Below are positions 1 through 64,000 of a stretch of DNA of 64,000 bases, in pieces. The notes under the pieces were generated by a model, which made no database searches, was not told the DNA's origin, and saw only the letters and a list, made by a program, of their open reading frames with translations. The stretch spans positions 320,001 through 384,000 of the forward strand of contig CAWDDT010000006.1 in NCBI GenBank assembly GCA_963801165.1, in the 5' to 3' direction. The translations under genes were made by a program, and so were the position numbers. Numbering within the stretch: the first letter of the stretch is position 1; the number at the start of each line of letters is the position of its first letter. The stretch is from an uncultured bacterium. Lineage in GTDB: Bacteria > Actinomycetota > Acidimicrobiia > Spongiisociales > UBA5794.

Positions 1-254
1 CCTCGCATGACGTGAACTGTCCACTCCCACCACATCCCGGCTGGGACGAGCACACCGATCGATCCGGCCTTTCCGTTGGCCAGGGATTGAGCTCTGGCGG
101 CGGGAACGTAGCCCAGCTCATCCATCGCAAGACGGATGCGCTCGACGGTGCCGGCGCCTAGCTCCCCCTTGCCGTTCAAGACTCGCGACACGCTTGTCTT
201 CGACACCCCGGCCTGCCGCGCTACGTCGGCCATCGTCGCTCGGCGAACAGTCAT
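1..254 (-). CDS. LacI-family transcriptional regulator (5' part only; runs off the window start)
   Basis: Manual translation from ATG 254: MTVRRATMADVARQAGVSKTSVSRVLNG...LGYVPAARAQSLANGKAGSIGVLV is a LacI HTH plus hinge. GGGAGG RBS upstream. Not in the ORF track because it is truncated. Confidence 0.9.
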   Translation of the reverse strand, partial: MTVRRATMADVARQAGVSKTSVSRVLNGKGELGAGTVERIRLAMDELGYVPAARAQSLANGKAGSIGVLVPAGMWWEWTVHVMR

Positions 255-282
255 TCGGTCCAAACCTCCCAATGGGAAATGC

Positions 283-347
283 GCAACCGGTTCCGCAACC
301 GGTTCCGTAAGCGGTTCCAAAGTACCAATCCTGGGACCATCCGTCAA
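283..347 (-). promoter_or_regulatory. Sigma70-type promoter of the LacI gene with three tandem operator-like 12-mers
   Basis: Minus strand reads TTGACG (342-347) - 17 nt - TACTTT (319-324). GCAACCGGTTCC x2 plus GTAAGCGGTTCC lie at 283-318, directly downstream of the -10 box. Confidence 0.7.
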
Positions 348-416
348 GGGAGGAGCGCCGCCAGCAAAGAAGCCGGGGCGGCCAATGGGCGGGATGCACC
401 GGCGTACCGGTGTCGC

Positions 417-1388
417 TCAGACCGTGGGATCTACTCCTCGAGCCCTGATCTCATCGAGCCAGCTATGGGCGGCAAGCGTATGGGAATGCGGCAGCAGGTC
501 GCTCTGCGTTCGCCCCGCCCGAACACAGCGCTCGACCTCTTCCACCTCAGGCAGAAGGCCGTGCCCATCCCCGTCCAGCTCGATCACGGTCGGTTCATCA
601 CCCGGTCGAGTGACAACCAGCTGACGGCTCAGATGGAACGGCGCCCGGATAGAAATCGAGCCGGCGGGACCGGCGACAACGGCCTCGCTTGGTGCCGCGT
701 TGATGAACGAGACGCCAAGCACAGCCACTGCACCATTGCGATGACGAGACAGCACACGAGTTTCGAGGTCCACCCCGGTCGGTCCGATGGTGACTTGGGT
801 TTCCGTCTCGAGGGGCGGGCCGAGAAGAAGCAAGGCAAGATTGATCGGATACACACCGATGTCCGCCAGCGCACCGCCACCGAGGTCAGCGTTCATCCAC
901 CGACGCCGAGGGTCCGTGTCGGCCAGGTATGACATGTTGGCCTGTACGTAGTTGATCGGTCCGGTCGCGCCCGTGTCTACAAGCTGCTGAATCCTCTCGA
1001 AGAACGGCTGGAAACGCATCCACATGGCTTCCATGAGGAACACGCCCGATTCCTCGCTCGCCCGCATGAGGAGCCGCGCTTGGTGCGCATCGAGTGCAAG
1101 TGGCTTCTCGCACAAGACGGCCGTACCACGGTCAATGCAGCTCATGACATTGGCGAAGTGTCGGTCGTTGGTGGTCGCCACGTAGACGACGTCGACGTCA
1201 TCAGCGGCGGCAACCGCCTCATGAGAGGACTCGGCGCGGCCTGAGCCGAGCTGATCCGTGAGCTCGGCCGCGGCGCCCTCCCGGGATGAGCCAACGGCGG
1301 CCACGATCCGACCCGACGATGTAAGAACGTCCGCCATCGCCCGCGCCATGCCACCAGTGCCCATAATGCCCCAATGCAGTGGCGTCAT
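417..1388 (-). CDS. Gfo/Idh/MocA-family oxidoreductase
   Basis: WGIMGTGGMA Rossmann start, VYVATTNDRH, VLCEKP, GGALADIGVYP. Start reset to MTPLHW (1388). Confidence 0.9.
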   Translation of the reverse strand: MTPLHWGIMGTGGMARAMADVLTSSGRIVAAVGSSREGAAAELTDQLGSGRAESSHEAVAAADDVDVVYVATTNDRHFANVMSCIDRGTAVLCEKPLALDAHQARLLMRASEESGVFLMEAMWMRFQPFFERIQQLVDTGATGPINYVQANMSYLADTDPRRRWMNADLGGGALADIGVYPINLALLLLGPPLETETQVTIGPTGVDLETRVLSRHRNGAVAVLGVSFINAAPSEAVVAGPAGSISIRAPFHLSRQLVVTRPGDEPTVIELDGDGHGLLPEVEEVERCVRAGRTQSDLLPHSHTLAAHSWLDEIRARGVDPTV

Positions 1389-1595
1389 CGGTGTTCTCGA
1401 CGCGGTGCGACCGGCAACACCCGCGGCCACACCGCGGAGCCGCTGTCCGGCCGCATAGTTGTTGTCGTCACGCAGATCACAGGAGCGAACAGTAGCGGGA
1501 GCCTCCGCTAGCTTGGCTTCACGTCCGCCGCAGTTCTGGCGATCAGTTTGACGAACGTCCCGATTTGTGGCCCGGCCCATGTCGTCTCCTGATCG

Positions 1596-2255
1596 TCACC
1601 CGCTTCGTGAGTTCTTGGGATGGAGGTGGTAGCGGAGGTGGGTGACGAGTGGCGAGTGAATCGCCTCCGCGATCTCGATTCCGATTCGATTGGTGTCGAG
1701 GCCGTCGAGTAGCGGTGTGCCGCCACCGAACACCACGGGCGCCAGGTCGATAGCCAGCTCGTCGACTAGACCGGCGTTGAGATACTGGACGATGACGTTG
1801 GCTCCTCCCGAGATCCGGATGTCGTCTTCGCCCGCCACCTCACGTGCCTGCTCGAGGGCACCCTCTATCCCATCGTTGACGAAGTGGAAGGTCGTGCCGC
1901 CGGGACGGACCCAGGGCTCGCGGACCGCGTGGGTGAGCACGAACACCGGCGTGTGGAAGGGCGCCTCCTCGGGCCACATCGCTTCGCCCAACTCGAACAT
2001 CCGCTTGCCCATGATGCTCACACCGGTGCGCTCGAACGTCCTGCGCACGATGTCGTTGTCCTCCCCGGTCTCCCCACCCTCACCAAGCCCCAGGCGTTGT
2101 TGGAAGTACTCCTGCTGCAACAGCCAGTTCTGCATCTGAGACCACTTCTCCGCCCAACCCAGATGCTCGGGATCGAAGGCATGATCGACATCCATCCCCT
2201 CCGGCGCCATGTAGCCGTCGAGGGTCATACCTACGCTGACAAAGACCTTGCTCAC
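1596..2255 (-). CDS. Dihydrofolate reductase-like (RibD C-terminal) family protein
   Basis: MTLDGY, IMGKRMF, PVFVLTH, ISGGANVIVQYLNAGLVDEL, PVVFGGGTPL. Confidence 0.85.
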   Translation of the reverse strand: MSKVFVSVGMTLDGYMAPEGMDVDHAFDPEHLGWAEKWSQMQNWLLQQEYFQQRLGLGEGGETGEDNDIVRRTFERTGVSIMGKRMFELGEAMWPEEAPFHTPVFVLTHAVREPWVRPGGTTFHFVNDGIEGALEQAREVAGEDDIRISGGANVIVQYLNAGLVDELAIDLAPVVFGGGTPLLDGLDTNRIGIEIAEAIHSPLVTHLRYHLHPKNSRSG

Positions 2256-2722
2256 GATTTGCCCCTGTTTCTTTCAACATGGGCAGCAAGGCGAGACAGC
2301 GTCTGCTCGGCGCCCTCGATGGCGTGGAAACGCTCTACGGCGCGATCCCGCAGCTCCTTGGTCTTGAACACCGAGCGGAGGGTGACCTCGCAGTCACCGA
2401 CCTGCTCGTCAAAGGTCACCGTTGAGACGAAGGCGTCGGGATCGTCCCTCCTCGACCCGTGACGCATGACGATCCGCTCCGGCAGTGAGATCTCGAGGTA
2501 CTCGACGTGATTCGGATAGTCGGTGCCATCGGGACCATGCATCGTGTAGTCCCACACACCACCGGGCCGGAACTCGAACGCATGTGTCGTCGTCGAGAAC
2601 CCTGTTGGCCCAAACCACTTCGACAGATGACGGACCTCGCTGAACGCCTCGAAGACGAGATCCCTCGGCGCCTCGATCGTCCTCGAGACGACGACCTCCC
2701 GATCCTTCTCCTCATCCGTCAT
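2252..2722 (-). CDS. SRPBCC/AHSA1 (START-like) domain protein
   Basis: SRTIEAPRDLVFEAFS...WFGP...FRPGGVW...MHGPDG. Confidence 0.85.
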   Translation of the reverse strand: MTDEEKDREVVVSRTIEAPRDLVFEAFSEVRHLSKWFGPTGFSTTTHAFEFRPGGVWDYTMHGPDGTDYPNHVEYLEISLPERIVMRHGSRRDDPDAFVSTVTFDEQVGDCEVTLRSVFKTKELRDRAVERFHAIEGAEQTLSRLAAHVERNRGKS

Positions 2723-3056
2723 CCTTCGTGCCCTCCTTCATCGTCTTTACGTATTCGTTGAGACGGTCGAAGCTCTCGTTCCAGAACTCCTCGAAACCGC
2801 CGGTCCATTCATGGATCTTGCGCAGCCCACCAGCATCCAACCCATACACACGTTGTTTGCCAACCTGGTGCACATGAACCAGGCCAACCTCTCTCAACAC
2901 GCGCAGGTGTTTCGAAGTGGCCGGTTGTCTGAGGCCGATCTCGTCGGCGACACCGCCAACTGAGAGCTCGCTGTGTTTGAGCACAGTGAGAATCCTCCGA
3001 CGCTGCGGCTCGGCAATTGCATTGAAGACATCAGAGGTAGTGGCGGCTCGTGCCAT
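2712..3056 (-). CDS. ArsR/SmtB-family transcriptional regulator
   Basis: DVFNAIAEPQRRRIL...QPATSKHLRVLREVGLV; first gene of an ArsR-SRPBCC-DHFR operon. Confidence 0.9.
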   Translation of the reverse strand: MARAATTSDVFNAIAEPQRRRILTVLKHSELSVGGVADEIGLRQPATSKHLRVLREVGLVHVHQVGKQRVYGLDAGGLRKIHEWTGGFEEFWNESFDRLNEYVKTMKEGTKDDG

Positions 3057-3063
3057 GAAGGCA

Positions 3064-3091
3064 AGCATATTCCTATATAGGCACGTGTCAA
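3064..3091 (-). promoter_or_regulatory. Promoter of the ArsR operon with a palindromic operator
   Basis: Minus strand reads TTGACA-16 nt-TATGCT, 7 nt before ATG 3056 (probably leaderless). Perfect palindrome CCTATATAGG at 3072-3081 in the spacer. Confidence 0.65.
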
Positions 3092-3297
3092 ACTCGGCGA
3101 AGACTGCCAGTGCAACGAGACATAGTCACAACCATCCCGGGCAACCGAGGGAGCGTTCGACTTCGACCTCTAGGGTGTGCTCGTGTTCCTCGGCTGTCAC
3201 GGCAACGGCCTGCGGATCCTGGATGTCGCAGACTGAATACGGGCGAGGAGACCGAGTACAACTTCAGGCGAACGCGTCAGACCGAATGTGCTCGCAG

Positions 3298-3723
3298 CTA
3301 TCCGCCCCGGCCACCATCGTCGAGGTCACTCCATACCTCCCCTTGCTGGTTGACATACCGTGCGTTGTGTGCGTCACGGAGTCGCCACAGTGGATAGAGC
3401 GGAGAACGCGAAGCGCGACAGGACTGCCAAACGAGATCGGTTGTCGCACCGGGCATCCTGGCCAGGCTTGTTGCCGTTTCCGCATTTATCGCGAGGTGCT
3501 CGCTGCCGCCTGGTAGTACCGCCCATTCGGCCACTTCCTTTGACGATGCGTCTACGGTCGCAACGCCCGTCCGTGATCCCTGCGGCCCAAAGACAACCAG
3601 GTAATAGTGCTTGCCAACCTTGTCGAGACGCTGGACTCGTACAACGTCCGCCCGCACGGACTCTTCGATCCCTATTCGGGCGCGAGCCAGCGATACCGCC
3701 TCAGCCGCCTCATCGGAAATCAA
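3298..3723 (-). CDS. Hypothetical protein, paralogous to the C-terminal domain of the upstream peptidase (tandem PepSY-like)
   Basis: Shares VQRLD..YYLV, LVW..CR.S.SP.YP and terminal GRG motifs with 3748-4965. Confidence 0.7.
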   Translation of the reverse strand: MISDEAAEAVSLARARIGIEESVRADVVRVQRLDKVGKHYYLVVFGPQGSRTGVATVDASSKEVAEWAVLPGGSEHLAINAETATSLARMPGATTDLVWQSCRASRSPLYPLWRLRDAHNARYVNQQGEVWSDLDDGGRGG

Positions 3724-3747
3724 GGACCCTTCGTCCTTCCCCTGTCG

Positions 3748-4965
3748 CTAGATCCCGCGTCCTGCCGGATGGAGTTGCGTAAAGACCGCGCCATCAACCC
3801 GAATGTACAGTCGGTGCCCGCCAATGGTCACCATGTGGAAGGGATAGAACGGGCTGAGCGATTCCCGGCAAGGCTTCCAAACAAGGGTTGGGTACAAGCA
3901 ATACGCGTCGGGCCGGACCCGCACACGTCCCAGAGGTTCATCCAGGTCGAATACCCGGCCGGCGATCATTTCGACAGCTCGACGTGGATCGAGCATCTCG
4001 AATACCGTCTGTGCTCGAGACAATGCCCCGGTCTCCCGGTAGTCGCCGAAGCGTCCGTCCACACTGACGAAAGCGCTTGCCCGGTCGTTCGAAACCATCG
4101 GGACCAGGTAGTAGAACGTATCCGTGACATCAAGTCGCTGGACCAGGTGTGGCTGCGACGGCTCTGTTCCTTCGAGGATCCGACCCCAATCCTCGCGACG
4201 GCGCAGCCCGTATTGCTCGAGCCCGCGGATGGCGAGCTCAATGGCTTCCCCGCCATCCAGAAGCCGCTCTCCAGACAGCCGCTCTGGACGCGGGGCCTGG
4301 TCTCCCAGCCGTTGTGCCGGCGGATCCGGATCGCAAACGGCGACAAAGTCACCCTTCCAATGCCCGGAGGGGACGCCCGTCATATAGGTGGATTTCCAGG
4401 TTGCGTACGCGATGTGTTGGTTGTCGATGCCGTGATTCCCACCCGTTCCGCAGCCATCACCGCCCGAGTGCGGTGGTGGCGGTGGTGGAGGAGGAGCCGA
4501 TGGAGCGTACCAACTCGGACAAGGCGGCCACGGGTTGTTGACATCGAACGCCGTGATCGTGTAGCCCGTATCGGATGACGACGACGGTGCCGCGCTCGCG
4601 TCAAACCCTCGGATGACGATCCAGTGGTCCCACCCGAATACCAGAGCTGCTGGAGCAACTTGATAGTGGTGGATAGTCCATACGAGTTTGCGAGAGATGG
4701 TGTCCTCGGTGGAGGGTGAGTACGTGACGAACCAACCGCCGAAGCCGGCGGGTCGCCGGTCGTTGAGGGTCCATTGCAGGCCGTCGGGGGCGGTATACCA
4801 TGCCGACTCGATCGTGCTGTGGTTGTGATTGTCCGTATACAGGTCGTCTTGGTCGAGCAAGCCTGCGCCGATCGAGTCGAGAATCATCTGGGCGCATGCG
4901 GCACCGCAGTAGTAGTCGGTGTCTTGCTGGTGGTAGGCGACGGTCAGGTCTTCCTGGGTGGCCAT
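3748..4965 (-). CDS. Papain-like (C39-like) cysteine peptidase with a poly-Pro linker and C-terminal accessory domain
   Basis: YHQQDTDYYCGAACAQMIL (Gln, Cys), DHWIVIRGFD (His), VNNPW (Asn). GGAGG RBS before ATG 4965. No signal peptide evident. Confidence 0.75.
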   Translation of the reverse strand: MATQEDLTVAYHQQDTDYYCGAACAQMILDSIGAGLLDQDDLYTDNHNHSTIESAWYTAPDGLQWTLNDRRPAGFGGWFVTYSPSTEDTISRKLVWTIHHYQVAPAALVFGWDHWIVIRGFDASAAPSSSSDTGYTITAFDVNNPWPPCPSWYAPSAPPPPPPPPHSGGDGCGTGGNHGIDNQHIAYATWKSTYMTGVPSGHWKGDFVAVCDPDPPAQRLGDQAPRPERLSGERLLDGGEAIELAIRGLEQYGLRRREDWGRILEGTEPSQPHLVQRLDVTDTFYYLVPMVSNDRASAFVSVDGRFGDYRETGALSRAQTVFEMLDPRRAVEMIAGRVFDLDEPLGRVRVRPDAYCLYPTLVWKPCRESLSPFYPFHMVTIGGHRLYIRVDGAVFTQLHPAGRGI

Positions 4966-5220
4966 GATCTCCTCCGATCTGAAGCCATCCGTGGTGTAAC
5001 GACACGACAAGCAGCTCGCTATGCGACGCAGCCCTGACCACCGCACACACCCCGGCCCGGCGGGGCGGACCTGCGCACTCCACCGCGTCACACGTCAGCT
5101 CGGAAATCGCGCCGTCGACACCGCGCGAGTTACCCGTAATTATCCTCCGCGTAGCTGTGGACGGTCGCGGATGTTTTCGCGAGCTGGTTGACCACCACGG
5201 TTGGCACCGCCAGTGCCGAG

Positions 5221-5239
5221 ACCCGTGGCCTCTTGACCC
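5221..5239. repeat. Degenerate third copy of the tRNA-Pro att sequence
   Basis: ACCCGTGGCCTCTTGACCC matches 9786-9804 (ACCCGCGACCTCTTGACCC) at 17/19 positions, in the same orientation. Confidence 0.5.
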
Positions 5240-5411
5240 GAGCTGGAAAAGCGGGGATCCGAGGATACTGGGGAAATGTGCAACACATGCCCCTGGCCTC
5301 AGCGTTCTTCAGCCGGAAAACGCCATTCTCCAACCGCACGACCTCAGTTTTCCCCGGGAAGTGCCGTCTGTCCGCAACCCGGCGCACGTGTCGAGGCATC
5401 ACCGCTGAGGA

Positions 5412-5729
5412 TCAGAGTGGGTCGAGGCGGGCCTCGAGCAGACAGAACGTGTTGCCTTCGGGGTCGGCCAGGACATGCCCCCCCTCGTCCCCCGTCTAGC
5501 CGACATGGGCCGGACGAGCACCGAGTTCGAGAAGGCGTTCGCGTTCAGCGTCCTGATCGCGGTGGGTGGCGTTGACGTCGATATGCAGCCGGGACTTCCC
5601 CTTCTCCGGCTCATCCCTGCGACTGAGGATGATCGTCGGCTGCGGACCGCCGAACCCTGCGCGCGGCCCGATCTCGAGCGTGCCGTCGTCCAGGCGATCG
5701 AGCACGAGCTCACTGATACGACATACCAT
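5412..5729 (-). pseudogene. VOC/glyoxalase-family pseudogene
   Basis: MVCRISELVL...KSRLHIDV...ERLLELGA...HVG*TGDEGGHVLADPEGNTFCLL. In-frame TAG at 5496-5498, and the N-terminal helix segment appears lost. Confidence 0.8.
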
Positions 5730-6045
5730 TAACGAAACCGCCCTCGGCCTCGGAACTGCCGGTGAGGCCACACGCGTACCTCACGCCCCCAGCACCGTAA
5801 ACAATCCCGCGATCGTACCGGACGAGGAGACCACGGGAGAAGTGATTTCCGGGCTGCCCATGGTGACACGAACCGCCTCCGGACCGCTAGGGCGCGACGT
5901 GACGGCGGATGGTGGTTCTACTGGGCGACAATCGGCTGGGGGCGGGGTTCGGGCAGAACATGGTGGCGTCCTCAAAGATCGACCCACCAACGGTTGTGAC
6001 GCTGCGGCAGAACATGGTCTTGTCGCGAAGGAGATACGGAAGTTC

Positions 6046-7431
6046 TTAGGCCTTCACCCGCTCGATCGAGCGGTCCGCACGCAGCACAACGAGCCGTGCC
6101 GCCGCTGACGGCGTGAAGCGCTCGCTGGCAAAGACAACCGCCTCTCGTTTCGTCGCAAATACTCGCTTCGAGATCGCCTTCCCGCGCACTCGATGCACCT
6201 GCCAGCCGCCCGCTGCTCTCGGCTCGACTGTGTCGGTGAGCGACTTCGTGTCGGGGAATGCGTATAGACCCGGCCGACGCGGCAACCATTCGAGATGAGC
6301 GCGATCTGCCGGGATACCCGGCGTAGCTGCGGCGTCGGGTGTCAGCGGCGACGTGGCCCAGAATGTTGTGAACGGCTGCGTCCAGTCGACGGCCTCTGCG
6401 TACGACATCACGGTGCTCCGAGCCGAGTCGATGGCAGCGTCTGTCGACTGACGCCCCAGGAAGTGGAGCCCCTGACGTAGCATGCGCAGCCCCACCGTGA
6501 GCAGCGGTGGACCGAGATTGGCGGCCCGTACCAGTGAGTCGGCAGCCGCCTCCAGGTCACGTTGTTGCGGGTCCCAGAGCATCTGCAAACCGTGGATGAT
6601 GGCGGCATCGGGCAGATAGCTTTTCCAGTTCTCGAAATTGCCGGGCCAGTAATGGAGCCGCCCGTACTCCCCTGCCTTGAGCAGGTAATAGCCTCCGATG
6701 GCCGCGCCCGTAGGATCCGCGAGCTTCTCGAACAACAGACGCTCCGCGGCAACCATTCGACCGGTCTCGACCTCGCCCCGGCTCAGATACCGAAGCACCG
6801 AATCAACCTGGCGGTCGTGTTTGGACGCGAGGTCCGAGGCAATCGATACGCTCACGGCCATTCCTCGCCCGTCCGTAGCCATAGGGGCGACCGGCCGGAT
6901 AGCGATCGAGGCTAGCGATTCAGCCGGGAGGACAGAGACACGTGGCGTGGCCGCTGGTGATCCGATAAGCACGTAGTTCATGCCGCGCGGCAGGAGGTCT
7001 TTGAAGGTGATCTTCCAGGAGATCAGGTCCGACTCGCTGTAGCTGGCGGGCCACGGCTGCGGGTTCGCCCCCCATAGCTGAACCCAGGGTGTCTCTGCTG
7101 CGCTCCGGCGGTGGCTCCGGTACCGTTCCGGGGCGGGCGCTTGCCCGGCGGCCGTCTCCCAACTCAGCCACTCGTGCTGCGACGGCGGCGCTGGGATGTC
7201 GACCTCCCCTTCGCTCGAGGCAGCCACCTGGATCAGACGTCCCCCCGGGAATCTGGCCCGCACCACGTGTCGCTCGCCGGTTACCTCGACACCGGTCACA
7301 TCGCCTACCTGTAGCGACCTTTCTATGAGCAGCTCACCCGAGTCCGCATCGATGATCTCGGCAGTCAGGAGAGCCCCGTCGAGCCGGTTGCCGCCCGTGG
7401 TGTTGATGACCCTGATGTCGAGATGAGTCAT
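6046..7431 (-). CDS. Caspase-associated hypothetical protein with a C-terminal DUF2188-like domain
   Basis: ATGA overlap with the caspase stop. Core LLFEKLADPTGAAIGGYYLL...WPGNFENWKSYLPDAAIIHG. Tail GGWQVHR...FATKREAV...LVVLRADRSI resembles DUF2188. Confidence 0.7.
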   Translation of the reverse strand: MTHLDIRVINTTGGNRLDGALLTAEIIDADSGELLIERSLQVGDVTGVEVTGERHVVRARFPGGRLIQVAASSEGEVDIPAPPSQHEWLSWETAAGQAPAPERYRSHRRSAAETPWVQLWGANPQPWPASYSESDLISWKITFKDLLPRGMNYVLIGSPAATPRVSVLPAESLASIAIRPVAPMATDGRGMAVSVSIASDLASKHDRQVDSVLRYLSRGEVETGRMVAAERLLFEKLADPTGAAIGGYYLLKAGEYGRLHYWPGNFENWKSYLPDAAIIHGLQMLWDPQQRDLEAAADSLVRAANLGPPLLTVGLRMLRQGLHFLGRQSTDAAIDSARSTVMSYAEAVDWTQPFTTFWATSPLTPDAAATPGIPADRAHLEWLPRRPGLYAFPDTKSLTDTVEPRAAGGWQVHRVRGKAISKRVFATKREAVVFASERFTPSAAARLVVLRADRSIERVKA

Positions 7432-8558
7432 TCCTCGAGCTCCCATGCGATCTCGGGGTGAGGTGGCTGCGGATTCACCGTCGCTTCATAGGGACGCCAT
7501 CGCCGTGAGAACGTCGCCCGGCCTTGGTACTCCTTGACGGGGAGGCGTATGTGCCACGGTTCAGCACCGTCGAGTCGATGCGCGACGGGTTGACCGGCCC
7601 CCGCCTCGAAGATCGACAGCTCGACACCATCGGTCTCGTGGCCCGGGACGAGCATGATCGTCACAGGGATATCACCAGGACTGTCGGTGCAGTGAATGAG
7701 CGATTCGCGCCGTCCTCCTTCCGGCTGCGAGGTCTGTCGCGGGGCGCCCTCGTGCGCCTGCGCGTATGACATCGCCGCTTCCACACCTTCGGCGAGGTGG
7801 GAGGTGGAGACCCACCACGCACCGCGTCTCGGCCGGCATCCCATCCCCCGGAACGACGCAAGGATCGCTTGGGTAAACGCAGCCACACCCGCTACCTGTC
7901 CATAGGCCGGGTCGGTGGGCAACGTGGCGTAGAGACCGAAGGAATCAACGGCCAGATTCTGGTCAGCCAGCCAATCCGGGATCACCTCCCCGAGTTCGTT
8001 GCCGACCCGAAGAGATTCGAGGGAGACCTGACGACAGGCATCCGCAAAGAAACACTGGATCTTCGCCCGACAAGATGTAGCCATCGCCACGCGGGAGTCG
8101 TCGAAGTTGATTGCATTAGCGAATGGCTGACTGTCCGGGTCGCCGAAATCGGCGACGAGTAGTCCCAGGTGACCTCTCATCAGCCCGTGGCCGCAGAAGT
8201 AGAACATGGCGACGTTGTCTTCATTGCGGTTGCAGCGATCCACCCATTGCCGGAAAGCCGGCCGCAACTCTTCCATGGTTGGTCGTCCGATCCGTTTTGC
8301 CCGGGCCGAGCCGGGGGGTCGGAATCTGCGCGTCGGCGAGACGAGTAAGTCCAGGCTGCCCAGCGGTGCCTCGGAGTTCGTTAGCTCATCCCGGAGAAAG
8401 GTGGCAAACGCCAGTGCGGATTCGGGTGGAGAACTGAGTTTGGCAGTCAGGTTGAGGCCGGCCACGCGAGGGTCATCGATGTAGTCGTATTCGCCGACGC
8501 CGACAACGAGCGCGTGGGTGCGGGGCTCGGCCGATCCGTCGTCGTACAGCGCAGTCAT
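7428..8558 (-). CDS. Caspase-family (peptidase C14) protein
   Basis: HALVVGVGEY, FYFCGHG (His), FFADACR (Cys), FTQAIL. ATGA overlaps on both sides. Confidence 0.9.
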   Translation of the reverse strand: MTALYDDGSAEPRTHALVVGVGEYDYIDDPRVAGLNLTAKLSSPPESALAFATFLRDELTNSEAPLGSLDLLVSPTRRFRPPGSARAKRIGRPTMEELRPAFRQWVDRCNRNEDNVAMFYFCGHGLMRGHLGLLVADFGDPDSQPFANAINFDDSRVAMATSCRAKIQCFFADACRQVSLESLRVGNELGEVIPDWLADQNLAVDSFGLYATLPTDPAYGQVAGVAAFTQAILASFRGMGCRPRRGAWWVSTSHLAEGVEAAMSYAQAHEGAPRQTSQPEGGRRESLIHCTDSPGDIPVTIMLVPGHETDGVELSIFEAGAGQPVAHRLDGAEPWHIRLPVKEYQGRATFSRRWRPYEATVNPQPPHPEIAWELEE

Positions 8559-9643
8559 GCGAGATCGATCACGATGCCGGGGCTCGCGGCTTCGGGGTAG
8601 CTAACCGTGTAGCGATGCCGTTCCATGAGGTGCGGATCATCCCAGACGTCGTTGAATCGAGTCCGGTAGTTGAACAGGAGCTGGGGTCCCGATTCAGGGC
8701 GTTGTCCGCATGCGATCACCCGCGCCACGGCTTCTCTGTCCGGATGCCGGTAGTACGCGCCATTGCTGGAGAAGATGAACCGAGGACACGACACTTGCTC
8801 GACCATTCTTCTCGACACATTCTTCTTACTGCCGTGATGCGGCAGTTTGAAGGCGTCGAGCTCGAGCCGCTCCGATTCTCGCAGCGCCAACAGCCGGCCG
8901 AGAGAGTCCTCTAGAACGTCGGCGTGAGCATCACCGGCGAGCAGAACCGCGACCTCCTGACCATTGTCGGTGTATTCGGCGAGGAGGGCGATGGTCGTGC
9001 CGTTAGCGACGCTGCGATCCGGTGCGAAGGGTGCATCCTTCAATGCATCGAAGTCGAACGAGCCGAACGTCTCCCATCCCGGTAGCTCCTCCGGCACCGA
9101 CGCCGGCACCTCGGGGTCCAAGCCGGCTTCACGCACCACCCTGCTCCACCCCGGCCGGAGGGCGGCGAGCTGCGCCCGGCCCGGGGAGAGCACCGTCATA
9201 CGGAGCCCTCCCGCCAGTTTGCGCGACACCGGTGCCCCTAGGTCCGCGACGGCGATCGCCGGACCGAAGGGTCGGCTCCCGTTCCAGGTTTGGTTGCGAT
9301 CGAGGATTGCCTTGGTGAGTCGTTCGCCTGCGATCGGCCCGAACACCTCGTGCTCTTCCGACAGATGCGGGAATCCGTTGAACCAGATGTCGTCGATTGC
9401 CAGGTTGGTGTCGTTCTCGAGCAAGGTGACGATCCCATCGATGTGGTCCGCATCTATATGGGTCACCACAACGAGATCCACCCGGCGATCGCCCACGGGT
9501 AGGTCCTCGAGGCATCGGAAGACGCTCTCGCTCGTATCTGACGTACCGCCGTCGACGAGGATTCGATGGGGAGCGGCCGGATCGCCGTAGACGATCCAAA
9601 GCGCGTCACCCTGACTCGCCGGCAGCGCGCTGAGACGGAACAC
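8555..9643 (-). CDS. MBL-fold metallo-hydrolase (ComEC/Rec2-like, Avs1a-like)
   Basis: QGDALWI, ILVDGG, VTHIDADHIDG, LLAGDA, KLPHHGS, SSNG...HPD. Confidence 0.9.
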   Translation of the reverse strand: MFRLSALPASQGDALWIVYGDPAAPHRILVDGGTSDTSESVFRCLEDLPVGDRRVDLVVVTHIDADHIDGIVTLLENDTNLAIDDIWFNGFPHLSEEHEVFGPIAGERLTKAILDRNQTWNGSRPFGPAIAVADLGAPVSRKLAGGLRMTVLSPGRAQLAALRPGWSRVVREAGLDPEVPASVPEELPGWETFGSFDFDALKDAPFAPDRSVANGTTIALLAEYTDNGQEVAVLLAGDAHADVLEDSLGRLLALRESERLELDAFKLPHHGSKKNVSRRMVEQVSCPRFIFSSNGAYYRHPDREAVARVIACGQRPESGPQLLFNYRTRFNDVWDDPHLMERHRYTVSYPEAASPGIVIDLA

Positions 9644-9764
9644 CTACGCACCTCCCCCCGATCGCTGGTTGACATCCTTCACCCGATCTTCGCCCATCCT
9701 ACCCGGCTGGATCCGAACCGGTCAGTACCCGCAGACGGCTCTCGCCGAGATTCGACTCGTCCGT

Positions 9765-9812
9765 TCGTCGGCTGACCGGGTTTGAACCCGCGACCTCTTG
9801 ACCCCCAGTCAA
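9765..9812 (-). repeat. Displaced, partly degenerate 3' half of tRNA-Pro (att junction)
   Basis: The 23-bp GCGACCTCTTGACCCCCAGTCAA (9790-9812) is identical to 18734-18756. The T-arm/acceptor part carries three substitutions and a 1-nt deletion. Confidence 0.9.
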
Positions 9813-9937
9813 CGAGGGACCTTGACGGATGGTGTCGAGCAATGATGAGTTGCCAGCGAAAACCCGGTGTGACCAGGGATTACGGTGCCAGGTCGTGCTC
9901 GGTGATTCCACTGCGTGTTACCTGGTTCTCCAGTCGA

Positions 9938-9956
9938 TAGGCGCCAGATAGGCGCC
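9938..9956. repeat. Putative integrase arm-type sites (left end)
   Basis: TAGGCGCC x2 with an 11-bp period (9938, 9949); same motif and spacing at 18629/18640. Confidence 0.65.
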
Positions 9957-10294
9957 AGCGCCGGCCCCGGCCTCGAGAAGTCACGCTATCCTCGCTGCAG
10001 TTGAACCCACACGACCTCCCTCGGGGCGGCGGGCTGCATGACGGATTCAAGGTGCTTCGAGCCGTGCCCACCGGGGAGCAGGAGGCGACGGAAGACCCTG
10101 TGATGCGCAGGGAGGTCACCCTTTCCGACGTCGACTCTTGTCTTGGCGTAGATCGTGTCGTTCCTCGTCTCATCGTGACCCAAGTGCCCGGCGACCGGCG
10201 CTCGTACCTCTGACGCACCGGTGGGGCGGTCGGTCGATCTGTGCAGTGCTCGGCACCTTCGCCATCTACGCGCCTCCGGCGAATCTTCAGGGCT

Positions 10295-11014
10295 TCAGGC
10301 TGGATTGCAGGGGTCGTCCCCGGCATTCATGATGGGCGCATCCTCGTTCAGCTGCTGCAGCTGAACGAGCGCGCGGACGCCGGGCCCTTCTGGAGCGTTT
10401 TCGGTTGAGAGCCGGATCCAGAGACTGGCGTCGTCGAGGGGTAGCGCGAGGTTGGGCTGTACGTGAGTGAGACGCCCGGTGGCGCCTGTCGTGACGTTTG
10501 AGAGCGACCCGAGGGGTACCTGATCCTGCCCGCTGCAGGTACCGAGTTCGATCGCGACTTGCGTAGCGGGAGCAGAATCTCGGACGGTGAGCAGCAACCA
10601 GACTACCGGATCGATTGCGGCTGGTTCGTCAACGACTACGAACGTAAGTGTGGCCGACAAGCCGTTCGCCGCCGGCAGGTCGTAGGTTGCAGCGGCCGTT
10701 GGGCCGGAGAACTGGCGGGCATCCGACGCCAGCTCCTCATTCCGAGCCTTCATCGCTTCCAGAGCGGTTTCAACACGTTCGAGCTCCGCCTGCGCTACGT
10801 CCCTGTCCGCCTCGACAGAAGAGACAGCTGCTCGGAGCTGAGCGATCTCTTGACTCGCCAGCTCCGGTCCGTCCGCTAAGGCTCCACGAGCCCCGTTCGA
10901 CCCGGCCGACTGGAGCACCCACCCGGCCGTGAGGCCGAGAGCGAAGACGAGCGCAAACAATCCAAGCCGAGAAATCCACCGCATAGCGCGCGGCCGTCCT
11001 GAGCTGCCGTTCAT
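10295..11014 (-). CDS. Exported/membrane-anchored hypothetical protein with a coiled coil and a two-Cys C-terminal domain
   Basis: ATG 11014 overlaps the upstream stop (ATGA). Hydrophobic segment LGLFALVFALGLTAGWVL, heptad region, then GTCS and DPC. Confidence 0.65.
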   Translation of the reverse strand: MNGSSGRPRAMRWISRLGLFALVFALGLTAGWVLQSAGSNGARGALADGPELASQEIAQLRAAVSSVEADRDVAQAELERVETALEAMKARNEELASDARQFSGPTAAATYDLPAANGLSATLTFVVVDEPAAIDPVVWLLLTVRDSAPATQVAIELGTCSGQDQVPLGSLSNVTTGATGRLTHVQPNLALPLDDASLWIRLSTENAPEGPGVRALVQLQQLNEDAPIMNAGDDPCNPA

Positions 11015-11649
11015 TGCGGAGTGGCTCTTGTTAGCGATGCTGCAATCATGGCAGCCCCGGCAAGTCCCCCGGCGATTCGCCACGTGGCCCGCCACCATTG
11101 CGACAGCAGTTGTTCGACGGCGCGTTCCAGGCCGGGATGACCTGACGGAGCGACAGCTCCCAACCAGAATGCGAACGCTCGGCCCGCGCCGAAAGCGAGC
11201 CCTGCTTCCAGGCCGTGGCCGTTGAGAGCAGCGACGATCAAGGCAACCCACAGCAAGGACGACGAGACGACCGTCCACCAGCCCAGGCCCAAGAGAAACC
11301 CAAAGAGAGGGACCCCGACAATGCGACGCTGAGCGGTATGCCGCCAAACCTGGTGACGTCGCGGGGAGAACACGCGCGGGCGACCTGTCAATGACGTCGC
11401 GAGAACGAACCCACCCAGCAATGTGAGGGCAACGCGATAGGTGGAGCCGTCAGTAGCCACGTCCGGGACCAGCCTGTCCAGGGTCGCGAAGGAGGCAACG
11501 GCGCCGGTCATTGCGCCGAGCGTGAAGAGAACCGATCGAGTGATTCGCGTACCTGGTCGACCGACCTGACCGCCGCAGATGGCGTTGATCCCTCAGCCGG
11601 TCGCCGTCATAGCTACCGCTGCCAACAGAGCAAGTACCACGCTCGCCAC
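11011..11649 (-). CDS. MauF/CcdA-like membrane redox protein, candidate selenoprotein (in-frame TGA at codon 19)
   Basis: GGGAGG RBS plus GTG 11649: MASVVLALLAAVAMTATG*GINAICGGQ...FTLGAMTGA is in frame with ORF 11011-11511. Later motifs RRHQV, FGFLLGLGWWTVVSS and FGAGRA are MauF-like. Confidence 0.65.
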
Positions 11650-11671
11650 GGAACCTCCCTTCATCAAACCG

Positions 11672-12127
11672 CTAGCAGGCACTTAGAACCCTGGCGCAGA
11701 TGCACCTCACGCCGGCGTCGTTGTCACAATCGCAGCAGATGGTGGTCCGACACGGTGATTGGGTTGTACAGACCCAGCAGCTCATGCCCGAGCCCCAGCT
11801 GTTGGGCTTCGTGCAAGGCGAGTTGCAGGAACTCCCTGAGCAACTGCAGCCATTGGTGCTGCATCCGGTGCCACAGCAAGGCGATGGCCCACAATACTGG
11901 GGACAGCATCCACCTGTCGGTGAACCACAGCTCGCCGCAGTGGCTGACGCGGGGCGGAACAGCGCGCCGTGCGCAAGTGTGTAGGCAAGTCCGTAGAAGG
12001 CTGCATCCGCGGCGCGCCTGAGGAATCGTCGCCGATCCATCGCACCCGCCACACGGGTCGCGGCCGCCACCGCCTTAGGGTGGTCTTCATGCCCGGGATG
12101 TGGCGATGATCGTCCATGGTGTCGCAT
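11672..12127 (-). CDS. Tat-exported cysteine-rich peptide (20 Cys in ~87-aa predicted mature part)
   Basis: DRRRFLR twin-arginine motif, h-region, ASATA cleavage site, then SCGSPTGGCCPQYC...SCWVC...CCDC...RCIC...SAC. ATG 12127 follows the upstream stop by 1 nt. Confidence 0.8.
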   Translation of the reverse strand: MRHHGRSSPHPGHEDHPKAVAAATRVAGAMDRRRFLRRAADAAFYGLAYTLAHGALFRPASATAASCGSPTGGCCPQYCGPSPCCGTGCSTNGCSCSGSSCNSPCTKPNSWGSGMSCWVCTTQSPCRTTICCDCDNDAGVRCICARVLSAC

Positions 12128-12128
12128 T

Positions 12129-12725
12129 TCAGCCCCCGTCCTCGCCACGACCCTGAAGGACTCGGTTCGTCGGTCGTGGCGAAGGTGACACCGCTGACCA
12201 AGCCAGAGCCTCGAGATCCTCTATTGAGTTGACCAACGACTTGGCAATGACCGTTCCCGTTTCGTCGATCACGTGTACGAACGGCGTGCCCCGGATGTCA
12301 AGGGAATCGAACACCTCCGCATCAACGACACCGGCAACAAGCTTCGTGGCCGGGAGTTCGCCGGTCACAGTGTCGTCGTCTTGGCGCTGCAACCACACGA
12401 ACTCGAGACTCTCGTTCCATCCTGCAATGAAGGAGTCCAGATCAGGAAGGAGGGCCTGGCATATTGGGCAATCTGGCAGTGAGAATATCGCGATGACGGA
12501 CCGCTTGTTTGCCGACCCGTTCCATTCGAGTCGATGCTCGCGCCCGTTGCTAGTGAAACTGATCGGTGGGGCCTTGGTTCCAATCGCGATCCCTCCGAGG
12601 TTCACCCGTCCTCGGCCGCCGAGATACACGAGACCAATCTGCCGGTACAGCAATAGAAGCGCCACACTCGAGAAGACGGCAATGAACCACAGCAGGCCAT
12701 ACGAGAGCCAGAACAGATCGCTCAT
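12129..12725 (-). CDS. MauD-like membrane-anchored thioredoxin-fold protein
   Basis: N-terminal TM followed by LLYRQIG, IGTKAPP, FSLPDCPICQAL (CxxC), and GTPFVHVID. Confidence 0.8.
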   Translation of the reverse strand: MSDLFWLSYGLLWFIAVFSSVALLLLYRQIGLVYLGGRGRVNLGGIAIGTKAPPISFTSNGREHRLEWNGSANKRSVIAIFSLPDCPICQALLPDLDSFIAGWNESLEFVWLQRQDDDTVTGELPATKLVAGVVDAEVFDSLDIRGTPFVHVIDETGTVIAKSLVNSIEDLEALAWSAVSPSPRPTNRVLQGRGEDGG

Positions 12726-13252
12726 GGCGCCGACCTCAACTGGAGGCCGAGCTCTTCGAGCACGTTAGGTACGGCAACGACCAGGACAGAACCGAGCAGG
12801 GCCAGCATGTAGAGGAGCGCCCCTTCCGCCGCGCCCAGCCTGCCGAACATCATCGGTGACGGCATTGCCCAGATCACACCGGCCCCGGCGATCAACACGG
12901 CGTTTCGAACGAGAGCAAGGTTGCCCGTTCTAAGGTGCCCTATGCCGCAGCCGCAGGCCGAGGCTACCCCCGCCCGAACATTGGCCGCGATGGCCGCCGT
13001 GAACCCAGCGAGCGTGCCGCCAGCGAGCACGGCCCCAGCTACTCCAGGGATCGACGGCATCAAGAGAAAGGTGGCAGCCAACAGCTCCAGAAAGGGAATC
13101 CCATATGAGACTATCTTGCGAAAACGCGAACGACGCATCAGCCAGACATATCCGGAGAGGGCACGAACAAATTCGTCGCGTGACCGCAGCTTCGCGATGA
13201 AGGAGAGAAGAAAGACGAACCCAAGTGTGAGTCGGATCCATTCGACGTACAC
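12722..13252 (-). CDS. MauE/DoxX-family membrane protein
   Basis: VFLLSFIAKL...F...GY...ELLAA...FTAAI...CGCG...LVRN. AAGGAGG RBS before GTG 13252. Confidence 0.85.
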   Translation of the reverse strand: MYVEWIRLTLGFVFLLSFIAKLRSRDEFVRALSGYVWLMRRSRFRKIVSYGIPFLELLAATFLLMPSIPGVAGAVLAGGTLAGFTAAIAANVRAGVASACGCGIGHLRTGNLALVRNAVLIAGAGVIWAMPSPMMFGRLGAAEGALLYMLALLGSVLVVAVPNVLEELGLQLRSAP

Positions 13253-13378
13253 AATCTCCCTCCTTCTGGACAACGATACACACGCATAGCCCAGAATGGG
13301 GGAGCCGCGCAAGAAATCCCTCCTGATCCGGTGGTCGAAGCGCCGTGCCCGGGTCGCAAAGCGTCGTCCTTCCGCATG

Positions 13379-16120
13379 TCATCGGGCGGTGCTACGGGTG
13401 CTGTCTCGGTTTCGGGTGCGTTCGGCGTTGTGGCGTTGTCTGGCGGCTTCGATGCTCTGGTTGATCTTCTGACAGATCTCGTGGTCGTCGTCGGAGCCGT
13501 GAGCTGGCTTGTCGACGTCGTGGTCGGGTGGGTGCGTCCCGGCTTGCAGCTCGACTCCGAGCGAGGAGGTCAACACCCTGCCGGCTTCGAGGCGTGTTCG
13601 TTGGGCGATGGCGGGTTGGTCGATCCAGTGCCGGACCGCGGCTTGGGTAAGCACGTCGGCTGCTGTCTCGCCGTCGTTGGTGACGACGTAGGCGTGGTTG
13701 GAGGTTCGGCCCCGTGTCAGCGGCGTGTAGAGGCCGCGGCTGTCGGTGGGGCCGTCGACGAGGAGGAGCCCGGTGTCGACGGTGCGGCCTTGGGTGGCGT
13801 GGCTCGTCTGCGCGTAGCCCAGCTCGAGGTCCTCGGCGGCGTAGTCGGCGGGTAGACGAACCCTGCCAGCCCTACCGGCGACGGTGACGGCGCCGTCGGG
13901 GTGGATGGCTTCTATGGTCCAGTGGTCCCGGTTCTTCACCATGACGCCGCGGTCGGTGCGTAGGGTGCGCTGGTTGTGGCGGGTGACGACTTCGTCGCCG
14001 ACAAGCAGCCGCTGGCGGCCGAGGCCGAGGGCAGGCCCGTTCGGGTCGAGCTCACCGGTGGCAATGCGTCGTTGTTGGGTTAGCTGGTTGAGACAGTGGA
14101 CGGTGTGGTTGGTGTTGGCCATCAACGCTACCGACTCGCCCCGCCGCCGCGCCTCATGCCAGGCGTCGACGATGGCTGTCTCCATGGCGTTGGGGGTGCC
14201 GTCGTGGAGGCGACCGTGACGCTCATACTCCGCCAAGACGGAGGCATCTCCAGTACGAATTCGCCGGGTGGCGTCGGCTTCCCATTGGTGGGTGAAGCGG
14301 TGGATGTGGTCGAGTTCGACAGCTCCGTGGGTGTCGATGAGGCGGGCGAACATGCCGCCCCGACCGACGGCGGAGAACTGGCGAGGGTCACCCACCATCA
14401 CCACCCGCCATCGTTCCACGTCGGCGAGACAGGTGAGGGCGGCGAGTTTTGGTGTTGAGACGGTGCCGGCCTCATCGACGATCACCGTCGAGCCCCGCGG
14501 GAGATCGTATGGCGGTTGTGGTGGTCGGTCGGGCCGGGCGTGTTCGTAGAGGAGCTTGTCGAGGGTGTCGGCTGGCATGGTGGTTTCTGTGGCGAGCACC
14601 TCGGCGGCTGCTGCGGTGGGTGCCACCCCGAACACCGTCTGACCGCGGTCTTGTAGGTAGGTGACGGCTGGGGTGAGGGCGGTGGTCTTGCCGGATCCGG
14701 CGGGTCCGACGATCAGCTCCAACGGTGCCCCACCGGATGCCGCCCGGCACGCTTCGGCTTGACCCGCGCTCAGACCCTGCGTGTCTAGGCCCCGGGGTCG
14801 GGTGTTGATGATGTCGGCGAAGCGGCGCTGGCGTTGAGCCCACTCCACGATCCGTTCCTCCTCCTCGAGAATGGCGTGGGTGGTGAGGGCCCGGTCGAAG
14901 GCAGCTTCGCTGATCGGGCGCCCATCACGGCGCAACACAGCACCAGACGGCACTGGTGGGGACAGATCGACACAGCGGTTAGCGGCGACGTGGTTGGCGA
15001 GGTCCTGCAAGAAGCTGCTCAGACGATCCGGTTCGACCGTGATACTGGTGGGGACCTGGGCGGCGAGCTCACGGACCAGTTCGGCGGGACGCCACGTCGA
15101 CTGCCGCTCTGCCAACGCCCCTAACGCCGCCTCCACCATTCCGGCCATTGTCGCCTGGTCGATGCCGGTCGCCTCGCGGACACGACCCACCACGGCGGCG
15201 ACGAGGTGGTGTGGTTCGTAGCTGAGGGCTTGCAACCTGCTGCGCCACCCGGCGTGCAACTCGCCGGCTGTGTGACCGTGCGTTTTGGCGGGGCGACTAT
15301 CCAGCACAGCTTCTCGTTCCAGGCGCCACCGTTCCCGTGGTGTCGGCTCCCGCCCGAGGTCGCTACGGAACCGGTCCAGTTTCTCGTCGACACGCGTCTC
15401 GATGTCGCGGCTGCGTTGGGAGAACTCGGCCAGCACCCCCGCATCGACACCGACCATCTCAGAGATCCCATTCACTGGAGGCTGCCAGCGGACTCCGAGG
15501 CGGCGGGTCAGCTCGGCCCGCAACCCGGCGTGATACAACCCCGACAGGGTCCGCTGATCCATCTTCAACGTGCGGGCATCGAGCGCCAACCACCGTCCAT
15601 CCGGAGAGCGGACTCGGTTGGCGATCACCGCATGGGTATGCAGCTGCGGGTCGAGGCGACGGCTGGTGTGCTGACGGAATACCCCCACCACGATTCCTTC
15701 GGCGTCGACACACACCACATGACCCCGCCGCCGCAACCGAGTGTGCGCCTGCGACTCGATCCAGTCGAGCACTGCGTCGACGGCCCGGTCATGCGCCTCC
15801 GTCACCTGCGCTCGCAGTTGTTGGTCGCCGATGGCGAACAGCACCGACACCGACTTCGGCGCCGAAAACGTCGCATCGAACCCCCGCACCGAACCGTCGC
15901 CGAAGCGGCGGCCCAACCGCTCACCGCTCATCGGAGCCAGTCCGGCCATCACCGCCAAGAACGCTTCATCATCGACTTGCCCTCCGAGACCGAGCATCCG
16001 GGCGCCGTGTCCGAACCAGCGACCCGGCGGCTCACCGCTGTCGAGGTAGTACGACGGGAGCTGCTCGGTGTAGTAGCGACCAGCCTCGGTGCCCTTCAAC
16101 GTCGTCACCCGCACCGTCAC
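13379..16120 (-). CDS. MOB-F (TrwC-like) relaxase-helicase
   Basis: N-terminal RYY...SYY, DATFSAPKSVS, HTSRRLDPQLHTH (3H motif), GPAGSGKT, DEAG, GYAQTSHATQG. Confidence 0.95.
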   Translation of the reverse strand: MTVRVTTLKGTEAGRYYTEQLPSYYLDSGEPPGRWFGHGARMLGLGGQVDDEAFLAVMAGLAPMSGERLGRRFGDGSVRGFDATFSAPKSVSVLFAIGDQQLRAQVTEAHDRAVDAVLDWIESQAHTRLRRRGHVVCVDAEGIVVGVFRQHTSRRLDPQLHTHAVIANRVRSPDGRWLALDARTLKMDQRTLSGLYHAGLRAELTRRLGVRWQPPVNGISEMVGVDAGVLAEFSQRSRDIETRVDEKLDRFRSDLGREPTPRERWRLEREAVLDSRPAKTHGHTAGELHAGWRSRLQALSYEPHHLVAAVVGRVREATGIDQATMAGMVEAALGALAERQSTWRPAELVRELAAQVPTSITVEPDRLSSFLQDLANHVAANRCVDLSPPVPSGAVLRRDGRPISEAAFDRALTTHAILEEEERIVEWAQRQRRFADIINTRPRGLDTQGLSAGQAEACRAASGGAPLELIVGPAGSGKTTALTPAVTYLQDRGQTVFGVAPTAAAAEVLATETTMPADTLDKLLYEHARPDRPPQPPYDLPRGSTVIVDEAGTVSTPKLAALTCLADVERWRVVMVGDPRQFSAVGRGGMFARLIDTHGAVELDHIHRFTHQWEADATRRIRTGDASVLAEYERHGRLHDGTPNAMETAIVDAWHEARRRGESVALMANTNHTVHCLNQLTQQRRIATGELDPNGPALGLGRQRLLVGDEVVTRHNQRTLRTDRGVMVKNRDHWTIEAIHPDGAVTVAGRAGRVRLPADYAAEDLELGYAQTSHATQGRTVDTGLLLVDGPTDSRGLYTPLTRGRTSNHAYVVTNDGETAADVLTQAAVRHWIDQPAIAQRTRLEAGRVLTSSLGVELQAGTHPPDHDVDKPAHGSDDDHEICQKINQSIEAARQRHNAERTRNRDSTRSTAR

Positions 16121-16204
16121 AGTGCCACCTCCACCCTGTCACCGCAGGTGTGCACTCGTCTGTCCTCGAATCGCCGCGGGTGGGTACACATGGGATCTCC
16201 GTCC

Positions 16205-16600
16205 TCAGGTGGAGCTGGGCTGCGAGTCGAAGAGGTCGAGCTGATCTGCGATACGGTCCCGGCGTTTTCGAGTCGGCCTTGTCGTCGGTGAGCGCTGAGC
16301 CGGTGGTTCTTCGGCCAACTCGCTCGGGCGTGGTTTCGGTGGTTCGGCCGGCAGTACGGCTTCCCTGGTCTCTTCGATCCGGCCGGGGCTGTCGAAGTAG
16401 GCGAGTTCAGCACCGATCAGATCCTCGAGCGCCCGCCGTGGCACCCGCAACACATGACCCAGATCGATCACCGGCAGACCCGACCGTCCATCGGTCTCCC
16501 GCCACTCCCTCGCCATTGCATACGCCTTGGTCCGCCCGATCCGCAGCAGCACGCCAGCTTCCTCCACGGTCAGAAGAACCGGGACCGTCTCACCAGACAC
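16205..16600 (-). CDS. Excisionase-like HTH protein
   Basis: LLTVEEAGVLLRIGRTKAY...LPVIDLGHVLRVPRRALE. Confidence 0.85.
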   Translation of the reverse strand: MSGETVPVLLTVEEAGVLLRIGRTKAYAMAREWRETDGRSGLPVIDLGHVLRVPRRALEDLIGAELAYFDSPGRIEETREAVLPAEPPKPRPSELAEEPPAQRSPTTRPTRKRRDRIADQLDLFDSQPSST

Positions 16601-16697
16601 AACCTGCCACCTTTGATCTCACTGCCTACTCCTTGTATCATACACAGAGTTTCAGCGCACTACCACCACAAGTCACAAGTTGTGTATGCTTTTGGTG
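16601..16697. promoter_or_regulatory. Divergent xis/repressor control region
   Basis: AT-richer gap containing the palindrome TGTATCATACA, the repeat CACAAGT x2, and a TATGCT -10 box 7 nt before ATG 16698. Confidence 0.5.
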
Positions 16698-17435
16698 ATG
16701 ATCCCACAGCCCAACCCACCACCGCCCGAGGACATCGACCTCAACCAGGTGGTCGCCTACAACATCCGCGAAGCCCGCCAACTACGCAGCTGGACCCAAG
16801 AAGACCTCGCCGACCGGCTCGAGCCATACCTCGGCCAGCGACTCACCCAGGCCGGTGTCTCCTCCATCGAACGGGCCTGGGACGGGGAACGGCGCCGCGA
16901 GTTCGACGCCCACGAACTGCTCATCTTCGCCATGGTTTTCGACCTACCCATCCTCTGGTTCCTCCTCCCACCACCCGGCGACCACCGGATAATGCGCTCC
17001 ACCACCCGACCCATCGACGAGCTGTACACATGGCTGCTAGGACAGCCCCACCAACTCGAACCGCTCTATGAACGGCTCCGGCAGATCGGTATCACCGAAC
17101 CCACCACAGCCGAACAGACCATTGAGAAGATCACCGGGATCCCCGCCGACGCAAAACAGTGGAGCTACCGGGAACGCCGCAAGGAACTCCTCTTGGCGCT
17201 CCTCAACGAACACGCCGACTCGCTCGACAACGCCGTCGAAGAACTCGGCCGGGTCGTCGACCACCTCCGGCAGGTGGGCATCCGTGGATTCATCGCCGAA
17301 CACACCGGCGACGAGGACTTCACCTATCCGGACGGGCGCGCGCCAACCCTGGAAACTCAACCGGCCACCGGCGTGGACAAGACGACACCAGGCGGCACCA
17401 ACGAACACCGTAAGTCAGCGGGAGAAACAGGATGA
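16698..17435 (+). CDS. XRE-family HTH repressor of the element
   Basis: VVAYNIREARQLRSWTQEDLADRL...VSSIER...ELLIFAMVFDLP. Confidence 0.85.
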   Translation: MIPQPNPPPPEDIDLNQVVAYNIREARQLRSWTQEDLADRLEPYLGQRLTQAGVSSIERAWDGERRREFDAHELLIFAMVFDLPILWFLLPPPGDHRIMRSTTRPIDELYTWLLGQPHQLEPLYERLRQIGITEPTTAEQTIEKITGIPADAKQWSYRERRKELLLALLNEHADSLDNAVEELGRVVDHLRQVGIRGFIAEHTGDEDFTYPDGRAPTLETQPATGVDKTTPGGTNEHRKSAGETG

Positions 17436-17469
17436 GAGGCCACCCCCTTACGAATAAGGAAGACAACAC

Positions 17470-18642
17470 GTGACTGAGAAGAGGCGACCCAGAGGTACGG
17501 GCTCAATTCGCGAGCGTGGCGAGCGCTACCAAGCCATCTACTCATACATTGACGGAAGCGGGAAGCGTCGTCGTCGCTCCAGGACCTTCGACACTAAAAC
17601 GAGGGCGCGGAAGTGGCTGAACGATCGTCTCGCCGATGTGGGACACGGCCGAATCGCTGATCCGCGCGTAGTCTCCGTCGGTGAGTACCTTCAGAACTGG
17701 CTCGGATCCCTCGGCATGCAGCAGCTCGAAGCTGCAACCGTGTCCTGGTATCGGTCGGCGGTGGTCCGGCACATCGTCCCGGAGCTTGGCACGGTCAAAC
17801 TCTCGAAGCTGTCGGCGGTGCAGATCGAATCGTTCCTCGCTGACAAAGCCAAGTCAGGTCGCCTTGACGGTGCCGGCGGTCTCGGCCCTGCGTCGGTGCG
17901 GCGACTACAGGTGACATTGCACAAGGCGCTCGACGCTGCGGTACGCAAGGGGATGCTCGCCACTAACCCGGCCGACCTCGCGGATAAGGTGAAGGTCCCG
18001 CCGCGCGATGTAACGGAGACGGTGTGGAGTCCGGCGATGATGACGACGTTCCTCTCAGCGACGGCGTCTGACCGACTTCACCCGATCTGGCAGACAGCCT
18101 GCATGACAGGATTGAGGCGGTCTGAGCTTGCTGGCCTGCAATGGCCCGACATCGACCTCGACGGCGGACTGCTGAGCGTGAAGCGGGCTCGAACTCAGGT
18201 GGACGGCCAGCCGGTGGTGAAAGGCCCGAAGTCGGCGGCGTCACGTCGGATCGTGGATCTTGATTCGGAGACGGTCATCGTCCTGAGACGGTGGAAGGTC
18301 GCACAACTTGAGGAACGTCTACGGGCTGGCACAGCCTGGCAGCCCGGAGACTGGGTGTTCACCAATCAGATTGGGGCACCGTGGCGACCCGACAGGCTCA
18401 CACGAGCGTTTGTGGACCGGGCGAGCGCCCTGGGCCTTCCAGCGACCGACGTCAAGGGTCTGAGACACGCTCACGCCACAGCCTTGCTCCGGGCCGGTGT
18501 CCATCCCAAGGTCGTGCAAGAAAGGCTCGGCCACTCGTCGATCAGCGTAACAATGGACATTTACTCGTCGGTGTTGCCTGGAATGCAACGTGAAGCGGTC
18601 GAGAAGCTGGCGTTGCTGATGGACTCGTTAGGCGCCCCGTAG
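17470..18642 (+). CDS. Tyrosine recombinase/integrase
   Basis: N-terminal GTGSIRER arm domain; TGLRRSEL, PKS, KGLRH, LGHSS, DIYS. Confidence 0.95.
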   Translation: MTEKRRPRGTGSIRERGERYQAIYSYIDGSGKRRRRSRTFDTKTRARKWLNDRLADVGHGRIADPRVVSVGEYLQNWLGSLGMQQLEAATVSWYRSAVVRHIVPELGTVKLSKLSAVQIESFLADKAKSGRLDGAGGLGPASVRRLQVTLHKALDAAVRKGMLATNPADLADKVKVPPRDVTETVWSPAMMTTFLSATASDRLHPIWQTACMTGLRRSELAGLQWPDIDLDGGLLSVKRARTQVDGQPVVKGPKSAASRRIVDLDSETVIVLRRWKVAQLEERLRAGTAWQPGDWVFTNQIGAPWRPDRLTRAFVDRASALGLPATDVKGLRHAHATALLRAGVHPKVVQERLGHSSISVTMDIYSSVLPGMQREAVEKLALLMDSLGAP

Positions 18643-18647
18643 GCGCC
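18629..18647. repeat. Putative integrase arm-type sites (right end)
   Basis: TAGGCGCC x2 with an 11-bp period. Confidence 0.65.
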
Positions 18648-18682
18648 CAACACCTACCGCCGAGGCCACCCCTTACGTGAGT

Positions 18683-18704
18683 AACCCCCTGTTACCAGGG
18701 GGTT
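18683..18704. terminator. Hairpin between the convergent integrase and tRNA
   Basis: AACCCCCTG-TTAC-CAGGGGGTT, a perfect 9-bp stem. Confidence 0.6.
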
Positions 18705-18710
18705 TGCTCG

Positions 18711-18784
18711 TCGGGCTGGCCGGATTTGAACCGGCGACCTCTTGACCCCCAGTCAAGCGCGCTGCCAAGCTGCGCCACAGCCCG
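18711..18784 (-). tRNA. tRNA-Pro (GGG)
   Basis: CGGGCTG/CAGCCCG acceptor stem, CTTGA-CTGGGGG-TCAAG anticodon arm, GCCGG-TTCAAAT-CCGGC T arm. CCA is not encoded. Confidence 0.97.
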
Positions 18785-18871
18785 ATGCCGGATTACCGGC
18801 AGACGGCAACGATAGTGCATCAAGCACCCTTGCGGAACTCACGGGTCGGTGCCTTCGCTACGCTCTGCGTC

Positions 18872-19510
18872 GTGACCACACCACCCCAACATCACACGCC
18901 CCCGTCGACCCCTGCGGAATGGGATGAGCGCTATCTATCGGCCCCCGACAGGATCTGGAGCGGGGAGCCAAACGGGTCCCTCGTCGACGAGATCTCGGGC
19001 TTGCCACCGGGACGGGCGCTTGACCTGGGATGCGGCGAAGGCGCCGACGCCATATGGCTGGCCAGGCGGGGCTGGCAAGTAACCGGCATCGACATGTCGC
19101 AGGTGGCACTCGACCGAGCCGCCGCGGCCGCTCGTGGCGCCGGTGTCGACGTCGAATGGGTGTGCGGGGATTTCTTCGGTAACCCACCCGGCCGTGATAC
19201 CTACGATCTGGTCACCGCCCACTACCTCGCCCTGCCCAAGGCGCAGGCAGACACCACATTGGCCGCCCTCCTCGATGCAGTCGCCCCCGGCGGCACGCTC
19301 CTGTTCGTCGCCCATGCGGTCTCCGACGGCGACCCGGCCCACACTCCCGGCCGTGACCCCGCCGCATACGTCCAACCCGACGATGTCGTCGCACAGCTCG
19401 GGCAGGGATGGGAGCTCATCGTTCACGAGACCAGGAAGCGCACGTCTCCGGCAGCGGCGCAGTCGATGCACACTCACGATGTGATCCTCCGGGCCGCACG
19501 GAAGGATTGA
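18872..19510 (+). CDS. Class I SAM-dependent methyltransferase
   Basis: WDERY...WSGEPN...RALDLGCGEGADAIWLA...VTGIDMS. Start approximate. Confidence 0.85.
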   Translation: MTTPPQHHTPPSTPAEWDERYLSAPDRIWSGEPNGSLVDEISGLPPGRALDLGCGEGADAIWLARRGWQVTGIDMSQVALDRAAAAARGAGVDVEWVCGDFFGNPPGRDTYDLVTAHYLALPKAQADTTLAALLDAVAPGGTLLFVAHAVSDGDPAHTPGRDPAAYVQPDDVVAQLGQGWELIVHETRKRTSPAAAQSMHTHDVILRAARKD

Positions 19511-19524
19511 CGGCGCGTCGGGCG

Positions 19525-20262
19525 CTAGGCCAGCCGGATCACGTCGGATTTGGCAAAGATCGGTCCCACCCGCAGTCCCAGCGACTCGGCGGCATACAGC
19601 TCGGCGGGCACGCCGATGTCGGCCAGATACAACTCACCGACCACATCGGGTCGTTCCGGCGAGCGCAAGCCCTGCTTGGGAAGCGCCAGCGTCATGGTGG
19701 CCGTCGCCCGGACCACCGGGGCGAAGACCTTGCCCGTCGTGCCATCCAGACCGGACGGTAAATCGAGCGACAGCACCGACGCCATGCTCGAGTTTGCCCA
19801 CTCGATCAATTCCCCTGTGATCCCGCGTGGTGCGCCCTTCAAGCTGTATCCGATCAGACCGTCGATGATCAGATCGGGCGGTCGCACCGGCGGCATCTCA
19901 CCAACGGTGAGCGGCACGCCGATGTTCTCGAGAACCCGCAGCTGCTGAGCGGTCACCTCGGACATGTGCTCCGGCTCCCGCGTGGCCACAACCCCGACGA
20001 GTGATCCGTAGGAGTGCAGCCGGCGGGCGGCCACCAGGGCACCGCCGCCGTTGCCACCGGGCCCGGCGAGGATGATCACCGACCGGCCCCGACCGTCACC
20101 GTCGAGAAAGCGGCCCCGAGCCAGGTGCGCCAGACTGCGGCCCGCGTTTTCCATCATCCGCACGAGATCGATCCCGAAGTCGTCGACCATCGCCCGGTCG
20201 ACCTCTCTCATCTGCTCCGTCGTGAGGAACGGTACGTCCCCTTCCAGCCACACCGTGTTCAT
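19525..20262 (-). CDS. nnrE: NAD(P)H-hydrate epimerase (stand-alone YjeF_N)
   Basis: MMENAG, GPGGNGGGALVAARRL, IIDGLIG, SLDLPSG, TMTLALPK, LADIGVP. Confidence 0.85.
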   Translation of the reverse strand: MNTVWLEGDVPFLTTEQMREVDRAMVDDFGIDLVRMMENAGRSLAHLARGRFLDGDGRGRSVIILAGPGGNGGGALVAARRLHSYGSLVGVVATREPEHMSEVTAQQLRVLENIGVPLTVGEMPPVRPPDLIIDGLIGYSLKGAPRGITGELIEWANSSMASVLSLDLPSGLDGTTGKVFAPVVRATATMTLALPKQGLRSPERPDVVGELYLADIGVPAELYAAESLGLRVGPIFAKSDVIRLA

Positions 20263-20413
20263 CTTGCTCCTTCTCCGCAATCCGCAACGTGCACATGCGC
20301 TCTTCGTCTTTCCCGGCCGATCCCTTGAATCACTCGTCACGAATGACCGCGGTCCCACGCACTAGGGACCTTTGCCACTGTTCCGGCCGGGTTTGGTACG
20401 GCACAGTGGGCTT

Positions 20414-20719
20414 GTGACTTCAACAACTATTGAATCAATTTCACTTGAAGAGCGGGCGACGCTGCTGTCGGCACTGAGTGACCCGATCCGGTTGCGGATC
20501 ATGGACACCCTCGGTGCCGAGACATGCTGTGTCTGCACACTCCAGGAGACTATCGCCATCGCACCCAACCTCCTGTCGTACCACCTGCGGGTGTTGCGCG
20601 AGGCGGGACTGGTCGAAACCACCCGTCGGGGCCGCTGGGTCGACTACCACCTCTCCCCCACTGCGGGCACAGCCATCGCATCCGCCCTTCCGCTCCCTCT
20701 CCGGTGGGAGGAAAGATGA
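20414..20719 (+). CDS. arsR: ArsR-family metalloregulator with a CCVC motif
   Basis: ALSDPIRLRI...CCVCTL...LSYHLRVLREAGLV...GRWVDY. Start approximate. Confidence 0.85.
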   Translation: MTSTTIESISLEERATLLSALSDPIRLRIMDTLGAETCCVCTLQETIAIAPNLLSYHLRVLREAGLVETTRRGRWVDYHLSPTAGTAIASALPLPLRWEER

Positions 20720-21765
20720 CCAGCGCCACCCTCACCGCCAACCGGCCCCGCTTGAAGACGTGGCTCGGGCTCGGCGCCGCCGCGGTCGGCTGGATCATCG
20801 CCTACCGGGTCAACGCCCCGATGTGGCGGTGGCTGCTCACCCACGTCGCACATCTCGACCTGGAAGGCAAGACCGGCTCTGCCGCCGAGTTCTTCCTCGC
20901 CGACACCGTAAAGATCGCCCTGCTGCTCGGCGGCATCATCTTCGCCGTCACCGTGCTCCGCTCCTTCATGAGCGTTGAGCGCACCCGGGCACTGCTCGGG
21001 GGGCGCCGTGAAGGGGTAGGCAACGTCGCCGCTGCCGGCCTCGGTGTGGTCACCCCGTTCTGCTCGTGTTCGGCGGTTCCCGGGTTCATCGGGTTTGTCG
21101 CCGCCGGGGTACCCCTCGGCATCACCATGAGCTTTCTCATTGCCAGCCCTATGGTCAACGAGATCGCCATCGTGCTTCTCTACGGGCTGTTCGGGTGGCG
21201 GATCGCCGCGCTCTACGTCACAGCCGGTCTCCTCGTTGCAATCGTCGCCGGGTGGGTCATAGGTCGGATGCATCTCGAGCACTGGGTCGAGCCATTCGTA
21301 TTCGAGACCACGCTGCGGGGCAAGCCCGTCGACCTTGCCGGTTCGCTGTCCTGGAACGACCGATTCACCATCGGGCGGGAAGAGGTCAGGACCATCATCC
21401 GCAAGATCTGGCCCTACCTGCTCGTCGGTATTGGCATCGGCGCCGTCGTGCACGGATGGGTGCCCCAGGACTTCTTCGTCCGCTACGCCGGACCGGACAA
21501 TCCGCTGGCCGTTCCGGTCGCCGTCGGGCTCGGCGTCCCCCTCTACTCCAACGCCGCCGGGGTGCTGCCGCTCGTCGAGGCGCTCCACTCCAAAGGGCTC
21601 GCCATGGGCACCGTCCTCGCCTTCATGATGTCGGTCGTCGCCCTGTCGCTCCCCGAGATGGTGCTGCTCCGCAGGGTGCTCAAGCCCCGCCTTCTCGGCG
21701 TGTTCGTCGGCGTCGTCGCCTTCGGAATCCTCTGTGTCGGCTTTCTATTCAATCTCATTCTGTAA
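20716..21765 (+). CDS. ArsP-like (DUF318) permease
   Basis: TPFCSCSAVP, FLIASPMVNE, GVPLYSNAAG, ALSLPEM. ATGA overlap with arsR. Confidence 0.85.
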   Translation: MTSATLTANRPRLKTWLGLGAAAVGWIIAYRVNAPMWRWLLTHVAHLDLEGKTGSAAEFFLADTVKIALLLGGIIFAVTVLRSFMSVERTRALLGGRREGVGNVAAAGLGVVTPFCSCSAVPGFIGFVAAGVPLGITMSFLIASPMVNEIAIVLLYGLFGWRIAALYVTAGLLVAIVAGWVIGRMHLEHWVEPFVFETTLRGKPVDLAGSLSWNDRFTIGREEVRTIIRKIWPYLLVGIGIGAVVHGWVPQDFFVRYAGPDNPLAVPVAVGLGVPLYSNAAGVLPLVEALHSKGLAMGTVLAFMMSVVALSLPEMVLLRRVLKPRLLGVFVGVVAFGILCVGFLFNLIL

Positions 21766-21796
21766 TAGCTCATTTTGTAATATCTCATTCTGTAAT
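21752..21796. repeat. 15-bp tandem repeat x3 spanning the permease stop codon
   Basis: ATCTCATTCTGTAAT / AGCTCATTTTGTAAT / ATCTCATTCTGTAAT. Confidence 0.9.
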
Positions 21797-21806
21797 AAGG
21801 AGAACC

Positions 21807-22046
21807 ATGAACATCAAAGTGCTCGGATCGGGCTGCCCCAACTGCCAGACCCTCGAGAAGCGGACGGTCGAAGCGGCCGGCCAGCTCGGCATCGAAGCTG
21901 CCGTCGAGAAGGTCACCGACTACGGCGACATCGCCTCATACGGCGTCATGAGCACCCCGGCCCTCGTCATCGACGAGCAGGTCGTCATGTCCGGCCGCGT
22001 CCCCACCGTCCCGGAACTGGTGACCATGCTGGCGACCGCCAGCTAG
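21807..22046 (+). CDS. Small redox-active thioredoxin-family protein (MTH895-like)
   Basis: MNIKVLGSGCPNCQTL...YGVMSTPALVIDE...GRVP; AAGGAG RBS. Confidence 0.9.
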   Translation: MNIKVLGSGCPNCQTLEKRTVEAAGQLGIEAAVEKVTDYGDIASYGVMSTPALVIDEQVVMSGRVPTVPELVTMLATAS

Positions 22047-22052
22047 AACCGC

Positions 22053-22208
22053 CTAGAGGCGGTGAATGAGCCACATCACGCCCTGAATCAGCCGGAAGGT
22101 CAGATACACAGCAGTCAAGATCACAATCGTGAGAAACCCGATGGGCCACTTCTCGTCGTCGGCCCCGCCGTCGGGCGTCGGTTCGGGCGGCGTGTCCCGG
22201 TCAGTCAT
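22053..22208 (-). CDS. Small single-TM hypothetical protein (51 aa)
   Basis: Manual translation MTDRDTPPEPTPDGGADDEKWPIGFLTIVILTAVYLTFRLIQGVMWLIHRL; below the ORF-track cutoff. Confidence 0.55.
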   Translation of the reverse strand: MTDRDTPPEPTPDGGADDEKWPIGFLTIVILTAVYLTFRLIQGVMWLIHRL

Positions 22209-22264
22209 CGTCGCCCCCGCTTGCGAACCCTGCGGTAATCGGCACGCCCTACTCGAAGGGAATT

Positions 22265-22314
22265 CCCTCTCCCTTTGGGAGAGGATGCCGAGCGAAGCGA
22301 AGGCAGGTGAGGGG
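22265..22314. repeat. REP-like palindromic element
   Basis: CCCTCTCCC-TTT-GGGAGAGG...GAGCGAAGCGAAGG...GTGAGGGG; same family as the 26645 and 30470 clusters. Confidence 0.8.
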
Positions 22315-22329
22315 ATGTAAGCGCCTCGC

Positions 22330-23865
22330 TCATACCGGGGGGACGCCGTGGCGGCGGTCGGAGAAGGTGCGGGTCTTGCGGGCGGCGTAGGTGAGACGCC
22401 CGGTGATCTCGGTGCGGAGATCTTCTGGCTCGACGACGCCGTCGACTATCAGCTCCGACGCCAGCAGCATCAGGTCGACATCCTCGCTGTACTCGGCCTG
22501 CTTGGCAGCAACAAAGGCCTCCCGCTCGTCCTCGGGCAACTCCTGGATCTTGTTGTAGTAGACGGCGTTCACAGCCGCCTCAGGCCCCATCACCGCGATT
22601 TCTGCCGTCGGCAGGGCAATGGTGGCATCGGGGCGGAACCCGGGCCCTGAGAAGGCGTAGAGGCCCGCTCCGTAGGCCTTGCGCACGATGATCGACAGCC
22701 TGGGCACGGTCGCCTCGGCAATGGCGGTGAGCATCTTGGCGCCAGCGCGGATGATCCCCTGCCGCTCGACGTCGGTCCCGATCATGAATCCGGGCACGTC
22801 GGCGAAGAACAGCAGCGGGATGTTGAAGGCGTCGCATAGCCAGATAAACCGGGCCGCCTTGTCGGCCGAGTCGACGAACAGCACACCTCCGAGATGCTGC
22901 GGCTGCGAGGCGACGATACCGACCGACTGCCCGTCGATACGGGCCAGCGCCGTGATCACCTCGGGGGCGAACAGCTCTTTGATCTGGAGCAGGCTGCCCT
23001 CGTCGACTATCCCCCGCAGAAATTCGACCATGTCGTAGACGGCATTCGGTTCCTCGGGGAGGATGTCGGCCGGCCGGTAGTTCGGGTCGGGCTCGCTGGC
23101 GTCATAGCGGGGCGGGAGCGTGCGGTAGTTGTCCGCCATGTAGCTGAAGTAGAAGCGGGCCCAATCGATAGCCTCGGCGTCGGACTCCACCAGCACGTCG
23201 CCGCAACCGGAGGTCGTGCAGTGCATCCGGGCGCCGCCCAACTCCTCGAGCGTCGTCCTCTCCCCTATCACCATCTCCGCCATTCGCGGTGACCCGAGAT
23301 ACATGGAGGCATTGCCCTCCACCATCACCACAACGTCACAGAACGACGGGATGTACGCCCCGCCTGCCGCCGACGGGCCGAACAGACAGCAGATCTGCGG
23401 CACCCGCCCCGACAACCGCACCTGGTTGTAGAAGATCTTCCCGGCGCCTCTCCGGCCGGGGAACAGGTCGATCTGGTCGGTGATCCTCGCCCCCGCCGAG
23501 TCGATCAGATAGAACACCGGCAGCATCTCGTCGTACGCGTACTCGAGGGTGCGGATCATCTTCTCGACGGTCAGCCGCCCCCAGCTGCCCGCCTTCACCG
23601 TCGGGTCGTTGGCGATGACCGCGACCGGGCGCCCATCGACGGTGCCCCGGCCGGTCACAACACCGTCGGCACCGTGCTCAGGGGTCACCGCATTGGCCAG
23701 CAGCCCGTCCTCGACAAAGCTCCCCTCGTCGAGCAGGAGTGCCACCCGATCACGAACGAACAGCTTCTCCTGCTGGACCAGCTTGTCGTGGTGACGTTGC
23801 GGGCCGCCCCCCTGTGCCGTCGTCGCGGCGTCGCGAAACCGCTCAAACGGTCCGGCGTCGCTCAT
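22330..23865 (-). CDS. Acyl-CoA carboxylase carboxyltransferase (beta) subunit
   Basis: ADGVVTG, DSAGARI, GPSAAGGAY, DVPGFMIG, RKAYGAG. Confidence 0.92.
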   Translation of the reverse strand: MSDAGPFERFRDAATTAQGGGPQRHHDKLVQQEKLFVRDRVALLLDEGSFVEDGLLANAVTPEHGADGVVTGRGTVDGRPVAVIANDPTVKAGSWGRLTVEKMIRTLEYAYDEMLPVFYLIDSAGARITDQIDLFPGRRGAGKIFYNQVRLSGRVPQICCLFGPSAAGGAYIPSFCDVVVMVEGNASMYLGSPRMAEMVIGERTTLEELGGARMHCTTSGCGDVLVESDAEAIDWARFYFSYMADNYRTLPPRYDASEPDPNYRPADILPEEPNAVYDMVEFLRGIVDEGSLLQIKELFAPEVITALARIDGQSVGIVASQPQHLGGVLFVDSADKAARFIWLCDAFNIPLLFFADVPGFMIGTDVERQGIIRAGAKMLTAIAEATVPRLSIIVRKAYGAGLYAFSGPGFRPDATIALPTAEIAVMGPEAAVNAVYYNKIQELPEDEREAFVAAKQAEYSEDVDLMLLASELIVDGVVEPEDLRTEITGRLTYAARKTRTFSDRRHGVPPV

Positions 23866-25187
23866 ATTTCCCTCCGGTTATGGCGGCGGCGTGACGTCAG
23901 AAACAGCGGTGTGCCCATGAAGTCGAACTCTTCCCGCAGCCGGTTCTCCAGATAGCGTAGGTAATCGTCGCCGATCTCACCGCCTCTGACGAACAGGATG
24001 ATGCTGGGCGGGTCGGTGCTGCTCTGGGTGGCGTAGACGATCCTGGGGCGCTTGTTCTTCCGCACCGGTGGCGGATGCGATTCCTGCCATTGCCGTATCA
24101 GCCGGTTCAGTTCGGCGGTCGGGATCCGCTGCCGCCGGTTCTCCAGCACGGCGTGCACGGCCTTCGGCAGCCGTTGCAACCTGCTCCCCGTCTTCGCCGA
24201 GATCCGCAGCACCGGCGCCCATCCGACAAAGGCGAGCCGATCCGCCACAGAATCCTCGGTGTGAGCCCGCTCCTCGTCGCTGATCGCATCCCATTTGTTG
24301 AGCAATACCACCAGCCCGGCACCGGCGTCGCGTATCTCCTCCGCCAGCCGCTGCTCCTGATGGGTCGCCCCTTGAGTGCCGTCGACGACCAGCAGCGCCA
24401 CATCTGCACCGTCGAGCACCTCCCGGGCCCGCAGCACGGCGTAATACTCGACGTCGTCCTTGATCTTGGTTTTCCGCTTGATCCCGGCCGTGTCGATGAT
24501 CTCGACCGGCTCCCCATCGAGCTCGACCACCATGTTGATCGGGTCGCGGGTGGTGCCCGGAACGTCCGAAACCAGCACCCGCGCGGCGCCGGCGAGCTGG
24601 TTGAGCAACGTCGACTTCCCGACATTGGGCCGCCCGACGATGGCCAGCCGGGCCAACCGTGGCTCGTCGTCCAGGTCCTCATCGAACACGGGCAGCTTGT
24701 CCACCAGCGCATCGAGAAAGTCGCCGCTGCCACGGCCGTGCTGGGCGGAGATCGGGACCGGCTCCCCGAGACCGAGCGCCCATAGGTGATCGAGCGCCTC
24801 CTCCTGACGGGGCCCGTCCACCTTGTTGGCGGCGAACACGAACGGCACACCGCTGCGCAGCAGCATCCGGGCGACACCCTGGTCGTCGTCGACCAACGCC
24901 CCGGTAGCGTCGGTGACGAACACGGCGACGTCGGCCCCGCCGAGCGCCACCTCGGCCTGCTCCCGGATGTTCATGGTGAGCTCCTCGCCGGGGTTGAGCT
25001 CCCAGCCACCGGTGTCGATCAGCAGGAACCGGTTGCCCTGCCACTCGGCGGTGAACTCACGCCGGTCCCGGGTCACCCCGGGCTGCTCGTCGACGACAGC
25101 CAGCTTTCTGCGCAAGATCCTGTTGACCAGCGTCGATTTGCCGACGTTGGGTCGCCCGATGACTACCACCACGGGCAACCGGCTCAT
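23862..25187 (-). CDS. der: Ribosome biogenesis GTPase Der (EngA)
   Basis: Two GRPNVGKSTL G-domains, NKVD/NKWD motifs, and a KH-like C-terminus. Confidence 0.97.
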   Translation of the reverse strand: MSRLPVVVVIGRPNVGKSTLVNRILRRKLAVVDEQPGVTRDRREFTAEWQGNRFLLIDTGGWELNPGEELTMNIREQAEVALGGADVAVFVTDATGALVDDDQGVARMLLRSGVPFVFAANKVDGPRQEEALDHLWALGLGEPVPISAQHGRGSGDFLDALVDKLPVFDEDLDDEPRLARLAIVGRPNVGKSTLLNQLAGAARVLVSDVPGTTRDPINMVVELDGEPVEIIDTAGIKRKTKIKDDVEYYAVLRAREVLDGADVALLVVDGTQGATHQEQRLAEEIRDAGAGLVVLLNKWDAISDEERAHTEDSVADRLAFVGWAPVLRISAKTGSRLQRLPKAVHAVLENRRQRIPTAELNRLIRQWQESHPPPVRKNKRPRIVYATQSSTDPPSIILFVRGGEIGDDYLRYLENRLREEFDFMGTPLFLTSRRRHNRREI

Positions 25188-26557
25188 CGCATCACCCCGG
25201 CGAGGAGCCCGGCGACGGTAGGTGGCACCGTCTCGATCGGGGCGTCGATGTCGGCAACGTCGACGTCGTCGAGGAACCGGCCTCCGGGCGCCGCCGAGTT
25301 GGGGACCAGGTACTTGCGGGCTGGTTGCCCATCTGCGGCAATCGCCGCCGACACGTCACGACCGACGATGAGACCGGCCACAGCCACGTTTCCACCGAAG
25401 AAGTCGTTGGTCACCGGTAGCACCCGGAGCGGGACACCGGCGAGCGTCTCGAGACGCCCCAGCACCGGCTCGAACGCCCGTGCTCCGTACTCACCCGTGA
25501 CGATGACCACCGGCCCGTCGGCCCCTGGCAGACCGCTGGCAAAGGCGCCCCTGGTGGTGCGATAACCCTCGGCCGGTGCCGCCGGCAGGGTCGTCCAGGC
25601 GCCGGTGACACCCGGGAAGCTCGTCCGCAGCCCGGCCTCGGCGGCTTCGAGCTCGTCGTAGAAGGCCCGAATCATCCCGATGCCGTTCTCGTGCTGGTCG
25701 AACTCCTCGTAGTGCTCCGACGCCGGCACCGCTCGCCCCGCCACCAGGTACATCTCGTCGGAGGCAAAGAACATCCGCCGCCCCACCATCGCCTGAGCCT
25801 TCTCCTGCCAGAAGTCGACGATCTCCAGGTCGGCGGCGGCGTCCTCGGGCGTGTGCACCCGCAGCGTCGTCTCCTTGCCGTACTTGGACAGCCCCAGCGG
25901 GACGATCCCCACCGACGCCAGCTGCGGATACGCGATAAGGATCTCGGCGAGGGTCTCCTCGAGGACGCTCCCCGAGTTGACGTCCGGGCACAGCACGATC
26001 TGCCCATGCACCTCGACACCCGCCTCCAGAAGCGCCCGCAGCCAGCGCAAACTGGTTGCCCCACGGGGATTGCGCAGCATCTGCGCCCGGAGATCGGGGT
26101 TTGTGGCGTGGATCGACACGTACAGCGGGCCGAGACGCTCCTCGACCACCCGGGACAGATCGAGCTCGGTAAACCGGGTCAGCGTCGTGAAGTTGCCGTA
26201 CAGAAACGACAGCCGGTAGTCGTCGTCCTTCAGGTACAGCGTGGTGCGCATCCCCGGTGGCAACTGGTAGATGAAGCAGAACTCGCAGTGGTTGTCACAT
26301 GTCTGCACCCGGTCGAACACCGACGAGTTGAGCCGTAATCCCAGCGGGGCGCCCGCAGCCTTTGTGATGTCGAGAGCCGACGTCGCCCCGTCTCGACGCA
26401 CCTCGAGTTCCACATCGGCCTCGTCGACGAGCTGCTGGTACTCAATGACGTCGGTCAGCACGACCCCGTTGACAGACAACAGCTCATCGCCCGGCCGCAG
26501 ACCTGCGACCGCGGCGGGACTACCGGGCACAACTTCGAGAATCGTCGGGTTCGACAT
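25184..26557 (-). CDS. PDZ + radical-SAM-like DUF512 protein
   Basis: N-terminal PDZ, CDNHCEFCFI, KDDDYRLSFLYGNFTTLT, ENGIG, NDFFGGNVAVAGL; adjacent to der. Confidence 0.9.
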   Translation of the reverse strand: MSNPTILEVVPGSPAAVAGLRPGDELLSVNGVVLTDVIEYQQLVDEADVELEVRRDGATSALDITKAAGAPLGLRLNSSVFDRVQTCDNHCEFCFIYQLPPGMRTTLYLKDDDYRLSFLYGNFTTLTRFTELDLSRVVEERLGPLYVSIHATNPDLRAQMLRNPRGATSLRWLRALLEAGVEVHGQIVLCPDVNSGSVLEETLAEILIAYPQLASVGIVPLGLSKYGKETTLRVHTPEDAAADLEIVDFWQEKAQAMVGRRMFFASDEMYLVAGRAVPASEHYEEFDQHENGIGMIRAFYDELEAAEAGLRTSFPGVTGAWTTLPAAPAEGYRTTRGAFASGLPGADGPVVIVTGEYGARAFEPVLGRLETLAGVPLRVLPVTNDFFGGNVAVAGLIVGRDVSAAIAADGQPARKYLVPNSAAPGGRFLDDVDVADIDAPIETVPPTVAGLLAGVMR

Positions 26558-26644
26558 AGAGGACGCAAGCATAGAACGCCCGCGTACTCCCGACTGCGGC
26601 TGGGGCGATCCTCATCGAACAGGACGACAAACCGCAACCGACTC

Positions 26645-26862
26645 TTTCCTTCTCCCTCTGGGAGAGGTGCCAAGCGAAGCGAAGGCGGTGAGGGCCCTTT
26701 TTCCTTCTCCCTCTGGGAGAAGTGACCGAGCGAAGCGAGGTCGATGAGGGCCTCCTTCCCTCACCCCCTGGGAGAGCTGCCAAGCAAAGCGAAGCCGTAA
26801 CCCGCTCTTTCCTTCTCCCTCTGGGAGAAGTGACCGAGCGAAGCGAGGTCGATGAGGGCCTT
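26645..26862. repeat. Cluster of four REP-like palindromic units
   Basis: CCTTCTCCCTCTGGGAGAAGTGACCGAGCGAAGCGAGGTCGATGAGGGCC is identical at 26703 and 26811, with variants near 26648 and 26760. Confidence 0.85.
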
Positions 26863-26869
26863 CTTTCCG

Positions 26870-27349
26870 TCAGGTCGAGGTGACCACACCTTCTGCGGCG
26901 TCGACCAGAACTCGCCAGAGGTAGTTGCCGAAAGAACGAGACGGCAGCAGTAGATACGAAGGGCTTCCCTCCACGTCGTCCCGGACCAGTTCGGTGGCGA
27001 CACCGGCGATCAGAGTCCGTGCCGCCGCCCCGTTCGGGAACATGTCGTCGGACAGGTCGAGCGCACAGACCGCGGCCAGCACGTCCATGGCATGGTCGCC
27101 GGAAAGCCGGAACACCGCCCGGACATGCGACAGATCGACGTCAGCAGGGGCGGTGCCGTTCATCACGGTCGACTCCCCCGGTGTGACCGACCACTCCAGC
27201 GACTTCCCCGACAGGCGAGCCGTTCCCGGAGCAACATCGGCTTGGAAGCGTCGGGTCAGCCGGACTCCAGTCTCATCGGTCAGCGCGACGTCGGGCCCCG
27301 GCAGAAACGCCGGTTGCCGGACGGGGGAAGAGAAACGTGGTTCAGCCAT
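26870..27349 (-). CDS. soxG: Sarcosine oxidase subunit gamma-like
   Basis: VDLSH...FRLSG...CALDL...RSFGNYLWRVL; last gene of the sox cluster. Confidence 0.8.
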   Translation of the reverse strand: MAEPRFSSPVRQPAFLPGPDVALTDETGVRLTRRFQADVAPGTARLSGKSLEWSVTPGESTVMNGTAPADVDLSHVRAVFRLSGDHAMDVLAAVCALDLSDDMFPNGAAARTLIAGVATELVRDDVEGSPSYLLLPSRSFGNYLWRVLVDAAEGVVTST

Positions 27350-30167
27350 TGAGACGCTCCCCTTCCGTGTCGAAGTGCGCGTGGTGCTCCATCACCCGCA
27401 CCCCGGTGTTGGTTCCGTCGGGAAGCCGGACTGTCAGCACTGTCCCCGGGTCCGCATGGGGGCCGGCCACCTGCCCCAGACAAATCGACCTGCTGAGTGT
27501 CGGCGACCACCGGCTCGAGGTGATCCGCCCGATGATGGTGTTGCCTGAGACCAGCTGGCACGCCTCAGGGGGAACGAGCAGAGAATTCTCCGGTTGGAGC
27601 GCAACCAGCCGAACCCGGTCCTCGTCCCGTGACTGCCAGACGAGCTCCGGCTTGCCGGCAAAGTCGGGCTTGTCGAGCGCGATCAACCGGTCGATGCCCG
27701 CGGAGAAGCCCTGGGTGAGCCCGTCGGTGTCCTGGCCAACGATGAAGTGGCCTTTCTCCAACCGCATGATTCGCTGCGCCTCGACGCCGAACGGGGCGAC
27801 ACCGAGATCCTCCCCTGCGGCGACGAAGGCGTTCCACACATGCCGTGCATACCCGGCGGGGGCGTGAATCTCATAGCTCAGCTCGCCGGTGAAGCCGATT
27901 CGCAGCACGATGCAGTTCTCGACCCCGGCGACGGTGCCGGTGCGCACCCGCATGTAGCAGAACGTGTCCCGATCCAGGTCGATGTCGGTGAGACGGGCCA
28001 GCAGCTCTCGCGAGCGAGGACCGGCCACGTTCATCGACCCATACCCGTCGGTCACTGCGATCATCCGAACATCCCAACCGCGTGACTGGATCCAGTCGTC
28101 GAGCCAGTCCCATACCCGCCCCGCGCCACCGGACGTCGTCGTCATCAGCCACCGGTCGGTGGCAAGCCTCGCCACGACACCGTCGTCGAAGATGACACCG
28201 TCGTCGGTGCACATGACTCCATAGCGGACCGAGCCGACGGCGAGCTTCTGCCACTTGTTCGTGTAGACGAATTCAAGAAGATCGGGGACATCCGACCCGC
28301 TCAGCTCGATCTTGCCGAGCGGGCTCACGTCGATGATCCCGACGTTCTCGCGGACGTTGACCACCTCTGCGTGCGGGTCACCGTAGTGCGCGGGGCGGAT
28401 CCATTGACCGGCGACCAGCGGTCGCGCCCCATTCTCCTCATGCCACTCCTGCATCGGGGAATGCCGCACCGGCTCGTATCCGCGGCCGGCGAGGACGCCC
28501 AGGCTCAGAGGAGCATACGGGGGACGCCACGTCGTTGTGCCTGTCTCGGCGATCGAGCGACCCGTCGCCGCAGCGTGCAGCGCAACCGCGTTGGCCACTT
28601 CGAGCTTGCCCTGGCCGGGTCCCATGGTGACGGTCGTGTACCGCTTCGTCAGCTCCATGCTGTCGTACCCCTCGGCGACGGCCGCTCCAATGTCCTTCGA
28701 GCTGATGTCCTCCGAGAAGTCCACGAAACCGTGCGTCGCACCCCGGTACAGCTCGGGATGGTCCGCTGGTGGCAGCGGTGCCACGGCACGGGCCGGAAGC
28801 CTGGGCGGGGGCGGTGCCGCACTGGTGGGCAGCGCCGACCGCCATGCGGCCCGGGTGATCAGCGCCCGCTCGCCGGCCTCGCGGCCCACCGCCCTACCGT
28901 GCTCGACCAGCTGATCCGTCGTCCCGTCCCCCACGATCCCTCCGGTCGCCATCACGTCGTCGGGCAGGGGGCCGGGTAGATAGCGAGCCGCCCTCGGTGC
29001 GTACTCGGGTCGTGAACCCGCCATGTTGAGCAACGCCGTCGGCGTCGTCCACCCGGTAGCGGTTACGAGGAGGTCGGCGTCGATCTCGGACCCGTCCGCC
29101 AGTTCGACACTGGAGACCGAACCGCGGCCCCGGGCGCGGGCGATGCCGCCCACGCTTCGGGCATCGACGACCGTGACGTCCGCACCGACAGAGGCGAGGT
29201 CGGCTGCCGCGGCATCGCCGGACTCGTTGGCGGTGAAGACCACGGCTTTTGCCCCCGGCTTGACGGCATACAGGTTGATCAGCCGCCGCACCCCGGTAGA
29301 CAGCATTACCCCGGGAAGGTCGTTTCCCTCGAACACAAAGGGACGCTCCAGCGTCCCCGCCGCGACCACCAGCATCTTCGCCCTCGCCTTGATGAGCCTC
29401 TCGGTCACGGTCGGGTGGCTACGTTCCAGGATCGCCACCCAGTTGTGGTCGTAGCGACCGGTAACCACCGAATCGGTGAGCACCTCGATGTTGCCGGCGG
29501 AGCGGACGGCCTGCCGCAGCCGGTCCAGGTGCTCGAGATCGGTGCCGTTGCCCCACCGGAGATGCCCACCCAGCTGATGCTCTTCCTCCACCAGGATCAC
29601 GCGGGCGCCGGTCTGTGCCGCCGCAACCGCAGCGGCCATGCCGGCCGGGCCACCTCCAGCAACAACGACGTCGGGATGGGCAAACCTGTGGTCGTAGCGG
29701 TCGTCGGGAGGCCGGTTGGTGACCTCCCCGCCGGGAGAGAACTGGCGGAGCACCTTCTGGTATTGCGGCCACAGCCCCCTCGGAGCCATGAAGGTCTTGT
29801 AGTAGAAGCCTGGCGGGAGAAACCGGCTCAGCCCCCGGTTGGCGGACCGGACGTCGAATTCGAGCGAAGGCCAGGTGTTCTGAGAAGTCACCCGCATCCC
29901 TTCCTTCACGAGCCGGTGGCCGCCCCGCACGTTCGGTTCGTCTCCCACCTGAACCATGAGGTTCGGGTCGAGGAAACTGGCAAGAAGCATCCCCCGGCGC
30001 CGGTGGTATTTGAAGCTCCTGGCGAACACCGATACCCCCGCGGCGGCCAGTGCCGACGCGATCGTGTCTCCGACATACCCGACATGCGTCTTGCCGTTCC
30101 AGGTGAAGGCAATGCGTTGGGACCGGTCGATAACCTCGCCGGGGCGGGGAGCAAGACGGTTTTTCAT
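27342..30167 (-). CDS. soxA: Sarcosine oxidase subunit alpha
   Basis: GDTIASAL...RSFKYHRRRG, GGGPAGMAAA, KRYTTVTMGPGQGK, and a GcvT-like C-terminus. Confidence 0.92.
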   Translation of the reverse strand: MKNRLAPRPGEVIDRSQRIAFTWNGKTHVGYVGDTIASALAAAGVSVFARSFKYHRRRGMLLASFLDPNLMVQVGDEPNVRGGHRLVKEGMRVTSQNTWPSLEFDVRSANRGLSRFLPPGFYYKTFMAPRGLWPQYQKVLRQFSPGGEVTNRPPDDRYDHRFAHPDVVVAGGGPAGMAAAVAAAQTGARVILVEEEHQLGGHLRWGNGTDLEHLDRLRQAVRSAGNIEVLTDSVVTGRYDHNWVAILERSHPTVTERLIKARAKMLVVAAGTLERPFVFEGNDLPGVMLSTGVRRLINLYAVKPGAKAVVFTANESGDAAAADLASVGADVTVVDARSVGGIARARGRGSVSSVELADGSEIDADLLVTATGWTTPTALLNMAGSRPEYAPRAARYLPGPLPDDVMATGGIVGDGTTDQLVEHGRAVGREAGERALITRAAWRSALPTSAAPPPPRLPARAVAPLPPADHPELYRGATHGFVDFSEDISSKDIGAAVAEGYDSMELTKRYTTVTMGPGQGKLEVANAVALHAAATGRSIAETGTTTWRPPYAPLSLGVLAGRGYEPVRHSPMQEWHEENGARPLVAGQWIRPAHYGDPHAEVVNVRENVGIIDVSPLGKIELSGSDVPDLLEFVYTNKWQKLAVGSVRYGVMCTDDGVIFDDGVVARLATDRWLMTTTSGGAGRVWDWLDDWIQSRGWDVRMIAVTDGYGSMNVAGPRSRELLARLTDIDLDRDTFCYMRVRTGTVAGVENCIVLRIGFTGELSYEIHAPAGYARHVWNAFVAAGEDLGVAPFGVEAQRIMRLEKGHFIVGQDTDGLTQGFSAGIDRLIALDKPDFAGKPELVWQSRDEDRVRLVALQPENSLLVPPEACQLVSGNTIIGRITSSRWSPTLSRSICLGQVAGPHADPGTVLTVRLPDGTNTGVRVMEHHAHFDTEGERLNG

Positions 30168-30421
30168 CCGCTCCCCCGATCTCGAACCTCTGTGATCTCG
30201 TTGGTCACCGTGTCGCGTACGACAGAAAGGTATCGACGGCAGCCTGCGGCGTGGAACCACTGCTCGACCGCCGATCCCGCGGCGTTGTCGTGGAAGTACA
30301 GATAGTCACGCCACATCGCCGCAGTCGCCTCCTGGGGGTCCGGCCGGGTGTGTTGCTCACCGTGGTAGGTGAACTCCGACGAATTGCGCAAACCGCAGTG
30401 CGGACACGGGATCAGCAGCAT
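30164..30421 (-). CDS. soxD: Sarcosine oxidase subunit delta
   Basis: MLLIPCPHCGLR...EF...W..YLY...WFHAAGCR...RDTVT. Confidence 0.95.
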   Translation of the reverse strand: MLLIPCPHCGLRNSSEFTYHGEQHTRPDPQEATAAMWRDYLYFHDNAAGSAVEQWFHAAGCRRYLSVVRDTVTNEITEVRDRGSG

Positions 30422-30469
30422 CGTCTGCCCTCTCCGCGCAACGAAACCGGACCCGGTGCGCCGTCGCCC

Positions 30470-30690
30470 ACAAGGCCCTCATCGCCTTTCGCTTCGCTCA
30501 GGCACTTCTCCCAAAGGGAGAAGCAACAGGAACCACTCACAACGCCCTCGCTCGCTTCCCCCTGCCCTGTGAGAAGCGCCGACCAAACCGAAACCGATGA
30601 GGTACCGCGAATTCCTTCTCCCTCTGGGAGAAACACCGAGCGAGGCGAAGCCGATGACCGCCGACGAATTCCTTCTCCCAGAGGGAGAAG
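30470..30690. repeat. Cluster of REP-like units (both orientations) between soxB and soxD
   Basis: CTTCTCCC-AAA-GGGAGAAG and CCTTCTCCCTCTGGGAGAAA-type palindromes, plus TTCGCTTCGCTC / GAGCGAGGCGAA modules. Confidence 0.8.
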
Positions 30691-30714
30691 GAATAGGAAT
30701 CACCCAGCACACCT

Positions 30715-31971
30715 TCAGTGCCCAACGGCCGCTGCTCCTTTCTCGCCTACTAGACGGCCATTCTCGAAACGATCCAGGGAGAAGGGTGCGATCAGCGGCG
30801 GGACGGTCCCCGTGGCGACGAGCCGGGCGATCTGCTCGCCGGAGACGGGTGCGGCCTTGAAGCCGTAGGTCCCCCAACCCACGTCGACAACGAAACCGTC
30901 GACCGGCGTGAATCCCATGATCGGGGCGAAATCCGGGGTCATGTCGCACAAGCCTGCCCACTGTCGGAGGAGCTTCATCCTGGCGATCGCCGGCATCAGC
31001 TCGAGCACGTGCTTCGCCAGGTTCTCGGTGAACTCCAGCGAGCCGCGGGTCGAATACGACGCAAATGGGTCGACGGACGCTCCGAAGACGAGCTCGCCCC
31101 GGGCGGTCTGGGAGACGTAGACATGCAGCGATCCCGACACGACCACGGGACCGAGGAAGTGCTTGACGGGCTCAGTCACCGCCGCCTGGAGCGGACGGGT
31201 CAGGATCGGCAGCCGCACGCCCGCCATGGCGGCGATGAGGGAACTCCAGCCGGCGGTGCAGTTGATCACCGTCCCGGTGGCGATCCGCCCGCGGGTGGTT
31301 TCCACTCCGGTCACGGCGCCGTTGGAGACGTCGATGCCGGTCACCTCGGTGTCCTGGTGGATGTGAACACCGTGGGCGTTGGCGCCGCGGGCATAGCCCC
31401 ACACCACCGCATCGTGCCGGATGATGCCGCCGGGAGGGTGCCACAAAGCCCCGACGATCGGATAGCGGGCGGTGGCGGTGATATCCATGAACGGTACGAG
31501 ACGTTTGATCTCGTCGGGCCCGATCACGCTCGAGTCGATGCCCTGGGCCTTGTTGACCTCCGCCCGCCAGTGCATCGTGCGCAGCGAGCTGTCGTTGTGG
31601 GCCAGAGTCATGTGCCCGCGCTGTTCGAACATGACGTTGAAGTTGAGCTCGGCCGCCAGACCCTCATACAACTCAACGGACCGTTGGTAGAAGCTCGCCC
31701 CCTCGGGAGTGAGATAGTTGGAGCGGACGATCGCAGTGTTGCGCCCCGAGCCACCCGAGCCGATGTAGCTCTTCTCGATCACCGCCACATCGGTTATGCC
31801 GTGGTTGGCAGCCAGATAGTAGGCAGTGGCCAACCCGTGCACTCCACCGCCGATGATCACCACCTGGTACGAAGGCTGGAGCTCGTGATGGTCGACTACC
31901 CGGGGCCAATCCTGCCGTCCGAGCCCGTGGCGCAGCAGCGCCAGTGCCGAGTAGCGTGTCCGTCTCGTCAT
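30715..31971 (-). CDS. soxB: Sarcosine oxidase subunit beta
   Basis: IIGGGVHGLATAYYLA, GRNTAIVRSNY, RHDAVVWGYARGA, GWGTYGFKAAP, terminal AAAVGH. Confidence 0.95.
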   Translation of the reverse strand: MTRRTRYSALALLRHGLGRQDWPRVVDHHELQPSYQVVIIGGGVHGLATAYYLAANHGITDVAVIEKSYIGSGGSGRNTAIVRSNYLTPEGASFYQRSVELYEGLAAELNFNVMFEQRGHMTLAHNDSSLRTMHWRAEVNKAQGIDSSVIGPDEIKRLVPFMDITATARYPIVGALWHPPGGIIRHDAVVWGYARGANAHGVHIHQDTEVTGIDVSNGAVTGVETTRGRIATGTVINCTAGWSSLIAAMAGVRLPILTRPLQAAVTEPVKHFLGPVVVSGSLHVYVSQTARGELVFGASVDPFASYSTRGSLEFTENLAKHVLELMPAIARMKLLRQWAGLCDMTPDFAPIMGFTPVDGFVVDVGWGTYGFKAAPVSGEQIARLVATGTVPPLIAPFSLDRFENGRLVGEKGAAAVGH

Positions 31972-31996
31972 GGGTCTCGGTGGGTCGCTTGGGCTT

Positions 31997-32031
31997 GTTC
32001 CACGATCCGGTACTGTGCTGTATCGTGGAAT
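31997..32031. promoter_or_regulatory. Putative IclR operator pair between soxB and the IclR gene
   Basis: GTTCCACGATCCGGTAC plus GTGCTGTATCGTGGAAT; a matching pair lies at 38189-38223. Confidence 0.6.
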
Positions 32032-32058
32032 GCACACCCTAGCTATGGAATCAGCATC

Positions 32059-32820
32059 GTGTCGAAGGTTCAATCCGTGCAGCGGGCATTTCGGCTCCTC
32101 CAGCAACTCGCGTCCGAGGAGATGGGGGTGACCAAGCTCGCCGAGGCATCCGATCTCCCCAAGAGCACGGTGGCCAGACTGCTCAAGACCCTCGAGCACG
32201 AAGGCGCGGTCGAATGGGACACCGCCACCGCCCGGTACCGCATCGGGCCGTCGATTGTCTCGCTGGCCGGATCGACCGACCCGGCTGCCGATCTGATCGC
32301 ACACACCCGCCCCCACCTGGTGGTGCTGGCAGAGGTGACCGGGGAGGATGCCGGGTTGGCGGTACCGGACGGCCGCTTGACGCACTACGTCGCCCAGGTA
32401 GGAACAAACAACGCGGTCCAGGTCAGCGACTGGACCGGACAGCGACTCCCGATGCACTCGGTCGCGTCGGGTCTGGCGATGCTCGCCTTCCTTCCCGAAT
32501 CTGTGAGGGAGCAATACCTGGCCGACCCGATCGAACGGTTCACCGACGCCACCATGACGGATCCCGACGATCTCAGAGCACGTCTGGCGCAGATCCGATT
32601 GGACGGCTTTGCCTGGTGCAATGCCGACTACGTGGAGGGTCTGAGCGCGGTCGCGGCTCCCATCCTCGATACCGCGGGCCGCCCGACCGGCGCCATCCAC
32701 GTCCATGGGCCCAGTTTCCGATTCCCGCCCGACGCCCAGCGGGACGAGATCGCGGCGCTGGTCGTCGACAAGGCCCGGCTCGTCTCCGACTCGGCGATCA
32801 CCTCCTCACCCGTTCACTGA
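32059..32820 (+). CDS. IclR-family transcriptional regulator
   Basis: VQSVQRAFRLL...LPKSTVARLLKTL...LPMHSVASG...AVAAPI...GPSFRF. Confidence 0.92.
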   Translation: MSKVQSVQRAFRLLQQLASEEMGVTKLAEASDLPKSTVARLLKTLEHEGAVEWDTATARYRIGPSIVSLAGSTDPAADLIAHTRPHLVVLAEVTGEDAGLAVPDGRLTHYVAQVGTNNAVQVSDWTGQRLPMHSVASGLAMLAFLPESVREQYLADPIERFTDATMTDPDDLRARLAQIRLDGFAWCNADYVEGLSAVAAPILDTAGRPTGAIHVHGPSFRFPPDAQRDEIAALVVDKARLVSDSAITSSPVH

Positions 32821-34116
32821 GAAGCTCGAATCGGGGTTGATCTCACGATTGCGGGAGTAGAAGCCCATGTCGAGCGTCATCCCCTTGTACCGCTGTCGTA
32901 CCGTCACCGGCTCATTGTCGTGGTCGGCACCGTGCTCGACGGCGTCGATCAGAGCGGCCATGCAGTACCCCACCACCGCGGCGTTCTTGAATTGGTTGCC
33001 CGACGTTCCCACGGCCATGTAGAAGCCGTCGAGCGCCGACCGGTCATAGACCGGGATCCAGTCATCCGAGACGTCGTATAGGTCGACGACACCCTTTGGT
33101 TGCTGCGGTACCGGGAGGTCCGGGATGCGTCGTGCCAGCCGCAGCACCTGGGCATCCCAAGCTCCGCGGGAAACGGCACGGTCGAACACGTCGGGGTTCT
33201 CTACCCAGGTCCGCGGGTCACACTCCGGGTCCTCGCTCCCGACGAGGATGTGGTTGCCCGTCGCGGGCCGAAAATACGTGCCGATGTCGGCGTCGGATAC
33301 GTGCATGCCTTCCATGGAGAAGTCGAAGTCGCCGGGAGCGGGAACGTGATGCACCTCGTGACGCAGGGCCCTGGTCTTGATGTTCATCTGCTCGTCGACA
33401 CCCGCCATCCGGTTGATGACGAACGAGTGCGGGCCCGCCACGTTCACCACCACACCGGCGTCGATCTTCTCACCCGACCCGAGCGTGACACCCTGCACGC
33501 GTGACCCGGAGCGGCGGATCTCCGTGACCTCGGTGTTGTACCTGAAGTCGCTGCCGAGCGCCTTCGCTGCAGTGACCAGATTGCGGGTCGCCAGCTGCGG
33601 ATCCGATACGTAGCCGGACTCGGGCGTGTAGATGGCTCCGAGAAGCTCATCGGTCGGGTCGTCCCAGAAGGCGGCATCGTCGGGCCGCTTGGGTGGGTAG
33701 AACGACCCCGGGCTTAGTAGGGGCAGACGCTCGAGCACGGTCGCCATGTCCCATTCCTCATAGAGGACACCGACCGCATCGTATTGACGCAGCACCTTTC
33801 TCCAATGCTCACCCTGGACGGTCTTCAGCTGCACCGTCCCACAATTGATGTAACCGGCCAGACCCGCTTCGTCCGCGACGCCGACGTACTGCTCCCAATC
33901 CTTCCAGTACGAGAAGCCCTCGTAGGCCATGGCGACCCCGTCCCACGTCGAGTAGCTGGCACGAACGATGGCACAGCTGTTGGACGTCGAGCCGTATCCG
34001 GGGGCGGGGAGCTTGTCGACGCTAACCGTGCGGTATCCGAGTTTGGCGAGCTCGAACGCCGTGGCGGCACCGATGATGCCGGTACCGATGACGATGGCGT
34101 CATAGTCGTTGCTCAT
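32806..34116 (-). CDS. FAD-dependent oxidoreductase (DAO/sarcosine oxidase beta-like)
   Basis: IVIGTGIIG, GSTSNSCAIVR, YDVSDDWIPVYD, GTSGNQFK. Confidence 0.85.
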   Translation of the reverse strand: MSNDYDAIVIGTGIIGAATAFELAKLGYRTVSVDKLPAPGYGSTSNSCAIVRASYSTWDGVAMAYEGFSYWKDWEQYVGVADEAGLAGYINCGTVQLKTVQGEHWRKVLRQYDAVGVLYEEWDMATVLERLPLLSPGSFYPPKRPDDAAFWDDPTDELLGAIYTPESGYVSDPQLATRNLVTAAKALGSDFRYNTEVTEIRRSGSRVQGVTLGSGEKIDAGVVVNVAGPHSFVINRMAGVDEQMNIKTRALRHEVHHVPAPGDFDFSMEGMHVSDADIGTYFRPATGNHILVGSEDPECDPRTWVENPDVFDRAVSRGAWDAQVLRLARRIPDLPVPQQPKGVVDLYDVSDDWIPVYDRSALDGFYMAVGTSGNQFKNAAVVGYCMAALIDAVEHGADHDNEPVTVRQRYKGMTLDMGFYSRNREINPDSSFSVNG

Positions 34117-34119
34117 GGC

Positions 34120-36552
34120 TCAACTCCGCATCTTCTGGCCACGAGGGTCGTACAGGGGCTCGGGCCGGATCGAAGCCGGGCGCCGCCGGCCAATGATTTC
34201 GATGGTGAACCCGTGAGGCTCGTTGGCAAGCTCGACCGGGACGTAGCCGAGTGCGATCGACTGCTGCGTGTAATGGCCGAATCCACCCGACGTCACCCAC
34301 CCGACCGGCTCGTCGCCGTGGAAGATCGGCTCGTCACCGCTCACGTCGGCGTCATCGGCGTCGACCGCAAACGTCACCAGCCGCCGTCGTGGCCCGCGCT
34401 CTTTCGCTGCCGCGGCCGCCTCTCTGCCGACAAATGGGCCCTTGCCCAGCTTCACGAAGACCCCGAGACCGGCCTCGTAGGGGTCGTAGATGTTGCGGTA
34501 CTCCGTCGCCCAGGACCCGTAGCTCTTCTCGAGCCGCAGCGAGTCGACGGCGCGCGCCCCGAACAGCCGGAGCCCGTACGGTTCGCCCGCCTCCATCAGG
34601 TCGTCGAAGAGACGCAGTTCGTATTCCGGGGCGACCCAGATCTCGAAACCGAGCTCGCCGGTGAAGCTGATACGCCCAACCAACGCCGGCGTCATCCCGA
34701 TATCCATGTGTCTGATCGCCAGGAAAGGGAACGCCGCATCGGACATATCGTGTGCGGTCAGGCTCTGCAGGATATCTCGGGAGGCGGGGCCGGCAACGGC
34801 GAGCCCGACGAGCGATGGGCCGAGGGCCGCAACGCTCACCGTGCCGTCGCCCGGGAGATGGGAGAGAAACCACCGCATGTGATAGTTCTCGGCGGTGCCG
34901 TTCCCGATGATCCGGAACGAGCCATCCTCCAACGCCGCGATAGTGAAGTCGCCGATCAGCTTTCCCTGGTCGTTGAGCATCGGGGTCAAACCGATCCGGC
35001 CGGTGTCGGGAAGACGATTCGCCATGACGCCGTCCAGCCAGCCGGCGGCGCCGGGACCGCTCACCCGGTACTTGCCATAGTTCGTCGTCTCGATCAGACC
35101 CGCCTGCTCCCGGACGGCGCGGCACTCCTCGGCCACTACCGCAAAGGCGTTCGAGCGCCGGTAGGTGACGTTCTCGAACGGCTCCTCGCCCGGGCGCTGG
35201 AACCAGAGGCTGTGCTCCAGCCCGTATGCCGCGCCCCACACGGCGTTCGCCTCGCGGAGCCGGCCATGGATTGGTGTTGTCTGCAGCGGCCGGCCCGCAG
35301 GCAACTCCTCGTTCGGGAAGGTAATGCTGAAACGACGCGAGTAGTTCTCCCGCACCTTGGCATCGGTGTAGGCCATCGTCGCCCAGTCACCGAACCGGCT
35401 CACGTCCATCGCCCACACATCGAGACCAGGGTCGCCGTCGGTCATCCAGTTCGCCAGCGCCAGACCGACCCCACCCCCCTGGCTCAAACCGGCCATGACC
35501 CCGCACGCCACCCAGTAGTTGGTCAGACCCTTGATGGGCCCGACCAGCGGGTTGCCGTCGGGTGCGAAGGTGAACGGCCCATTCACGACATCCCGGATTC
35601 CCGCCTCGGCGAAAGCCGGGTAGTGCTCGAATCCCACCTCGAGCGAGGGAGCGATACGGTCGAGATCCGGCGGCAGCAGTTGCGGCCCGAAGTCCCACGG
35701 TGTCTCGCGCGGTGACCACGGGACCCCGGCCTTCTCGTACGTCCCCATGAGCATCGCGTCCCGCTCCTGTCTGAGGTACAGCTCGCCACCGAAGTCCATA
35801 ACGCCCACGAGCTCCTTGCCTTCGTTGGCGTCCGAGTACGCCTTCACCTCAGCCATGGGCTCTGTGATCAGATACATGTGCTCCATCGCCAGGATCGGGA
35901 TCTCGAGCCCGACCATCCGGCCTACCTCGCGAGCCCACAACCCGCCGGCGTTTACGACGTGGTCGGCGACGACCTCACCCTTGGTGGTCACGAGACGCCA
36001 CCTCCGGTCGGACCGCTGCTCCATGTCCTCGACCTGGCAGTGTCGCTCCACTTCGGCACCCATGGTGCGGGCCGCCGCGGCGTATGCGTGCGTCACGCCG
36101 GACGGGTCGACGTGGCCCTCCATTGCGTCGTAGAGAGCTCCAACGAAGTGGCTCTCGTCCATGAGCGGGAACAGCTCTTTCGCCTCCCGGACCGAGATGA
36201 TCTCCGTATCCATCCCGAGGTAACGGCCCCGGGCGTGCGCCATGCGGAGCCAATCGAGCCGCTCCGGGGTATCGGCGAGCAGCAGCCCACCGGGGAGATG
36301 GATGCCACAATCGCGTCCCGAGAGCTCCTCGATCTCGCGGTACAACTCGATCGTGTACTGCTGGAGCGCAGCAACATTCGGGTCGCCGTTGAGCGTGTGC
36401 ATGCCGCCCGCCGCGTGCCACGTCGACCCGGCGGTGAGCTCGCGACGTTCGAGCAGCAGGAGGTCCTTCCAGCCGGCTTTGGCAAGGTGATACAGCACGC
36501 TGCACCCCACTACCCCGCCACCGATGACAACTACCCGGGCTTCATCTCGCAT
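34120..36552 (-). CDS. Dimethylglycine dehydrogenase-like flavoprotein (DAO + GcvT domains)
   Basis: VVIGGGVVG, GSTWHAAG (covalent-FAD His), NGPFTFAPDG, RISFTGELG, SLRLEK. Confidence 0.88.
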   Translation of the reverse strand: MRDEARVVVIGGGVVGCSVLYHLAKAGWKDLLLLERRELTAGSTWHAAGGMHTLNGDPNVAALQQYTIELYREIEELSGRDCGIHLPGGLLLADTPERLDWLRMAHARGRYLGMDTEIISVREAKELFPLMDESHFVGALYDAMEGHVDPSGVTHAYAAAARTMGAEVERHCQVEDMEQRSDRRWRLVTTKGEVVADHVVNAGGLWAREVGRMVGLEIPILAMEHMYLITEPMAEVKAYSDANEGKELVGVMDFGGELYLRQERDAMLMGTYEKAGVPWSPRETPWDFGPQLLPPDLDRIAPSLEVGFEHYPAFAEAGIRDVVNGPFTFAPDGNPLVGPIKGLTNYWVACGVMAGLSQGGGVGLALANWMTDGDPGLDVWAMDVSRFGDWATMAYTDAKVRENYSRRFSITFPNEELPAGRPLQTTPIHGRLREANAVWGAAYGLEHSLWFQRPGEEPFENVTYRRSNAFAVVAEECRAVREQAGLIETTNYGKYRVSGPGAAGWLDGVMANRLPDTGRIGLTPMLNDQGKLIGDFTIAALEDGSFRIIGNGTAENYHMRWFLSHLPGDGTVSVAALGPSLVGLAVAGPASRDILQSLTAHDMSDAAFPFLAIRHMDIGMTPALVGRISFTGELGFEIWVAPEYELRLFDDLMEAGEPYGLRLFGARAVDSLRLEKSYGSWATEYRNIYDPYEAGLGVFVKLGKGPFVGREAAAAAKERGPRRRLVTFAVDADDADVSGDEPIFHGDEPVGWVTSGGFGHYTQQSIALGYVPVELANEPHGFTIEIIGRRRPASIRPEPLYDPRGQKMRS

Positions 36553-36576
36553 GCTCGCCGTCCGATCTCTCGCCAA

Positions 36577-38103
36577 TCATTGAAACTCTGCGGGATCGAT
36601 CTCGGTACGTCGCCGGGTCATGTACTCGAGCAGAGCCGCGTCAACCGCCTCGTCGAGCGGCGGCTGTTCGTAGCGTCCGAGCAACTCCTGCCATGCGGCC
36701 GTGGCCCGCTCTTCCGCCGGGTGGGCACCCGCGGCCGACCACGTCTCGAATGAGTCACGATCCGCCAGCTGAGGCCGCTGCAACGCATGCCGGAAGCGGG
36801 CAAGCGTGTGTGGAGTCCCGAGATGATGCCCACCGGGTGGCACCTCCGTCAGGATGGAAGCGAGGGCCCATTCGTCCGCGTCCCAACTGACACCCTGGGC
36901 CATCCGGGCGAATACACCGAGCAGATCGAGGTCGAGCATGAACTTCTCGTAGCTGGCCGTGAGGCCACTCTCCATCCAGCCCACCGCGTGCAGGATGAAG
37001 TTGGGCTTGGTGAGCATGGACGAGAACAGGGAGATCGCCGATTCCATGCCCGACTGAGAGTCGGGGACTTTCCCGCTGGTGTAGCCGCCGGCGGCGCGGA
37101 ACGGGAGCCCGTAGCGCCGCGCCATTGCCGAGGTGAGAAACTGTGCGAGCACGCTCTCGCCGGTCCCGAACGATGGCGCTCCGCTCTGCAGGTCGATGGT
37201 CGCCAGGAAAGGGCCGTATACGCAGGGCGTTCCTTTGCGCACCATTTGAGCGAAGACGATGCCGGCCAGCGCCTCGGCGTTCGCCTGCGCGACCGTTCCC
37301 AGGATCGATACCGGGCCCATCGCCCCTGCCAGGATGAACGGCGACAGCATCACGATCTGGTTAGCCCCGGCATAGGCGCGCAGCGTGCCCAGCATCCGGT
37401 CGTCGAGCCGGCGCGGGCTCGACACGTTCACGGTCGCCAGCAGCACGTGGTGGTTCGCCACGAAATCCTCACCAAAGACGATGCGAGCCATCTCGATGGA
37501 ATCGCGAGAAGACATCCCGATCGGGTAGTGGCCCATCATCGGCTTATCACCATGTCTGATGTGGGCGTACATGATGTCGAGCCCACGCTCGTGAAACGGC
37601 ACATCACCCGGCACGATGATCTCCGAGCCCTGGTTGTGGAGATAAGGCGACATCTGGGTCATCTTGATGAAGTTGACGAGATCGGCATATGTGCCCTGGC
37701 GGCGGCCGGCGATCCGATCGTGGACGTAGGGTGGGCCGGCCACCGGAGCGAAAACCATGTGGTCTCCACCGATGACAACGTTGCGAGCGTGGTTTCGGGC
37801 CGTGTGGGTGAACTCGCCCGGGCAGTGCGCCAGATACTCCATCACTAGTTCGCGATCGAAACGAACGATGGAGTCATCGCCCACTTTGGCCCCGTGGTCG
37901 GCGAGGATGCGCAGCGAAGGATCGTCGTAGAACGCGATGCCGGCTTCTTCGAGGATGCGCATCGACGTGTCGTGAATCGTCGCCGTCTGCTCCTCGGTGG
38001 CGAGCTCGTATGCGGGGATCCGATGGAGTGGCTGGTCGATGGTGACCACAACCGGGTCGGCAGCGAGACGGGCCTTACGGCCCACGCGTCGATTGGTCAC
38101 CAT
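36577..38103 (-). CDS. MttB-superfamily (non-pyrrolysine) methyltransferase, glycine-betaine MtgB-like
   Basis: NVSSPRRLD, PFILAGAMGPVS, ANAEALAG, RRYGLPFR, LHAVGWME. Continuous ORF with no in-frame amber codon. Confidence 0.88.
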   Translation of the reverse strand: MVTNRRVGRKARLAADPVVVTIDQPLHRIPAYELATEEQTATIHDTSMRILEEAGIAFYDDPSLRILADHGAKVGDDSIVRFDRELVMEYLAHCPGEFTHTARNHARNVVIGGDHMVFAPVAGPPYVHDRIAGRRQGTYADLVNFIKMTQMSPYLHNQGSEIIVPGDVPFHERGLDIMYAHIRHGDKPMMGHYPIGMSSRDSIEMARIVFGEDFVANHHVLLATVNVSSPRRLDDRMLGTLRAYAGANQIVMLSPFILAGAMGPVSILGTVAQANAEALAGIVFAQMVRKGTPCVYGPFLATIDLQSGAPSFGTGESVLAQFLTSAMARRYGLPFRAAGGYTSGKVPDSQSGMESAISLFSSMLTKPNFILHAVGWMESGLTASYEKFMLDLDLLGVFARMAQGVSWDADEWALASILTEVPPGGHHLGTPHTLARFRHALQRPQLADRDSFETWSAAGAHPAEERATAAWQELLGRYEQPPLDEAVDAALLEYMTRRRTEIDPAEFQ

Positions 38104-38188
38104 GAGGAATTGGTCCTCACCGGGTACACATACGCATCGTTGGACATACGCCTCCCACCGCTAACGCTGCGGTACCTTAGACGTCATT

Positions 38189-38223
38189 GTGCCACCATAC
38201 AGCACGGTTCCACGATGCGGAAC
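38189..38223. promoter_or_regulatory. Putative IclR operator pair upstream of the MttB operon
   Basis: Palindrome GTTCCACGATGCGGAAC (38207-38223) preceded by GTGCCACCATACAGCAC. Confidence 0.6.
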
Positions 38224-38497
38224 AGAGCCCCGCACACGTTGCCGAACGGCATGAACCGCGGGAATGCATTGAGGAACAGTTGACAGACGATCCGGCTGTT
38301 GCACCCACGCCGACAAGGGACGGCCAACCACCCGATCCCGACATTTGGGCATCTCGGCAGCGGGTCCTGCCCCGTGTTTCCAGACTCATAGATGAAGGCT
38401 GGCAATCAAACGCCTTGTTCACTCCACCGCAACGCCGGCCCGTGCTTCTCCCCAACCAAGGACGCCGGAATGGCGAAACCGTCACACGAGAGATTTC

Positions 38498-38520
38498 TTG
38501 TCACACCCGGTTGATACGTT
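38498..38520 (+). promoter_or_regulatory. PafBC (RecA-NDp)-type promoter of the DUF222-HNH gene
   Basis: TGTCAC-N10-TA-N3-T (TACGTT), 6 nt before ATG 38527; same spacing as the mycobacterial TGTCGG-N10-TA-N3-T consensus. Confidence 0.55.
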
Positions 38521-38526
38521 GTTGTC

Positions 38527-39645
38527 ATGTTGTTCACCGATCCCGACGTTGTAGTCGATTTCCGGGCCGAGTTGGCAGAGAACAATGCCGACATTGCCCG
38601 TCTCCTGGCACGCCAGCTCACGCTGCTCAACCAGCTGCACCGGGCCGGGGTCGCTCAGGCCGACGGGGCCCGCTCGATGGTCGACTGGACCGCAACCACC
38701 CTGGACGTCAACCACAACAACGCTCAGCAAATGGTCGATGCCGCCAATCGCATGTACCGCACCGACCCGCACCTATACCGACAGTTCGAAGCCGGTGACA
38801 TCACCTTCGACCGGGCCATCGCCACCCTCAACCTGATCGGTACCGAAGCCCCCACCGCTGTCATCGAACGCAGCTTCCACATCGATCTGACCGCAGTCAA
38901 CCGGCTCACCCACCAATACCGGGCTATCACCCGCAAAGACGAAAAACAAGCCTTCTGTGACCGCTACTTCACCATCCAACCCAACCTGGACAACACACAG
39001 TGGCGGGGCAGCTTCGAACTCCCCGCCACCGAAGGCTCAATCGTCGACCAAGCCATCGCCGGGCGAGCAGACCAGCTACGACGGCTCCCCGGCTCGGACC
39101 GTTACACCCGCAGCCAACTCAACGCCGACGCCCTGGTGATGATCTCCCAAGACTCCCTCGACAACAACACCACCGGCACATCCGCCGGTTCCGGTTCGGC
39201 TGCCACCATCTTTGTTGATTTGGACCGGGCCAACGGCACATCGGGTGAGATGGGTGTCGAGCTGCAATACGGACCGAGGGTCGGACCAGCCGTACTTGAA
39301 GAGGTTCTGTGTGGCGGCACCGTCCGGATGGTCGGACTAGAAGACGGTCAACCCGTCGTCACCACCCAGGCAACCTCGACGATCCCCCCGGCGATTCGGG
39401 ACTATGTGGCCTGGCGCGACAAAGGCTGCGTCGTCGCCGGCTGTCACAGCCGCTACCGGCTCCAAATCCACCACATCAACCACCGAGCCCATGGCGGCGA
39501 CCACGACCCCAACAACCTCGCAACATTGTGCTGGTTCCACCACCACGTCGCCATCCACCACACCGGATTCACCCTCAACACCAACGACCCACCCCACTGT
39601 CGCAGACTCGTAAAGCCCAACCGCGGCCACGACCCGCCCTGGTGA
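38527..39645 (+). CDS. DUF222 (13E12-repeat-like) HNH endonuclease
   Basis: ADGARSMVDW, QLNADAL, RDKGCVVAGC...IHHI...GG...NLATLCWFHH. Confidence 0.88.
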   Translation: MLFTDPDVVVDFRAELAENNADIARLLARQLTLLNQLHRAGVAQADGARSMVDWTATTLDVNHNNAQQMVDAANRMYRTDPHLYRQFEAGDITFDRAIATLNLIGTEAPTAVIERSFHIDLTAVNRLTHQYRAITRKDEKQAFCDRYFTIQPNLDNTQWRGSFELPATEGSIVDQAIAGRADQLRRLPGSDRYTRSQLNADALVMISQDSLDNNTTGTSAGSGSAATIFVDLDRANGTSGEMGVELQYGPRVGPAVLEEVLCGGTVRMVGLEDGQPVVTTQATSTIPPAIRDYVAWRDKGCVVAGCHSRYRLQIHHINHRAHGGDHDPNNLATLCWFHHHVAIHHTGFTLNTNDPPHCRRLVKPNRGHDPPW

Positions 39646-39895
39646 CCCTGCCGTGACTTCCCCAGCCGAGGCCGGGCAGCATCCCCAAGCGTGGCCACGG
39701 TCACCCGGTACCGCCCGCGGGCCCGACCGGTCGGCACCGCTCTCTGTCCACTCGCATCCCCTGATCAAACCGATCGTCCGCCGACCAGGACTCCTCCGAG
39801 CACTTCAGCGCGCCCGTACCGGCGTAACCGCAGGCGGCGCCACCCAACCCACGAATCGGCAGTTATCGGCCCACTCCACTTCTACCATTGCGGGC

Positions 39896-40942
39896 ATGGT
39901 TGAACGTGTCCTGCTGGCTGAGCCACGCGGCTTCTGTGCCGGAGTCGAGATGGCGATCAAGTCGCTCACCTGGATGGTGAACATCTTCGAGCCGCCGGTC
40001 TTCTGCTACCACGAGATCGTGCACAACCAGGCCGTGGTTGCGGCGTTCGAGCAGGCCGGCGTGGTGTTCGTGAACGACATCAGCGAGGTACCGGAAGGCG
40101 CCCCGGTGATGCTGTCCGCCCATGGCTCTGCACCCGAGATCGTCGCCGACGCCACCCGGCGCGCCGCCGTCATGGTCGACGCCGTCTGCCCGCTGGTGAC
40201 CAAGGTCCACCACGAGGTCAAGCTGATGGCCAACAAGGATTACAACATCATCTACGTCGGTCACGCCGGGCATGACGAAGCAGTGGGCGCGGTCGCCGAA
40301 GCGCCGGCTGCGGTGACGCTCATCGACCCGGACCACGGTCTCGGGTCGTTCCAGCCTGCCGATCCGGGCAAGGTCGCGCTGCTGGCGCAGACCACCCTCG
40401 GCATCCACGAGTGGGAGGGAGTCCTCGATGCCGCGGCGGCACGCTACCCCGAGCTGAAGACCGCCCGGCGCAGCGACCTCTGCTACGCCACCACCAACCG
40501 GCAGACGGCGATCCGCCATCTCGCCGAGGAGGCCGACGTGATCCTGGTGGTCGGTTCCGAGAACTCCTCCAATACCCAGGCCCTGGTGCGTGTTGGCCGG
40601 AAACACGGCACCCCGACCTACCGGGTGGACGGCCCCGCGGACATCGACCCGAAATGGCTGGAGGGCCGAAGCGTGGTCGGGGTGACTGCGGGCGCCTCGG
40701 CACCCGACCAACGGGTCCGTGAGGTGATTGCGGCGATCAACCCTGTCCACGGTGACACACCGCTGGCGCTCACCGACGAGGACGAGTACTTCCCCCTGCC
40801 CCCGATGTTGCGGCAGTTCGTCAGGACGCTCCAAACCGTGGTCGAAGCGGCCTTCGCCGTGAGGAAGCCGAACCTCCCCGGGCCGATGGACATGGACCCG
40901 GAGCATTCAGCCACCGAGGCTCTCGACCTACTCGGCGTCTAG
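39896..40942 (+). CDS. ispH: 4-hydroxy-3-methylbut-2-enyl diphosphate reductase
   Basis: PRGFCAGV, HEIVHN, SAHG, DAVCPLVTKVH, LCYATTNRQ, SSN, TAGASAP. Confidence 0.96.
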   Translation: MVERVLLAEPRGFCAGVEMAIKSLTWMVNIFEPPVFCYHEIVHNQAVVAAFEQAGVVFVNDISEVPEGAPVMLSAHGSAPEIVADATRRAAVMVDAVCPLVTKVHHEVKLMANKDYNIIYVGHAGHDEAVGAVAEAPAAVTLIDPDHGLGSFQPADPGKVALLAQTTLGIHEWEGVLDAAAARYPELKTARRSDLCYATTNRQTAIRHLAEEADVILVVGSENSSNTQALVRVGRKHGTPTYRVDGPADIDPKWLEGRSVVGVTAGASAPDQRVREVIAAINPVHGDTPLALTDEDEYFPLPPMLRQFVRTLQTVVEAAFAVRKPNLPGPMDMDPEHSATEALDLLGV

Positions 40943-41581
40943 CGCTTCGACCAGCTCCAGGATGGCAGCCGCCACCTCCTCGGCGCTCAGATACGACGTA
41001 TCGATCTCGACCGCGTCTGCCGCCGGCCGCAGCGGCGAGGTCTCTCTCGTCGAATCGAGATGGTCCCGCCGGTTGAGATCAGCAACGATCTCCGCGACAT
41101 CCTGGTTGGCGGCCTCGGCATCACCGGCGCGACGGGCCGCACGGACCTCGGCGCTTGCGGTGAGGAACGCCTTGACCGGTGCTTCCGGGAACACCACGGT
41201 TCCGATGTCCCGCCCCTCGACAACAGCGTCCCCGCCCCGGGCCGCCACCCAGTCCCGCTGGATCTGCACGACGTGCTCCCTCACTCTGGGGAACGCCGAA
41301 ACCGCACTCACCGCCTTGGTGACCGGCTCGGATCGGGCCTCCTCGTTGACCGACCGCCCGTTCAGGGTGATGACTCCGCAGTCGTAGGCGATCTCGCCTG
41401 CAGTCACCGCGCCCAGCACCTCGTCCTCGTTCGTCAGGTCGGCCCCGGCATCGAGCGCCGCCACCGTCGCCGCCCGGTAGGTGGCACCCGTGTCGAGAAA
41501 GCTCACCCCGAGCGCCGCCGCCACCAGACGGGTCACGGTCGACTTACCCACTCCACCAGGACCGTCTATCGCGATGACCAC
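40928..41581 (-). CDS. cmk: Cytidylate kinase
   Basis: IAIDGPGGVGKST, LDTGATYR, VEGRDIGTVVFP, RRDHLD. Confidence 0.95.
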   Translation of the reverse strand: MVIAIDGPGGVGKSTVTRLVAAALGVSFLDTGATYRAATVAALDAGADLTNEDEVLGAVTAGEIAYDCGVITLNGRSVNEEARSEPVTKAVSAVSAFPRVREHVVQIQRDWVAARGGDAVVEGRDIGTVVFPEAPVKAFLTASAEVRAARRAGDAEAANQDVAEIVADLNRRDHLDSTRETSPLRPAADAVEIDTSYLSAEEVAAAILELVEALDAE

Positions 41582-42849
41582 AGCGCCTCCAGCGCCTCGA
41601 AGAACTTCGGCCAGGACACCCAGGCGGCATCCGCCCCGGCGATCGTAATCGGGCCCGTCGCCCCGGTCGCCGCTACGGCACCCGCCATCGCAATGCGGTG
41701 ATCGCCGGCCGCATCGACCGTCCCGCCCTCCAGCCACCCGATCCCGAGCACCTCGAACCCGTCGTCGAGCTCACGGGCACCACCACCGAGGCCGTTGATC
41801 ATCCCTACGGTTGTGGCGATGCGGTTGGTCTCTTTCGCTCGCAGCTCGGCAGCCTCGGTCACCCTGGTGATCCCTTCGGCATAAGAGGCGACCACCGCCA
41901 CCAACGGCAGCTCGTCGAGCGATGCGGCGACCAGCGCCCCGCTCACCTCGGTGCCCCGCAGGCCGTTTCCCTGCACCGACACCGTTCCTACGGGGTCGCC
42001 CAAGACGGCTCCGGTCACCTGCCCGCCGACCGTGGCACCCATGGCCTCGAGAATCTGAAGAAACCCGATCCGGCCCGGATTGAGCGAGATCTGCGGGGTG
42101 ACCACCTGCGCACCCGGAATGATCGCCGCACTCGCCCACAGAAACGCCGCAGACGACGGGTCGCCGGGGATGACGTAGTGGTAGGCCGGGACGGCTCCGG
42201 GATAGATCCGGAAGGTGTTGCCTTCTTCCTTCTTTCCCAGCCCCATCGCCTCCAACCACCGTTCGGTGTGGTCCCGGTACCCGGGAGGGCTGGTGATGGT
42301 GGATTCCCCACCAGCGCGCACTGCACCGAGCGAGAAGGCGGTGCGAACCTGGGCCGATGCCATCGGGATCTCGATATCGCATGCCGTCGGCGGTGTCGCC
42401 CCTGTGATCGTCACCGGCGCCGTCCCCTCATCCGACAGCTCGACGGTAGCGCCCAACGCCTCGAGCGGCGCTACGAGACGCCGCATCGGACGGCGCAGCA
42501 GCGACTCGTCGCCGATCAGCGTCGCCGTTATCGGCGAGCCACTCAGCGCACCCGCCATCAGCCGCATCGTGGTCCCCGAATTGCCGCAATCGAGAGGAGC
42601 GCCCGGCTCGATCCAGCCGTCGATGCCCGGTGACGAGATCCGTTCCCCGTCGACTTCAACCCCGAGAGTCGTCACGACATCGAGTGTCGACTGCACGTCC
42701 TTGCCTGTTGCCAGGCGCTCGACGGTGCTCGTTCCCTCTGCCATCGCCGCCAGGATGATCGAGCGGTGCGACAGCGACTTGTCCCCCGGCACCTCGATGG
42801 CGGCTGCAAACGGCTCCCCGGGCCCTTCGACTGTCACCGACTCGCTCAC
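41566..42849 (-). CDS. aroA: 3-phosphoshikimate 1-carboxyvinyltransferase
   Basis: PGDKSLSHR, CGNSGTTMR, ASAQV, RDHTE, ELRAKE, DHRIAM. Confidence 0.95.
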   Translation of the reverse strand: MSESVTVEGPGEPFAAAIEVPGDKSLSHRSIILAAMAEGTSTVERLATGKDVQSTLDVVTTLGVEVDGERISSPGIDGWIEPGAPLDCGNSGTTMRLMAGALSGSPITATLIGDESLLRRPMRRLVAPLEALGATVELSDEGTAPVTITGATPPTACDIEIPMASAQVRTAFSLGAVRAGGESTITSPPGYRDHTERWLEAMGLGKKEEGNTFRIYPGAVPAYHYVIPGDPSSAAFLWASAAIIPGAQVVTPQISLNPGRIGFLQILEAMGATVGGQVTGAVLGDPVGTVSVQGNGLRGTEVSGALVAASLDELPLVAVVASYAEGITRVTEAAELRAKETNRIATTVGMINGLGGGARELDDGFEVLGIGWLEGGTVDAAGDHRIAMAGAVAATGATGPITIAGADAAWVSWPKFFEALEALWSSR

Positions 42850-43601
42850 TCGTCTTGCTCCATCATGGTCGGGGCATCTTGCCACGTCGCTCCGGCGGCG
42901 GCGTACAGCGACCGCACTTCCTCAACGGTGAGATAACGCCACAAGCCCGGCTTCAGCGTGGCATCGGAGACCGGCCCGATGCCTACTCGCACCAGGCCGT
43001 GCACCTCGTGCCCGAGGGCATCCAGCATCCGGCGCACCTCGCGCTTCCTCCCCTCAGCCATCACCACCTCGAGCTGCGATCGGTCACGGTGGCTAGAGAT
43101 GACCCGGGCGCGCACCGCCCGGGCGACCCCGTCATCGAGCTCCACCCCGGCGACGAGCTGCCGCAACACACCACGGCCCGGCGTCCCCGCAACCAGGGCG
43201 ACGTAGGTCTTCTCAACTTCGTAGCGGGGATGAGTGACCAGGTTGGCCAGTGTCCCGTCGTTCGTCATCAGCAGCAGACCGGAAGAGCCGGCGTCGAGCC
43301 TGCCCACCGGGTACAGCCGGTGCTCGCCCGGCACCAGATCGACAACGGTGGCCCGCCCCTGTGGGTCATGCGCTGTGCTGATGACCCCCTCCGGCTTGTT
43401 CAGTAGCACATAGACGAGGCCGGTCTTGGTCGGGAGTGGCACACCATCGATGGTCACAACGGCCACCGCGGGGTCCGCCCGATCACCGAGCCGGGCGACA
43501 CGGCCGTCGATACTCACACGCCCTTCCCGTATCAGCTCCTCGGCGCCCCGCCGGGACATCAAGCCGGTGTGGGCGATCAGCTTCTGCAGCCGGTCGATCA
43601 T
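42846..43601 (-). CDS. rluB: Pseudouridine synthase (RluB/RsuA family)
   Basis: RLQKLIA S4 domain, NKPEG, VGRLD, EGRKREVRRM. Confidence 0.9.
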   Translation of the reverse strand: MIDRLQKLIAHTGLMSRRGAEELIREGRVSIDGRVARLGDRADPAVAVVTIDGVPLPTKTGLVYVLLNKPEGVISTAHDPQGRATVVDLVPGEHRLYPVGRLDAGSSGLLLMTNDGTLANLVTHPRYEVEKTYVALVAGTPGRGVLRQLVAGVELDDGVARAVRARVISSHRDRSQLEVVMAEGRKREVRRMLDALGHEVHGLVRVGIGPVSDATLKPGLWRYLTVEEVRSLYAAAGATWQDAPTMMEQDE

Positions 43602-44155
43602 TCCTGCGGCCGGAACGGGCGCTCCAGCACGTCGACCACATCGGCGGGCGGCACGTGATCGGCCAGCGGGGGTAGCTCGCCGAGGCCGCGCACTCCGAGC
43701 TTCTCGAGAAACAGATCTGTGGTGCCGAACAGCATCGCCTGACCTGGACCCGGTGCGGTACCGACGTCGGCGATCAGGCCACGCCGTTCCAGGGTGCGCA
43801 ACGCCCGCTCCGAGTCGACGCCCCTTATCTCCGACACCTGACCGCGTGACACGGGTTGCCTGTACGCCACAACCGCCAGGGTCTCCAACGCGGCCTTGGA
43901 CAAACTCGTAACGCGATCGGTGGCGGCAAACCGCTCCAGATACGGGCGGGCATCGGGGTGGGTGAACAGACGCCACCCGCCCGCGATCTCACGCAGCACC
44001 AGCCCCCGGCCCGACGTCTCCAGATCCTCCCCGTAGGCCGACAGCTCCGCCGCCACGACCGAGTGGGGCTGCTCGACGACTTCGGCAATCTCGGTGGCCG
44101 GGATCGGATCCTCAGCGACAAACAGCATCGCCTCGATCACCGCACGTAGCTCCAT
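43598..44155 (-). CDS. scpB: SMC-Scp complex subunit ScpB
   Basis: IEAMLF, LSKAALETLAVVAYRQPV, IRGV, GTTDLFL. Confidence 0.95.
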   Translation of the reverse strand: MELRAVIEAMLFVAEDPIPATEIAEVVEQPHSVVAAELSAYGEDLETSGRGLVLREIAGGWRLFTHPDARPYLERFAATDRVTSLSKAALETLAVVAYRQPVSRGQVSEIRGVDSERALRTLERRGLIADVGTAPGPGQAMLFGTTDLFLEKLGVRGLGELPPLADHVPPADVVDVLERPFRPQE

Positions 44156-44925
44156 CAGTTGCTCCACTCGCTCTGTGGCTGGCCCACGTCGAAGCCGGCT
44201 GTGTTCTTGCTCACGACCTGTATGGGCGCATCGCGGTGCTCCTGAGTGACGCTGACTACACCCCAGCGCGCCAGTTCGAGCAGCGCCAGGAAGTAGGCGA
44301 TGACATCCATCGACCGCTCACAGTGCGCAACGAGCTCGTCGAACCCGGTCTCGATCAGCGCCGCCACCCGGATCCGAACATCTGCGATTGCCTCACTCAC
44401 CGAAGGTAGATCTAGATCGAGGTGGTCGAGGTCCGGCTCGTCGCCTGCGACCTCGAACGCCCGCTCGGCGATCTCGTGAAACGCGGCGAGATCGACACCA
44501 AGCCTGACCTCAGGCTGGACGGGCGTGATGTCGGGATCTAGCCCGGCCAGGCGCGGCAGGAACCGGGCGTTGCCCTCGAAGCGGTGCGCCAGCACGGCGG
44601 CGACGTCCTTGAAAGTCAGACACGCCAGCAGACGGGAGAGCAAACGGTCCCGCTCCTCGGCGAGTGCCAGCTCGTCGTCGATGTCGATGGCACGATCGTC
44701 CGGCAGCAGATGGCGCGCCTTGAGCTGGATCAGCGTCGCTGCGATGAGCAGGAACTCGCTCGCCACCTCCATGTCCATCTCCCCCATGACGTCGAGGTGG
44801 TGGAGGTACTCCCCGACCAGGTCGACGAGGCTCAGCTCGGTGATCTCGACCTGATGCGACGTGATCAGCTGCAGCAGCAGATCGAGGGGTCCCTCGAAGA
44901 CCCGCGTCTTTACTTCGTAGCTCAT
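44155..44925 (-). CDS. scpA: Segregation/condensation protein A
   Basis: FEGPLDLLL, SEFLLIAATL, FLALLEL. Confidence 0.95.
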   Translation of the reverse strand: MSYEVKTRVFEGPLDLLLQLITSHQVEITELSLVDLVGEYLHHLDVMGEMDMEVASEFLLIAATLIQLKARHLLPDDRAIDIDDELALAEERDRLLSRLLACLTFKDVAAVLAHRFEGNARFLPRLAGLDPDITPVQPEVRLGVDLAAFHEIAERAFEVAGDEPDLDHLDLDLPSVSEAIADVRIRVAALIETGFDELVAHCERSMDVIAYFLALLELARWGVVSVTQEHRDAPIQVVSKNTAGFDVGQPQSEWSN

Positions 44926-45476
44926 GGCTCCACCTCGGGGGGCATGCTATTACGAAGCGAGCCCGTTTCCGAGGTTTCCGGGGCCGGGCGCCGCGCTCCC
45001 CCGCCTGCGGCGTCGTCTGCGGCCACCAGGACGCTCCACACCCGGTCGTCGCCGGTGCGCCTGCCATCGGCAAAGGCGACGGCCAGCGGCCGCGCTCCTG
45101 CGGCCCTGAGATCGGCCGCTCCCAGCTCACCGTGATCCCTGTACAGCCGCCACCGTTCCGGCATGGGGAGATGGAGGAGAGAGCACACGGTGGCCAGCGA
45201 CCGGGTGACCGCACCGAGCATGCTGTGTGTCTTGCCGACATCGTGCAGCAACGCTGCTGCCACCGCGTCTTCGTTGCCGGGAAGCTCACTGCTCACCCGG
45301 AGCGCGACCTCGTAGGCGTGGCGCTGGTCGATCGGCTGCTGGCGGAAGAAAAGGCCGGCCTCAGCCGGCGTCAGTGCGTCTCTCACCTCATCCTGCTGAC
45401 GTGGACCGAGCGGTTTGCCGGTGACAACACCGAAGAAACGCATTGCCAGGTGCGACCAGTGACGAAGCGGGGTCAT
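44922..45476 (-). CDS. HD-domain protein
   Basis: DQRH...ALLHDVGK...HGELGA...AADD. Confidence 0.8.
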   Translation of the reverse strand: MTPLRHWSHLAMRFFGVVTGKPLGPRQQDEVRDALTPAEAGLFFRQQPIDQRHAYEVALRVSSELPGNEDAVAAALLHDVGKTHSMLGAVTRSLATVCSLLHLPMPERWRLYRDHGELGAADLRAAGARPLAVAFADGRRTGDDRVWSVLVAADDAAGGGARRPAPETSETGSLRNSMPPEVEP

Positions 45477-45485
45477 CGTCCCGGC

Positions 45486-45830
45486 TCAGTGGTTGCGCCG
45501 CGCCTTGCAGTCGATGCAATAGCGAGACGTGGGGCGAAACTCCATGCGGTCGGCGCCGATCTCCTTGCCACAGTTCTTACAGAGACCGTAGGTGCCCTCG
45601 TTGACCCGGGCCATGGCTTGATCGACATCGGCGAGGAGCTCGGTGAGGTTGTCGACGATCCCGAGCACCTCGCTGCGTTCGGCGGTGGCGGCGGCCGCGT
45701 CCGCAAAACCGTCGCCGTACTCGATGTCACCGGTCAACTCACCGGACTCGGTAGCCCCGAGGTCGGCAAGCTGTCGCACGAGCTTCTCGCGCTCTCTGTT
45801 CAAAGCCGCTATCGCGCCATCGTTGTTCAC
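45486..45830 (-). CDS. TraR/DksA C4 zinc-finger protein
   Basis: GTYGLCKNCGKEI...R...P...CIDC. Confidence 0.88.
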   Translation of the reverse strand: MNNDGAIAALNREREKLVRQLADLGATESGELTGDIEYGDGFADAAAATAERSEVLGIVDNLTELLADVDQAMARVNEGTYGLCKNCGKEIGADRMEFRPTSRYCIDCKARRNH

Positions 45831-45862
45831 GACAAACCTTCCGAACTTCCTGCTCGCCGCCG

Positions 45863-46762
45863 CTACCGGCCGCGTGGATGCGAGGTCACATAAACCTCGA
45901 ACAAGTGCTGAGGGGACACCCTCGTGTATACCTGCGTTGTGGAGATACTAGCGTGACCGAGCAATTCTTGGATTGTTCTCAAGTCGGCGCCGCCTTCGAC
46001 CATATGGGTTGCCGCCGAATGACGCAAGACGTGCGGTGACACGCTCTCCACCGGGATCCGGGCCCTCGCTGCCACCTTCTTGATGATCTGCCACACCGCC
46101 TGGCGGGTGAGCCGGCGTCCCCGGACACTTACGAACACGGCGCCCGGGTCGGTCCCCGAGCCGACCATTCGATGCCGCACCTGGTAGTAGCGCTCGATGG
46201 CCGCAACGGCGAACCCGCCCAGCGGAACGATCCGCTGTTTCGACCCCTTGCCGGTGACAAGAGCCGTAGCTTCCTCTAGGTCCACGTCCATCTGATCGAG
46301 ATCGACCGCCTCCGACACCCTCGCCCCGGTGGCGTAGAGGAACTCGAGCAGCGCGCAGTCTCGCAACGCCAGGTCGGTGTCGCCGGCGGCGGCTTCCAGC
46401 AGAGCCGTCACCTCCTCGACGCTGAGCGCCTTGGGAATGCTGTCCTTGCGCCGGGGTGAGTCGAGCAGCGTCGTAGGATCGGCTTTCACGTAGTCCTCTA
46501 TGACGAGGAACCGGTGCATCCCCCGGACGGAGGCGACCTTGCGGCTCACCGTCGCCTCGGCGGCACCCACGCCGCGCAGCGTGGCGACAAACCCGGTCAC
46601 CAACACGGCGTCGATGTCCTCGACGGCGGTCACCCCCGCACTCGCCAGGAAGTCCCGGTATTGGGTGAGGTCACGGCGATACGCTGCAATGCTGTTGGCA
46701 GCCAAACCCCTCTCCGTGATGAGCGCGGTCAGATACTCCTCAATGGCGGAGTCGAGGTTCAT
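45863..46762 (-). CDS. xerD: Tyrosine recombinase XerD
   Basis: ERGLAANSIAAYRRDL, LYATGARVSE, GKGSKQR, SPHVLRHSAATH, LLGHAS, TQVY. Confidence 0.93.
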   Translation of the reverse strand: MNLDSAIEEYLTALITERGLAANSIAAYRRDLTQYRDFLASAGVTAVEDIDAVLVTGFVATLRGVGAAEATVSRKVASVRGMHRFLVIEDYVKADPTTLLDSPRRKDSIPKALSVEEVTALLEAAAGDTDLALRDCALLEFLYATGARVSEAVDLDQMDVDLEEATALVTGKGSKQRIVPLGGFAVAAIERYYQVRHRMVGSGTDPGAVFVSVRGRRLTRQAVWQIIKKVAARARIPVESVSPHVLRHSAATHMVEGGADLRTIQELLGHASISTTQVYTRVSPQHLFEVYVTSHPRGR

Positions 46763-46782
46763 GGTTACCCTCGCTTGTGGAT

Positions 46783-49067
<2,285 letters not shown>

Positions 49068-50672
49068 CTATTTCCCGCGCTGTGCCGCGGCCAGCAACTC
49101 GGCTGCGTGGAGCTGCCCCCGCTCGCTGTCGGCGAGACCGCCGAGCATGCGGGACAGCTCGGCGAGACGTTCCTCGCCATCGACTTTGCGCACCGTGGCC
49201 TTGCTCGCAGAGCGCTCGACCACGTAGTGGGCATCGGCGTGAGCGGCCACCTGGGGCAGGTGGGTGACACAGAAGAGCTGTCGGCCCACCCCGAGCGCAG
49301 CCAGCTTCTCCCCCATTGCCAGTGCTGTGGCGCCCCCGATGCCTGCGTCGACCTCGTCAAAGGCAACGAGACCGGCGTCCCCGATGCCTGCGGCGAGACG
49401 GAGTGCCAGCGTGAGCCTGCTCAACTCACCACCCGAGGCAATGCGCGCGGCCGGCCCGGGCGTCAGCGAATCGTCGGAGGCGAACAGGAGCTGGATCTTG
49501 TCGGCGCCGTCCGGTCCCGGCTCGGCGGCGGCGAACTCAAACCGCACCGCCGGTGCCGGCATCCCCAGTTGGCGGAGATGTTCGACGGCGCGCTCCCCCA
49601 GCCGGTCGGCGGCCACACGGCGAGACTCGGTGAGGGAAGCGGCTGCACTCGCAGTGGTCGCGATGGCCTTCTCGAGCTTCACCCCCAACTCGTCTGCCGT
49701 CTCGAGCAGCTCGGTCAGCTCCCCCGCCCGCTGCCCCGCCCGCTCGCCGAAGTCGAGAACCTCGGCCAGGGTCTCGCCGTACTTGCGGCGCAGCTGGTTG
49801 AGAACCCGGATGCGATCCTCGATGGCGTCGAGCTCCCCCGGCTCGTGGTCGAGATCCGCGGCGCGCGACGCCAGGTCCAACCGAAGCTCGCTCAGCTCGT
49901 CACCGAGCGCCCGCACCTGCTCCGCCGACTCGGCGAGGCTTCCGTCGAGACGCGCCAGCCGGGTCAGCTCGGAGATGGCGCTTCCCAGCCTGTCCATGAC
50001 CCCGTCGTCGCCGAGGGCGTCGTTGACAGCTGCCAGGCCCTCCGCCAGATCCTCGGCGTTGCGCAAACGTGCGACGCGGATGGTCAGCTCCTCCTCGTCG
50101 TCGGGCTCGAACCCGGCATCGGTGATCTCCTCGGCCTGGAACCGCACCATCTCGAGCTCCCGCTCCAGCTCGCGTCTCCCCCCACCCAACAGCTCGAGCC
50201 GCTGGCGGATCAGCACCAGCTCGTCCCACGCCAGTCGGTAGGCGTCCTGCCGTTTCGTTCCCGCATCGTCGAGCGCCCCATCAACGAGTCGACGAGCCCC
50301 GCCGGGGCTGGTGAGCAGCATGTGATCGTGCTGACCCACCACCTCTATCGAATCCGTGGTGCGTTCTGCCAGGGCCCGGGCCGGCACCATCGCCCCGTCC
50401 ACGTATGCCTTGGAGCGGCCCTCTGCGGTTACACGCCGGCGCAGCGTGACCTCGTCCTCGCCCATCAGGAACCGGCCGTCGACAACGGCCTCATCGCCAA
50501 ACGGCCCGACCCATTCCCGCCGTCCCGTGGCTCCCATGAGAAGCCGCAAGGCGCCGAGCAGCATCGTCTTGCCGGCACCGGTCTCCCCGGTGACCACGAC
50601 GAGACCTTCCCCCGGCTCGAGGTGGGCGTGCTCGATGATCCCGAGGTTGGCGACGATCAGCTCGTCAAGCAT
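49068..50672 (-). CDS. recN: DNA repair protein RecN
   Basis: TGETGAGKT, ASGGELSR, FDEVDAGIGG, VTHLPQVA. Confidence 0.96.
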   Translation of the reverse strand: MLDELIVANLGIIEHAHLEPGEGLVVVTGETGAGKTMLLGALRLLMGATGRREWVGPFGDEAVVDGRFLMGEDEVTLRRRVTAEGRSKAYVDGAMVPARALAERTTDSIEVVGQHDHMLLTSPGGARRLVDGALDDAGTKRQDAYRLAWDELVLIRQRLELLGGGRRELERELEMVRFQAEEITDAGFEPDDEEELTIRVARLRNAEDLAEGLAAVNDALGDDGVMDRLGSAISELTRLARLDGSLAESAEQVRALGDELSELRLDLASRAADLDHEPGELDAIEDRIRVLNQLRRKYGETLAEVLDFGERAGQRAGELTELLETADELGVKLEKAIATTASAAASLTESRRVAADRLGERAVEHLRQLGMPAPAVRFEFAAAEPGPDGADKIQLLFASDDSLTPGPAARIASGGELSRLTLALRLAAGIGDAGLVAFDEVDAGIGGATALAMGEKLAALGVGRQLFCVTHLPQVAAHADAHYVVERSASKATVRKVDGEERLAELSRMLGGLADSERGQLHAAELLAAAQRGK

Positions 50673-51480
50673 GATCGAGCCCGAATTGGTGGCGGACCGC
50701 CTGGGGGAACGGGTGGATCCCCATGGTAAGGAAGCTCACATGCTGTTTCCCGGCCCGGACGACGACGCTCTCCCCCTCGTTGAGGACACCGCCCACGTGG
50801 CCATCGACGTTCACCCGTACCTGCCGTTCGGTGGCCACCGTGAAGCGGAACCTCGTGGCCTGGGTGAACACCATCGGACGATTCATCAGGCTGTGCGGCG
50901 CCACAGGGGTCATGATCATCACGTCGATGTCCGGGTCGACGATGGGGCCACCGGCGGACAGCGAGTAAGCCGTCGAGCCGAGCGGGGTGGCGACGATGAG
51001 CCCATCGGCACGGAAAGTGGTGAAGAACTCGTCGTTGACCTCGACGGAGACCCACACCAACCGCTGGCTGAGTACCTTCTCCATGACGATGTCGTTGATG
51101 CCGTGCAGCACCGCGCCATCCGGCATCTCGGCGGCCACGGTCATCCGGTCCTGGGTCCCCAGGTTGCCGGCCGCCAGCCGTTCCAGCATGTCATCGACGT
51201 TGGCGGGCTGCACCTCTGTCAGGTAGCCGACGGTGCCGAGGTTGATGCCGATTACCGGAACCGAGAGGTGGTGAGCCAGATGCGCGGCTCGCATCAGCGT
51301 CCCGTCACCGCCCACCCCGACAATCAGGTCGAGATCGCTCTCCCGGGTGGACGGGTCGCGGGTATCGAACACGGCAAAGCCCATGTCGCGAGCGGCTGCA
51401 CCGAAGCGCGTCACGACATCGGTCACGGCATCGCGCCCGGCCAGGGCGACTATCCCGAGGTTCCTGGGTATGTCACTCAT
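50665..51480 (-). CDS. nadK: NAD(+) kinase
   Basis: GGDGT, GINLGTVGYL, DGLIVATPLGSTAYSLSAGGP. Confidence 0.94.
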   Translation of the reverse strand: MSDIPRNLGIVALAGRDAVTDVVTRFGAAARDMGFAVFDTRDPSTRESDLDLIVGVGGDGTLMRAAHLAHHLSVPVIGINLGTVGYLTEVQPANVDDMLERLAAGNLGTQDRMTVAAEMPDGAVLHGINDIVMEKVLSQRLVWVSVEVNDEFFTTFRADGLIVATPLGSTAYSLSAGGPIVDPDIDVMIMTPVAPHSLMNRPMVFTQATRFRFTVATERQVRVNVDGHVGGVLNEGESVVVRAGKQHVSFLTMGIHPFPQAVRHQFGLDHA

Positions 51481-52255
51481 CAGCCAGAACCTTATACGCC
51501 TCCACAGACACTATTGGTGTTCCCTCCCGACGCAGCCACAGCAGCGCCTCCAGGTTGCCCGAGCCACCCGGCAGCGAAGACCGTATCGCCCCCACGGTCA
51601 CCAGACCACAGGCGTCGAAAGCCTCGATGACGTTGCCCATCGCCATACCCCGGGCGGCGGCCCTGCGCACCACACCGTCCTTGCTCAGGTTCTCCCGCCC
51701 GACTTCGAATTGCGGCTTCACCAGGACGACCCAGTCGGCGTCTCCTCCCCCGAGACGCTCCAGGTCCGGGGCGACGATACCGAGCGAGATGAAGGACAGA
51801 TCGACGGTGACGACGTCGAAGGGACCGCCGAGGCGGGCAACGTCGACGTCGCGAACGTTCGTGCCTTCGTGCACCTCGACCCGGGGATCGTCACGGAGCC
51901 GGGGATGCAACTGGTCCCTACCGACATCGAGCGCAACCACCGAGTCGGCACCAGCCTCCAGGAGCACCTGGCTGAAACCGCCCGTCGACGAGCCGACGTC
52001 GACGGCGTGGCGCCCGGACACAACGACTCCGAAATGCTCGAGGGCGGCCGCCAGCTTGTGGGCCCCCCGGCCTACGTAGTCCCCGGTCTCTTCAGCAACG
52101 CTGATCACTGTATCGGCCGTGACCCCGAGCGCGGGCCGGGTCGCCACGGCACCGTCCACCCAGACAAACCCGGCGATGACCGCATTGCGGGCGGCGCTGC
52201 GCGACGGGAAGCAGCAGCGTCGCACCAGCTCCCGATCGAGCCGCATCCGGCTCAT
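51473..52255 (-). CDS. tlyA: TlyA-family rRNA methyltransferase
   Basis: RLDRELV, YVGRGAHKL, DVGSSTGGF, DLSFISL, LVKPQFE, GNLE. Confidence 0.93.
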   Translation of the reverse strand: MSRMRLDRELVRRCCFPSRSAARNAVIAGFVWVDGAVATRPALGVTADTVISVAEETGDYVGRGAHKLAAALEHFGVVVSGRHAVDVGSSTGGFSQVLLEAGADSVVALDVGRDQLHPRLRDDPRVEVHEGTNVRDVDVARLGGPFDVVTVDLSFISLGIVAPDLERLGGGDADWVVLVKPQFEVGRENLSKDGVVRRAAARGMAMGNVIEAFDACGLVTVGAIRSSLPGGSGNLEALLWLRREGTPIVSVEAYKVLADE

Positions 52256-52467
52256 GTGTCGGTGCTCGCCCCCAGGTCTGCCTGCATCTGCTCGGGCTCC
52301 CGTGGCGCGACCCCGGCCTTTTCGAGGTCGTCCTCCAGCGCTGCGGCATATCGTTCGGCAGCTTGCGGTGCCTGCGCCGGATCGAGGGCACCCAGCTCGG
52401 CGACGGGATCAGACAAATCCTTCGCAGCCGTCCGGTCTTCTTCGTTCACTGATTGCGTATCATCCAT
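52252..52467 (-). CDS. Small hypothetical protein upstream of tlyA
   Basis: Acidic ORF with an ATGA overlap onto tlyA; start uncertain. Confidence 0.5.
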   Translation of the reverse strand: MDDTQSVNEEDRTAAKDLSDPVAELGALDPAQAPQAAERYAAALEDDLEKAGVAPREPEQMQADLGASTDT

Positions 52468-52505
52468 TGCAGCATTATCACGCGTCACGACCGGAAGGGC
52501 GGACT

Positions 52506-53249
52506 TTGTTTCCGATCCGAGATCTGAACCCCACCCGGATCTTCCCGGTGATGACCATTGCGTTCATTCTCATCAACGTCGGCGTCTACTTCGTGTGGCA
52601 GCCCCACAACAACGTCAACCAGGAAACCGAGTTCCTGTACCGCAACGCCGCTATCGCCTGCGAGATCACCACGGGAGACCCGCTCAGCGAGATCGAGATC
52701 ACGACCCAGCAGTGCAACAACGACCAGGCATCGCCGGTGTTTCCGGACAAGAACGTGTGGCTGGCGGTGGCAGCTTCGATGTTCCTGCACGGCGGTATCG
52801 CCCATCTCCTGTTCAACATGTGGTTCCTGTGGATCTTCGGGAACAACGTCGAGGAGGCGTACGGGACAGTCGGCTACCTGCTGATGTACCTCGTAGCAGG
52901 GCTCGGCGCCACTGCCGCCTTTGTGCTCGCCAACCCGAACGCAACCGAACCGATGATCGGCGCCTCCGGAGCCATCGCCGGTGTTCTTGGCGCCTACTTC
53001 GTGCTGTTCCCGCGCAATCGCGTCCTCAGCCTGCTCTTCTTCTTCTTCGTCCAGGTCCCTGCCTGGTTGTACCTGGCCCTCTGGTTCGGTCTCCAGTTCG
53101 TCGGCCAGGATCCCGGGGTCGCCTGGGAAGCACACGTCGGCGGGTTCCTGGTTGGGGTCGCGCTCACCCTGGTGCTGCGACCCGTGTTGATAGCACGTGT
53201 CCGCCGTCTCCATCAACCCGTGATCGGGTACAGCACTCCCTACCGCTGA
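52506..53249 (+). CDS. Rhomboid-family intramembrane serine protease
   Basis: SMFLHGGIAHLLFNM, FGNNVE, GASGAIAG, AHVGGF. Confidence 0.93.
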   Translation: MFPIRDLNPTRIFPVMTIAFILINVGVYFVWQPHNNVNQETEFLYRNAAIACEITTGDPLSEIEITTQQCNNDQASPVFPDKNVWLAVAASMFLHGGIAHLLFNMWFLWIFGNNVEEAYGTVGYLLMYLVAGLGATAAFVLANPNATEPMIGASGAIAGVLGAYFVLFPRNRVLSLLFFFFVQVPAWLYLALWFGLQFVGQDPGVAWEAHVGGFLVGVALTLVLRPVLIARVRRLHQPVIGYSTPYR

Positions 53250-53260
53250 CAGACCGGACG

Positions 53261-54052
53261 CTATATACCGAGAACGTCGGGCAACTCGGCGATCGACCCC
53301 ACGACGACGTCGGGCTCGAGGTCGGCCGGAATGCTCGCCGGGTCCGAGATGACCCCCGTCAGCGGGAGCACCGTCGGCCACCCCTCGGCTTTGCCGAGAG
53401 CGATATCGGTTTCGGGCCGGTCACCGACCACCAACCGATGCGTCCCGCCGCGCCGCGAGATTGCCTGGCGCATCGGGGGATGCGGCTTGCCGCACACCAC
53501 GGGCTCACACCCGGTCGTCGTCACCAGTGCCGCCACCAGCGCCCCGGCACCGGGATACAGCCCATCGGGCCGGGGAAACGAGGCGTCGCTGTTGGTGGCA
53601 TAGAAGACCGCGCCGTTCTGGATCGCCAGGCCCGCCTCAGCCAGGTCGTCATAGGTGACGCCGGGATCCAACCCGGCGACGACAGCATCCGCCTCTCTCC
53701 AGTCGAGAGTCACGGCCACGCCTCGCTCCCTGAGGGTGTCGCGCAGCCCGTCGGTGCCCACCACGTAGACCCGGGTCACCACACCGGCTATCAGCTCGGC
53801 AGTGGCCGCACCCGACGTCACGACACCGTCCGGCCCGGCATCAAACCCGACCACGTCGCTCACCAGTTTGCGGACGACGTCTGGTCGCCGGCTCGAGTTG
53901 TTGGTGGCCAGGATGATCTGCACCCCGGCGGCCCGGAGCCGGGACAGCGCATCTGCAGAATCGGGCACAGCCTCACGGCCGAGGAGTATCACCCCGTCGA
54001 TGTCGCAGATAACGGTGTCGATCGGCCCGTACCCGTCCAGCCGCGGCGTCAT
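53261..54052 (-). CDS. HAD-IIA (NagD-like) hydrolase
   Basis: DIDGV, TNNS, ATNSD, GKP, VGDRPETDI, LTGV. Confidence 0.92.
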   Translation of the reverse strand: MTPRLDGYGPIDTVICDIDGVILLGREAVPDSADALSRLRAAGVQIILATNNSSRRPDVVRKLVSDVVGFDAGPDGVVTSGAATAELIAGVVTRVYVVGTDGLRDTLRERGVAVTLDWREADAVVAGLDPGVTYDDLAEAGLAIQNGAVFYATNSDASFPRPDGLYPGAGALVAALVTTTGCEPVVCGKPHPPMRQAISRRGGTHRLVVGDRPETDIALGKAEGWPTVLPLTGVISDPASIPADLEPDVVVGSIAELPDVLGI

Positions 54053-55383
54053 CTCGTTTCATCCGTGTTCACCCCGAAGTGCCTGACAACAGCCGCCAGC
54101 ATCTGCTCGGTGAGCCCGACGCTGGTGACACCGACGCGCTCGTCGTTGCCGTGGAACATGGAAAGCGCCTCCGCAAAGCGCATGTCCTCCTCGAAGAGTC
54201 CGACGCCGTAGCAGGTCACGCCGCGGTGCCGGAAGAACCGCCCGTCGGTGAGCACCGGCGTCAGCATCGGTACCAGCCGTGCCGGTCCGGCCAGCTCGTC
54301 GGCGGCGGCCCCGATCGCATCCCACAACGGCCCGCTCGGTGCCGATTCGTTTGCGGGGAAGTCCAGGTCATCGATGATCTCGATTCGGTCGTACAGAGCA
54401 GGGCCGAGCGCCTTGCGGAACATGTCGTCCAACGTGGTCTGATCCTGCCCCGGGGTGAGACGCACATCGAGACTCGCCGAGCCGAGATCCGGGATGGTGT
54501 TCTGCTTCTCTCCCGAGTGCATCAGAGTGGGGGCCACCGTCAGGTGCGTGCAGGCATGCACCCACCGGGCGAAGGCGGGGTCGTCCAGCTCCTCGATGGC
54601 CGCATCGAGCAGGTCCGGATCGGTCAACCGAATCACCAACTCGTCGGGCAGCCCGATGGAGGTGATGAACTCGATCCAGCCGGGCGAAATGTCCACCGGC
54701 GCCGGCGTCCCGGCCAGCCTGGTGATCGCCTCGGCCATGCCAACCAGCGCATTGTCCGTACCGTACGGCTGGCTCCCGTGACCGGGGGTACCGCCGAGCC
54801 GAAGCGAGCGCCACGCCGGACCTTTCTCGGCCACCGTCACAGGCAACGTCAACCCGGTCTCAGTGCGAAAACCGGGGGTGGCGACCTCGGTCAACAGGTA
54901 GTCACAGGCGACCAGATCCCAGTGCTCCGCGACGAGGTGCCCGGCACCGTACTTCCCGCCGGCCTCCTCGTCGGCGACCGCGGCAAAGATCAGATCACCG
55001 GGCAGCGGCGGAAGCTCCCCAGTCAGATACCGACGGAATACAGCGGCCATCGCCGCCGTCAGGTTCAGCATGTCGACGGCACCCCGGCCCCAAACGAACC
55101 CGTCGATGATCTCGGCCCCGAACGGGTCGTGACGCCAGCTCGCCTCCGTGACGGGCACAACGTCGAGGTGGGGCAAAAGAGCCAACGCGGGGGCGTCACG
55201 GTCACGACCCGGCACTCGATACACCACGTTCTGGCGCCCCGGATGCGGTTCGACGATCTCACCTGCCACACCGAAGAAGTCGATCAGCGTCGCTACCGAG
55301 CGGTGCTCGAACCCTGAGTCGGCCGTGCCGTCGTTGACGCAGCGATTGCGGATCAGCTGCTGGAGAAGGGAGACGGTTGTCAT
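54049..55383 (-). CDS. M20/M25/M40-family metallopeptidase
   Basis: HLDVVP, GRGAVDM, ADEEAGG, GHGS, TDGRFF, HGNDER. Confidence 0.92.
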   Translation of the reverse strand: MTTVSLLQQLIRNRCVNDGTADSGFEHRSVATLIDFFGVAGEIVEPHPGRQNVVYRVPGRDRDAPALALLPHLDVVPVTEASWRHDPFGAEIIDGFVWGRGAVDMLNLTAAMAAVFRRYLTGELPPLPGDLIFAAVADEEAGGKYGAGHLVAEHWDLVACDYLLTEVATPGFRTETGLTLPVTVAEKGPAWRSLRLGGTPGHGSQPYGTDNALVGMAEAITRLAGTPAPVDISPGWIEFITSIGLPDELVIRLTDPDLLDAAIEELDDPAFARWVHACTHLTVAPTLMHSGEKQNTIPDLGSASLDVRLTPGQDQTTLDDMFRKALGPALYDRIEIIDDLDFPANESAPSGPLWDAIGAAADELAGPARLVPMLTPVLTDGRFFRHRGVTCYGVGLFEEDMRFAEALSMFHGNDERVGVTSVGLTEQMLAAVVRHFGVNTDETR

Positions 55384-55853
55384 CGGTCGTGACGGTACAT
55401 CGTTATCCGCCGGGCCGTGAACCCGGCCGCTTCGAAGAAGTTCTTGGCGAGACGATGACCGGGCGAGACGATGGCGTCGAAGCGGCTCAGCCCTCGGCAG
55501 CGGAACCACGCCATCAAGCCGGCCAGCATTGCCTCACCAACCCCGACCATACGTGCGTCCTCTTCGACGTAGATCATCCGCACCACCCCGATCTCCTCGC
55601 CTCCGGCTTGAGGCAGCAGCGGCTCGACGGTACCCAGGGCGAAACCAAAAACAATATCGTCGATCGTTCCCACCACAAGATGAGCGTTGCGGTCATCGAG
55701 GAGACGGTGCAGCGTCTCCAGCGGTGGTTCGGCCAACCCGTCGGCCAGCGCCCAGGCCTCGCGCAGCGATACCTGCTCGTCCGCTGCGGGACCATAGAGC
55801 TCGGCGACCCGAACCAGGTCGTCGCCGGTCGCCGGCCTTTGGTCGATCTCCAT
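55380..55853 (-). CDS. GNAT-family N-acetyltransferase
   Basis: IYVEEDARMVGVGEAML...KNFFEAAGF. Confidence 0.85.
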   Translation of the reverse strand: MEIDQRPATGDDLVRVAELYGPAADEQVSLREAWALADGLAEPPLETLHRLLDDRNAHLVVGTIDDIVFGFALGTVEPLLPQAGGEEIGVVRMIYVEEDARMVGVGEAMLAGLMAWFRCRGLSRFDAIVSPGHRLAKNFFEAAGFTARRITMYRHDR

Positions 55854-55888
55854 GTCCGCTCCCTCTAGCTGGCCTGCCGGGGAGGACA

Positions 55889-56608
55889 CTACCCCTTCGA
55901 TCTGAACAGACTCCTGAGCCCCCATTTGGTCACGAGCAGCATCGCCTCGACAGCGATACGACTGCCCATCTTCGACGTGCCCCTGGCGCGGTCACGGAAA
56001 ACGATCGGGACCTCGCGGATATCGAACCCGCGCTGCGCCGCCCGCCACGCCAGCTCGACCTGGAACCCGTAGCCCGACGCCTCGCACCGGGCAAAATCGA
56101 GCTTGCGCAACGCATCGGCGCGGAACGCCCGAAAGCCTGCCGTCATGTCGTTGACACCGGAACGCAGCATCGCCCGGGCATAGAGGTTGCCACCCCGCGA
56201 CAACCAGCGGCGATGCCACGGCCAGTTCTCGACACCTCCGCCCGCGACGTACCGGCTGCCGATGGCAAGGTCCGCACCGTTCCCGACCGCATCGATCAGC
56301 CGGGGCAGATCCGCCGGGTTGTGCGAGAAATCGGCGTCCATCTCGCAGATCACTTCCGCACCATGGGCGAGGGCATATTCAAACCCCGCCGCATATGCGG
56401 GACCCAGACCCGCCTTCTCAGCCCGGTGCAACACCGCAATGCCCGGATCAGCTTCGGCGAGCTTGTCGGCGATCTCACCGGTCCCATCGGGGGACCCGTC
56501 GTCGACTACCAGCAGCCGGAGGCCCAGGTCACGAACCGCAGCCGCAATAAGGGCGATGTTCTCTGCTTCGTTATACGTGGGAACGACTACGACTGTGTCA
56601 GTCCGCAC
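55889..56608 (-). CDS. Polyprenol monophosphomannose synthase (GT2)
   Basis: VPTYNEAENI, VDDGSPDGT, EMDADFSH, GSRY, GYGFQVE. Confidence 0.9.
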   Translation of the reverse strand: MRTDTVVVVPTYNEAENIALIAAAVRDLGLRLLVVDDGSPDGTGEIADKLAEADPGIAVLHRAEKAGLGPAYAAGFEYALAHGAEVICEMDADFSHNPADLPRLIDAVGNGADLAIGSRYVAGGGVENWPWHRRWLSRGGNLYARAMLRSGVNDMTAGFRAFRADALRKLDFARCEASGYGFQVELAWRAAQRGFDIREVPIVFRDRARGTSKMGSRIAVEAMLLVTKWGLRSLFRSKG

Positions 56609-57056
56609 AGTCGAGGCAGATTCGCTTGCGTTTGTTCGCCAGCTGCGAGGTCTTCTTCACCAGGTAGCAAGACGTGCAGACAAACTCGTTGGCGCCGGCG
56701 CCGCCGGCTTCGCTCGCTTCGATCGAGATCTGAGCGCGCCGGATGTCACGCAGCTGTTTCGCCTCGTCGGCCTCGATCGTCTCGGATGCCTCGTCCTCGG
56801 TGAGCATCTCGAGCTCTTCGGCCTCGAGGTCGTCGAGCGCCTCGGTGTCCTCGTCGTCATCCGGCACACCGGGCTCGTCGTCCTCATCATCGTCATCGTC
56901 GGCGACGAGGCTTTCGTCGTCGAGGAGGACATCATCTTCATCCACGGCGTCGTCGTCGAAGATCTCGTCCGGCACGTCCTCTTCGAGATCATCCGGCATC
57001 TCATCTTCGAGATCATCCGGCAACTCGTCTTCGATATCCATCTCGTTGGTAGACAT
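56598..57056 (-). CDS. DUF4193-family acidic protein
   Basis: Asp/Glu-rich N-terminus and C-terminal EFVCTSCYLV...SQLA...CLDC. Confidence 0.8.
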   Translation of the reverse strand: MSTNEMDIEDELPDDLEDEMPDDLEEDVPDEIFDDDAVDEDDVLLDDESLVADDDDDEDDEPGVPDDDEDTEALDDLEAEELEMLTEDEASETIEADEAKQLRDIRRAQISIEASEAGGAGANEFVCTSCYLVKKTSQLANKRKRICLDCAD

Positions 57057-57127
57057 GGCACCTCTCATCGCGGCGGGGAGTATATCTACGGCGTAACCGT
57101 TCCCAACCACCTTTTCGGTGGCTCTCC

Positions 57128-58012
57128 TCAAATCTTGAACTCAATCGCGGCGGGCAGCACAGTAACCGAAATCGGGCCGAACCCCAGCCGCTCGCCATCT
57201 GCCTCGACCGGCCAGTCGGGCGGCGCGTGGATTATGACATCTTTCCCGGTCGTCCGCCGCAGATTGCGGTGCTGTAGATGCATCCCTCGGACTACCCGCG
57301 GCATCACGCTGAAAGCCTTGCGGCGCGGCCCCGAGAAGACCTGTACATCGACAATACCGTCGCCCGCGCTGGCGCGGGGAGCAATGTTCATTCCCCCGCC
57401 GAAGAACTGCCCGTTGGCCACCACCACCTCGATCGCTTGCCCCGAGATCCTCCTCTTCCCGTCTACATCCACGTCGACAACGGCCGGGCCGAACAGGGGA
57501 AGCGCCAGCCAGAAGGCGATCGCATAGCGCTTCTCCCCCACCCACCTCGGCATACGGAGTGCGGTCGTCACCGCCGCGGCGCCGACCCCCAGCTCGATAG
57601 CGTTGAGGGCGTACACGGTGCCGAAGCCGGCATCGATGCGCATCACGTCGGTCGGATACCACGCTTCCGTCGCCAGGTGACCGGCGACGCCTTCGATAGT
57701 CCTGGGTAGGGCAAACGTCCTGATGAAGTCGGAGCCGCTGCCTGCAGGCAGGATCGCCAAACCGGGCGGTTGCTCCCACTGTTGCCCCATCAAACCGTTG
57801 AGAACGAGATGCGCGGTGCCGTCGCCCCCGACACCGGCAAACTTCCGTACCCCTGCCTGCCTGCCTCTGGCCACTATCTCGCCCACGTCCTGGGGCCGGG
57901 CCGACTCGTGGATCTCGAAGACGACGCCTGCCCTGGTGAGCGCGGCGTCGACACGGGCGACGAGGTCCTGCCTTCTCCCCGCCGCAGGGTTCACTATCAC
58001 CCACCAGGTCAC
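57128..58012 (-). CDS. Diacylglycerol/lipid kinase family protein
   Basis: IVNPAAG, GGDGT, PAGSGSDF, NGQFFGGGM, ADGE. Confidence 0.9.
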   Translation of the reverse strand: MTWWVIVNPAAGRRQDLVARVDAALTRAGVVFEIHESARPQDVGEIVARGRQAGVRKFAGVGGDGTAHLVLNGLMGQQWEQPPGLAILPAGSGSDFIRTFALPRTIEGVAGHLATEAWYPTDVMRIDAGFGTVYALNAIELGVGAAAVTTALRMPRWVGEKRYAIAFWLALPLFGPAVVDVDVDGKRRISGQAIEVVVANGQFFGGGMNIAPRASAGDGIVDVQVFSGPRRKAFSVMPRVVRGMHLQHRNLRRTTGKDVIIHAPPDWPVEADGERLGFGPISVTVLPAAIEFKI

Positions 58013-60507
58013 GCCCGACCTCCTACGGCAACCACGCCGCGGTCGACGGCGGCGATACCCCGGGCGGCGGCCGTCCGCAACCCCGGGAACCCGTCCCGCA
58101 GCTGTCTCATCACGTCGATGAGCTGACGGCAGTTGCGCACGAAGTCCCCAGCAACGAGATCGTCGCCGAACAGGTCCTCGAGGTCGTGGCCGGCTGCCCA
58201 GGCGTGCGCCGTCGCCGCAAAGCCCGGCTCCGGCAGTCGCGACTCGGGAAGACCCGCCTTGCGCTCGGCGGCGATGAGCTGGCCCGCGAGCGCTTCGATC
58301 TGTTCCACCCGGGCGACCACGGCGCCCGGCGGAGCCGCCTCCGGACCTTCGGCTCTGCGCGCCTCATATGTGAACAATGTGGTGAGCGCGGCCAGGTGGG
58401 CACCATCGAGATCGTCGAACAAACCCCGCGCTACGGACTCGACCAGCAGCAGGTCGAGCTCGTTGTAGACGAAGCGCAACTGTTTGCCCTTGTCCGTCAG
58501 CGACCACCCACGCACGCAGCCCCATTCCTCGAGCAAAGTCAAGATAGAGCGGAATGTAGCAACCAAACCCTCTTCGGTGCGCTCGAGACGCCGCCGGAGA
58601 CGGCGCACATCCTTGTCCGCCTGCTGGAATCTGCGCACCGCTGAGAGATGCTCGGCTAGCCGCGGGCAACGACCAACCCCGTCGGAGGCCCCGGCGTGCT
58701 CCCGTACCACGAACCCCGGGTCGGGTACCCACTCCCGTAGCCGCCGCGCCACGCTGCTGCGATATCCCCCGTCCCGGGACCGAACCGGCTCGGGCAGCTC
58801 CAGCCGACCGACGATTGCCACCATGGGGTTGAGGTGGTCGGCGCTGATCCGGTGTTCCTCCCCCACCGGGTCGACAAACGCCATACGGGGATTCGCCCCC
58901 CAGCCGCGCGCCAGCAGCACCCAGGGCCCGGCGGCGTCCGGCCCTTGAGTGACCACATCACCCTCGTGCAGCTGCTGGGCGAAGTCGCGCAGCGTCTGCC
59001 CCAGGTTCAGCGGCGCACCTTCGGCGCTCTCGACGAACGTCCAGATGTCTCCCCGCTCGCACCCGGCCGCCGACCGGAAATGGGCGGCCTCCTCCTCGCG
59101 CTCCCGCAGGTGCTCTTCGAGCTCGGACCGCCGGTGGGCAGATCGGAATTCGGCAAACGAGGCACCGAGGAGACGCTCGGCAGCCTCCTGGGTGTAGTTC
59201 GCAATCAGGTTCGCCGCCATGTTGTACGTGGGCTGGAAGCTCGACACCAGCGGATGGCTGCCCTCAGCAGCAATGGCAGCGACCCGCTCGAAGGGCACGT
59301 CGAAGTTGTGCAGCACCACCGCAGTCCCCATCGTGTCGATTCCCCGCCGGCCCGCCCTTCCGGTCAGCTGGGTGTAGTCACCCGGCTGGATGATCTCGTG
59401 CGCCTCGCCGTTGAACTTGGAGAGACGTTCCAGCACCACGGTACGGGCGGGCATGTTGATCCCGAGCGAGAGGGTCTCGGTGGCAAAGACCAGCTTCACC
59501 AAACCGGCGGAGAAGAGATCTTCCACCGTCTCCTTGAAGGCCGGCACCATCCCGGCGTGGTGTGCGGCTACGCCCCGCTCCAGCCGCTCCAGCCAGGTCG
59601 CGTATCCGAGCGCGTGGAGGTCGCGCTCCGGGAGGTGCTCGGTGAGCGCCGACACCCGCTCCCTGATCTCGGCCCGCTCCTCGTCCGAGGTGAGGGCGTG
59701 GGCGCCGGCAACCAGGTCCGCCGCCTGGTCACAGCCCGCACGCGAGAAGATGAAGTAGATAGCAGGCAGCAACCCGCTGTCCCGTAGCTCCTCGGCCACC
59801 TCGAGCCGACGAGGTGCCGCAAAGCGGCGGTACCGCCCTCTCCCCTTCTGGAGCATCCGGACCACCTCGGGATTCGCCTTCTTGCCCCGGAACACGGGCA
59901 GCATCGCCACCACACCTTCCCGATGGCGGTCCTTGACCATGTACATGCTCTCCAGCGGCACGGGCCGGTGTGTCTCGACCACCAGTTCGGTTTCCCCTCC
60001 CCGCCTGCTCCTCACCCACGCCGTGAACTCCCCGGGATTGGCGATCGTCGCAGAAAGACACACGAGGGGGACGCGCTGGGGAAGATGGATGATGACCTCC
60101 TCCCACACCGAGCCCCGGTATCGGTTCTGCAGATAGTGGACCTCGTCGAGGATCACGACGGCCAGACCCTCGAGTGCATGCGACTCTGCGTAGATCATGT
60201 TGCGGAGTACTTCGGTGGTCATCACGACAATCGGAGCGTCGCCGTTTATCACGTTGTCGCCGGTGAGCAGCCCGACGCGGGCCTCCCCATACGCAGCACA
60301 GAAGTCGCCGTACTTCTGGTTCGAGAGGGCCTTGATCGGTGTCGTGTAGAAGGCACGCCCGCCCCCGGCCACCGCCAGGGAGACGGCTTGCTCGGCAATG
60401 TATGTCTTCCCGGCACCGGTCGGCGCCACGACAACAACCGACTTGCCCGCCTCGATGTGAGCCACCGCCTCGGTCTGGAACGGATCGGGGGTGATTGTGC
60501 CCGTCAT
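58009..60507 (-). CDS. helY: Ski2-like DEAD/DEAH RNA helicase (HelY)
   Basis: APTGAGKT, PIKALSNQK, DEVH, LSAT, ATETLSLGINMPA, QLTGRAGRRG. Confidence 0.9.
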   Translation of the reverse strand: MTGTITPDPFQTEAVAHIEAGKSVVVVAPTGAGKTYIAEQAVSLAVAGGGRAFYTTPIKALSNQKYGDFCAAYGEARVGLLTGDNVINGDAPIVVMTTEVLRNMIYAESHALEGLAVVILDEVHYLQNRYRGSVWEEVIIHLPQRVPLVCLSATIANPGEFTAWVRSRRGGETELVVETHRPVPLESMYMVKDRHREGVVAMLPVFRGKKANPEVVRMLQKGRGRYRRFAAPRRLEVAEELRDSGLLPAIYFIFSRAGCDQAADLVAGAHALTSDEERAEIRERVSALTEHLPERDLHALGYATWLERLERGVAAHHAGMVPAFKETVEDLFSAGLVKLVFATETLSLGINMPARTVVLERLSKFNGEAHEIIQPGDYTQLTGRAGRRGIDTMGTAVVLHNFDVPFERVAAIAAEGSHPLVSSFQPTYNMAANLIANYTQEAAERLLGASFAEFRSAHRRSELEEHLREREEEAAHFRSAAGCERGDIWTFVESAEGAPLNLGQTLRDFAQQLHEGDVVTQGPDAAGPWVLLARGWGANPRMAFVDPVGEEHRISADHLNPMVAIVGRLELPEPVRSRDGGYRSSVARRLREWVPDPGFVVREHAGASDGVGRCPRLAEHLSAVRRFQQADKDVRRLRRRLERTEEGLVATFRSILTLLEEWGCVRGWSLTDKGKQLRFVYNELDLLLVESVARGLFDDLDGAHLAALTTLFTYEARRAEGPEAAPPGAVVARVEQIEALAGQLIAAERKAGLPESRLPEPGFAATAHAWAAGHDLEDLFGDDLVAGDFVRNCRQLIDVMRQLRDGFPGLRTAAARGIAAVDRGVVAVGGRA

Positions 60508-61211
60508 TTATGGAGGATGAATCTGATGGAAAGGATCGAAAGCTCGTAGAGGATGTACATCGGTGTCGACAGCAGGGCGAGGCTGAGCGGGTCGCCGCCC
60601 GGTGTCAGCAGCGCGGCTGCGATGACAACGAACAAGAACGCCCAACGTCGCTGCCTGCGGAGCGTATGGCTGGAGACGAGACCAAGGGCGGCGGCAGCAA
60701 AGATGAACACCGGATACTGGAACGCTATGCCGAAAGCCAGCAGGAAGCGCATGGCGAAGCTGAAATAGTAATTGACCCCGATCGTCTCTCGCAGCAGACC
60801 GCCGCCAAAGCTGAAGAGGACCCGCAGTGCGAGGGGCAGTGTGTAGTAGCCGAGCGCGATCCCGGCCACGAACAGCAGCGCCATGACCCCCGAGAGGGGG
60901 TACACGTAGCGCCGCTCCCGCTTGGTCAAGGCAGGTCCGATGAAGCGCCAGATCTGGTAGATGATCACCGGGCTGGCCAGGATCACACCGCCGAACAGCG
61001 CCACGCGCAACGCCAGCGAGATCGGTTCGGTCGGTTGGAAGAAGGCAAGTGGCTGGTCGGTGGCGTCGGAGTATGGCTTTGCCAGGAGGTCGAGGATCGG
61101 CACGTAGAGAATGAACCCGACGACGCTGCCCAGCGCCACCGCGACCGCGGACTTGATGACGCGCGAGCGCAGCTCTCTCAGGTGATTCATCAGCGGCATG
61201 CGAGCTGCCAT
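60504..61211 (-). CDS. tatC: Twin-arginine translocase subunit TatC
   Basis: MPLMNHLRELRSR, YQIWRFIGPAL, FGIAFQYP, LTPGGDP, LYE. Confidence 0.95.
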   Translation of the reverse strand: MAARMPLMNHLRELRSRVIKSAVAVALGSVVGFILYVPILDLLAKPYSDATDQPLAFFQPTEPISLALRVALFGGVILASPVIIYQIWRFIGPALTKRERRYVYPLSGVMALLFVAGIALGYYTLPLALRVLFSFGGGLLRETIGVNYYFSFAMRFLLAFGIAFQYPVFIFAAAALGLVSSHTLRRQRRWAFLFVVIAAALLTPGGDPLSLALLSTPMYILYELSILSIRFILHK

Positions 61212-61609
61212 CAGCCGTCAGACCCGTCGCCGGCATCCGCCGGATCGTCATCCTTGGTTTCAGAAGACGCCGTCTCGGGTTCACCGAGCTTGGACTCGAT
61301 TTCCTCCTTCGCCTCCGCCAGCTGCTCCTCGAGCTCCTTCTTGGCGCGAGCTATGTCGTCGTTCAAAGAGGCCATCGACGACTCGAGATCCGTCTTCATC
61401 CCCATCAGCTCCCGACGCACGTCCTGGATGGGCTTGGCCACTTCGTTCCATTCCTCCTCGTACTCCTGACGGAGATCGGTGACCATGCCCCGCGCCTTCC
61501 GCACAAACTGGCCCGTCTTGCGCGCCATCTCCGGCAGCCGATCCGGGCCAAACACGATGAGGATGATGACCACGATGGTCACGATCTCGGACAGGGAGAG
61601 GTTCGCCAT
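61211..61609 (-). CDS. Twin-arginine translocase TatA/TatB-family subunit
   Basis: EIVTIVVIILIVFGPDRLPEMARKTG followed by an amphipathic/coiled tail. Confidence 0.88.
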   Translation of the reverse strand: MANLSLSEIVTIVVIILIVFGPDRLPEMARKTGQFVRKARGMVTDLRQEYEEEWNEVAKPIQDVRRELMGMKTDLESSMASLNDDIARAKKELEEQLAEAKEEIESKLGEPETASSETKDDDPADAGDGSDG

Positions 61610-61677
61610 ACGACCGGAAATGGTAGTTGTCCGTTCGACCTGCGTAGCGGTCGAGGCCCCGCTCCCGCCCAACGAGA

Positions 61678-61704
61678 AAGCGCCGGTCGTTGTGACCGGC
61701 GCTT
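61678..61704 (-). terminator. Intrinsic terminator-like hairpin
   Basis: AAGCGCCGGTC-GTTGT-GACCGGCGCTT. Confidence 0.65.
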
Positions 61705-61730
61705 CGGGGAGTATGGGCTGGGGGTGGTTC

Positions 61731-62024
61731 TCAGCTGGTAGCCAGCTCTGAGAACCAGTCGTCGCTGTCTAGAGAGGACACGAAACCGTCGATCTCGGTC
61801 TCGGTGATGGGGCCGGTGGTAGCGATGATGTCATACTCGACACCGGTCGCCAGGAGGATGCTCACGACCCGGTGATTGGCCGGACGGCGCTGAGTGATTC
61901 CGCAGAAGGGGCAGGAAAACCTGTAGGTTCCGCTTGATGTCTCCGAGCTGAGCTCGAGACCGATGTCGGCAGTAGTGAGTTCTACGTCGCCGCAGCGGTT
62001 GCACGTAGTTCTGATCGTGGTCAT
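61731..62024 (-). CDS. Small hypothetical zinc-ribbon protein
   Basis: MTTIRTTCNRCGDVEL...YRFSCPFC; GGAG RBS. Confidence 0.75.
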   Translation of the reverse strand: MTTIRTTCNRCGDVELTTADIGLELSSETSSGTYRFSCPFCGITQRRPANHRVVSILLATGVEYDIIATTGPITETEIDGFVSSLDSDDWFSELATS

Positions 62025-62130
62025 TTGCCCTACTCCAGTGAGCGTATGTTTCTCTCCCTTGACATCGGCAAAACGACCCGCCGCTAAATGACTATTTGCA
62101 GGGTAGTCATTCGGAGTAGCCCGGGGTTCG

Positions 62131-63066
62131 TCACCCCTGTTCACCATATCGGGCGAGGATCCGGCCGCGCAGGTCCGCGGCCCTGGCGGCAACTTCGTCG
62201 CCTTCAACTAGCTCCACCGACCGTCCCAGCCGCACCAGCAACCGGGCGATGACCGAGGCATCAGACGCAGAGAAGCGAACCTCCAGCCCGGAACTCGTGT
62301 CCCGAACCGTCTCGACCGGGTAGTACGACGCAACCCAGCGGGCCTCGTCGTGGAGCCGGATGACGGCACGGACATCCTCCTCGGCGGGCATGTAGCCGAT
62401 CTCGGGAGTGATGTCACGGTCGGGTGGCTCAAAGCGCTCATCTGTTGTCTTCAGGGTCCTGATGCGATCGACCCGGAACACTCGCTCCGCCGCCGCCGAC
62501 CGGCAGTACGCTCTGACGTACCAGTTGCCCAGAGTGCTGAACACCACCCAAGGTTCGATGTCGCGGGTTGTCGTTTTCCCGGTCGCCAGCGCCGTGTAGA
62601 CGATCTCCACGACCGTCCGCTCCTGCGCCGCCCTACGCAGTTCGGAGACAAGAGGCGGCTCCGCCAGATCGACGACCAGGTTCCCCTCGTCACCGCCGAG
62701 AACCGACCTCTGAAGTTTGTCGATGGCCCCGCGCAGCGCCGCGGGGGCCTGGCCCGTCGACAGCAGCGCCATCCCGGCCGCCAACAGGTAGAGCGCTTCG
62801 GGTGGAGTGAGCCGGATCGGGTTGGCGAAGTAGTCGGCCAGTTCGACCACGACCTCGTCCTCGTCGATGTAGGCCACCATGAGATCGCCCGGGCCGTAAC
62901 CGGGCAGCCCGCAAACGAAAACCAGGTTGAGATCTGCGGCAAGCTCCGCGCTGGTATAGCCGAACCGCTCGCAGACCTCGTCGACGGTGCTGCCGGGGTT
63001 GGCGATGACCCAGGGCAGCATGGCGAGGAGGCGGTTCAGCCGTTTCGCGGTCTTCGGGCTCGTCAT
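62131..63066 (-). CDS. pafC: WYL-domain transcription factor PafC
   Basis: RLLAMLPWV...CGLPGYGPGDL...WYVRAYC...FRVDRI. Confidence 0.9.
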   Translation of the reverse strand: MTSPKTAKRLNRLLAMLPWVIANPGSTVDEVCERFGYTSAELAADLNLVFVCGLPGYGPGDLMVAYIDEDEVVVELADYFANPIRLTPPEALYLLAAGMALLSTGQAPAALRGAIDKLQRSVLGGDEGNLVVDLAEPPLVSELRRAAQERTVVEIVYTALATGKTTTRDIEPWVVFSTLGNWYVRAYCRSAAAERVFRVDRIRTLKTTDERFEPPDRDITPEIGYMPAEEDVRAVIRLHDEARWVASYYPVETVRDTSSGLEVRFSASDASVIARLLVRLGRSVELVEGDEVAARAADLRGRILARYGEQG

Positions 63067-63980
63067 AGCCCCTCCGTCACCCGCTCGATGAGGCGTCTCC
63101 GCAACTCTGGCGGGTCGAGCAGCTCGGCCTTCTCTTCAAATGCGAGGACCCAGCCGATGAACGCCTCCGGGTTGGCGACCGGCAATTCGACCTCGATGCC
63201 ACCGTCTGGCGTCTCCACCACACTGCCCCGTGTGCCGATTTGACGCCGCGCCCACCAAGCCATTTCGGGATCGACACGAACCGTCGCCATCTGCTCCTCG
63301 CCACCGGCTTCCCAGGCGGTTTCCGGGATGAACTCGGAGGCGCGGAAGCCGGCGGGACGCTCGAACGCCTTCGGCGTCTCCCCGGCGGACACCGCCCCGG
63401 CCCTGTCCATCCGGAACACCTTCACCACCCCGTCGTCGGCGCCTACGAGATACCAGTGGCCACGGCGGTGCACCAGACCGTAAGCGGCAACCCGCCGGGG
63501 ACGCCCCCGGTAGGTCAAGCGGAGAAACCGACGTTCGGCGATCGCCAGAAACGCGGTGCCGAGGTCTTCGGAGCCCTCCGCGAGCGAGGCCGCCAGCGGC
63601 TCTCCGGACACGACGGCCGGCGCTCCGCCGAGTTTGAACAACGCCTCGGGGGCAGCCACCCCACCCAGCCGCACGACCTCGGCCGCCAGCCACAGCGCAG
63701 CCCGCTCCTCGTCGGTGAGACCGGGATCGGGCAGGGCATATGCCTCCGGATCCACAACATAGCCGTGCTCGACTTGCCAACCGTCGGTGGGCGCCAGCTC
63801 GATCGGAATGCCCAGCCGGCGCAGCAGGTCCTTGTCCCGCTCGAACATACGGTGGAAAGCGTCGTCGGTGCTCTGGTCGTAACCGGCGATCGTGGTGCGG
63901 ATCTCCTCGGCCGTGACCGGCCGGTTGGCCGTCAGCAGGTAGGCGAGCAGGTTGAGGATTCGTTCGATGACTTTGTGCAC
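63063..63980 (-). CDS. pafB: WYL-domain transcription factor PafB
   Basis: ERILNLL...RMFERDKDLLRRLGIP...WYLVG...FRMDR. Confidence 0.9.
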   Translation of the reverse strand: MHKVIERILNLLAYLLTANRPVTAEEIRTTIAGYDQSTDDAFHRMFERDKDLLRRLGIPIELAPTDGWQVEHGYVVDPEAYALPDPGLTDEERAALWLAAEVVRLGGVAAPEALFKLGGAPAVVSGEPLAASLAEGSEDLGTAFLAIAERRFLRLTYRGRPRRVAAYGLVHRRGHWYLVGADDGVVKVFRMDRAGAVSAGETPKAFERPAGFRASEFIPETAWEAGGEEQMATVRVDPEMAWWARRQIGTRGSVVETPDGGIEVELPVANPEAFIGWVLAFEEKAELLDPPELRRRLIERVTEGL

Positions 63981-64000
63981 GGCGCCGACATTAGACCCCT

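Follow-up and report, generated by a model that had tools for sequence, protein, structure and literature searches.

A probable Canu-type caspase-nuclease operon with permuted gene order beside a mobile element in the genome of an uncultured acidimicrobial bacterium

Three overlapping genes on the minus strand of the window, by which the whole 64,000-nucleotide stretch analysed is meant, very probably constitute a system of the Canu (caspase-nuclease) type, serving abortive infection or anti-phage defence, with the permuted order nuclease-caspase-CanB-like. The canu loci were described in a bioRxiv preprint of July 2025 and in Science in November 2025 (Tuck et al., PMC12799240); in that account CanC is a gated MBL pro-nuclease, and it is cleaved by the caspase CanA bound to CanB. 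For the Canu prototype, the Klebsiella aerogenes system KaeCanABC, CanA was found to co-purify with CanB, and CanAB to turn CanC into a DNase; protection against T4 requires the two active sites as well as the two predicted cut sites, and escape mutations were located in dda (PMC12799240). The earlier note on this DNA had proposed a new system and had itself named a match to an already named one as grounds for rejecting the proposal; the claim falls because the operon matches Canu. The kind of system is already known, and the unusual feature of the window's copy is its gene order. What has been recovered from raw sequence alone is a defence principle published in 2025. The results obtained on the triad itself comprise its gene structure, the families and folds assigned to its proteins, the preservation of the catalytic residues, the linkage conserved among relatives and the paired motifs of the MBL protein, while protein binding, exact cut sites, trigger and phenotype at this locus are what we infer from the parallel with KaeCanABC.

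The previously reported arrangement, a minus-strand triad joined by ATGA overlaps (8555-8558 and 7428-7431), is borne out by the sequence, in which the MBL and caspase genes overlap in gcATGAct (ATGA at 8558-8555) and the caspase and third-protein genes in gaATGAct (ATGA at 7431-7428). None of the three frames is interrupted, and their translation is coupled (Table 1). The third-protein frame was listed as 6046..7446(-), with 466 aa; the 461-aa form starts with MTHL at the ATGA overlap, the point at which homologues of the protein also start. No Rfam match was found within 4900-10000, and a promoter and terminator scan revealed nothing exceeding shuffles.

Table 1. Features of the triad and of the adjoining element (window coordinates; residue ranges where indicated).
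Feature	Position	Strand	Description
MBL gene	8555..9643	-	362 aa, GTG start; first of triad
Caspase gene	7428..8558	-	376 aa; second of triad
Third-protein gene	6046..7431	-	461 aa; last of triad
Shine-Dalgarno-like GGAGG	9651..9655	-	7 nt before the MBL GTG; read from sequence
Caspase His124 codon	8187-8189	-	dyad; motif FCGHG
Caspase Cys175 codon	8034-8036	-	dyad; motif DACR
First E-x-F-G motif, E99-V-F-G102	9338..9349	-	MBL central region without ComEC counterpart; candidate caspase cut site
Second E-x-F-G motif, E191-T-F-G194	9062..9073	-	acidic segment of variable length; second candidate cut site
Third-protein domains	residues 1-84; 116-196; ~200-350; 380-450		Ig-like beta-sandwich; second beta domain; TPR-like helical; small C-terminal alpha/beta (weak DUF2188)
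tRNA-Pro(GGG)	18710..18784	-	ARAGORN; site at which the ~8.9-kb integrase/relaxase element is integrated
att-like repeat	9770..9812	-	43-nt, 93% copy of the tRNA-Pro 3' part; distal end of element
Integrase/relaxase element	9770-18710		~8.9 kb; integrase 17470-18642, TrwC relaxase 13379-16120

The first gene encodes an MBL-fold enzyme, as had been claimed, with both the THIDADH and HHGS motifs present (Pfam Lactamase_B, 1.2e-6). The metal ligands H62, D64, D66, H67, D238, H269, H270 and H300 are invariant in 13/13 homologues. PADLOC had been expected to return no named match; no complete named PADLOC system was found, but the MBL protein does match the LmuA (1.1e-57), RTasMBL (1.2e-41) and Avs1a (1.4e-36) models. 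It also matches the ComEC structures 9ic4/30bt (E 6e-7) and is a member of the defence-associated ComEC-like MBL family. In the ComEC alignment, query residues 6-75 and 232-292 pair with chain residues 8-80 and 163-216, leaving a central stretch of 156 residues in the window protein against 82 in ComEC, thus ~74 extra. Two E-x-F-G motifs, 92 residues apart and at homologous places across the MBLs, may occupy loops that block the active site. Residues E99, F101 and G102 are invariant in all 13 MBLs, as is F193. At least two E.[FL]G motifs are present in 10 of the 13 (shuffle mean 0.59, maximum 3); in the remaining three, D/Q-S-F-G takes the place of the second motif.

The second protein matches Pfam Peptidase_C14 (1.4e-8). 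Its description as a caspase with an intact His-Cys dyad and a beta-rich tail is confirmed, as H124 and C175 are invariant in 48/48 aligned homologues and residues 278-373 are all-beta in the AF2 model (pLDDT 93.1). The best Foldseek matches of the model are MALT1 caspase-Ig3 chains (7paw_B, 1.1e-10; 3uo8_B, 1.4e-10), which also account for all of the top 10 (E 1e-10 to 1e-9), and comparison with the caspase-only MALT1 chain 3v4o_A gave a TM of 0.74. Against PDB sequences, the caspase family profile retrieved 12 matches, comprising 10 MALT1 and 2 metacaspase-9 entries. The human MALT1 paracaspase (PDB 3uo8, 4i1p, 7paw) is the best structural match when the caspase is taken together with the Ig-like domain that follows it (E 1e-10), although identity is ~12% and the window caspase lacks the death and N-terminal Ig domains. 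MALT1 is specific for Arg, whereas the substrate motif of the window caspase probably contains Gly rather than Arg.

The third protein had been described as a 461-aa protein of unknown function. The length stands, and a family can now be given: while an older Pfam release yielded only a weak DUF2188 match (E 0.035), the protein belongs to the newer family PF27295, Y4kD_C, and contains Ig-like and TPR-like domains. The family comprises at least 1221 clusters, and the C-terminal domains of the relatives vary (DUF2188, RAMA, Lsr2, LuxR-type HTH, pYEATS). The protein is CanB-like by position and domain type, which form the basis for proposing homology, KaeCanB itself entering the comparison by description. 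The assignment provides a handle on the least understood Canu component. That obscurity, together with the varied C-terminal domains of its relatives, could favour a reading in which the third protein is the caspase substrate or the real effector and the MBL protein an accessory, the former having been the alternative put forward in the earlier note. Such a role is extremely unlikely. Pfam, PADLOC and NCBIfam scans and fold comparison found no catalytic domain in the protein. Its family shows no enrichment of E.[FL]G motifs (20 in 60 sequences, shuffle mean 17.9), two or more occurring in 2 of the 60 sequences, and the paired E-x-F-G motifs are found instead in the MBL protein. Moreover, in KaeCanABC it is CanC that is cleaved, CanB accompanying CanA in purification (PMC12799240).

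By analogy with KaeCanABC, the Y4kD_C protein would bind the MALT1-like caspase as a regulator or infection sensor. A phage cue would render the caspase active, and it would then cut the MBL protein at the two E-x-F-G loops, near G102 and G194, that are predicted to keep the ComEC-like nuclease shut. The opened nuclease would degrade DNA, halting the infected cell. The sequence from adaptor or sensor to caspase to freed MBL nuclease had been anticipated in the earlier note; the scheme has been demonstrated for KaeCanABC (PMC12799240) and is proposed by extension for the window locus.

The likeness to Canu, as far as the cited account describes it, extends over several features. Both consist of three genes, both include a MALT1-like caspase with a C-terminal beta domain (KaeCanA is likewise MALT1-like; PMC12799240), and in both the locus is accessory and adjoins a mobile element. 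The MBL is ComEC-like with complete metal motifs, and the two conserved Gly motifs in its extra central region may correspond to the two gating insertions of CanC, both of which carry a conserved Gly (PMC12799240). The middle-type protein consists of protein-interaction folds (Ig-like, TPR-like), domains that are also named in canu loci (PMC12799240). The order differs, being nuclease-caspase-B in the window and caspase-B-nuclease in Canu, with KaeCanA, KaeCanB and KaeCanC compared by description rather than by sequence. In the window the nuclease gene lies upstream of the caspase, overlapping its start, and not downstream; canu loci are variable in organisation, although the largest clade has the nuclease downstream of the caspase (PMC12799240). 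A further difference is the high-GC host (60-68% G+C).

Other known systems share parts of this scheme. The MBL proteins of the trypsin-MBL pairs in Hachiman (HamMAB), AVAST type 1 (Avs1a), Lamassu and DRT belong to the same gated pro-nuclease family, in agreement with the PADLOC matches above, and are cut twice ~100 residues apart (HamM at I118/I218; Avs1a cut-site mutants I134/I234; Tuck et al. 2025; Huang et al. bioRxiv 10.1101/2025.09.03.673762), a spacing comparable to that of the two window motifs. As described there, the trypsin-MBL systems have a trypsin-like domain fused to HamA, the Avs NTPase or LmuA, and Ile at the cut sites. In contrast, the window has a stand-alone caspase and conserved Gly, without a helicase, STAND NTPase, SMC or RT partner. 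AVAST type 1 was rejected, as no STAND NTPase (Avs1b) with a trypsin-like domain lies nearby and the MBL protein scores 173 bits with the NCBIfam Avs1a equivalog, under the cut-off of 420. Lamassu of the hydrolase-protease type was rejected because, despite the LmuA match, no LmuB/SMC match was found in the triad or 13 neighbouring ORFs. The gasdermin, type III CRISPR and Thoeris IV caspase systems were likewise set aside, Pfam and PADLOC neighbourhood scans revealing no gasdermin, Cas/CARF or TIR partner. The earlier statement that STAND NTPase, gasdermin, cyclase and Cas genes are all missing agrees with the scan, in which none was found among the neighbours covered, and the neighbouring ORFs at 2917-6108 and 9880-12148 had no NCBIfam, PADLOC or Pfam match.

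Conservation of the neighbourhood, which had been named as a check, was examined in related loci, and the linkage held. Immediately upstream of the third-protein homologue there is a caspase gene in 14/14 genome loci, in 3 metagenome and 5 plasmid loci and, as a partial gene, in L003; no locus with a readable flank departs from this. An MBL gene lies directly downstream of the homologue in 11 of the 14 genome loci, which corresponds to the CanA-B-C order, and in L003, L026, L035, L038 and L039. The Y4kD_C protein is accordingly encoded between caspase and MBL in 14 loci of canonical order (the 11 genome loci plus L003, L038 and L039); in L026 and L035, where no caspase is visible, the MBL gene follows immediately after the homologue, which in L035 is a fragment of 143 aa. 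The nuclease-first order was found in the window only, among the loci examined.

An unrelated family of ~390-460 aa, here termed X, occupies the position immediately before the caspase gene in six loci (Arthrobacter, Mycolicibacterium, two metagenome contigs, S. meliloti pAK76 and pNGR234a). Its motifs VFVHGV and GHSMGG, together with a conserved Asp and His, resemble those of alpha/beta hydrolases or lipases. The y4kD locus of Sinorhizobium fredii pNGR234a encodes the same caspase and Y4kD_C families as the window (HMM E 4e-59 and 3e-64, respectively), and the X-caspase-Y4kD triads share the window operon's effector-first order, but the first gene there is alpha/beta-hydrolase-like (GHSMGG) and not an MBL nuclease. 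X proteins carry two conserved E-x-[FL]-G motifs ~105-115 residues apart, as in the MBLs, so that E-x-F-G constitutes a concrete candidate cut-site motif recurring in two unrelated effector families beside the same caspase. The occurrence of the two motifs in a different family at the upstream place suggests a portable caspase-Y4kD core, and the variation of the effector in both position and family around this constant caspase-sensor core is evidence for effector swapping, by which the idea of a nuclease-protease pair may extend to a possible caspase-lipase pair.

In the caspase tree, the window caspase groups with that of L006 (98/96), and the pair is sister to the X-type caspases of L007 and L021 (87/83), apart from the 11 Bacteroidota canonical-order caspases. 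In the MBL tree, by contrast, the sister group of the window MBL is formed by the Canu nucleases of Bacteroidota (0.99), so that the nearest relatives differ between the two trees. The effector-first order, the proximity of the caspase to the X type and the sister position of the MBL would together fit a recombinant of MBL and X types. A wider reading, held tentatively and at a little less than an even chance, is that the caspase and Y4kD_C protein form a portable sensor-protease core, broader than nuclease-centred Canu, whose interchangeable pro-effectors, each kept locked, would be armed by way of a common E-x-F-G cut-site code, the varied Y4kD_C C-terminal domains being the sensing ends and the window operon such a recombinant.

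The tree discordance, the long branch of the window caspase (1.62) and the isolated gene order could also be expected if the triad were an inactive remnant or a chance juxtaposition after recombination, its nuclease-first order reflecting decay. This is very unlikely: the frames are intact and coupled with a Shine-Dalgarno-like sequence before the first gene, all catalytic and metal-binding residues and both E-x-F-G motifs are kept, the two structure models are confident (pLDDT 89 and 93), and placing the effector first is the usual arrangement among the sister X-caspase-Y4kD loci.

The triad locus is accessory and lies beside a mobile element. Since a copy of the tRNA-Pro 3' part lies 127 nt upstream of the MBL start, with the tRNA-Pro gene itself 9 kb away, the triad abuts the integrase/relaxase element just outside it. 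The term tRNA-anchored accessory region, applied earlier, is thus accurate as to the accessory character and the neighbouring element, and is corrected as to the triad, which falls outside the att-bounded interval. The third protein was found in 0/60 relatives and, with the family profile, in 3 of 401 phylum-sample genomes including the window's own.

This setting bears on whether the same parts might serve a purpose other than defence against phage, as a module that stabilises the neighbouring mobile island or enforces addiction to it, or as a device for regulated cell death or DNA processing to some other end. Closeness to the att-like repeat would suit such a use, as would the relationship of the MBL family to the competence nuclease ComEC and the presence of relatives on conjugative Rhizobiales plasmids (a conjugative type was assigned to 25 of the 27 plasmid records matching the third protein). 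It is nevertheless considered improbable, given that the triad is not part of the element, that the pAK76 relatives adjoin restriction and TrlF-like genes, and that canu loci are enriched in defence islands and KaeCanABC acts against a phage (PMC12799240). Plasmid tblastn searches using either the third protein or the caspase as query returned no enterobacterial record, and a viral contig scan returned no relative, a result that has no bearing on function. A 19-nt third tRNA-like repeat (5221-5239) was rejected as an att site, its 11-nt seed match being close to chance. The triad DNA is unmatched in 14 same-genus genomes, in which 5218-5307 and 18710-19998 are conserved; the former segment marks the edge of the genus-variable region.

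The operon comprises three minus-strand genes, which encode in order a metallo-β-lactamase-fold (MBL) protein, a caspase and a third protein (see table). As put forward in the earlier note, the genes are coupled by ATGA overlaps in the reverse-strand sequence, the MBL stop overlapping the caspase start at 8558-8555 and the caspase stop overlapping the start of the third gene at 7431-7428. The ATG at 7431, which is the same starting point as in homologues, yields a third protein of 461 residues, and a GGAGG sequence lies 7 nt upstream of the MBL GTG at 9643. The THIDADH and HHGS motifs of the MBL and the His-Cys dyad of the caspase, listed in the same note, were all recovered in the translations, the dyad within FCGHG and DACR.

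Coordinates of the operon genes, of neighbouring genes in the window, and of X genes (alpha/beta-hydrolase-like) in sister loci (L-numbers) that carry a caspase and a third-protein relative (Y4kD)
Feature	Location	Strand	Description
MBL ORF	8555..9643	-	362 aa, GTG start
Caspase ORF	7428..8558	-	376 aa
Third-protein ORF	6046..7446	-	466 aa as called; 461 aa from ATG at 7431
TrwC relaxase	13379-16120
Integrase	17470-18642		next to tRNA-Pro
tRNA-Pro(GGG)	18710-18784
X gene	L007:2730-3965		directly upstream of caspase-Y4kD pair
X gene	L013:3411-4802		directly upstream of caspase-Y4kD pair
X gene	L021:1496-2671		directly upstream of caspase-Y4kD pair
X gene	L023:3630-4805		directly upstream of caspase-Y4kD pair
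X gene	L034:2598-3788 (S. meliloti pAK76)		directly upstream of caspase-Y4kD pair
X gene	L036:1663-2967 (pNGR234a)		directly upstream of caspase-Y4kD pair

Tuck et al. (PMC12799240) describe MBL nucleases of this family as 'gated' proenzymes, whose active site is blocked by two insertions until a partner protease removes both; cleavage of HamM occurs after I118 and I218, and the cut-site mutants of Avs1a are I134K and I234K. The same account describes caspase-nuclease (canu) loci, 'variable in organization' and with TPR and Ig-like folds, including KaeCanABC, which guards E. coli against T4, with escape mutations in dda. The caspase of KaeCanABC, CanA, resembles MALT1 and ends in an Ig-like fold; it co-purifies with CanB, a protein of unknown function, and the nuclease, CanC, has two insertions with one conserved glycine in each. 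The operon matches this already named Canu system and most probably belongs to it, so that the proposal of a new defence system is not upheld; the mechanism guessed alongside that proposal, a caspase that unleashes the MBL protein, is essentially the Canu one set out there. No further paper on caspase-MBL systems was found in the library searched. The window's copy is a Canu variant with the nuclease gene first: the canonical order is CanA-B-C (caspase, CanB, nuclease), whereas here the nuclease is followed by the caspase and the third protein.

A pattern scan covering 185,579 species genomes, based on an alignment of four third-protein sequences, returned 14 loci, from Gemmatimonadales, Arthrobacter, Mycolicibacterium, Aquimarina (5 loci), Flavivirga, Flavobacterium (2 loci), Ferruginibacter, Sphingobacteriales and Paraflavitalea. 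By phmmer comparison of the ORFs, the third-protein homologue is directly preceded by a caspase homologue in all 14 and directly followed by an MBL homologue in 11, which corresponds to the CanA-B-C order. The exceptions are the Gemmatimonadales locus (L006), where the contig ends 148 nt past the third-protein gene, and the Arthrobacter (L007) and Mycolicibacterium (L013) loci, which are without an MBL. The CanA-B-C order is also present in a genome of the same phylum as the window (G296, locus L003), on a Streptomyces plasmid (L038; annotated caspase, hypothetical, MBL) and on a Sinorhizobium americanum plasmid (L039), and in part in locus L026 and on Agrobacterium pAt (L035). Among seven metagenome loci, the caspase precedes the third protein in three (L020, L021, L023), the other four being too short upstream to tell. 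The nuclease-first order was found in none of the other genome, plasmid and metagenome loci compared.

The caspase matches Peptidase_C14 (Pfam, 1.4e-8), and no substitution of His124 or Cys175 occurs among 48 aligned caspase homologues. In its AlphaFold2 model (pLDDT 93.1, pTM 0.92), residues 278-373 form an all-beta domain at the C-terminus. The best Foldseek matches of the model are the MALT1 caspase-Ig3 chains 7paw_B (1.1e-10) and 3uo8_B (1.4e-10), with metacaspases and caspases ranking after MALT1; the caspase-family profile retrieved ten MALT1 (E 0.006-0.013) and two metacaspase-9 entries from the PDB sequences.

Pfam matched the N-terminal Lactamase_B part of the MBL alone (1.2e-6), while end-to-end PADLOC matches comprised the LmuA hydrolase (1.1e-57), the DRT-associated RTasMBL (1.2e-41) and Avs1a (1.4e-36); NCBIfam gave 173 bits for Avs1a, far under the cut-off of 420, and 1.6e-13 for 6A-MBL. 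Among solved structures, only ComEC nuclease domains (9ic4, 30bt; E 6e-7) are related by sequence, with MBL residues 6-75 and 232-292 aligned to ComEC chain residues 8-80 and 163-216. From these boundaries, the MBL central region has 156 residues versus 82 in ComEC, that is ~74 extra. Across 13 MBLs from triads, none of the metal ligands H62, D64, D66, H67, D238, H269, H270 and H300 varies, and the alignment of these MBLs places two motifs at homologous positions of the central region: E99-x-F101-G102, invariant in 13/13, and E191-x-F193-G194, in which F193 is invariant. Both adjoin acidic, length-variable stretches. At least two E.[FL]G motifs occur in 10 of the 13, against a mean of 0.59 and a maximum of 3 such sequences after shuffling, a count in which the events are not independent as the MBLs are mutually homologous; the remaining three carry D-S-F-G or Q-S-F-G at the second place. 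The motifs are 92 residues apart in the window's MBL, similar to the 100 between the HamM or Avs1a sites, and we infer from the sequence that they lie in putative gating loops.

A comparable LLA-[ED]-D-F-G stretch is conserved in the caspases themselves, just past the catalytic His strand (alignment A4 of the caspases; residues 133-137, window about 8148-8162), and fits E.FG in 18/48; the window's caspase has ADFG. This stretch resembles the putative substrate motif and could be a pseudo-substrate, an autoprocessing site or a structural feature only.

Independent support for E-x-F-G as the mark of a caspase target comes from an unrelated family, termed X, since it has the same paired motif beside the same caspase. 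The conserved but unannotated X proteins, of about 390-460 aa, are encoded directly upstream of the caspase in six loci (see table) and carry two E-x-[FL]-G motifs, E77..G80 and E192..G195, with invariant E and G. Identity within the family is 34-46% across genera and 84% between two Sinorhizobium plasmid copies. PADLOC gave no match, the sole Pfam match is a weak one to Hydrolase_4 (1e-4), and no paper on the family was found by literature search; its alignment presents VFVHGV, GHSMGG and a conserved Asp and His, an alpha/beta-hydrolase signature, and X may be a caspase-gated lipase or esterase. These loci suggest that the caspase-Y4kD pair arms different pro-effectors. The triad on S. meliloti pAK76 adjoins genes for a TrlF-like ATPase and a restriction endonuclease. 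The caspase-Y4kD core also exists in a multi-protease form, on Bradyrhizobium barranii plasmid pBb1S5b (L033, 2661-10247), where an M12 metallopeptidase and a caspase are followed by a 1788-aa 'trypsin-like peptidase' protein with a Y4kD-like N-terminal region.

The third protein has no match in local Pfam, NCBIfam or PADLOC profiles. By sequence comparison it is no orphan, as a phmmer search of 1.84 billion cluster representatives returned 1221 matches at E<=1e-3, 544 of them at E<=1e-10, with a conserved core at about residues 200-385. Both precomputed annotation and the ESM Atlas label this core PF27295 'Y4kD_C' of Pfam 38.1, and the protein can be assigned to that family, named after an ORF on plasmid pNGR234a; literature searches for Y4kD returned unrelated papers only. 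The model (pLDDT 89.3, pTM 0.87) has four parts, among them a second beta domain and, at the C-terminus, a small alpha/beta domain that matches DUF2188 weakly. This last domain is exchanged for others in relatives: DUF2188 is found in 8/60 and RAMA in 5/60, a LuxR-type HTH in P0203, Lsr2 in P0204 and pYEATS in one ESM Atlas cluster. Such exchange hints at a sensing role for the variable end, although some fusions are perhaps run-on ORFs in high-GC DNA, the third-protein ORF running on into an Hsp70 gene in L013 and into glyoxalase domains in L007. The Lsr2, LuxR-type HTH, RAMA and pYEATS ends are nucleic-acid-associated (L020:440-2068; P0203; alignment A1 of the relatives); the window's protein has the DUF2188-like domain at the corresponding place.

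The caspase tree, built with IQ-TREE from 21 rows, joins the window's caspase to that of L006 (98/96), and the two form the sister group of the X-type caspases from L007 and L021 (87/83), although the placement of the window's caspase is unsure because of its long branch (1.62). A further branch (98/95) parts these from 11 Bacteroidota Canu caspases of canonical order. An MBL tree of 14 rows, built with FastTree and rooted with the second MBL of the genome, instead makes the window's MBL sister to eight Bacteroidota Canu MBLs (0.99). The conflict between the trees would fit a swap of the effector into an effector-first locus and, with so few rows, is a lead rather than a result.

A copy of the 3' part of tRNA-Pro (43 nt, 93%) at 9770-9812 bounds an ~8.9-kb integrative mobilizable element in that tRNA gene (9770-18710), and an HTH protein and MauE/redoxin genes lie near the tRNA with the integrase and relaxase. 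The operon starts 127 nt past the repeat, outside the element. DNA search of 14 same-genus genomes gave no match to 6046-9643, and the flanks 5218-5307 and 18710-19998 are conserved there, with counterparts on one contig about 13.5 kb apart in one genome (G005); this places the triad in a variable hot spot. Searches for the third protein recovered it from 0/60 relatives and from 3/401 genomes of the phylum sample, the window's own included.

The relaxase region 13372-17326 has four further copies in the same genome (71-88% identity; contigs C13 twice, C4 and C5) and is present in same-genus genomes. Another MBL from this defence family is also encoded in the genome (G000:C13:258922-262675; L032 8922-12675, minus strand; PADLOC LmuA 1.1e-58), 34% identical to the window's, with Gly at both cut-site-equivalent places (GVLG, RYG). 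Its gene directly follows that of an 898-aa protein without Pfam or PADLOC match, whose C-terminal LLFGCNTAN stretch we take to be reminiscent of CHAT or caspase-like proteases, and a patatin-like gene is nearby. Window 5363-5862 has a copy at 78-88% identity 7 kb upstream on the same contig (G000:C6:312895-313414) and occurs in another genome (G003); by eye, its minus-strand reading resembles a VOC/glyoxalase-type domain broken by a stop. At 21752-21797, the end of an ArsP-type permease ORF contains three tandem copies of a 15-16-nt unit (ATCTCATTCTGTAATA).

Follow-up and report, generated by a model that had tools for sequence, protein, structure and literature searches.

The window, i.e. 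the whole 64-kb stretch of DNA that was analysed, carries an 8.9-kb integrative mobilizable element (IME) whose only cargo is a cassette of five genes on the minus strand (positions 10295-13252). The relevant features are the following:

9770-9812, no strand: att repeat at the left end of the IME, duplicating the 3' half of tRNA-Pro (43-nt direct repeat D1, 93% identical)
10295-11014, minus strand: gene 5, with membrane anchor, coiled coil and C-terminal domain (ATGA overlap with the stop of gene 4)
11011-11649, minus strand: gene 4, probable MauF-family membrane protein with in-frame TGA, putative selenoprotein of 212 aa by read-through (hhalign)
11547-11573, minus strand: SECIS-like hairpin, with its GGUC loop (11559-11562) 30 nt downstream of the TGA (invariant loop and covariation)
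11593-11595, minus strand: TGA at codon position 19 of gene 4, putatively encoding selenocysteine (conserved column)
11672-12127, minus strand: Tat-signal Cys-rich small protein, 151 aa (RRRFLRR motif, 20 Cys)
12129-12725, minus strand: MauD-like membrane-anchored thioredoxin-fold protein with CPIC motif (TIGR02661, 3.3e-12)
12722-13252, minus strand: MauE-like membrane protein (DsbB-like, putatively disulfide-forming) with CGC motif (PF07291, 2.2e-22)
13379-16120, minus strand: TrwC-type relaxase/helicase of the IME (PF08751, 7e-81; AAA_30, 6e-52)
16205-16600, minus strand: Xis-like HTH_17 protein (PF12728, 2e-4, below cut-off)
17470-18642, plus strand: tyrosine integrase of the IME (PF00589, 7.6e-21)
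18714-18756, no strand: right att repeat, within tRNA-Pro (18710-18784, minus strand; direct repeat and tRNA call)
60504-61672, minus strand: host tatC (60504-61211) and tatA/B (61211-61672) (PF00902, 1e-62; PF02416, 2e-10)

The 43-nt direct repeats flanking the IME (93% identical) are copies of the 3' half of the tRNA-Pro gene, and between them lie only the cassette, the TrwC relaxase, the Xis-like HTH protein, an HTH_3 protein and the tyrosine integrase. The element thus combines the hallmarks of an IME: it encodes an integrase and a relaxase, is flanked by att repeats associated with a tRNA gene, and has no mating-pore genes. The initial annotation had described the cassette as the sole recognisable cargo of such an element, and the att repeats together with the ORFs between them bear this out; the host tatC and tatA/B genes, which it had also placed inside the window, were found by Pfam. 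Both the cassette and the mobile element are real.

Inspection of the ORFs indicated that the five genes are translationally coupled, with ATGA overlaps, a gap of one nucleotide and strong Shine-Dalgarno sites joining them. The coupled operon of MauE-like, MauD-like, Tat-signal Cys-rich, membrane and coiled-coil genes that had been claimed is thus present with all five members at the positions listed above. Three related loci (L001, L002 and L003) were found in Actinomycetota MAGs, and each showed the same four-gene order, i.e. MauE-like (CGC), MauD-like (CxxC), Tat-signal Cys-rich and membrane protein, so that the arrangement is not due to chance. In all four loci, the window included, this core was kept while the fifth gene varied, and in L002 the peptide gene was frameshifted. 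The cassette is carried on mobile elements in two to three of the four loci. Gene 5 gave only sub-threshold coiled-coil matches in Pfam, and BLASTP detected no match between it and gene 5 of either L001 or L002; the suggestion that a coiled-coil gene belongs to the system was not supported, as gene 5 is not conserved in the related loci. The conservation argument rests on four loci only, all mutually related, and the shuffle statistics given below consequently overstate their independence.

The MauE-like gene starts at GTG 13252 behind AGGAGGGAG, with the ORF remaining open up to TTG 13312. Its product scored 80.2 bits with the Pfam MauE model (PF07291, cut-off 27), and the related copies scored 58.8 (L001), 61.1 (L002) and 37.3 bits (L003). 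It shares 29% identity with MauE of Paracoccus denitrificans, and the CXC active-site motif (residue 120 of the 196-aa ORF) reads CGC in all four cassette copies as well as in the Paracoccus protein. According to the accessible part of a preprint (10.64898/2026.03.05.709764), MauE acting alone can substitute for DsbB in E. coli and has an essential CXC motif, and MauA occurs in only 10.2% of MauE-bearing species. The start of the MauD-like gene overlaps the MauE-like stop (ATGA). Its product resembles those of annotated mauD genes along its whole length, has an N-terminal anchor, and shows 28% identity to P. denitrificans MauD over residues 1-174; weak Pfam matches were to Redoxin, AhpC-TSA and Thioredoxin_2. 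With the MauD model TIGR02661 the window copy reached 46.3 bits, under the curated cut-off of 188.6, and the L001 copy 62.7 bits; by sequence, the protein is a MauD homologue, not an equivalog. A tblastn search with it returned 23 plasmid records, and the 20 listed matches had 27-32% identity over 82-89% of the query, 13 of them falling on annotated mauD genes. The CxxC motifs in the four loci are CPIC, CPIC, CSLC and CPLC.

In the mau operon of P. denitrificans PD1222 (plasmid 1, L004) the gene order is mauF-mauB-mauE-mauD-mauA, from which it follows that the Cys-rich client of the cassette occupies the position of mauA. The designation of the cassette as mau-like was sound, since homologues of MauE, MauD and MauF were all found and the E-D-client order is that of Paracoccus. 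Its link with a Tat-signal Cys-rich protein, in place of MauA, MauB and MauG, is likewise supported: the core recurs in all four loci, Pfam scans found no methylamine dehydrogenase (MADH) or MauG gene among the 42 ORFs flanking the related loci, and neither the MADH heavy chain nor a MauG domain was detected among the 57 window ORFs scanned. The same window and locus scans revealed no mauB near gene 4 and no metal-resistance genes adjoining the cassette.

The peptide gene starts at ATG 12127 (alternative GTG 12148), and all 20 Cys of its product lie within the mature part of about 85 aa. The family is rare, with 22 representatives at E<=1e-3. The number of Cys is even in 17 of 18 members, which is what full pairing of the cysteines would predict, and the alignment of these 18 sequences shows an invariant Trp, within a CW pair, and an invariant Asp, within CCDC. 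In the AF2 model, the mature domain forms a compact beta-rich block with pLDDT 69-90. No match to the peptide was found in Pfam, NCBIfam or PDB. That it might model as MauA had been raised at the outset, and HMM, profile and Foldseek comparisons did not identify it as such. PF02975 failed to match at E<=10, as did TIGR02659 at E<=1 (a true MauA scores 399 bits); the PDB profile search returned two unrelated chains only and no MADH light chain; Foldseek gave nothing at E<=0.001, with no MADH chain among the 50 rows shown. The hhalign score of the mature peptide against MauA (10.8) was reached by 27 of 40 column shuffles. The ESM Atlas, however, placed the peptide near MauA, as nine of the 30 nearest clusters were MauA light chains (Me-amine-dh_L; score 0.95, 178 shared features). 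When full-length profiles were compared, the leader regions aligned (hhalign E 7.9e-5); leaders alone scored 19.9, a value reached by none of 60 column shuffles (maximum 16.5). This similarity is centred on the Tat motif, and the stretch before the motif alone gave no signal. In MauA, two Trp form the quinone cofactor through the action of MauG. In the alignment, the peptide terminates before the MauA region that holds the second cofactor Trp.

Gene 4, which begins with GTG behind AGGGAGG, very probably encodes a homologue of MauF, as judged by profile comparison. MauF itself has no Pfam or NCBIfam model with which gene 4 could be compared. Matched by hhalign against five MauF proteins, the gene 4 alignment gave a probability of 91.8% (E 7.3e-7, score 50.7, 172 columns); the highest score among 40 column shuffles was 18.4, though with four related loci this null overstates independence. 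Against single MauF sequences, E was 3e-5 and 4e-6, as compared to a best E of 0.07 in 20 residue shuffles, 0.012 and 0.12 for reversed sequences and 0.4-0.76 for five unrelated proteins. The relation is remote (23-26% identity) and runs across the TGA. The gene 4 proteins begin about 65 residues later than MauF, i.e. they are devoid of its N-terminal extension with one extra helix. The Cys of the MauF motif SPCGY corresponds to the TGA, while the surrounding residues of the motif are not preserved. NCBIfam models gave no match to the four gene 4 proteins at E<=0.01. The AF2 model was poor (pLDDT 64) and Foldseek found nothing for it at E<=0.001. From crude hydropathy, the N-terminus is uncharged, Arg-rich loops follow helices 1 and 3, and the putative Sec sits in the part of helix 1 nearer the cytoplasm. 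The earlier description of gene 4 as CcdA-like was not supported: Pfam DsbD_TM/DsbD_2/CcdA models (PF02683, PF13386) gave nothing at E<=10, a single redox column is invariant in the four loci, and the sole link was a set of ESM Atlas leads to DsbD_2 clusters (score 0.88 with 16% share; 0.79 with 86% share). With one conserved redox residue, a dithiol relay of the CcdA/DsbD type is impossible for gene 4 by itself.

The in-frame TGA occurs in all four loci in one shared alignment column, even though the gene 4 products of the related loci are only 24-27% identical to that of the window, and this column aligns with the sole membrane Cys that is invariant in five of five MauF proteins. The codon is preceded by a conserved (S/T)-rich stretch and followed by xANA, giving the motif (S/T)(S/T)(S/T)-U-x-A-N-A. 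The next start codon is found 27 codons further on in the window and about 81 codons further on in L003, and the intervening helix is conserved. Downstream, a hairpin with a GGUC loop invariant in all four loci lies 30, 30, 33 and 33 nt after the TGA, within the range of 16-37 nt given for bacterial SECIS elements in the accessible text of PMC10778597. Compensatory changes were observed in six of its eight stem pairs. Pairing was possible in 96.6% of stem cells, compared to 24-59% when the partners were slid, and none of 500 shuffles reached that value (again with independence overstated by four related loci). A TGA combined with such a hairpin was encountered in only seven triplets within 248,126 nt, four of which are the gene 4 sites. 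The perfect core of the window hairpin is only 4 bp, as against 7-8 bp in the other three loci; single-sequence folds were no stabler than shuffles (z +0.24 to -0.86; +0.96 in another run), and in Rfam only tRNA and a group II intron reached the gathering score, with no SECIS-type match. In L001, selA, selB, tRNA-Sec and selD are located immediately upstream of the cassette and divergently transcribed (selA 473 bits, cut-off 268; selB 316, cut-off 242; selD 388, cut-off 125). Neither sel genes nor tRNA-Sec were found within the 64-kb window, and selA, selB, selC and selD were not seen in the L002 or L003 stretches.

Taken together, the conserved TGA, its match to the MauF Cys column, the covarying hairpin and the sel genes of L001 make gene 4 most likely a selenoprotein. 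That its family encodes Sec appears highly probable; that Sec is actually decoded in the host of the window is somewhat better than an even bet. Of the selenocysteine-driven membrane redox relay that the initial annotation had raised as a possibility, the Sec residue in a membrane protein is very probable. MauF is absent from the 119 prokaryotic selenoprotein families and subfamilies in Table 1 of a 2026 survey (PMC13188914), and gene 4 appears to be a selenoprotein kind not yet listed.

To explain these observations, we propose a model in which the four genes for the MauE-like, MauD-like, client and MauF-like proteins, together with a variable fifth gene, would constitute a horizontally mobile module. 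The client would be made as a small precursor, equipped with a twin-arginine leader and containing 20 Cys, and exported through the Tat system of the host. The toxin, signal or metal-chelator roles suggested for it in the initial annotation are conjectural. About ten disulfides would then be formed in it outside the membrane by the MauE homologue (CGC) acting via the membrane-anchored MauD homologue (CPIC). The third helper would be a polytopic membrane protein of the MauF family, in which the invariant membrane Cys is encoded as UGA and presumably read as Sec with the aid of the SECIS-like hairpin located 30 nt further on. This residue, a Cys in MauF, may be redox-active, lie within membrane helix 1 on its cytoplasmic half, and supply a second arm of the pathway, which would either repair wrong disulfides by thiol/selenol exchange or relay reductant to MauD. 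Such correction would be needed for a client that has ten disulfides. As MauE alone replaced DsbB in E. coli (accessible text of the above preprint), MauF would not be needed for simple oxidation. The probable reading of the cassette, in our view, is a module on a mobile element in which MauE, MauD and MauF homologues serve the oxidative folding of a disulfide-rich Tat client, and such folding of the client is put forward with the same degree of confidence; an isomerase or reductant role of MauF is offered only tentatively.

Two other functions of the cassette were weighed, both of which we regard as improbable. The Cys-rich protein might be a very diverged MauA-type small subunit bearing a cofactor (e.g. 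Trp- or Cys-derived quinone), with the large partner and the cofactor-forming enzyme encoded elsewhere and MauE, MauD and MauF serving as they do for methylamine dehydrogenase. The mauA position of its gene after mauE and mauD, the presence of all three accessory homologues, the nine Me-amine-dh_L clusters among the 30 nearest, the invariant Trp and Asp and the leader alignment beyond 60 column shuffles would all fit. However, that leader similarity is centred on the Tat motif, the mature domain aligns within the shuffle range, PF02975 and TIGR02659 gave no match, the PDB profile search retrieved no MADH light chain and Foldseek no MADH chain among the 50 rows shown, the peptide stops short of the second cofactor Trp region, and no MauB- or MauG-like ORF occurred among the 57 window and 42 locus ORFs scanned. 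Resistance or storage cargo is typical of mobile elements, and a reductive module, no likelier than the diverged subunit, could be such cargo. The MauF-like protein would import reducing power in the manner of CcdA and pass it to a TlpA/ResA-like MauD, so that the 20 thiols stay reduced and, at the cell surface, bind soft metals or metalloids (Cu, Hg, Cd, As, Se). This would agree with the residence of the cassette on mobile elements in two to three of four loci, the weak Redoxin, AhpC-TSA and Thioredoxin_2 matches of the membrane-anchored MauD-like protein, the ESM Atlas leads from gene 4 to DsbD_2, the Sec placed by crude hydropathy near the cytoplasmic side of helix 1, and an earlier report, mentioned in the accessible part of 10.64898/2026.03.05.709764, that MauE is possibly a reductase. 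In the same text, though, MauE acts as an oxidant replacing DsbB; 17 of 18 members of the peptide family have an even number of Cys, the peptide model is a compact beta-rich domain and not a metallothionein-like coil, gene 4 has one conserved redox residue and no Pfam DsbD/CcdA match, and metal-resistance genes do not adjoin the cassette.

That the TGA is an ordinary stop seems less plausible still. Gene 4 would then be either a pseudogene in decay or a pair of ORFs, for a hydrophobic peptide of 18-27 aa and a protein of 166 aa, and conserved Gly-Gly-His/Arg coding would have given rise to the hairpin as a side effect. The public protein set indeed contains only the 166-aa form, no Sec machinery was found in the window, the hairpin loop overlaps the conserved GG(H/R) motif and single-sequence folds are unremarkable. 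A mere stop, however, is hard to reconcile with a TGA retained in one column of all four loci despite 24-27% identity to the window's product, with MauF homology continuing across it, with a helix conserved over the 27 (window) or about 81 (L003) start-free codons that follow, with stems that covary while flanking residues differ, or with a sel operon next to the L001 cassette.

Several known systems resemble the proposed folding module. With the mau cluster of P. denitrificans PD1222, the cassette shares MauF, MauE and MauD homologues, the mauE-mauD-client order, a small client with Tat leader and many disulfides (predicted ones in the cassette), and a Sec column matching the invariant MauF Cys. 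It differs in the lack of MauB, MauG, amicyanin, MauJ and MauM/N, in a client that HMM, profile and fold searches did not identify as MauA, in a MauF homologue without the N-terminal ~65 aa in which UGA replaces the Cys codon, in the place of that gene (after the client, whereas mauF leads its operon), and in its Actinomycetota hosts and mobile setting. The DsbB/DsbA and DsbD/DsbC systems of E. coli, in which MauE can stand in for DsbB, likewise combine a Cys-pair membrane oxidant working via a thioredoxin-fold partner with a second membrane redox protein and clients with many disulfides (for the cassette, as read from the genes alone). Neither DsbB nor DsbD is related to the cassette proteins, a single Sec takes the place of two Cys in the second membrane protein, and the module would be dedicated to one co-encoded client while Dsb systems serve the whole envelope. 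CcdA/DsbD_2 with ResA/TlpA offers a similar layout, in which a membrane-anchored thioredoxin-fold protein adjoins a polytopic membrane protein whose helix 1 contains a redox residue, and the ESM Atlas leads point to DsbD_2; gene 4 nevertheless has no Pfam match and one redox residue rather than two, and a cytochrome c context is missing around the cassette. Finally, Table 1 in PMC13188914 includes membrane selenoproteins (MerT-like, the SO_0444 family Cu/Zn efflux transporter, YeeE/YedE and the rhodanese/DsbD-fusion TsoB) that are likewise small and polytopic, with Sec within or close to a membrane helix, and whose database entries, like those of gene 4, are truncated at UGA. Unlike these, gene 4 has no NCBIfam match and no second conserved Cys/Sec.

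As a speculative extension, MauE, MauD and MauF might together form a self-contained, transferable machine for highly knotted Tat-exported mini-proteins, with MauA being just one of its clients. The Cys-rich family of Actinomycetota and Chloroflexota could then be a second, undescribed client class, which would be a secreted effector with a knotted structure or else a novel mini-protein carrying a cofactor, and the Cys/Sec of MauF might be the catalytic centre of membrane selenol/thiol exchange. To our knowledge, the role of MauF in methylamine dehydrogenase biogenesis has never been defined. If the proposal is true, the use of selenocysteine would mark the exchange step as rate-limiting for the folding of ten disulfides, and would provide the first functional handle on MauF.

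Five minus-strand genes, overlapping by ATGA or set only a few bases apart, constitute the cassette at 10295-13252, and both the coordinates and the gene make-up of the initial annotation were borne out:

12722-13252, minus strand: MauE-like membrane protein with a CGC motif (Pfam MauE, 80.2 bits; cut-off 27)
12129-12725, minus strand: MauD-like anchored thioredoxin-fold protein with a CPIC motif (TIGR02661 at 3e-12, far under the equivalog cut-off)
11672-12127, minus strand: Cys-rich Tat protein of 151 aa; its leader carries the twin-arginine motif RRRFLRR, and the ~85 mature residues include 20 Cys
11011-11649, minus strand: gene 4, polytopic membrane protein, with a GTG start behind AGGGAGG and an in-frame TGA as codon 19
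10295-11014, minus strand: gene 5, anchored coiled-coil protein
9770-9812 and 18714-18756, no strand: 43-nt direct repeat bounding the integrative mobilizable element (IME) and duplicating the 3' half of tRNA-Pro

Apart from the cassette, the 8.9-kb IME encodes only a TrwC relaxase, an Xis-like protein, an HTH protein and a tyrosine integrase. The gene content between the repeats confirms the earlier view of the cassette as sole cargo, and host tatC and tatA/B do lie within the window. In general, this first reading was mostly correct. No family was found for gene 5 in Pfam or NCBIfam, and a promoter and terminator scan was uninformative.

Just beyond the left IME repeat, three overlapping genes (6046-9643, minus strand) encode a 466-aa protein of no named family, a caspase-like Peptidase_C14 protein (7428-8558) and a metallo-beta-lactamase-fold protein (8555-9643), a trio that resembles a conflict or defence system. 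Further on (27342-38103, minus strand) lie genes for a sarcosine-oxidase-alpha-like protein, three DAO oxidoreductases, GCV_T domains and an MTTB-family methyltransferase, by their predicted products a host cluster for methylated-amine catabolism; methylamine would be handled by this host with no methylamine dehydrogenase (MADH) genes in view. Between this cluster and lytB there is a DUF222/HNH endonuclease gene (38527-39645, plus strand), of a type common in actinobacterial genomes.

Relatives of the cassette were rare. A word-index homologue search returned only gene 4 itself for gene 4, one relative for the peptide and, for the MauD-like protein, one fragment (98% identical, labelled as an Acidimicrobiia MAG). 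In genome scans taking one genome per species, a pattern made from the four closest peptides gave no close relative (0 of 71 pattern matches confirmed), and a broader pattern led to three confirmed loci among 186 matches, all in MAGs: L001 (Actinomycetes), L002 (Thermoleophilia) and L003 (Actinomycetota, class not given). The order MauE-like (CGC), MauD-like (CxxC), Cys-rich Tat protein and membrane protein is kept in all three. The fifth gene varies: L001 and L002 have an exported protein in common (28% identity, E 2e-13), L003 carries an ECF sigma factor and, after it, a beta-propeller protein, and gene 5 of the window matches none of these. Because the fifth gene differs among loci, we regard four genes as the cassette core. 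Its contexts are often mobile, as Tn3 and IS256 transposases adjoin L001, and a serine recombinase, a Replic_Relax protein and an IS adjoin L002. In L002, a frameshift interrupts the Cys-rich gene, owing perhaps to decay or to an error of long-read sequencing. The L002 cassette is followed by a MacB-type ABC transporter and a PadR regulator, and 6 kb away there is a second MauE/DoxX and thioredoxin-fold pair (CGC, CGPC) without a peptide gene. The L002 stretches concerned are 16446-17626 (minus strand) and 9923-10516 (plus strand).

Profile comparison identifies gene 4 as a MauF homologue. The four gene 4 proteins matched five MauF proteins with a probability of 91.8%, E 7.3e-7 and a score of 50.7 over 172 columns. 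Column-shuffled controls (n=40) reached a top score of 18.4, the best E among residue-shuffled controls (n=20) was 0.07, reversed sequences gave E 0.012 and 0.12, and five unrelated proteins E 0.4-0.76. In comparison with MauF, the gene 4 proteins lack its first ~65 residues. Neither Pfam nor NCBIfam contained a family matching gene 4, which is no argument against MauF kinship, because MauF itself has no model in these libraries. Nothing was found by Foldseek with the gene 4 model against PDB (E<=0.001), PDB sequence and profile searches gave noise only, and tblastn against plasmids detected neither gene 4 nor the peptide. The initial annotation had offered CcdA as a likeness for gene 4; we discarded CcdA/DsbD membership in view of the Pfam search and the number of Cys, and weaker ESM Atlas leads point from gene 4 to DsbD_2. 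As for its neighbours, the MauD-like protein matches genuine mauD genes on plasmids (27-32% identity over 82-89% of the query among the 20 records listed), and since the Paracoccus denitrificans operon reads mauF-mauB-mauE-mauD-mauA-amicyanin-mauJ-mauG, the Cys-rich gene holds the position of mauA. Amine dehydrogenase clusters on Cupriavidus and Novosphingobium plasmids (L006 and L007) comprise large subunit, MauE, MauD and light chain, with no gene annotated as mauF within the 10.5-kb stretch; should this absence prove real, not every MauE/D/A system would have MauF.

The in-frame TGA of gene 4, mentioned in parentheses in the initial annotation, most likely encodes selenocysteine (Sec), judging from sequence comparison. 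The codon occupies the same alignment column in all four loci, preceded by a hydrophobic helix ending in Ser/Thr and followed by xANA. In the five MauF proteins, this column corresponds to the one membrane Cys that never varies, and the two residues form a classic Sec/Cys pair on the alignment. The TGA is followed at 30, 30, 33 and 33 nt by a hairpin whose GGUC tetraloop is invariant, with stems of 4, 8, 8 and 7 bp; in the four loci, 28 of 29 stem cells pair, with compensatory changes in six of the eight pairs. The observed pairing or covariation score was matched by none of 500 shuffles, and slid partners paired in 24-59%. A TGA with such a hairpin was found seven times in 248,126 nt, four of these being the gene 4 sites. 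The SECIS element of E. coli fdhF also has a GGUC apical loop. All four GGUC loops fall within the 16-37 nt range stated for bacterial SECIS elements in PMC10778597. In L001, selA, selB, tRNA-Sec and selD lie directly upstream of the cassette in divergent orientation (3237-7363, minus strand), and all sel protein models scored above curated cut-offs. At its N-terminal site, the L001 selD product itself carries Cys rather than Sec. Another TGA, at window position 44852 (plus strand) and antisense to scpA (44155-44925, minus strand), has a 6-bp GGUC hairpin 33 nt further on and was taken as chance.

A true stop codon is the less likely reading of the TGA. Several results speak against Sec: database entries of the gene 4 family are cut short at the UGA, no sel gene was present among the ORFs scanned in the 64-kb window, the window hairpin has the weakest stem of the four, Rfam yielded no SECIS family match, and single-sequence folds of the region were no better than shuffles. 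The hairpin came out only from the four-locus comparison, while the first fold of the post-TGA region looked unstructured. In favour of Sec, the gene starts upstream of the TGA are preceded by ribosome-binding sites (in L003 there is also a TTGA overlap with the peptide stop), and the next start lies 27 codons on in the window and ~81 codons on in L003, the helix between being conserved. Selenocysteine remains our preferred reading, its decoding in the window host being putative.

A less likely alternative is that the Cys-rich peptide is a MauA-like cofactor subunit. In favour of this, MADH light chains make up 9 of the 30 ESM Atlas clusters nearest to the peptide (score 0.95, 178 features shared), and the leaders of both proteins align modestly. 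Contrary to this lead, Pfam and NCBIfam yielded no family for the peptide, a PDB profile search detected no match to MauA, Foldseek against the PDB returned nothing at E<=0.001, and the alignment score of the mature domains was reached by 27 of 40 shuffles. Membership of MauA was rejected on HMM evidence, and kinship with MauA is a language-model lead, not a result. With the peptide as query, an exhaustive HMMER search of 1.84 billion representatives returned 22 proteins at E<=1e-3 and two at E<=1e-30, which have in common a Tat leader and the motifs GCPxxCGPSPCC, CW, TCCDC and CIC. The family has 16-22 Cys, an even count in 17 of 18 aligned. P0010, P0013, P0015 and P0017, which looked truncated or frameshifted, were taken out of alignment A1 to give A2, and P0023 (three short stretches) was kept outside; A4 comprises 13 relatives with the CGPSPCC stretch. 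The mature domain modelled by AF2 is compact and beta-rich (block-mean pLDDT 69-90).

As for the cassette as a whole, a reductive metal-binding system is a less likely reading. A preprint (10.64898/2026.03.05.709764) shows that in E. coli the CXC motif enables MauE to take the place of DsbB, and that MauA is present in only 10.2% of MauE-bearing species; on this basis, we interpret the cassette as a probable module for oxidative folding. In such a module, the host Tat system would export the client peptide, MauE would oxidise MauD, and MauD would then oxidise the client. By crude hydropathy, the Sec of the MauF-like protein falls in that half of helix 1 which is nearer the cytoplasm; it might form a second redox arm, for disulfide correction or as a reductant relay, which is the weakest step of this proposal. 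The MauF residue at the Sec/Cys column is itself likely to be redox-active.

MauF-type proteins probably represent a new selenoprotein family. The four gene 4 proteins had no match in NCBIfam release 20, full-text literature searches combining selenoprotein or selenocysteine with MauE, MauF, DsbD or methylamine utilisation returned nothing relevant, and neither MauF nor a similar membrane family appears in a 2026 review tabulating 119 prokaryotic selenoprotein families and subfamilies (PMC13188914). With the 166-aa truncated gene 4 as query, 26 of 30 ESM Atlas clusters were unnamed and ~160 aa long, most commonly from Actinomycetota, and may be further truncated forms.

The in-frame TGA is in our opinion the most interesting part of the finding, since a candidate selenoprotein family of MauF type comes with it. 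The Sec/Cys pairing points to a functional residue of MauF, making the role of MauF in quinoprotein maturation directly testable. The cassette also defines a rare family of exported proteins with 16-22 Cys, shows that the MauE/D/F trio can move without the dehydrogenase, tied to a different disulfide-rich Tat client, and extends the recent proposal of MauE as a general oxidative-folding factor.

Follow-up and report, generated by a model that had tools for sequence, protein, structure and literature searches.

A putative CcdA-like membrane selenoprotein encoded in a mobile operon of an uncultured acidimicrobiial bacterium

In the window (the whole 64,000-nucleotide stretch of DNA analysed here, from an uncultured member of the Acidimicrobiia), an in-frame TGA near the start of a small membrane protein gene almost certainly encodes selenocysteine (Sec), best read as occupying the redox-cysteine position of a CcdA/DsbD-like protein. 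Considered jointly, the observations are in all likelihood best explained by a 212-residue membrane selenoprotein with Sec at position 19, which belongs to a family distantly related to DsbD_2/CcdA, would take part in a redox relay and is encoded in a mobile operon.

The UGA codon in the window gene and its homologues

The gene (11011..11649, reverse strand) has 212 codons, from a GTG start to a TGA stop, as delimited by sequence and homology. A ribosome-binding site, GGGAGG (11654..11659, reverse strand), can be read directly from the sequence, separated by a 4-nt spacer from the GTG at 11649-11647, and the stop codon of the upstream gene lies at 11672-11674. Eighteen hydrophobic codons (VASVVLALLAAVAMTATG) lead to the in-frame UGA at codon 19 (11593..11595, reverse strand), after which the frame continues with GINAICGG and remains open for 193 codons until the TGA at 11013-11011. 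This stop overlaps the ATG of the next gene (ATGA), an arrangement of translational coupling; that gene encodes a membrane-anchored coiled-coil protein (10295..11014, reverse strand) matching no family above cut-off. The ribosome-binding site, GTG, TGA and 212-residue frame of the original prediction were all confirmed in the sequence. The ORF finder had called only 166 residues, from the ATG at 11511. An AF2 model of the 212-residue protein, N-terminal helix included, was confident (pLDDT 86, pTM 0.83). The TGA was also spanned by contigs from two runs of one soil study with zero differences, but these runs do not count as independent support because the source sample may be among them.

We compared this codon across 57 homologous matches, comprising the window, four metagenome loci and 52 others from 51 genomes within the class of the host. 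The column held TGA in 51 and Cys in 5, with the remaining match cut by a contig end, and it lies behind an upstream helix, as had been predicted for homologues of a true selenoprotein. Within the host's class, 53 matches were found in 52 of 401 genomes (47 TGA, 5 Cys, 1 cut by a contig end). The 47 TGA forms include the window and one frameshifted copy (L080); apart from the window, 46 of the 52 class matches have TGA at this column. All four metagenome loci carry the TGA within [ST]-G-U-G-x-N, following a start codon and a 23-residue helix, and these distant homologues share the TGA, the upstream helix and a GGUC-loop hairpin with the window, a recurrence beyond what chance would give. The motif around the redox residue is S-P-[U/C]-G in the family and is degenerate in the window copy (T-G-U-G). 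These findings support the proposal that the TGA falls on the redox-Cys position of a CcdA/DsbD-like protein.

Cys-forms with the motif WSP-C-G were found in class genomes G184, G390, G173, G388 and G038, and full-length ones among the listed database proteins (P0103, P0106, P0116, P0124, P0133, P0135 and P0137). Neither SelA, SelB and SelD nor a clear tRNA-Sec was found in G184, G390, G173 and G388. Because partner genes are absent near the Cys-forms of these four genomes, their relationship to the family may be one of paralogy, not orthology. One genome with a TGA-form (G160, 95 % complete) has SelD, while SelA, SelB and tRNA-Sec were not detected in it. Cys25 had been put forward as a resolving partner of Sec19. 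We rejected this pairing because Cys25 is not conserved: the residue is Phe in the three other members of the window's subfamily and absent from the canonical motif.

Substitution patterns indicate that both flanks of the UGA evolve as translated sequence: pN/pS was 0.48 upstream and 0.44 downstream of the codon, against 2.1 in a shifted-frame control. The family is large and accounts for over 1000 database clusters. With the window protein as query, a word-indexed homology search retrieved only its own 166-residue call, a single-protein six-frame search of 60 relatives gave marginal matches only, and tblastn against plasmids gave none. A profile scan of genome contigs with a tighter alignment returned zero relatives, and a further scan of genome contigs yielded a single Gaiellales locus (L030), partial and divergent, in which no Sec helix could be recognised.

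SECIS candidates and the host's selenocysteine machinery

The host genome encodes SelA (358 bits), SelB (320 bits), SelD and a tRNA-Sec with anticodon UCA, so that the search for selA, selB, selC and selD suggested by the original prediction recovered all four. Host SelD and FdhA each carry a Sec codon TGA at the classic position.

The candidate SECIS element of the window gene is the hairpin CAGGUC[GGUC]GACCAGG (11552..11568, reverse strand). Its loop begins 31 nt 3' of the UGA and has the same GGUC sequence as the SECIS loop of the host's FdhA, although its distance from the UGA exceeds that of the FdhA loop by 12 nt. The hairpin is kept in L026-L028, with a compensatory A-U/G-C change between L027 and L028, and the spacing of 30-33 nt between UGA and loop is common to all four subfamily members and to hairpin 2 of the canonical family. 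By comparison, 1016 of 118,849 genomic TGA trinucleotides (0.85 %) have a GGUC-loop hairpin 14-38 nt downstream. The stem consists of 4 bp, a mismatch and then 1-2 bp, and the segment after the UGA showed no extra stability relative to dinucleotide-shuffled versions (z -0.01 and +0.24) or to synonymously recoded ones (z +1.19). Such z-scores do not set SECIS elements apart here, given that the genuine FdhA SECIS of the host is itself unremarkable (z -0.24). The hairpin flagged in the original prediction thus holds up in its conservation within the subfamily and its loop of the host FdhA type, but not in the thermodynamics of the window's own copy, which are weak. Decoding of UGA19 is probably guided by this GGUC-loop hairpin. 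A proximal hairpin, CGCC[AUCUGC]GGCG (11571..11584, reverse strand), sits where the canonical family has its hairpin 1; it is weak and has no statistical support in the window copy. No SECIS and no other Rfam family was matched near the site.

Pairing and covariation were counted in 44 canonical Sec-forms, leaving out the window, L026-L028, L060 and L074 because MAFFT misaligned the divergent RNA segments. In these 44 sequences two hairpins follow the UGA, with 93 % of cells paired versus 31-47 % with slid partners and with covariation at two pairs. Hairpin 1 is closed by the Ser codon AGC in 44/44 canonical Sec-forms and in 0/3 Cys-forms, against a host usage of 26 %. At the level of the family, a SECIS hairpin with G at the start of its apical loop was found shortly 3' of the UGA.

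Family placement, operon and mobile element

By sequence comparison, the window protein appears to be a divergent member of a large, Acidimicrobiia-centred family distantly related to DsbD_2/CcdA. It had no match at E <= 1 in Pfam, including DsbD_2 (PF13386), and a genome-wide scan with PF13386 returned nothing at E <= 0.1 for it. Among its relatives, 9 of 32 family members reached PF13386 at E <= 0.01, and L037 (27.2 bits) and L046 (25.9 bits) exceeded the cut-off of 24.9. The link to CcdA is therefore transitive, through these relatives. In structure comparisons, CcdA (5VKV) was the top-probability row in Foldseek at non-significant values (E 0.21, prob 0.69, TM 0.34), the best VIA-align hit, to RnfA/NqrE, had a Z of 5.5, in the noise range, and a profile search of the PDB gave no significant match.

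CcdA has two membrane-embedded cysteines, in TM1 and TM4. Like CcdA, DsbD-beta and PF13386 proteins, members of the present family are small, cross the membrane several times and carry an S-P-C/U-G-type redox residue where the first hydrophobic helix ends; their genes likewise adjoin a thioredoxin-fold CxxC partner. Unlike CcdA, the family has a single conserved redox residue, usually Sec: the redox column contains U or C only, no second Cys is found among the invariant or nearly invariant columns, and the motif equivalent to TM4, FGxxLGxG, is without Cys.

The family does not appear among the 119 selenoprotein families tabulated in 2026 (PMC13188914, Table 1). Membrane or DsbD-related selenoproteins among the entries of that source are TsoB, a rhodanese/DsbD fusion with UxxxxU (Table 1), a MerT-like protein, the SO_0444 transporter and YeeE/YedE (PMC13188914). 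Judged by these table entries, they share with the present family a Sec in a membrane-transport or DsbD-like protein, and differ from its single U in S-P-U-G and from its partners. The window protein and five relatives had no NCBIfam match at E <= 1, whether to the models of these families, such as TsoB (NF045694), or to any other. The MauF label of the original prediction gains no support from this result and is at most a candidate identity. In public annotation, the gene models of nearly all 120 listed relatives begin four residues past the Sec, under names such as 'hypothetical', 'sulfite exporter TauE/SafE' and 'MFS permease'; since these models are truncated, the databases lack both the redox residue and the first transmembrane helix of this widespread family. 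If the Sec were recognised, many gene models would be corrected and the prokaryotic selenoproteome would gain a membrane-embedded family; the naturally occurring Sec- and Cys-forms could also be compared to ask what favours selenium in a thiol pathway outside the cytoplasm.

Upstream of the selenoprotein gene, on the same reverse strand, lie genes for a Cys-rich protein with a twin-arginine (Tat) signal (RRRFLRR), the presumed substrate (11672..12148; homologous to a neighbour of L027, E 2e-12), a membrane-anchored MauD-like redoxin with a CPIC motif (12129..12725; 24 bits to Redoxin and 46 bits to TIGR02661 MauD, neither reaching its cut-off) and a MauE-family membrane protein (12722..13312; PF07291, 80 bits). 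Similar partners recur in the family: of 56 loci examined, 48 have a redoxin next to them (44 with a CxxC-type TrxP profile, 4 with the window's MauD-like type) and 33 a Tat/Cys-rich partner. Maturation of the MauA light chain of methylamine dehydrogenase includes disulfide formation that involves mau genes, and the window operon may follow the same logic; like the mauE/mauD (mauF) arrangement, it sets MauE and a MauD-like redoxin beside a secreted Cys-rich protein with a Tat signal. It differs from the methylamine dehydrogenase genes in that the Cys-rich protein matched neither the MauA model of Pfam nor any other and that the MauD match is below cut-off; neither a dehydrogenase heavy chain nor amicyanin was seen in the operon.

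Translation very likely starts at the GTG at 11649, with host SelB and tRNA-Sec decoding UGA19 as selenocysteine. We propose that Sec19 would then form transient selenenylsulfide bonds with the adjacent MauD-like CxxC redoxin and MauE, that reducing or oxidising equivalents would thereby be carried across or along the membrane, and that the relay would serve to mature the disulfides of the Tat-exported Cys-rich protein encoded in the same operon. We infer this redox relay from the gene neighbourhood and by analogy. The MauE, redoxin and Cys-rich Tat module would thereby gain a testable fourth component. A broader and more tentative suggestion, which we hold with somewhat less than even confidence, is that this abundant, previously unrecognised family as a whole uses a single Sec in a CcdA-like scaffold in place of a two-Cys relay, acts with MauE and the CxxC redoxin as a selenium-dependent machine dedicated to folding Cys-rich proteins exported by Tat, and moves as a module between Sec-competent hosts on small integrative elements.

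The five-gene operon is cargo of an integrative mobilizable element of about 9 kb at a tRNA-Pro gene. The integration site is tRNA-Pro (GGG) (18710..18784, reverse strand), with the proximal att repeat at 18714-18756; the distal att-like direct repeat (9770..9812) copies the 3' part of this tRNA with 93 % identity over 43 nt. The element encodes a tyrosine integrase (17470..18642, forward strand; PF00589, 75 bits) and a TrwC-type relaxase/helicase (13379..16120, reverse strand; PF08751 272 bits, AAA_30 177 bits). Integrase, relaxase and att repeats bear out the earlier placement of the gene on a mobile element. As mobile cargo, the selenoprotein operon should therefore work only in Sec-competent hosts, and a recipient would also need a compatible SECIS.

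Alternative explanations

The protein might be a selenoprotein that takes no part in a thiol-disulfide relay, its Sec serving instead as the ligand of a permease or chaperone that handles metals or chalcogens (Cu, Hg, selenium or sulfur species), in the manner of other DsbD_2- or TauE/SafE-like membrane proteins. The single conserved redox residue, set against the two Cys of CcdA, would fit such a role, as would the canonical U-G-E-S-M with its Met at +4 and the public naming of relatives as 'sulfite exporter TauE/SafE'; a MerT-like protein and the SO_0444 transporter are also already among the listed membrane selenoproteins (PMC13188914). However, the Met at +4 is missing in the window's subfamily, the operon is without metal-resistance genes by Pfam and NCBIfam, and the frequent redoxin and Cys-rich Tat partners point to protein thiol chemistry. 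We regard the ligand role as unlikely. Less probable still is that the window copy is dead or not recoded, with the UGA acting as a stop after an 18-residue peptide because the SECIS that came with the transfer would be too weak or too distant from the codon. The short, thermodynamically undistinguished hairpin, the arrival of the gene on a mobile element and the frameshift in the relative L080 would be in keeping with such decay; the 193 open codons past the UGA, the translational coupling to the next gene, the loop of the host's own FdhA type, the spacing shared with the subfamily and canonical hairpin 2 and the Sec competence of the host argue against it.

Recoding at UGA19 also has to be set against a reading as two ORFs, in which translation of a short hydrophobic leader stops at the UGA and the main protein is initiated anew further on, as public annotation has it. 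The canonical GGNGAG-UCG-AUG directly after the UGA looks like a Shine-Dalgarno sequence and start codon, and its Met is the annotated first residue of nearly every one of the 120 database proteins listed. Cys-forms, however, run unbroken through the same motif, and the three codons that separate the UGA from the annotated AUG vary synonymously only (pN/pS 0.08); since all four Gly codons are in use, no Shine-Dalgarno sequence is conserved. A downstream restart is accordingly very improbable for the family, and it fits the window's subfamily poorly as well: the first start after the UGA is codon 47 in the window gene, inside a predicted helix (32-60), and the next start in L027 lies about 45 codons past the UGA, well inside the protein.

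The in-frame TGA and its flanks

The candidate selenoprotein gene (11011..11649, minus strand) is preceded by a ribosome-binding site, GGGAGG (11659-11654, minus strand), located 4 nt before the GTG at 11649, and the stop of the upstream gene at 11674-11672 leaves an intergenic gap of 22 nt. Eighteen hydrophobic codons separate this GTG from the TGA at 11595-11593. Beyond it the frame is open for 193 codons, up to a TGA at 11013-11011 that shares bases with the ATG of the downstream gene. An ORF finder reported only 166 aa, starting from the ATG at 11511, the Met of which sits within helix 32-60 of the predicted structure. A hairpin, CAGGUC[GGUC]GACCAGG (11568-11552, minus strand), has its loop start 31 nt after the UGA. 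Thus, each element that the original prediction had read from the sequence (ribosome-binding site, GTG, hydrophobic helix, TGA, open frame and hairpin) was found. The TGA was covered without differences by contigs of runs X1 (11125-11720) and X2 (11462-11612); this is no independent confirmation, because all four runs belong to a single soil study and the source sample may be among them.

An exhaustive phmmer search returned 16 matches at E <= 1e-3, and several of the matched gene calls start 1-2 residues past the TGA/Cys25 region. TGA occurred at the same column in all four metagenome loci (three distinct, 31-33 % identical to the query), within [ST]-G-U-G-x-N, and each locus had a start codon and a conserved, hydrophobic N-terminal stretch of 23 aa. 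A search profile that included the recovered N-termini was run on 401 genomes of the host's class and gave 53 matches in 52 genomes. As had been anticipated for a selenoprotein, the redox column held TGA (47 matches, including the window, the frameshifted L080 and a locus from the unpublished genome G418) or Cys (5 matches), and one match ran off the end of its contig. In 44 TGA-forms, hereafter the canonical members, the motif was R-S-x-W-S-P-U-G-[EV]-S-M-L-x-S-I-x-P-L-G-E-R or a close variant, with a helix before it and a start codon 20-30 codons upstream. For the family as a whole, the selenocysteine (Sec) reading of the TGA has good support; for the window's copy we consider it probable. 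Locus L080 (G378:C14) has WSP-TGA-GESML in one frame and its C-terminal part in another, which indicates either a pseudogene with a frameshift or an error in sequencing. Locus L060 (G136:C10) is a divergent paralogue with GSP-U-SSNS that adjoins a PaaA/PaaC gene.

Public annotation implies a different reading, in which two ORFs are present and the main protein begins at the AUG after the UGA. Database relatives at E <= 1e-10 numbered 1019; among the best 120 of these 1019 matches, TGA-forms are annotated as proteins of 194-197 aa that start with MLASI and are named hypothetical, TauE/SafE or MFS permease. In the 44 canonical Sec-forms, the 15 codons before the UGA had a pN/pS of 0.48 (2.1 for the same stretch one base out of frame), and the first 15 codons of the annotated ORF, counted from its AUG, had 0.44; for the 18 codons before the UGA in the window's subfamily, the value was 0.35-0.48. 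These values indicate translation on either side of the TGA. For the three codons that separate the UGA from the annotated AUG, pN/pS was 0.08, and the Gly codon among them varied over all four possibilities (GGA 16, GGG 11, GGT 11, GGC 6), which argues against both the two-ORF reading and a conserved Shine-Dalgarno sequence at this position.

RNA hairpins and selenocysteine competence

Two hairpins follow the UGA in the canonical members: GAUGCU[NNNN]AGCAUC at nt 12-27 and CCCGCUC[GGN]GAGCGGG at nt 30-46, counted from the U of UGA. Across the canonical loci (L032-L083), the proximal hairpin combines FdhA-like spacing with variable loops, and the loop of the distal hairpin, at ~33 nt, is G-rich. 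In the 44-sequence alignment, 93.2 % of cells were paired vs 31-47 % with the partners slid. Pairs 30-46 (CG 30, UA 6, UG 3, GU 1) and 36-40 (CG 39, GC 3) covaried, and the covariation score was 0.074 vs 0.034 for shuffles (0/500 reached 0.074), a comparison inflated by relatedness. The Ser that closes hairpin 1 was encoded by AGC in 44/44 Sec-forms and in none of the three Cys-forms with Ser there (host usage 26 %). All 44 Sec-forms folded better than their own synonymous recodings (mean z -1.05; p <= 0.05 in only 4/44), vs a mean z of -0.28 for Cys-forms.

The window's own post-UGA segment was thermodynamically undistinguished, with z of -0.01 and +0.24 against shuffles and +1.19 against recodings. 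Stability is a poor discriminator of SECIS elements here since the genuine SECIS of the host FdhA, GUCGUC[GGUCU]GGCGAC, also reached only z -0.24 against shuffles. The loop is more informative than stability: an FdhA-like GGUC-type loop is common to the window, L026, L027 and L028 (metagenome loci of its subfamily) and L060, and a hairpin of such type follows 0.85 % of TGA trinucleotides in the host genome. Between L027 and L028 a compensatory G-C to A-U change was read by eye. The distance from UGA to loop is 30-33 nt in the window's subfamily vs 18 nt in FdhA. The L060 hairpin, CUCGUC[GGUCU]GGCGAG, is nearly the same as the host FdhA SECIS.

A search for selABCD, proposed as a check on the prediction, recovered the full set from the host genome (G000, in which the window is C6:320001-384000): SelA (358 bits), the adjoining SelB (320 bits), a tRNA-Sec with anticodon UCA (72.7 bits) and SelD (G000:C9, L010:1531), which itself has TGA as its active-site codon (SHGAG-U-ACK). 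An FdhA-type enzyme (G000:C4, L084:1717) has a TGA in SCNRT-U-HAPSV; SelD and this enzyme are thus selenoproteins themselves.

SelA exceeded the cut-off in 276/401 class genomes (including the unpublished G252, G292, G313 and G418) and was present in 47/52 family-positive genomes when the two tables were compared by reading. The remaining five, G160, G173, G184, G388 and G390, had no listed SelA match, SelB below cut-off and tRNA-Sec scores of <= 47.8 bits vs the host's 72.7; SelD was found only in G160. WSP-C-G Cys-forms occur in G184, G390, G173, G388 and G038, so four Cys-forms reside in genomes (G173, G184, G388 and G390) where SelA, SelB, SelD and a clear tRNA-Sec were not found. Among database proteins, too, there were full-length Cys-forms, complete with the N-terminal helix. 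The four Cys-forms in genomes lacking detected Sec genes (L061, L062, L071 and L077) are longer, with open frames of ~250-340 aa, and may be a paralogous or separate subfamily with another role, because partner genes (redoxin, Cys-rich) were not nearby; the G038 Cys-form has the partner redoxin. G160 carries a TGA-form in an assembly that is 95 % complete, and its missing SelA, SelB and tRNA-Sec reflect either an assembly gap or a real exception.

Protein family and partner genes

The window's protein matched no Pfam or NCBIfam model. DsbD_2 (PF13386) was matched at E <= 0.01 by 9/32 family members, two of them just above the cut-off of 24.9 bits (27.2 and 25.9), with the match beginning at the Sec column. 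A confident AF2 model (pLDDT 86.1, pTM 0.83) placed helices 2-15 and 18-26 around Sec19. In separate fold searches, neither CcdA (Foldseek, 5VKV, E 0.21, probability 0.69) nor RnfA/NqrE (VIA-align, Z ~5.5) was significant, and a PDB profile search gave no match. The protein resembles the CcdA-type membrane redox proteins; however, it lacks their second cysteine and falls below the Pfam threshold, and we did not file it as DsbD_2. The family has one conserved redox column only. Cys25 is not conserved among homologues, leaving the proposed Sec19-Cys25 pairing unsupported, and the suggested MauF label is not supported either.

The operon encodes, in order, MauE (80 bits), a membrane-anchored MauD-like redoxin (CPIC), a Tat-signal Cys-rich protein, the selenoprotein and a membrane-anchored coiled-coil protein (10295-11014, minus strand) that is coupled by ATGA and has no family match. 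The first four genes recur in L027 and L028. At canonical loci the neighbours are a thioredoxin-like CxxC protein with a membrane anchor and a highly Cys-rich protein of ~205 aa with a Tat signal. Across 56 loci with flanks of only ~1.5 kb each, the partners were the CxxC redoxin TrxP (44), a MauD-like redoxin (4), Cys-rich proteins of type B (29) and type A (4) and MauE (9); eight loci had none of these. The mau system serves the maturation of methylamine dehydrogenase. By analogy, the gene arrangement suggests that the selenoprotein, redoxin and MauE would form a redox relay that matures the Cys-rich export protein.

Table 1 of a May 2026 review (PMC13188914) has 119 selenoprotein families or subfamilies; this main table contains no DsbD_2/CcdA-like membrane protein with a single Sec, the nearest entries being TsoB, MerT-like, SO_0444 and YeeE/YedE. 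A term search of BSepDB (PMC13326102) gave no match to DsbD, 'cytochrome c' or 'membrane'. No literature naming PF13386 together with selenocysteine was found, and the matches listed for MauE and selenocysteine included no relevant title.

A mobile element at tRNA-Pro

The original prediction placed the gene on a mobile element, and the surroundings bear this out. The 3' part of tRNA-Pro (18710-18784) occurs twice, as direct repeats of 43 nt that are 93 % identical (9770-9812 and 18714-18756). Between these att-like repeats lie genes for a tyrosine integrase and a TrwC relaxase as well as the operon. The operon is carried by an integrative mobilizable element of ~9 kb. The selenoprotein gene was found in 0/14 other searched genomes of the host's genus.

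Just outside the distal att repeat lie three co-oriented genes (6046-9643, minus strand) that could be a defence-like module: a 466-aa protein without an assigned family, a caspase-like Peptidase_C14 protein (7431-8558, 35 bits) and an MBL-fold protein (8558-9643). The window also encodes an ArsP_1 permease (20524-21762, plus strand, 242 bits) with no in-frame stop; the 'SO_0444 family Cu/Zn efflux transporter' is a selenoprotein listed in the main table of PMC13188914.
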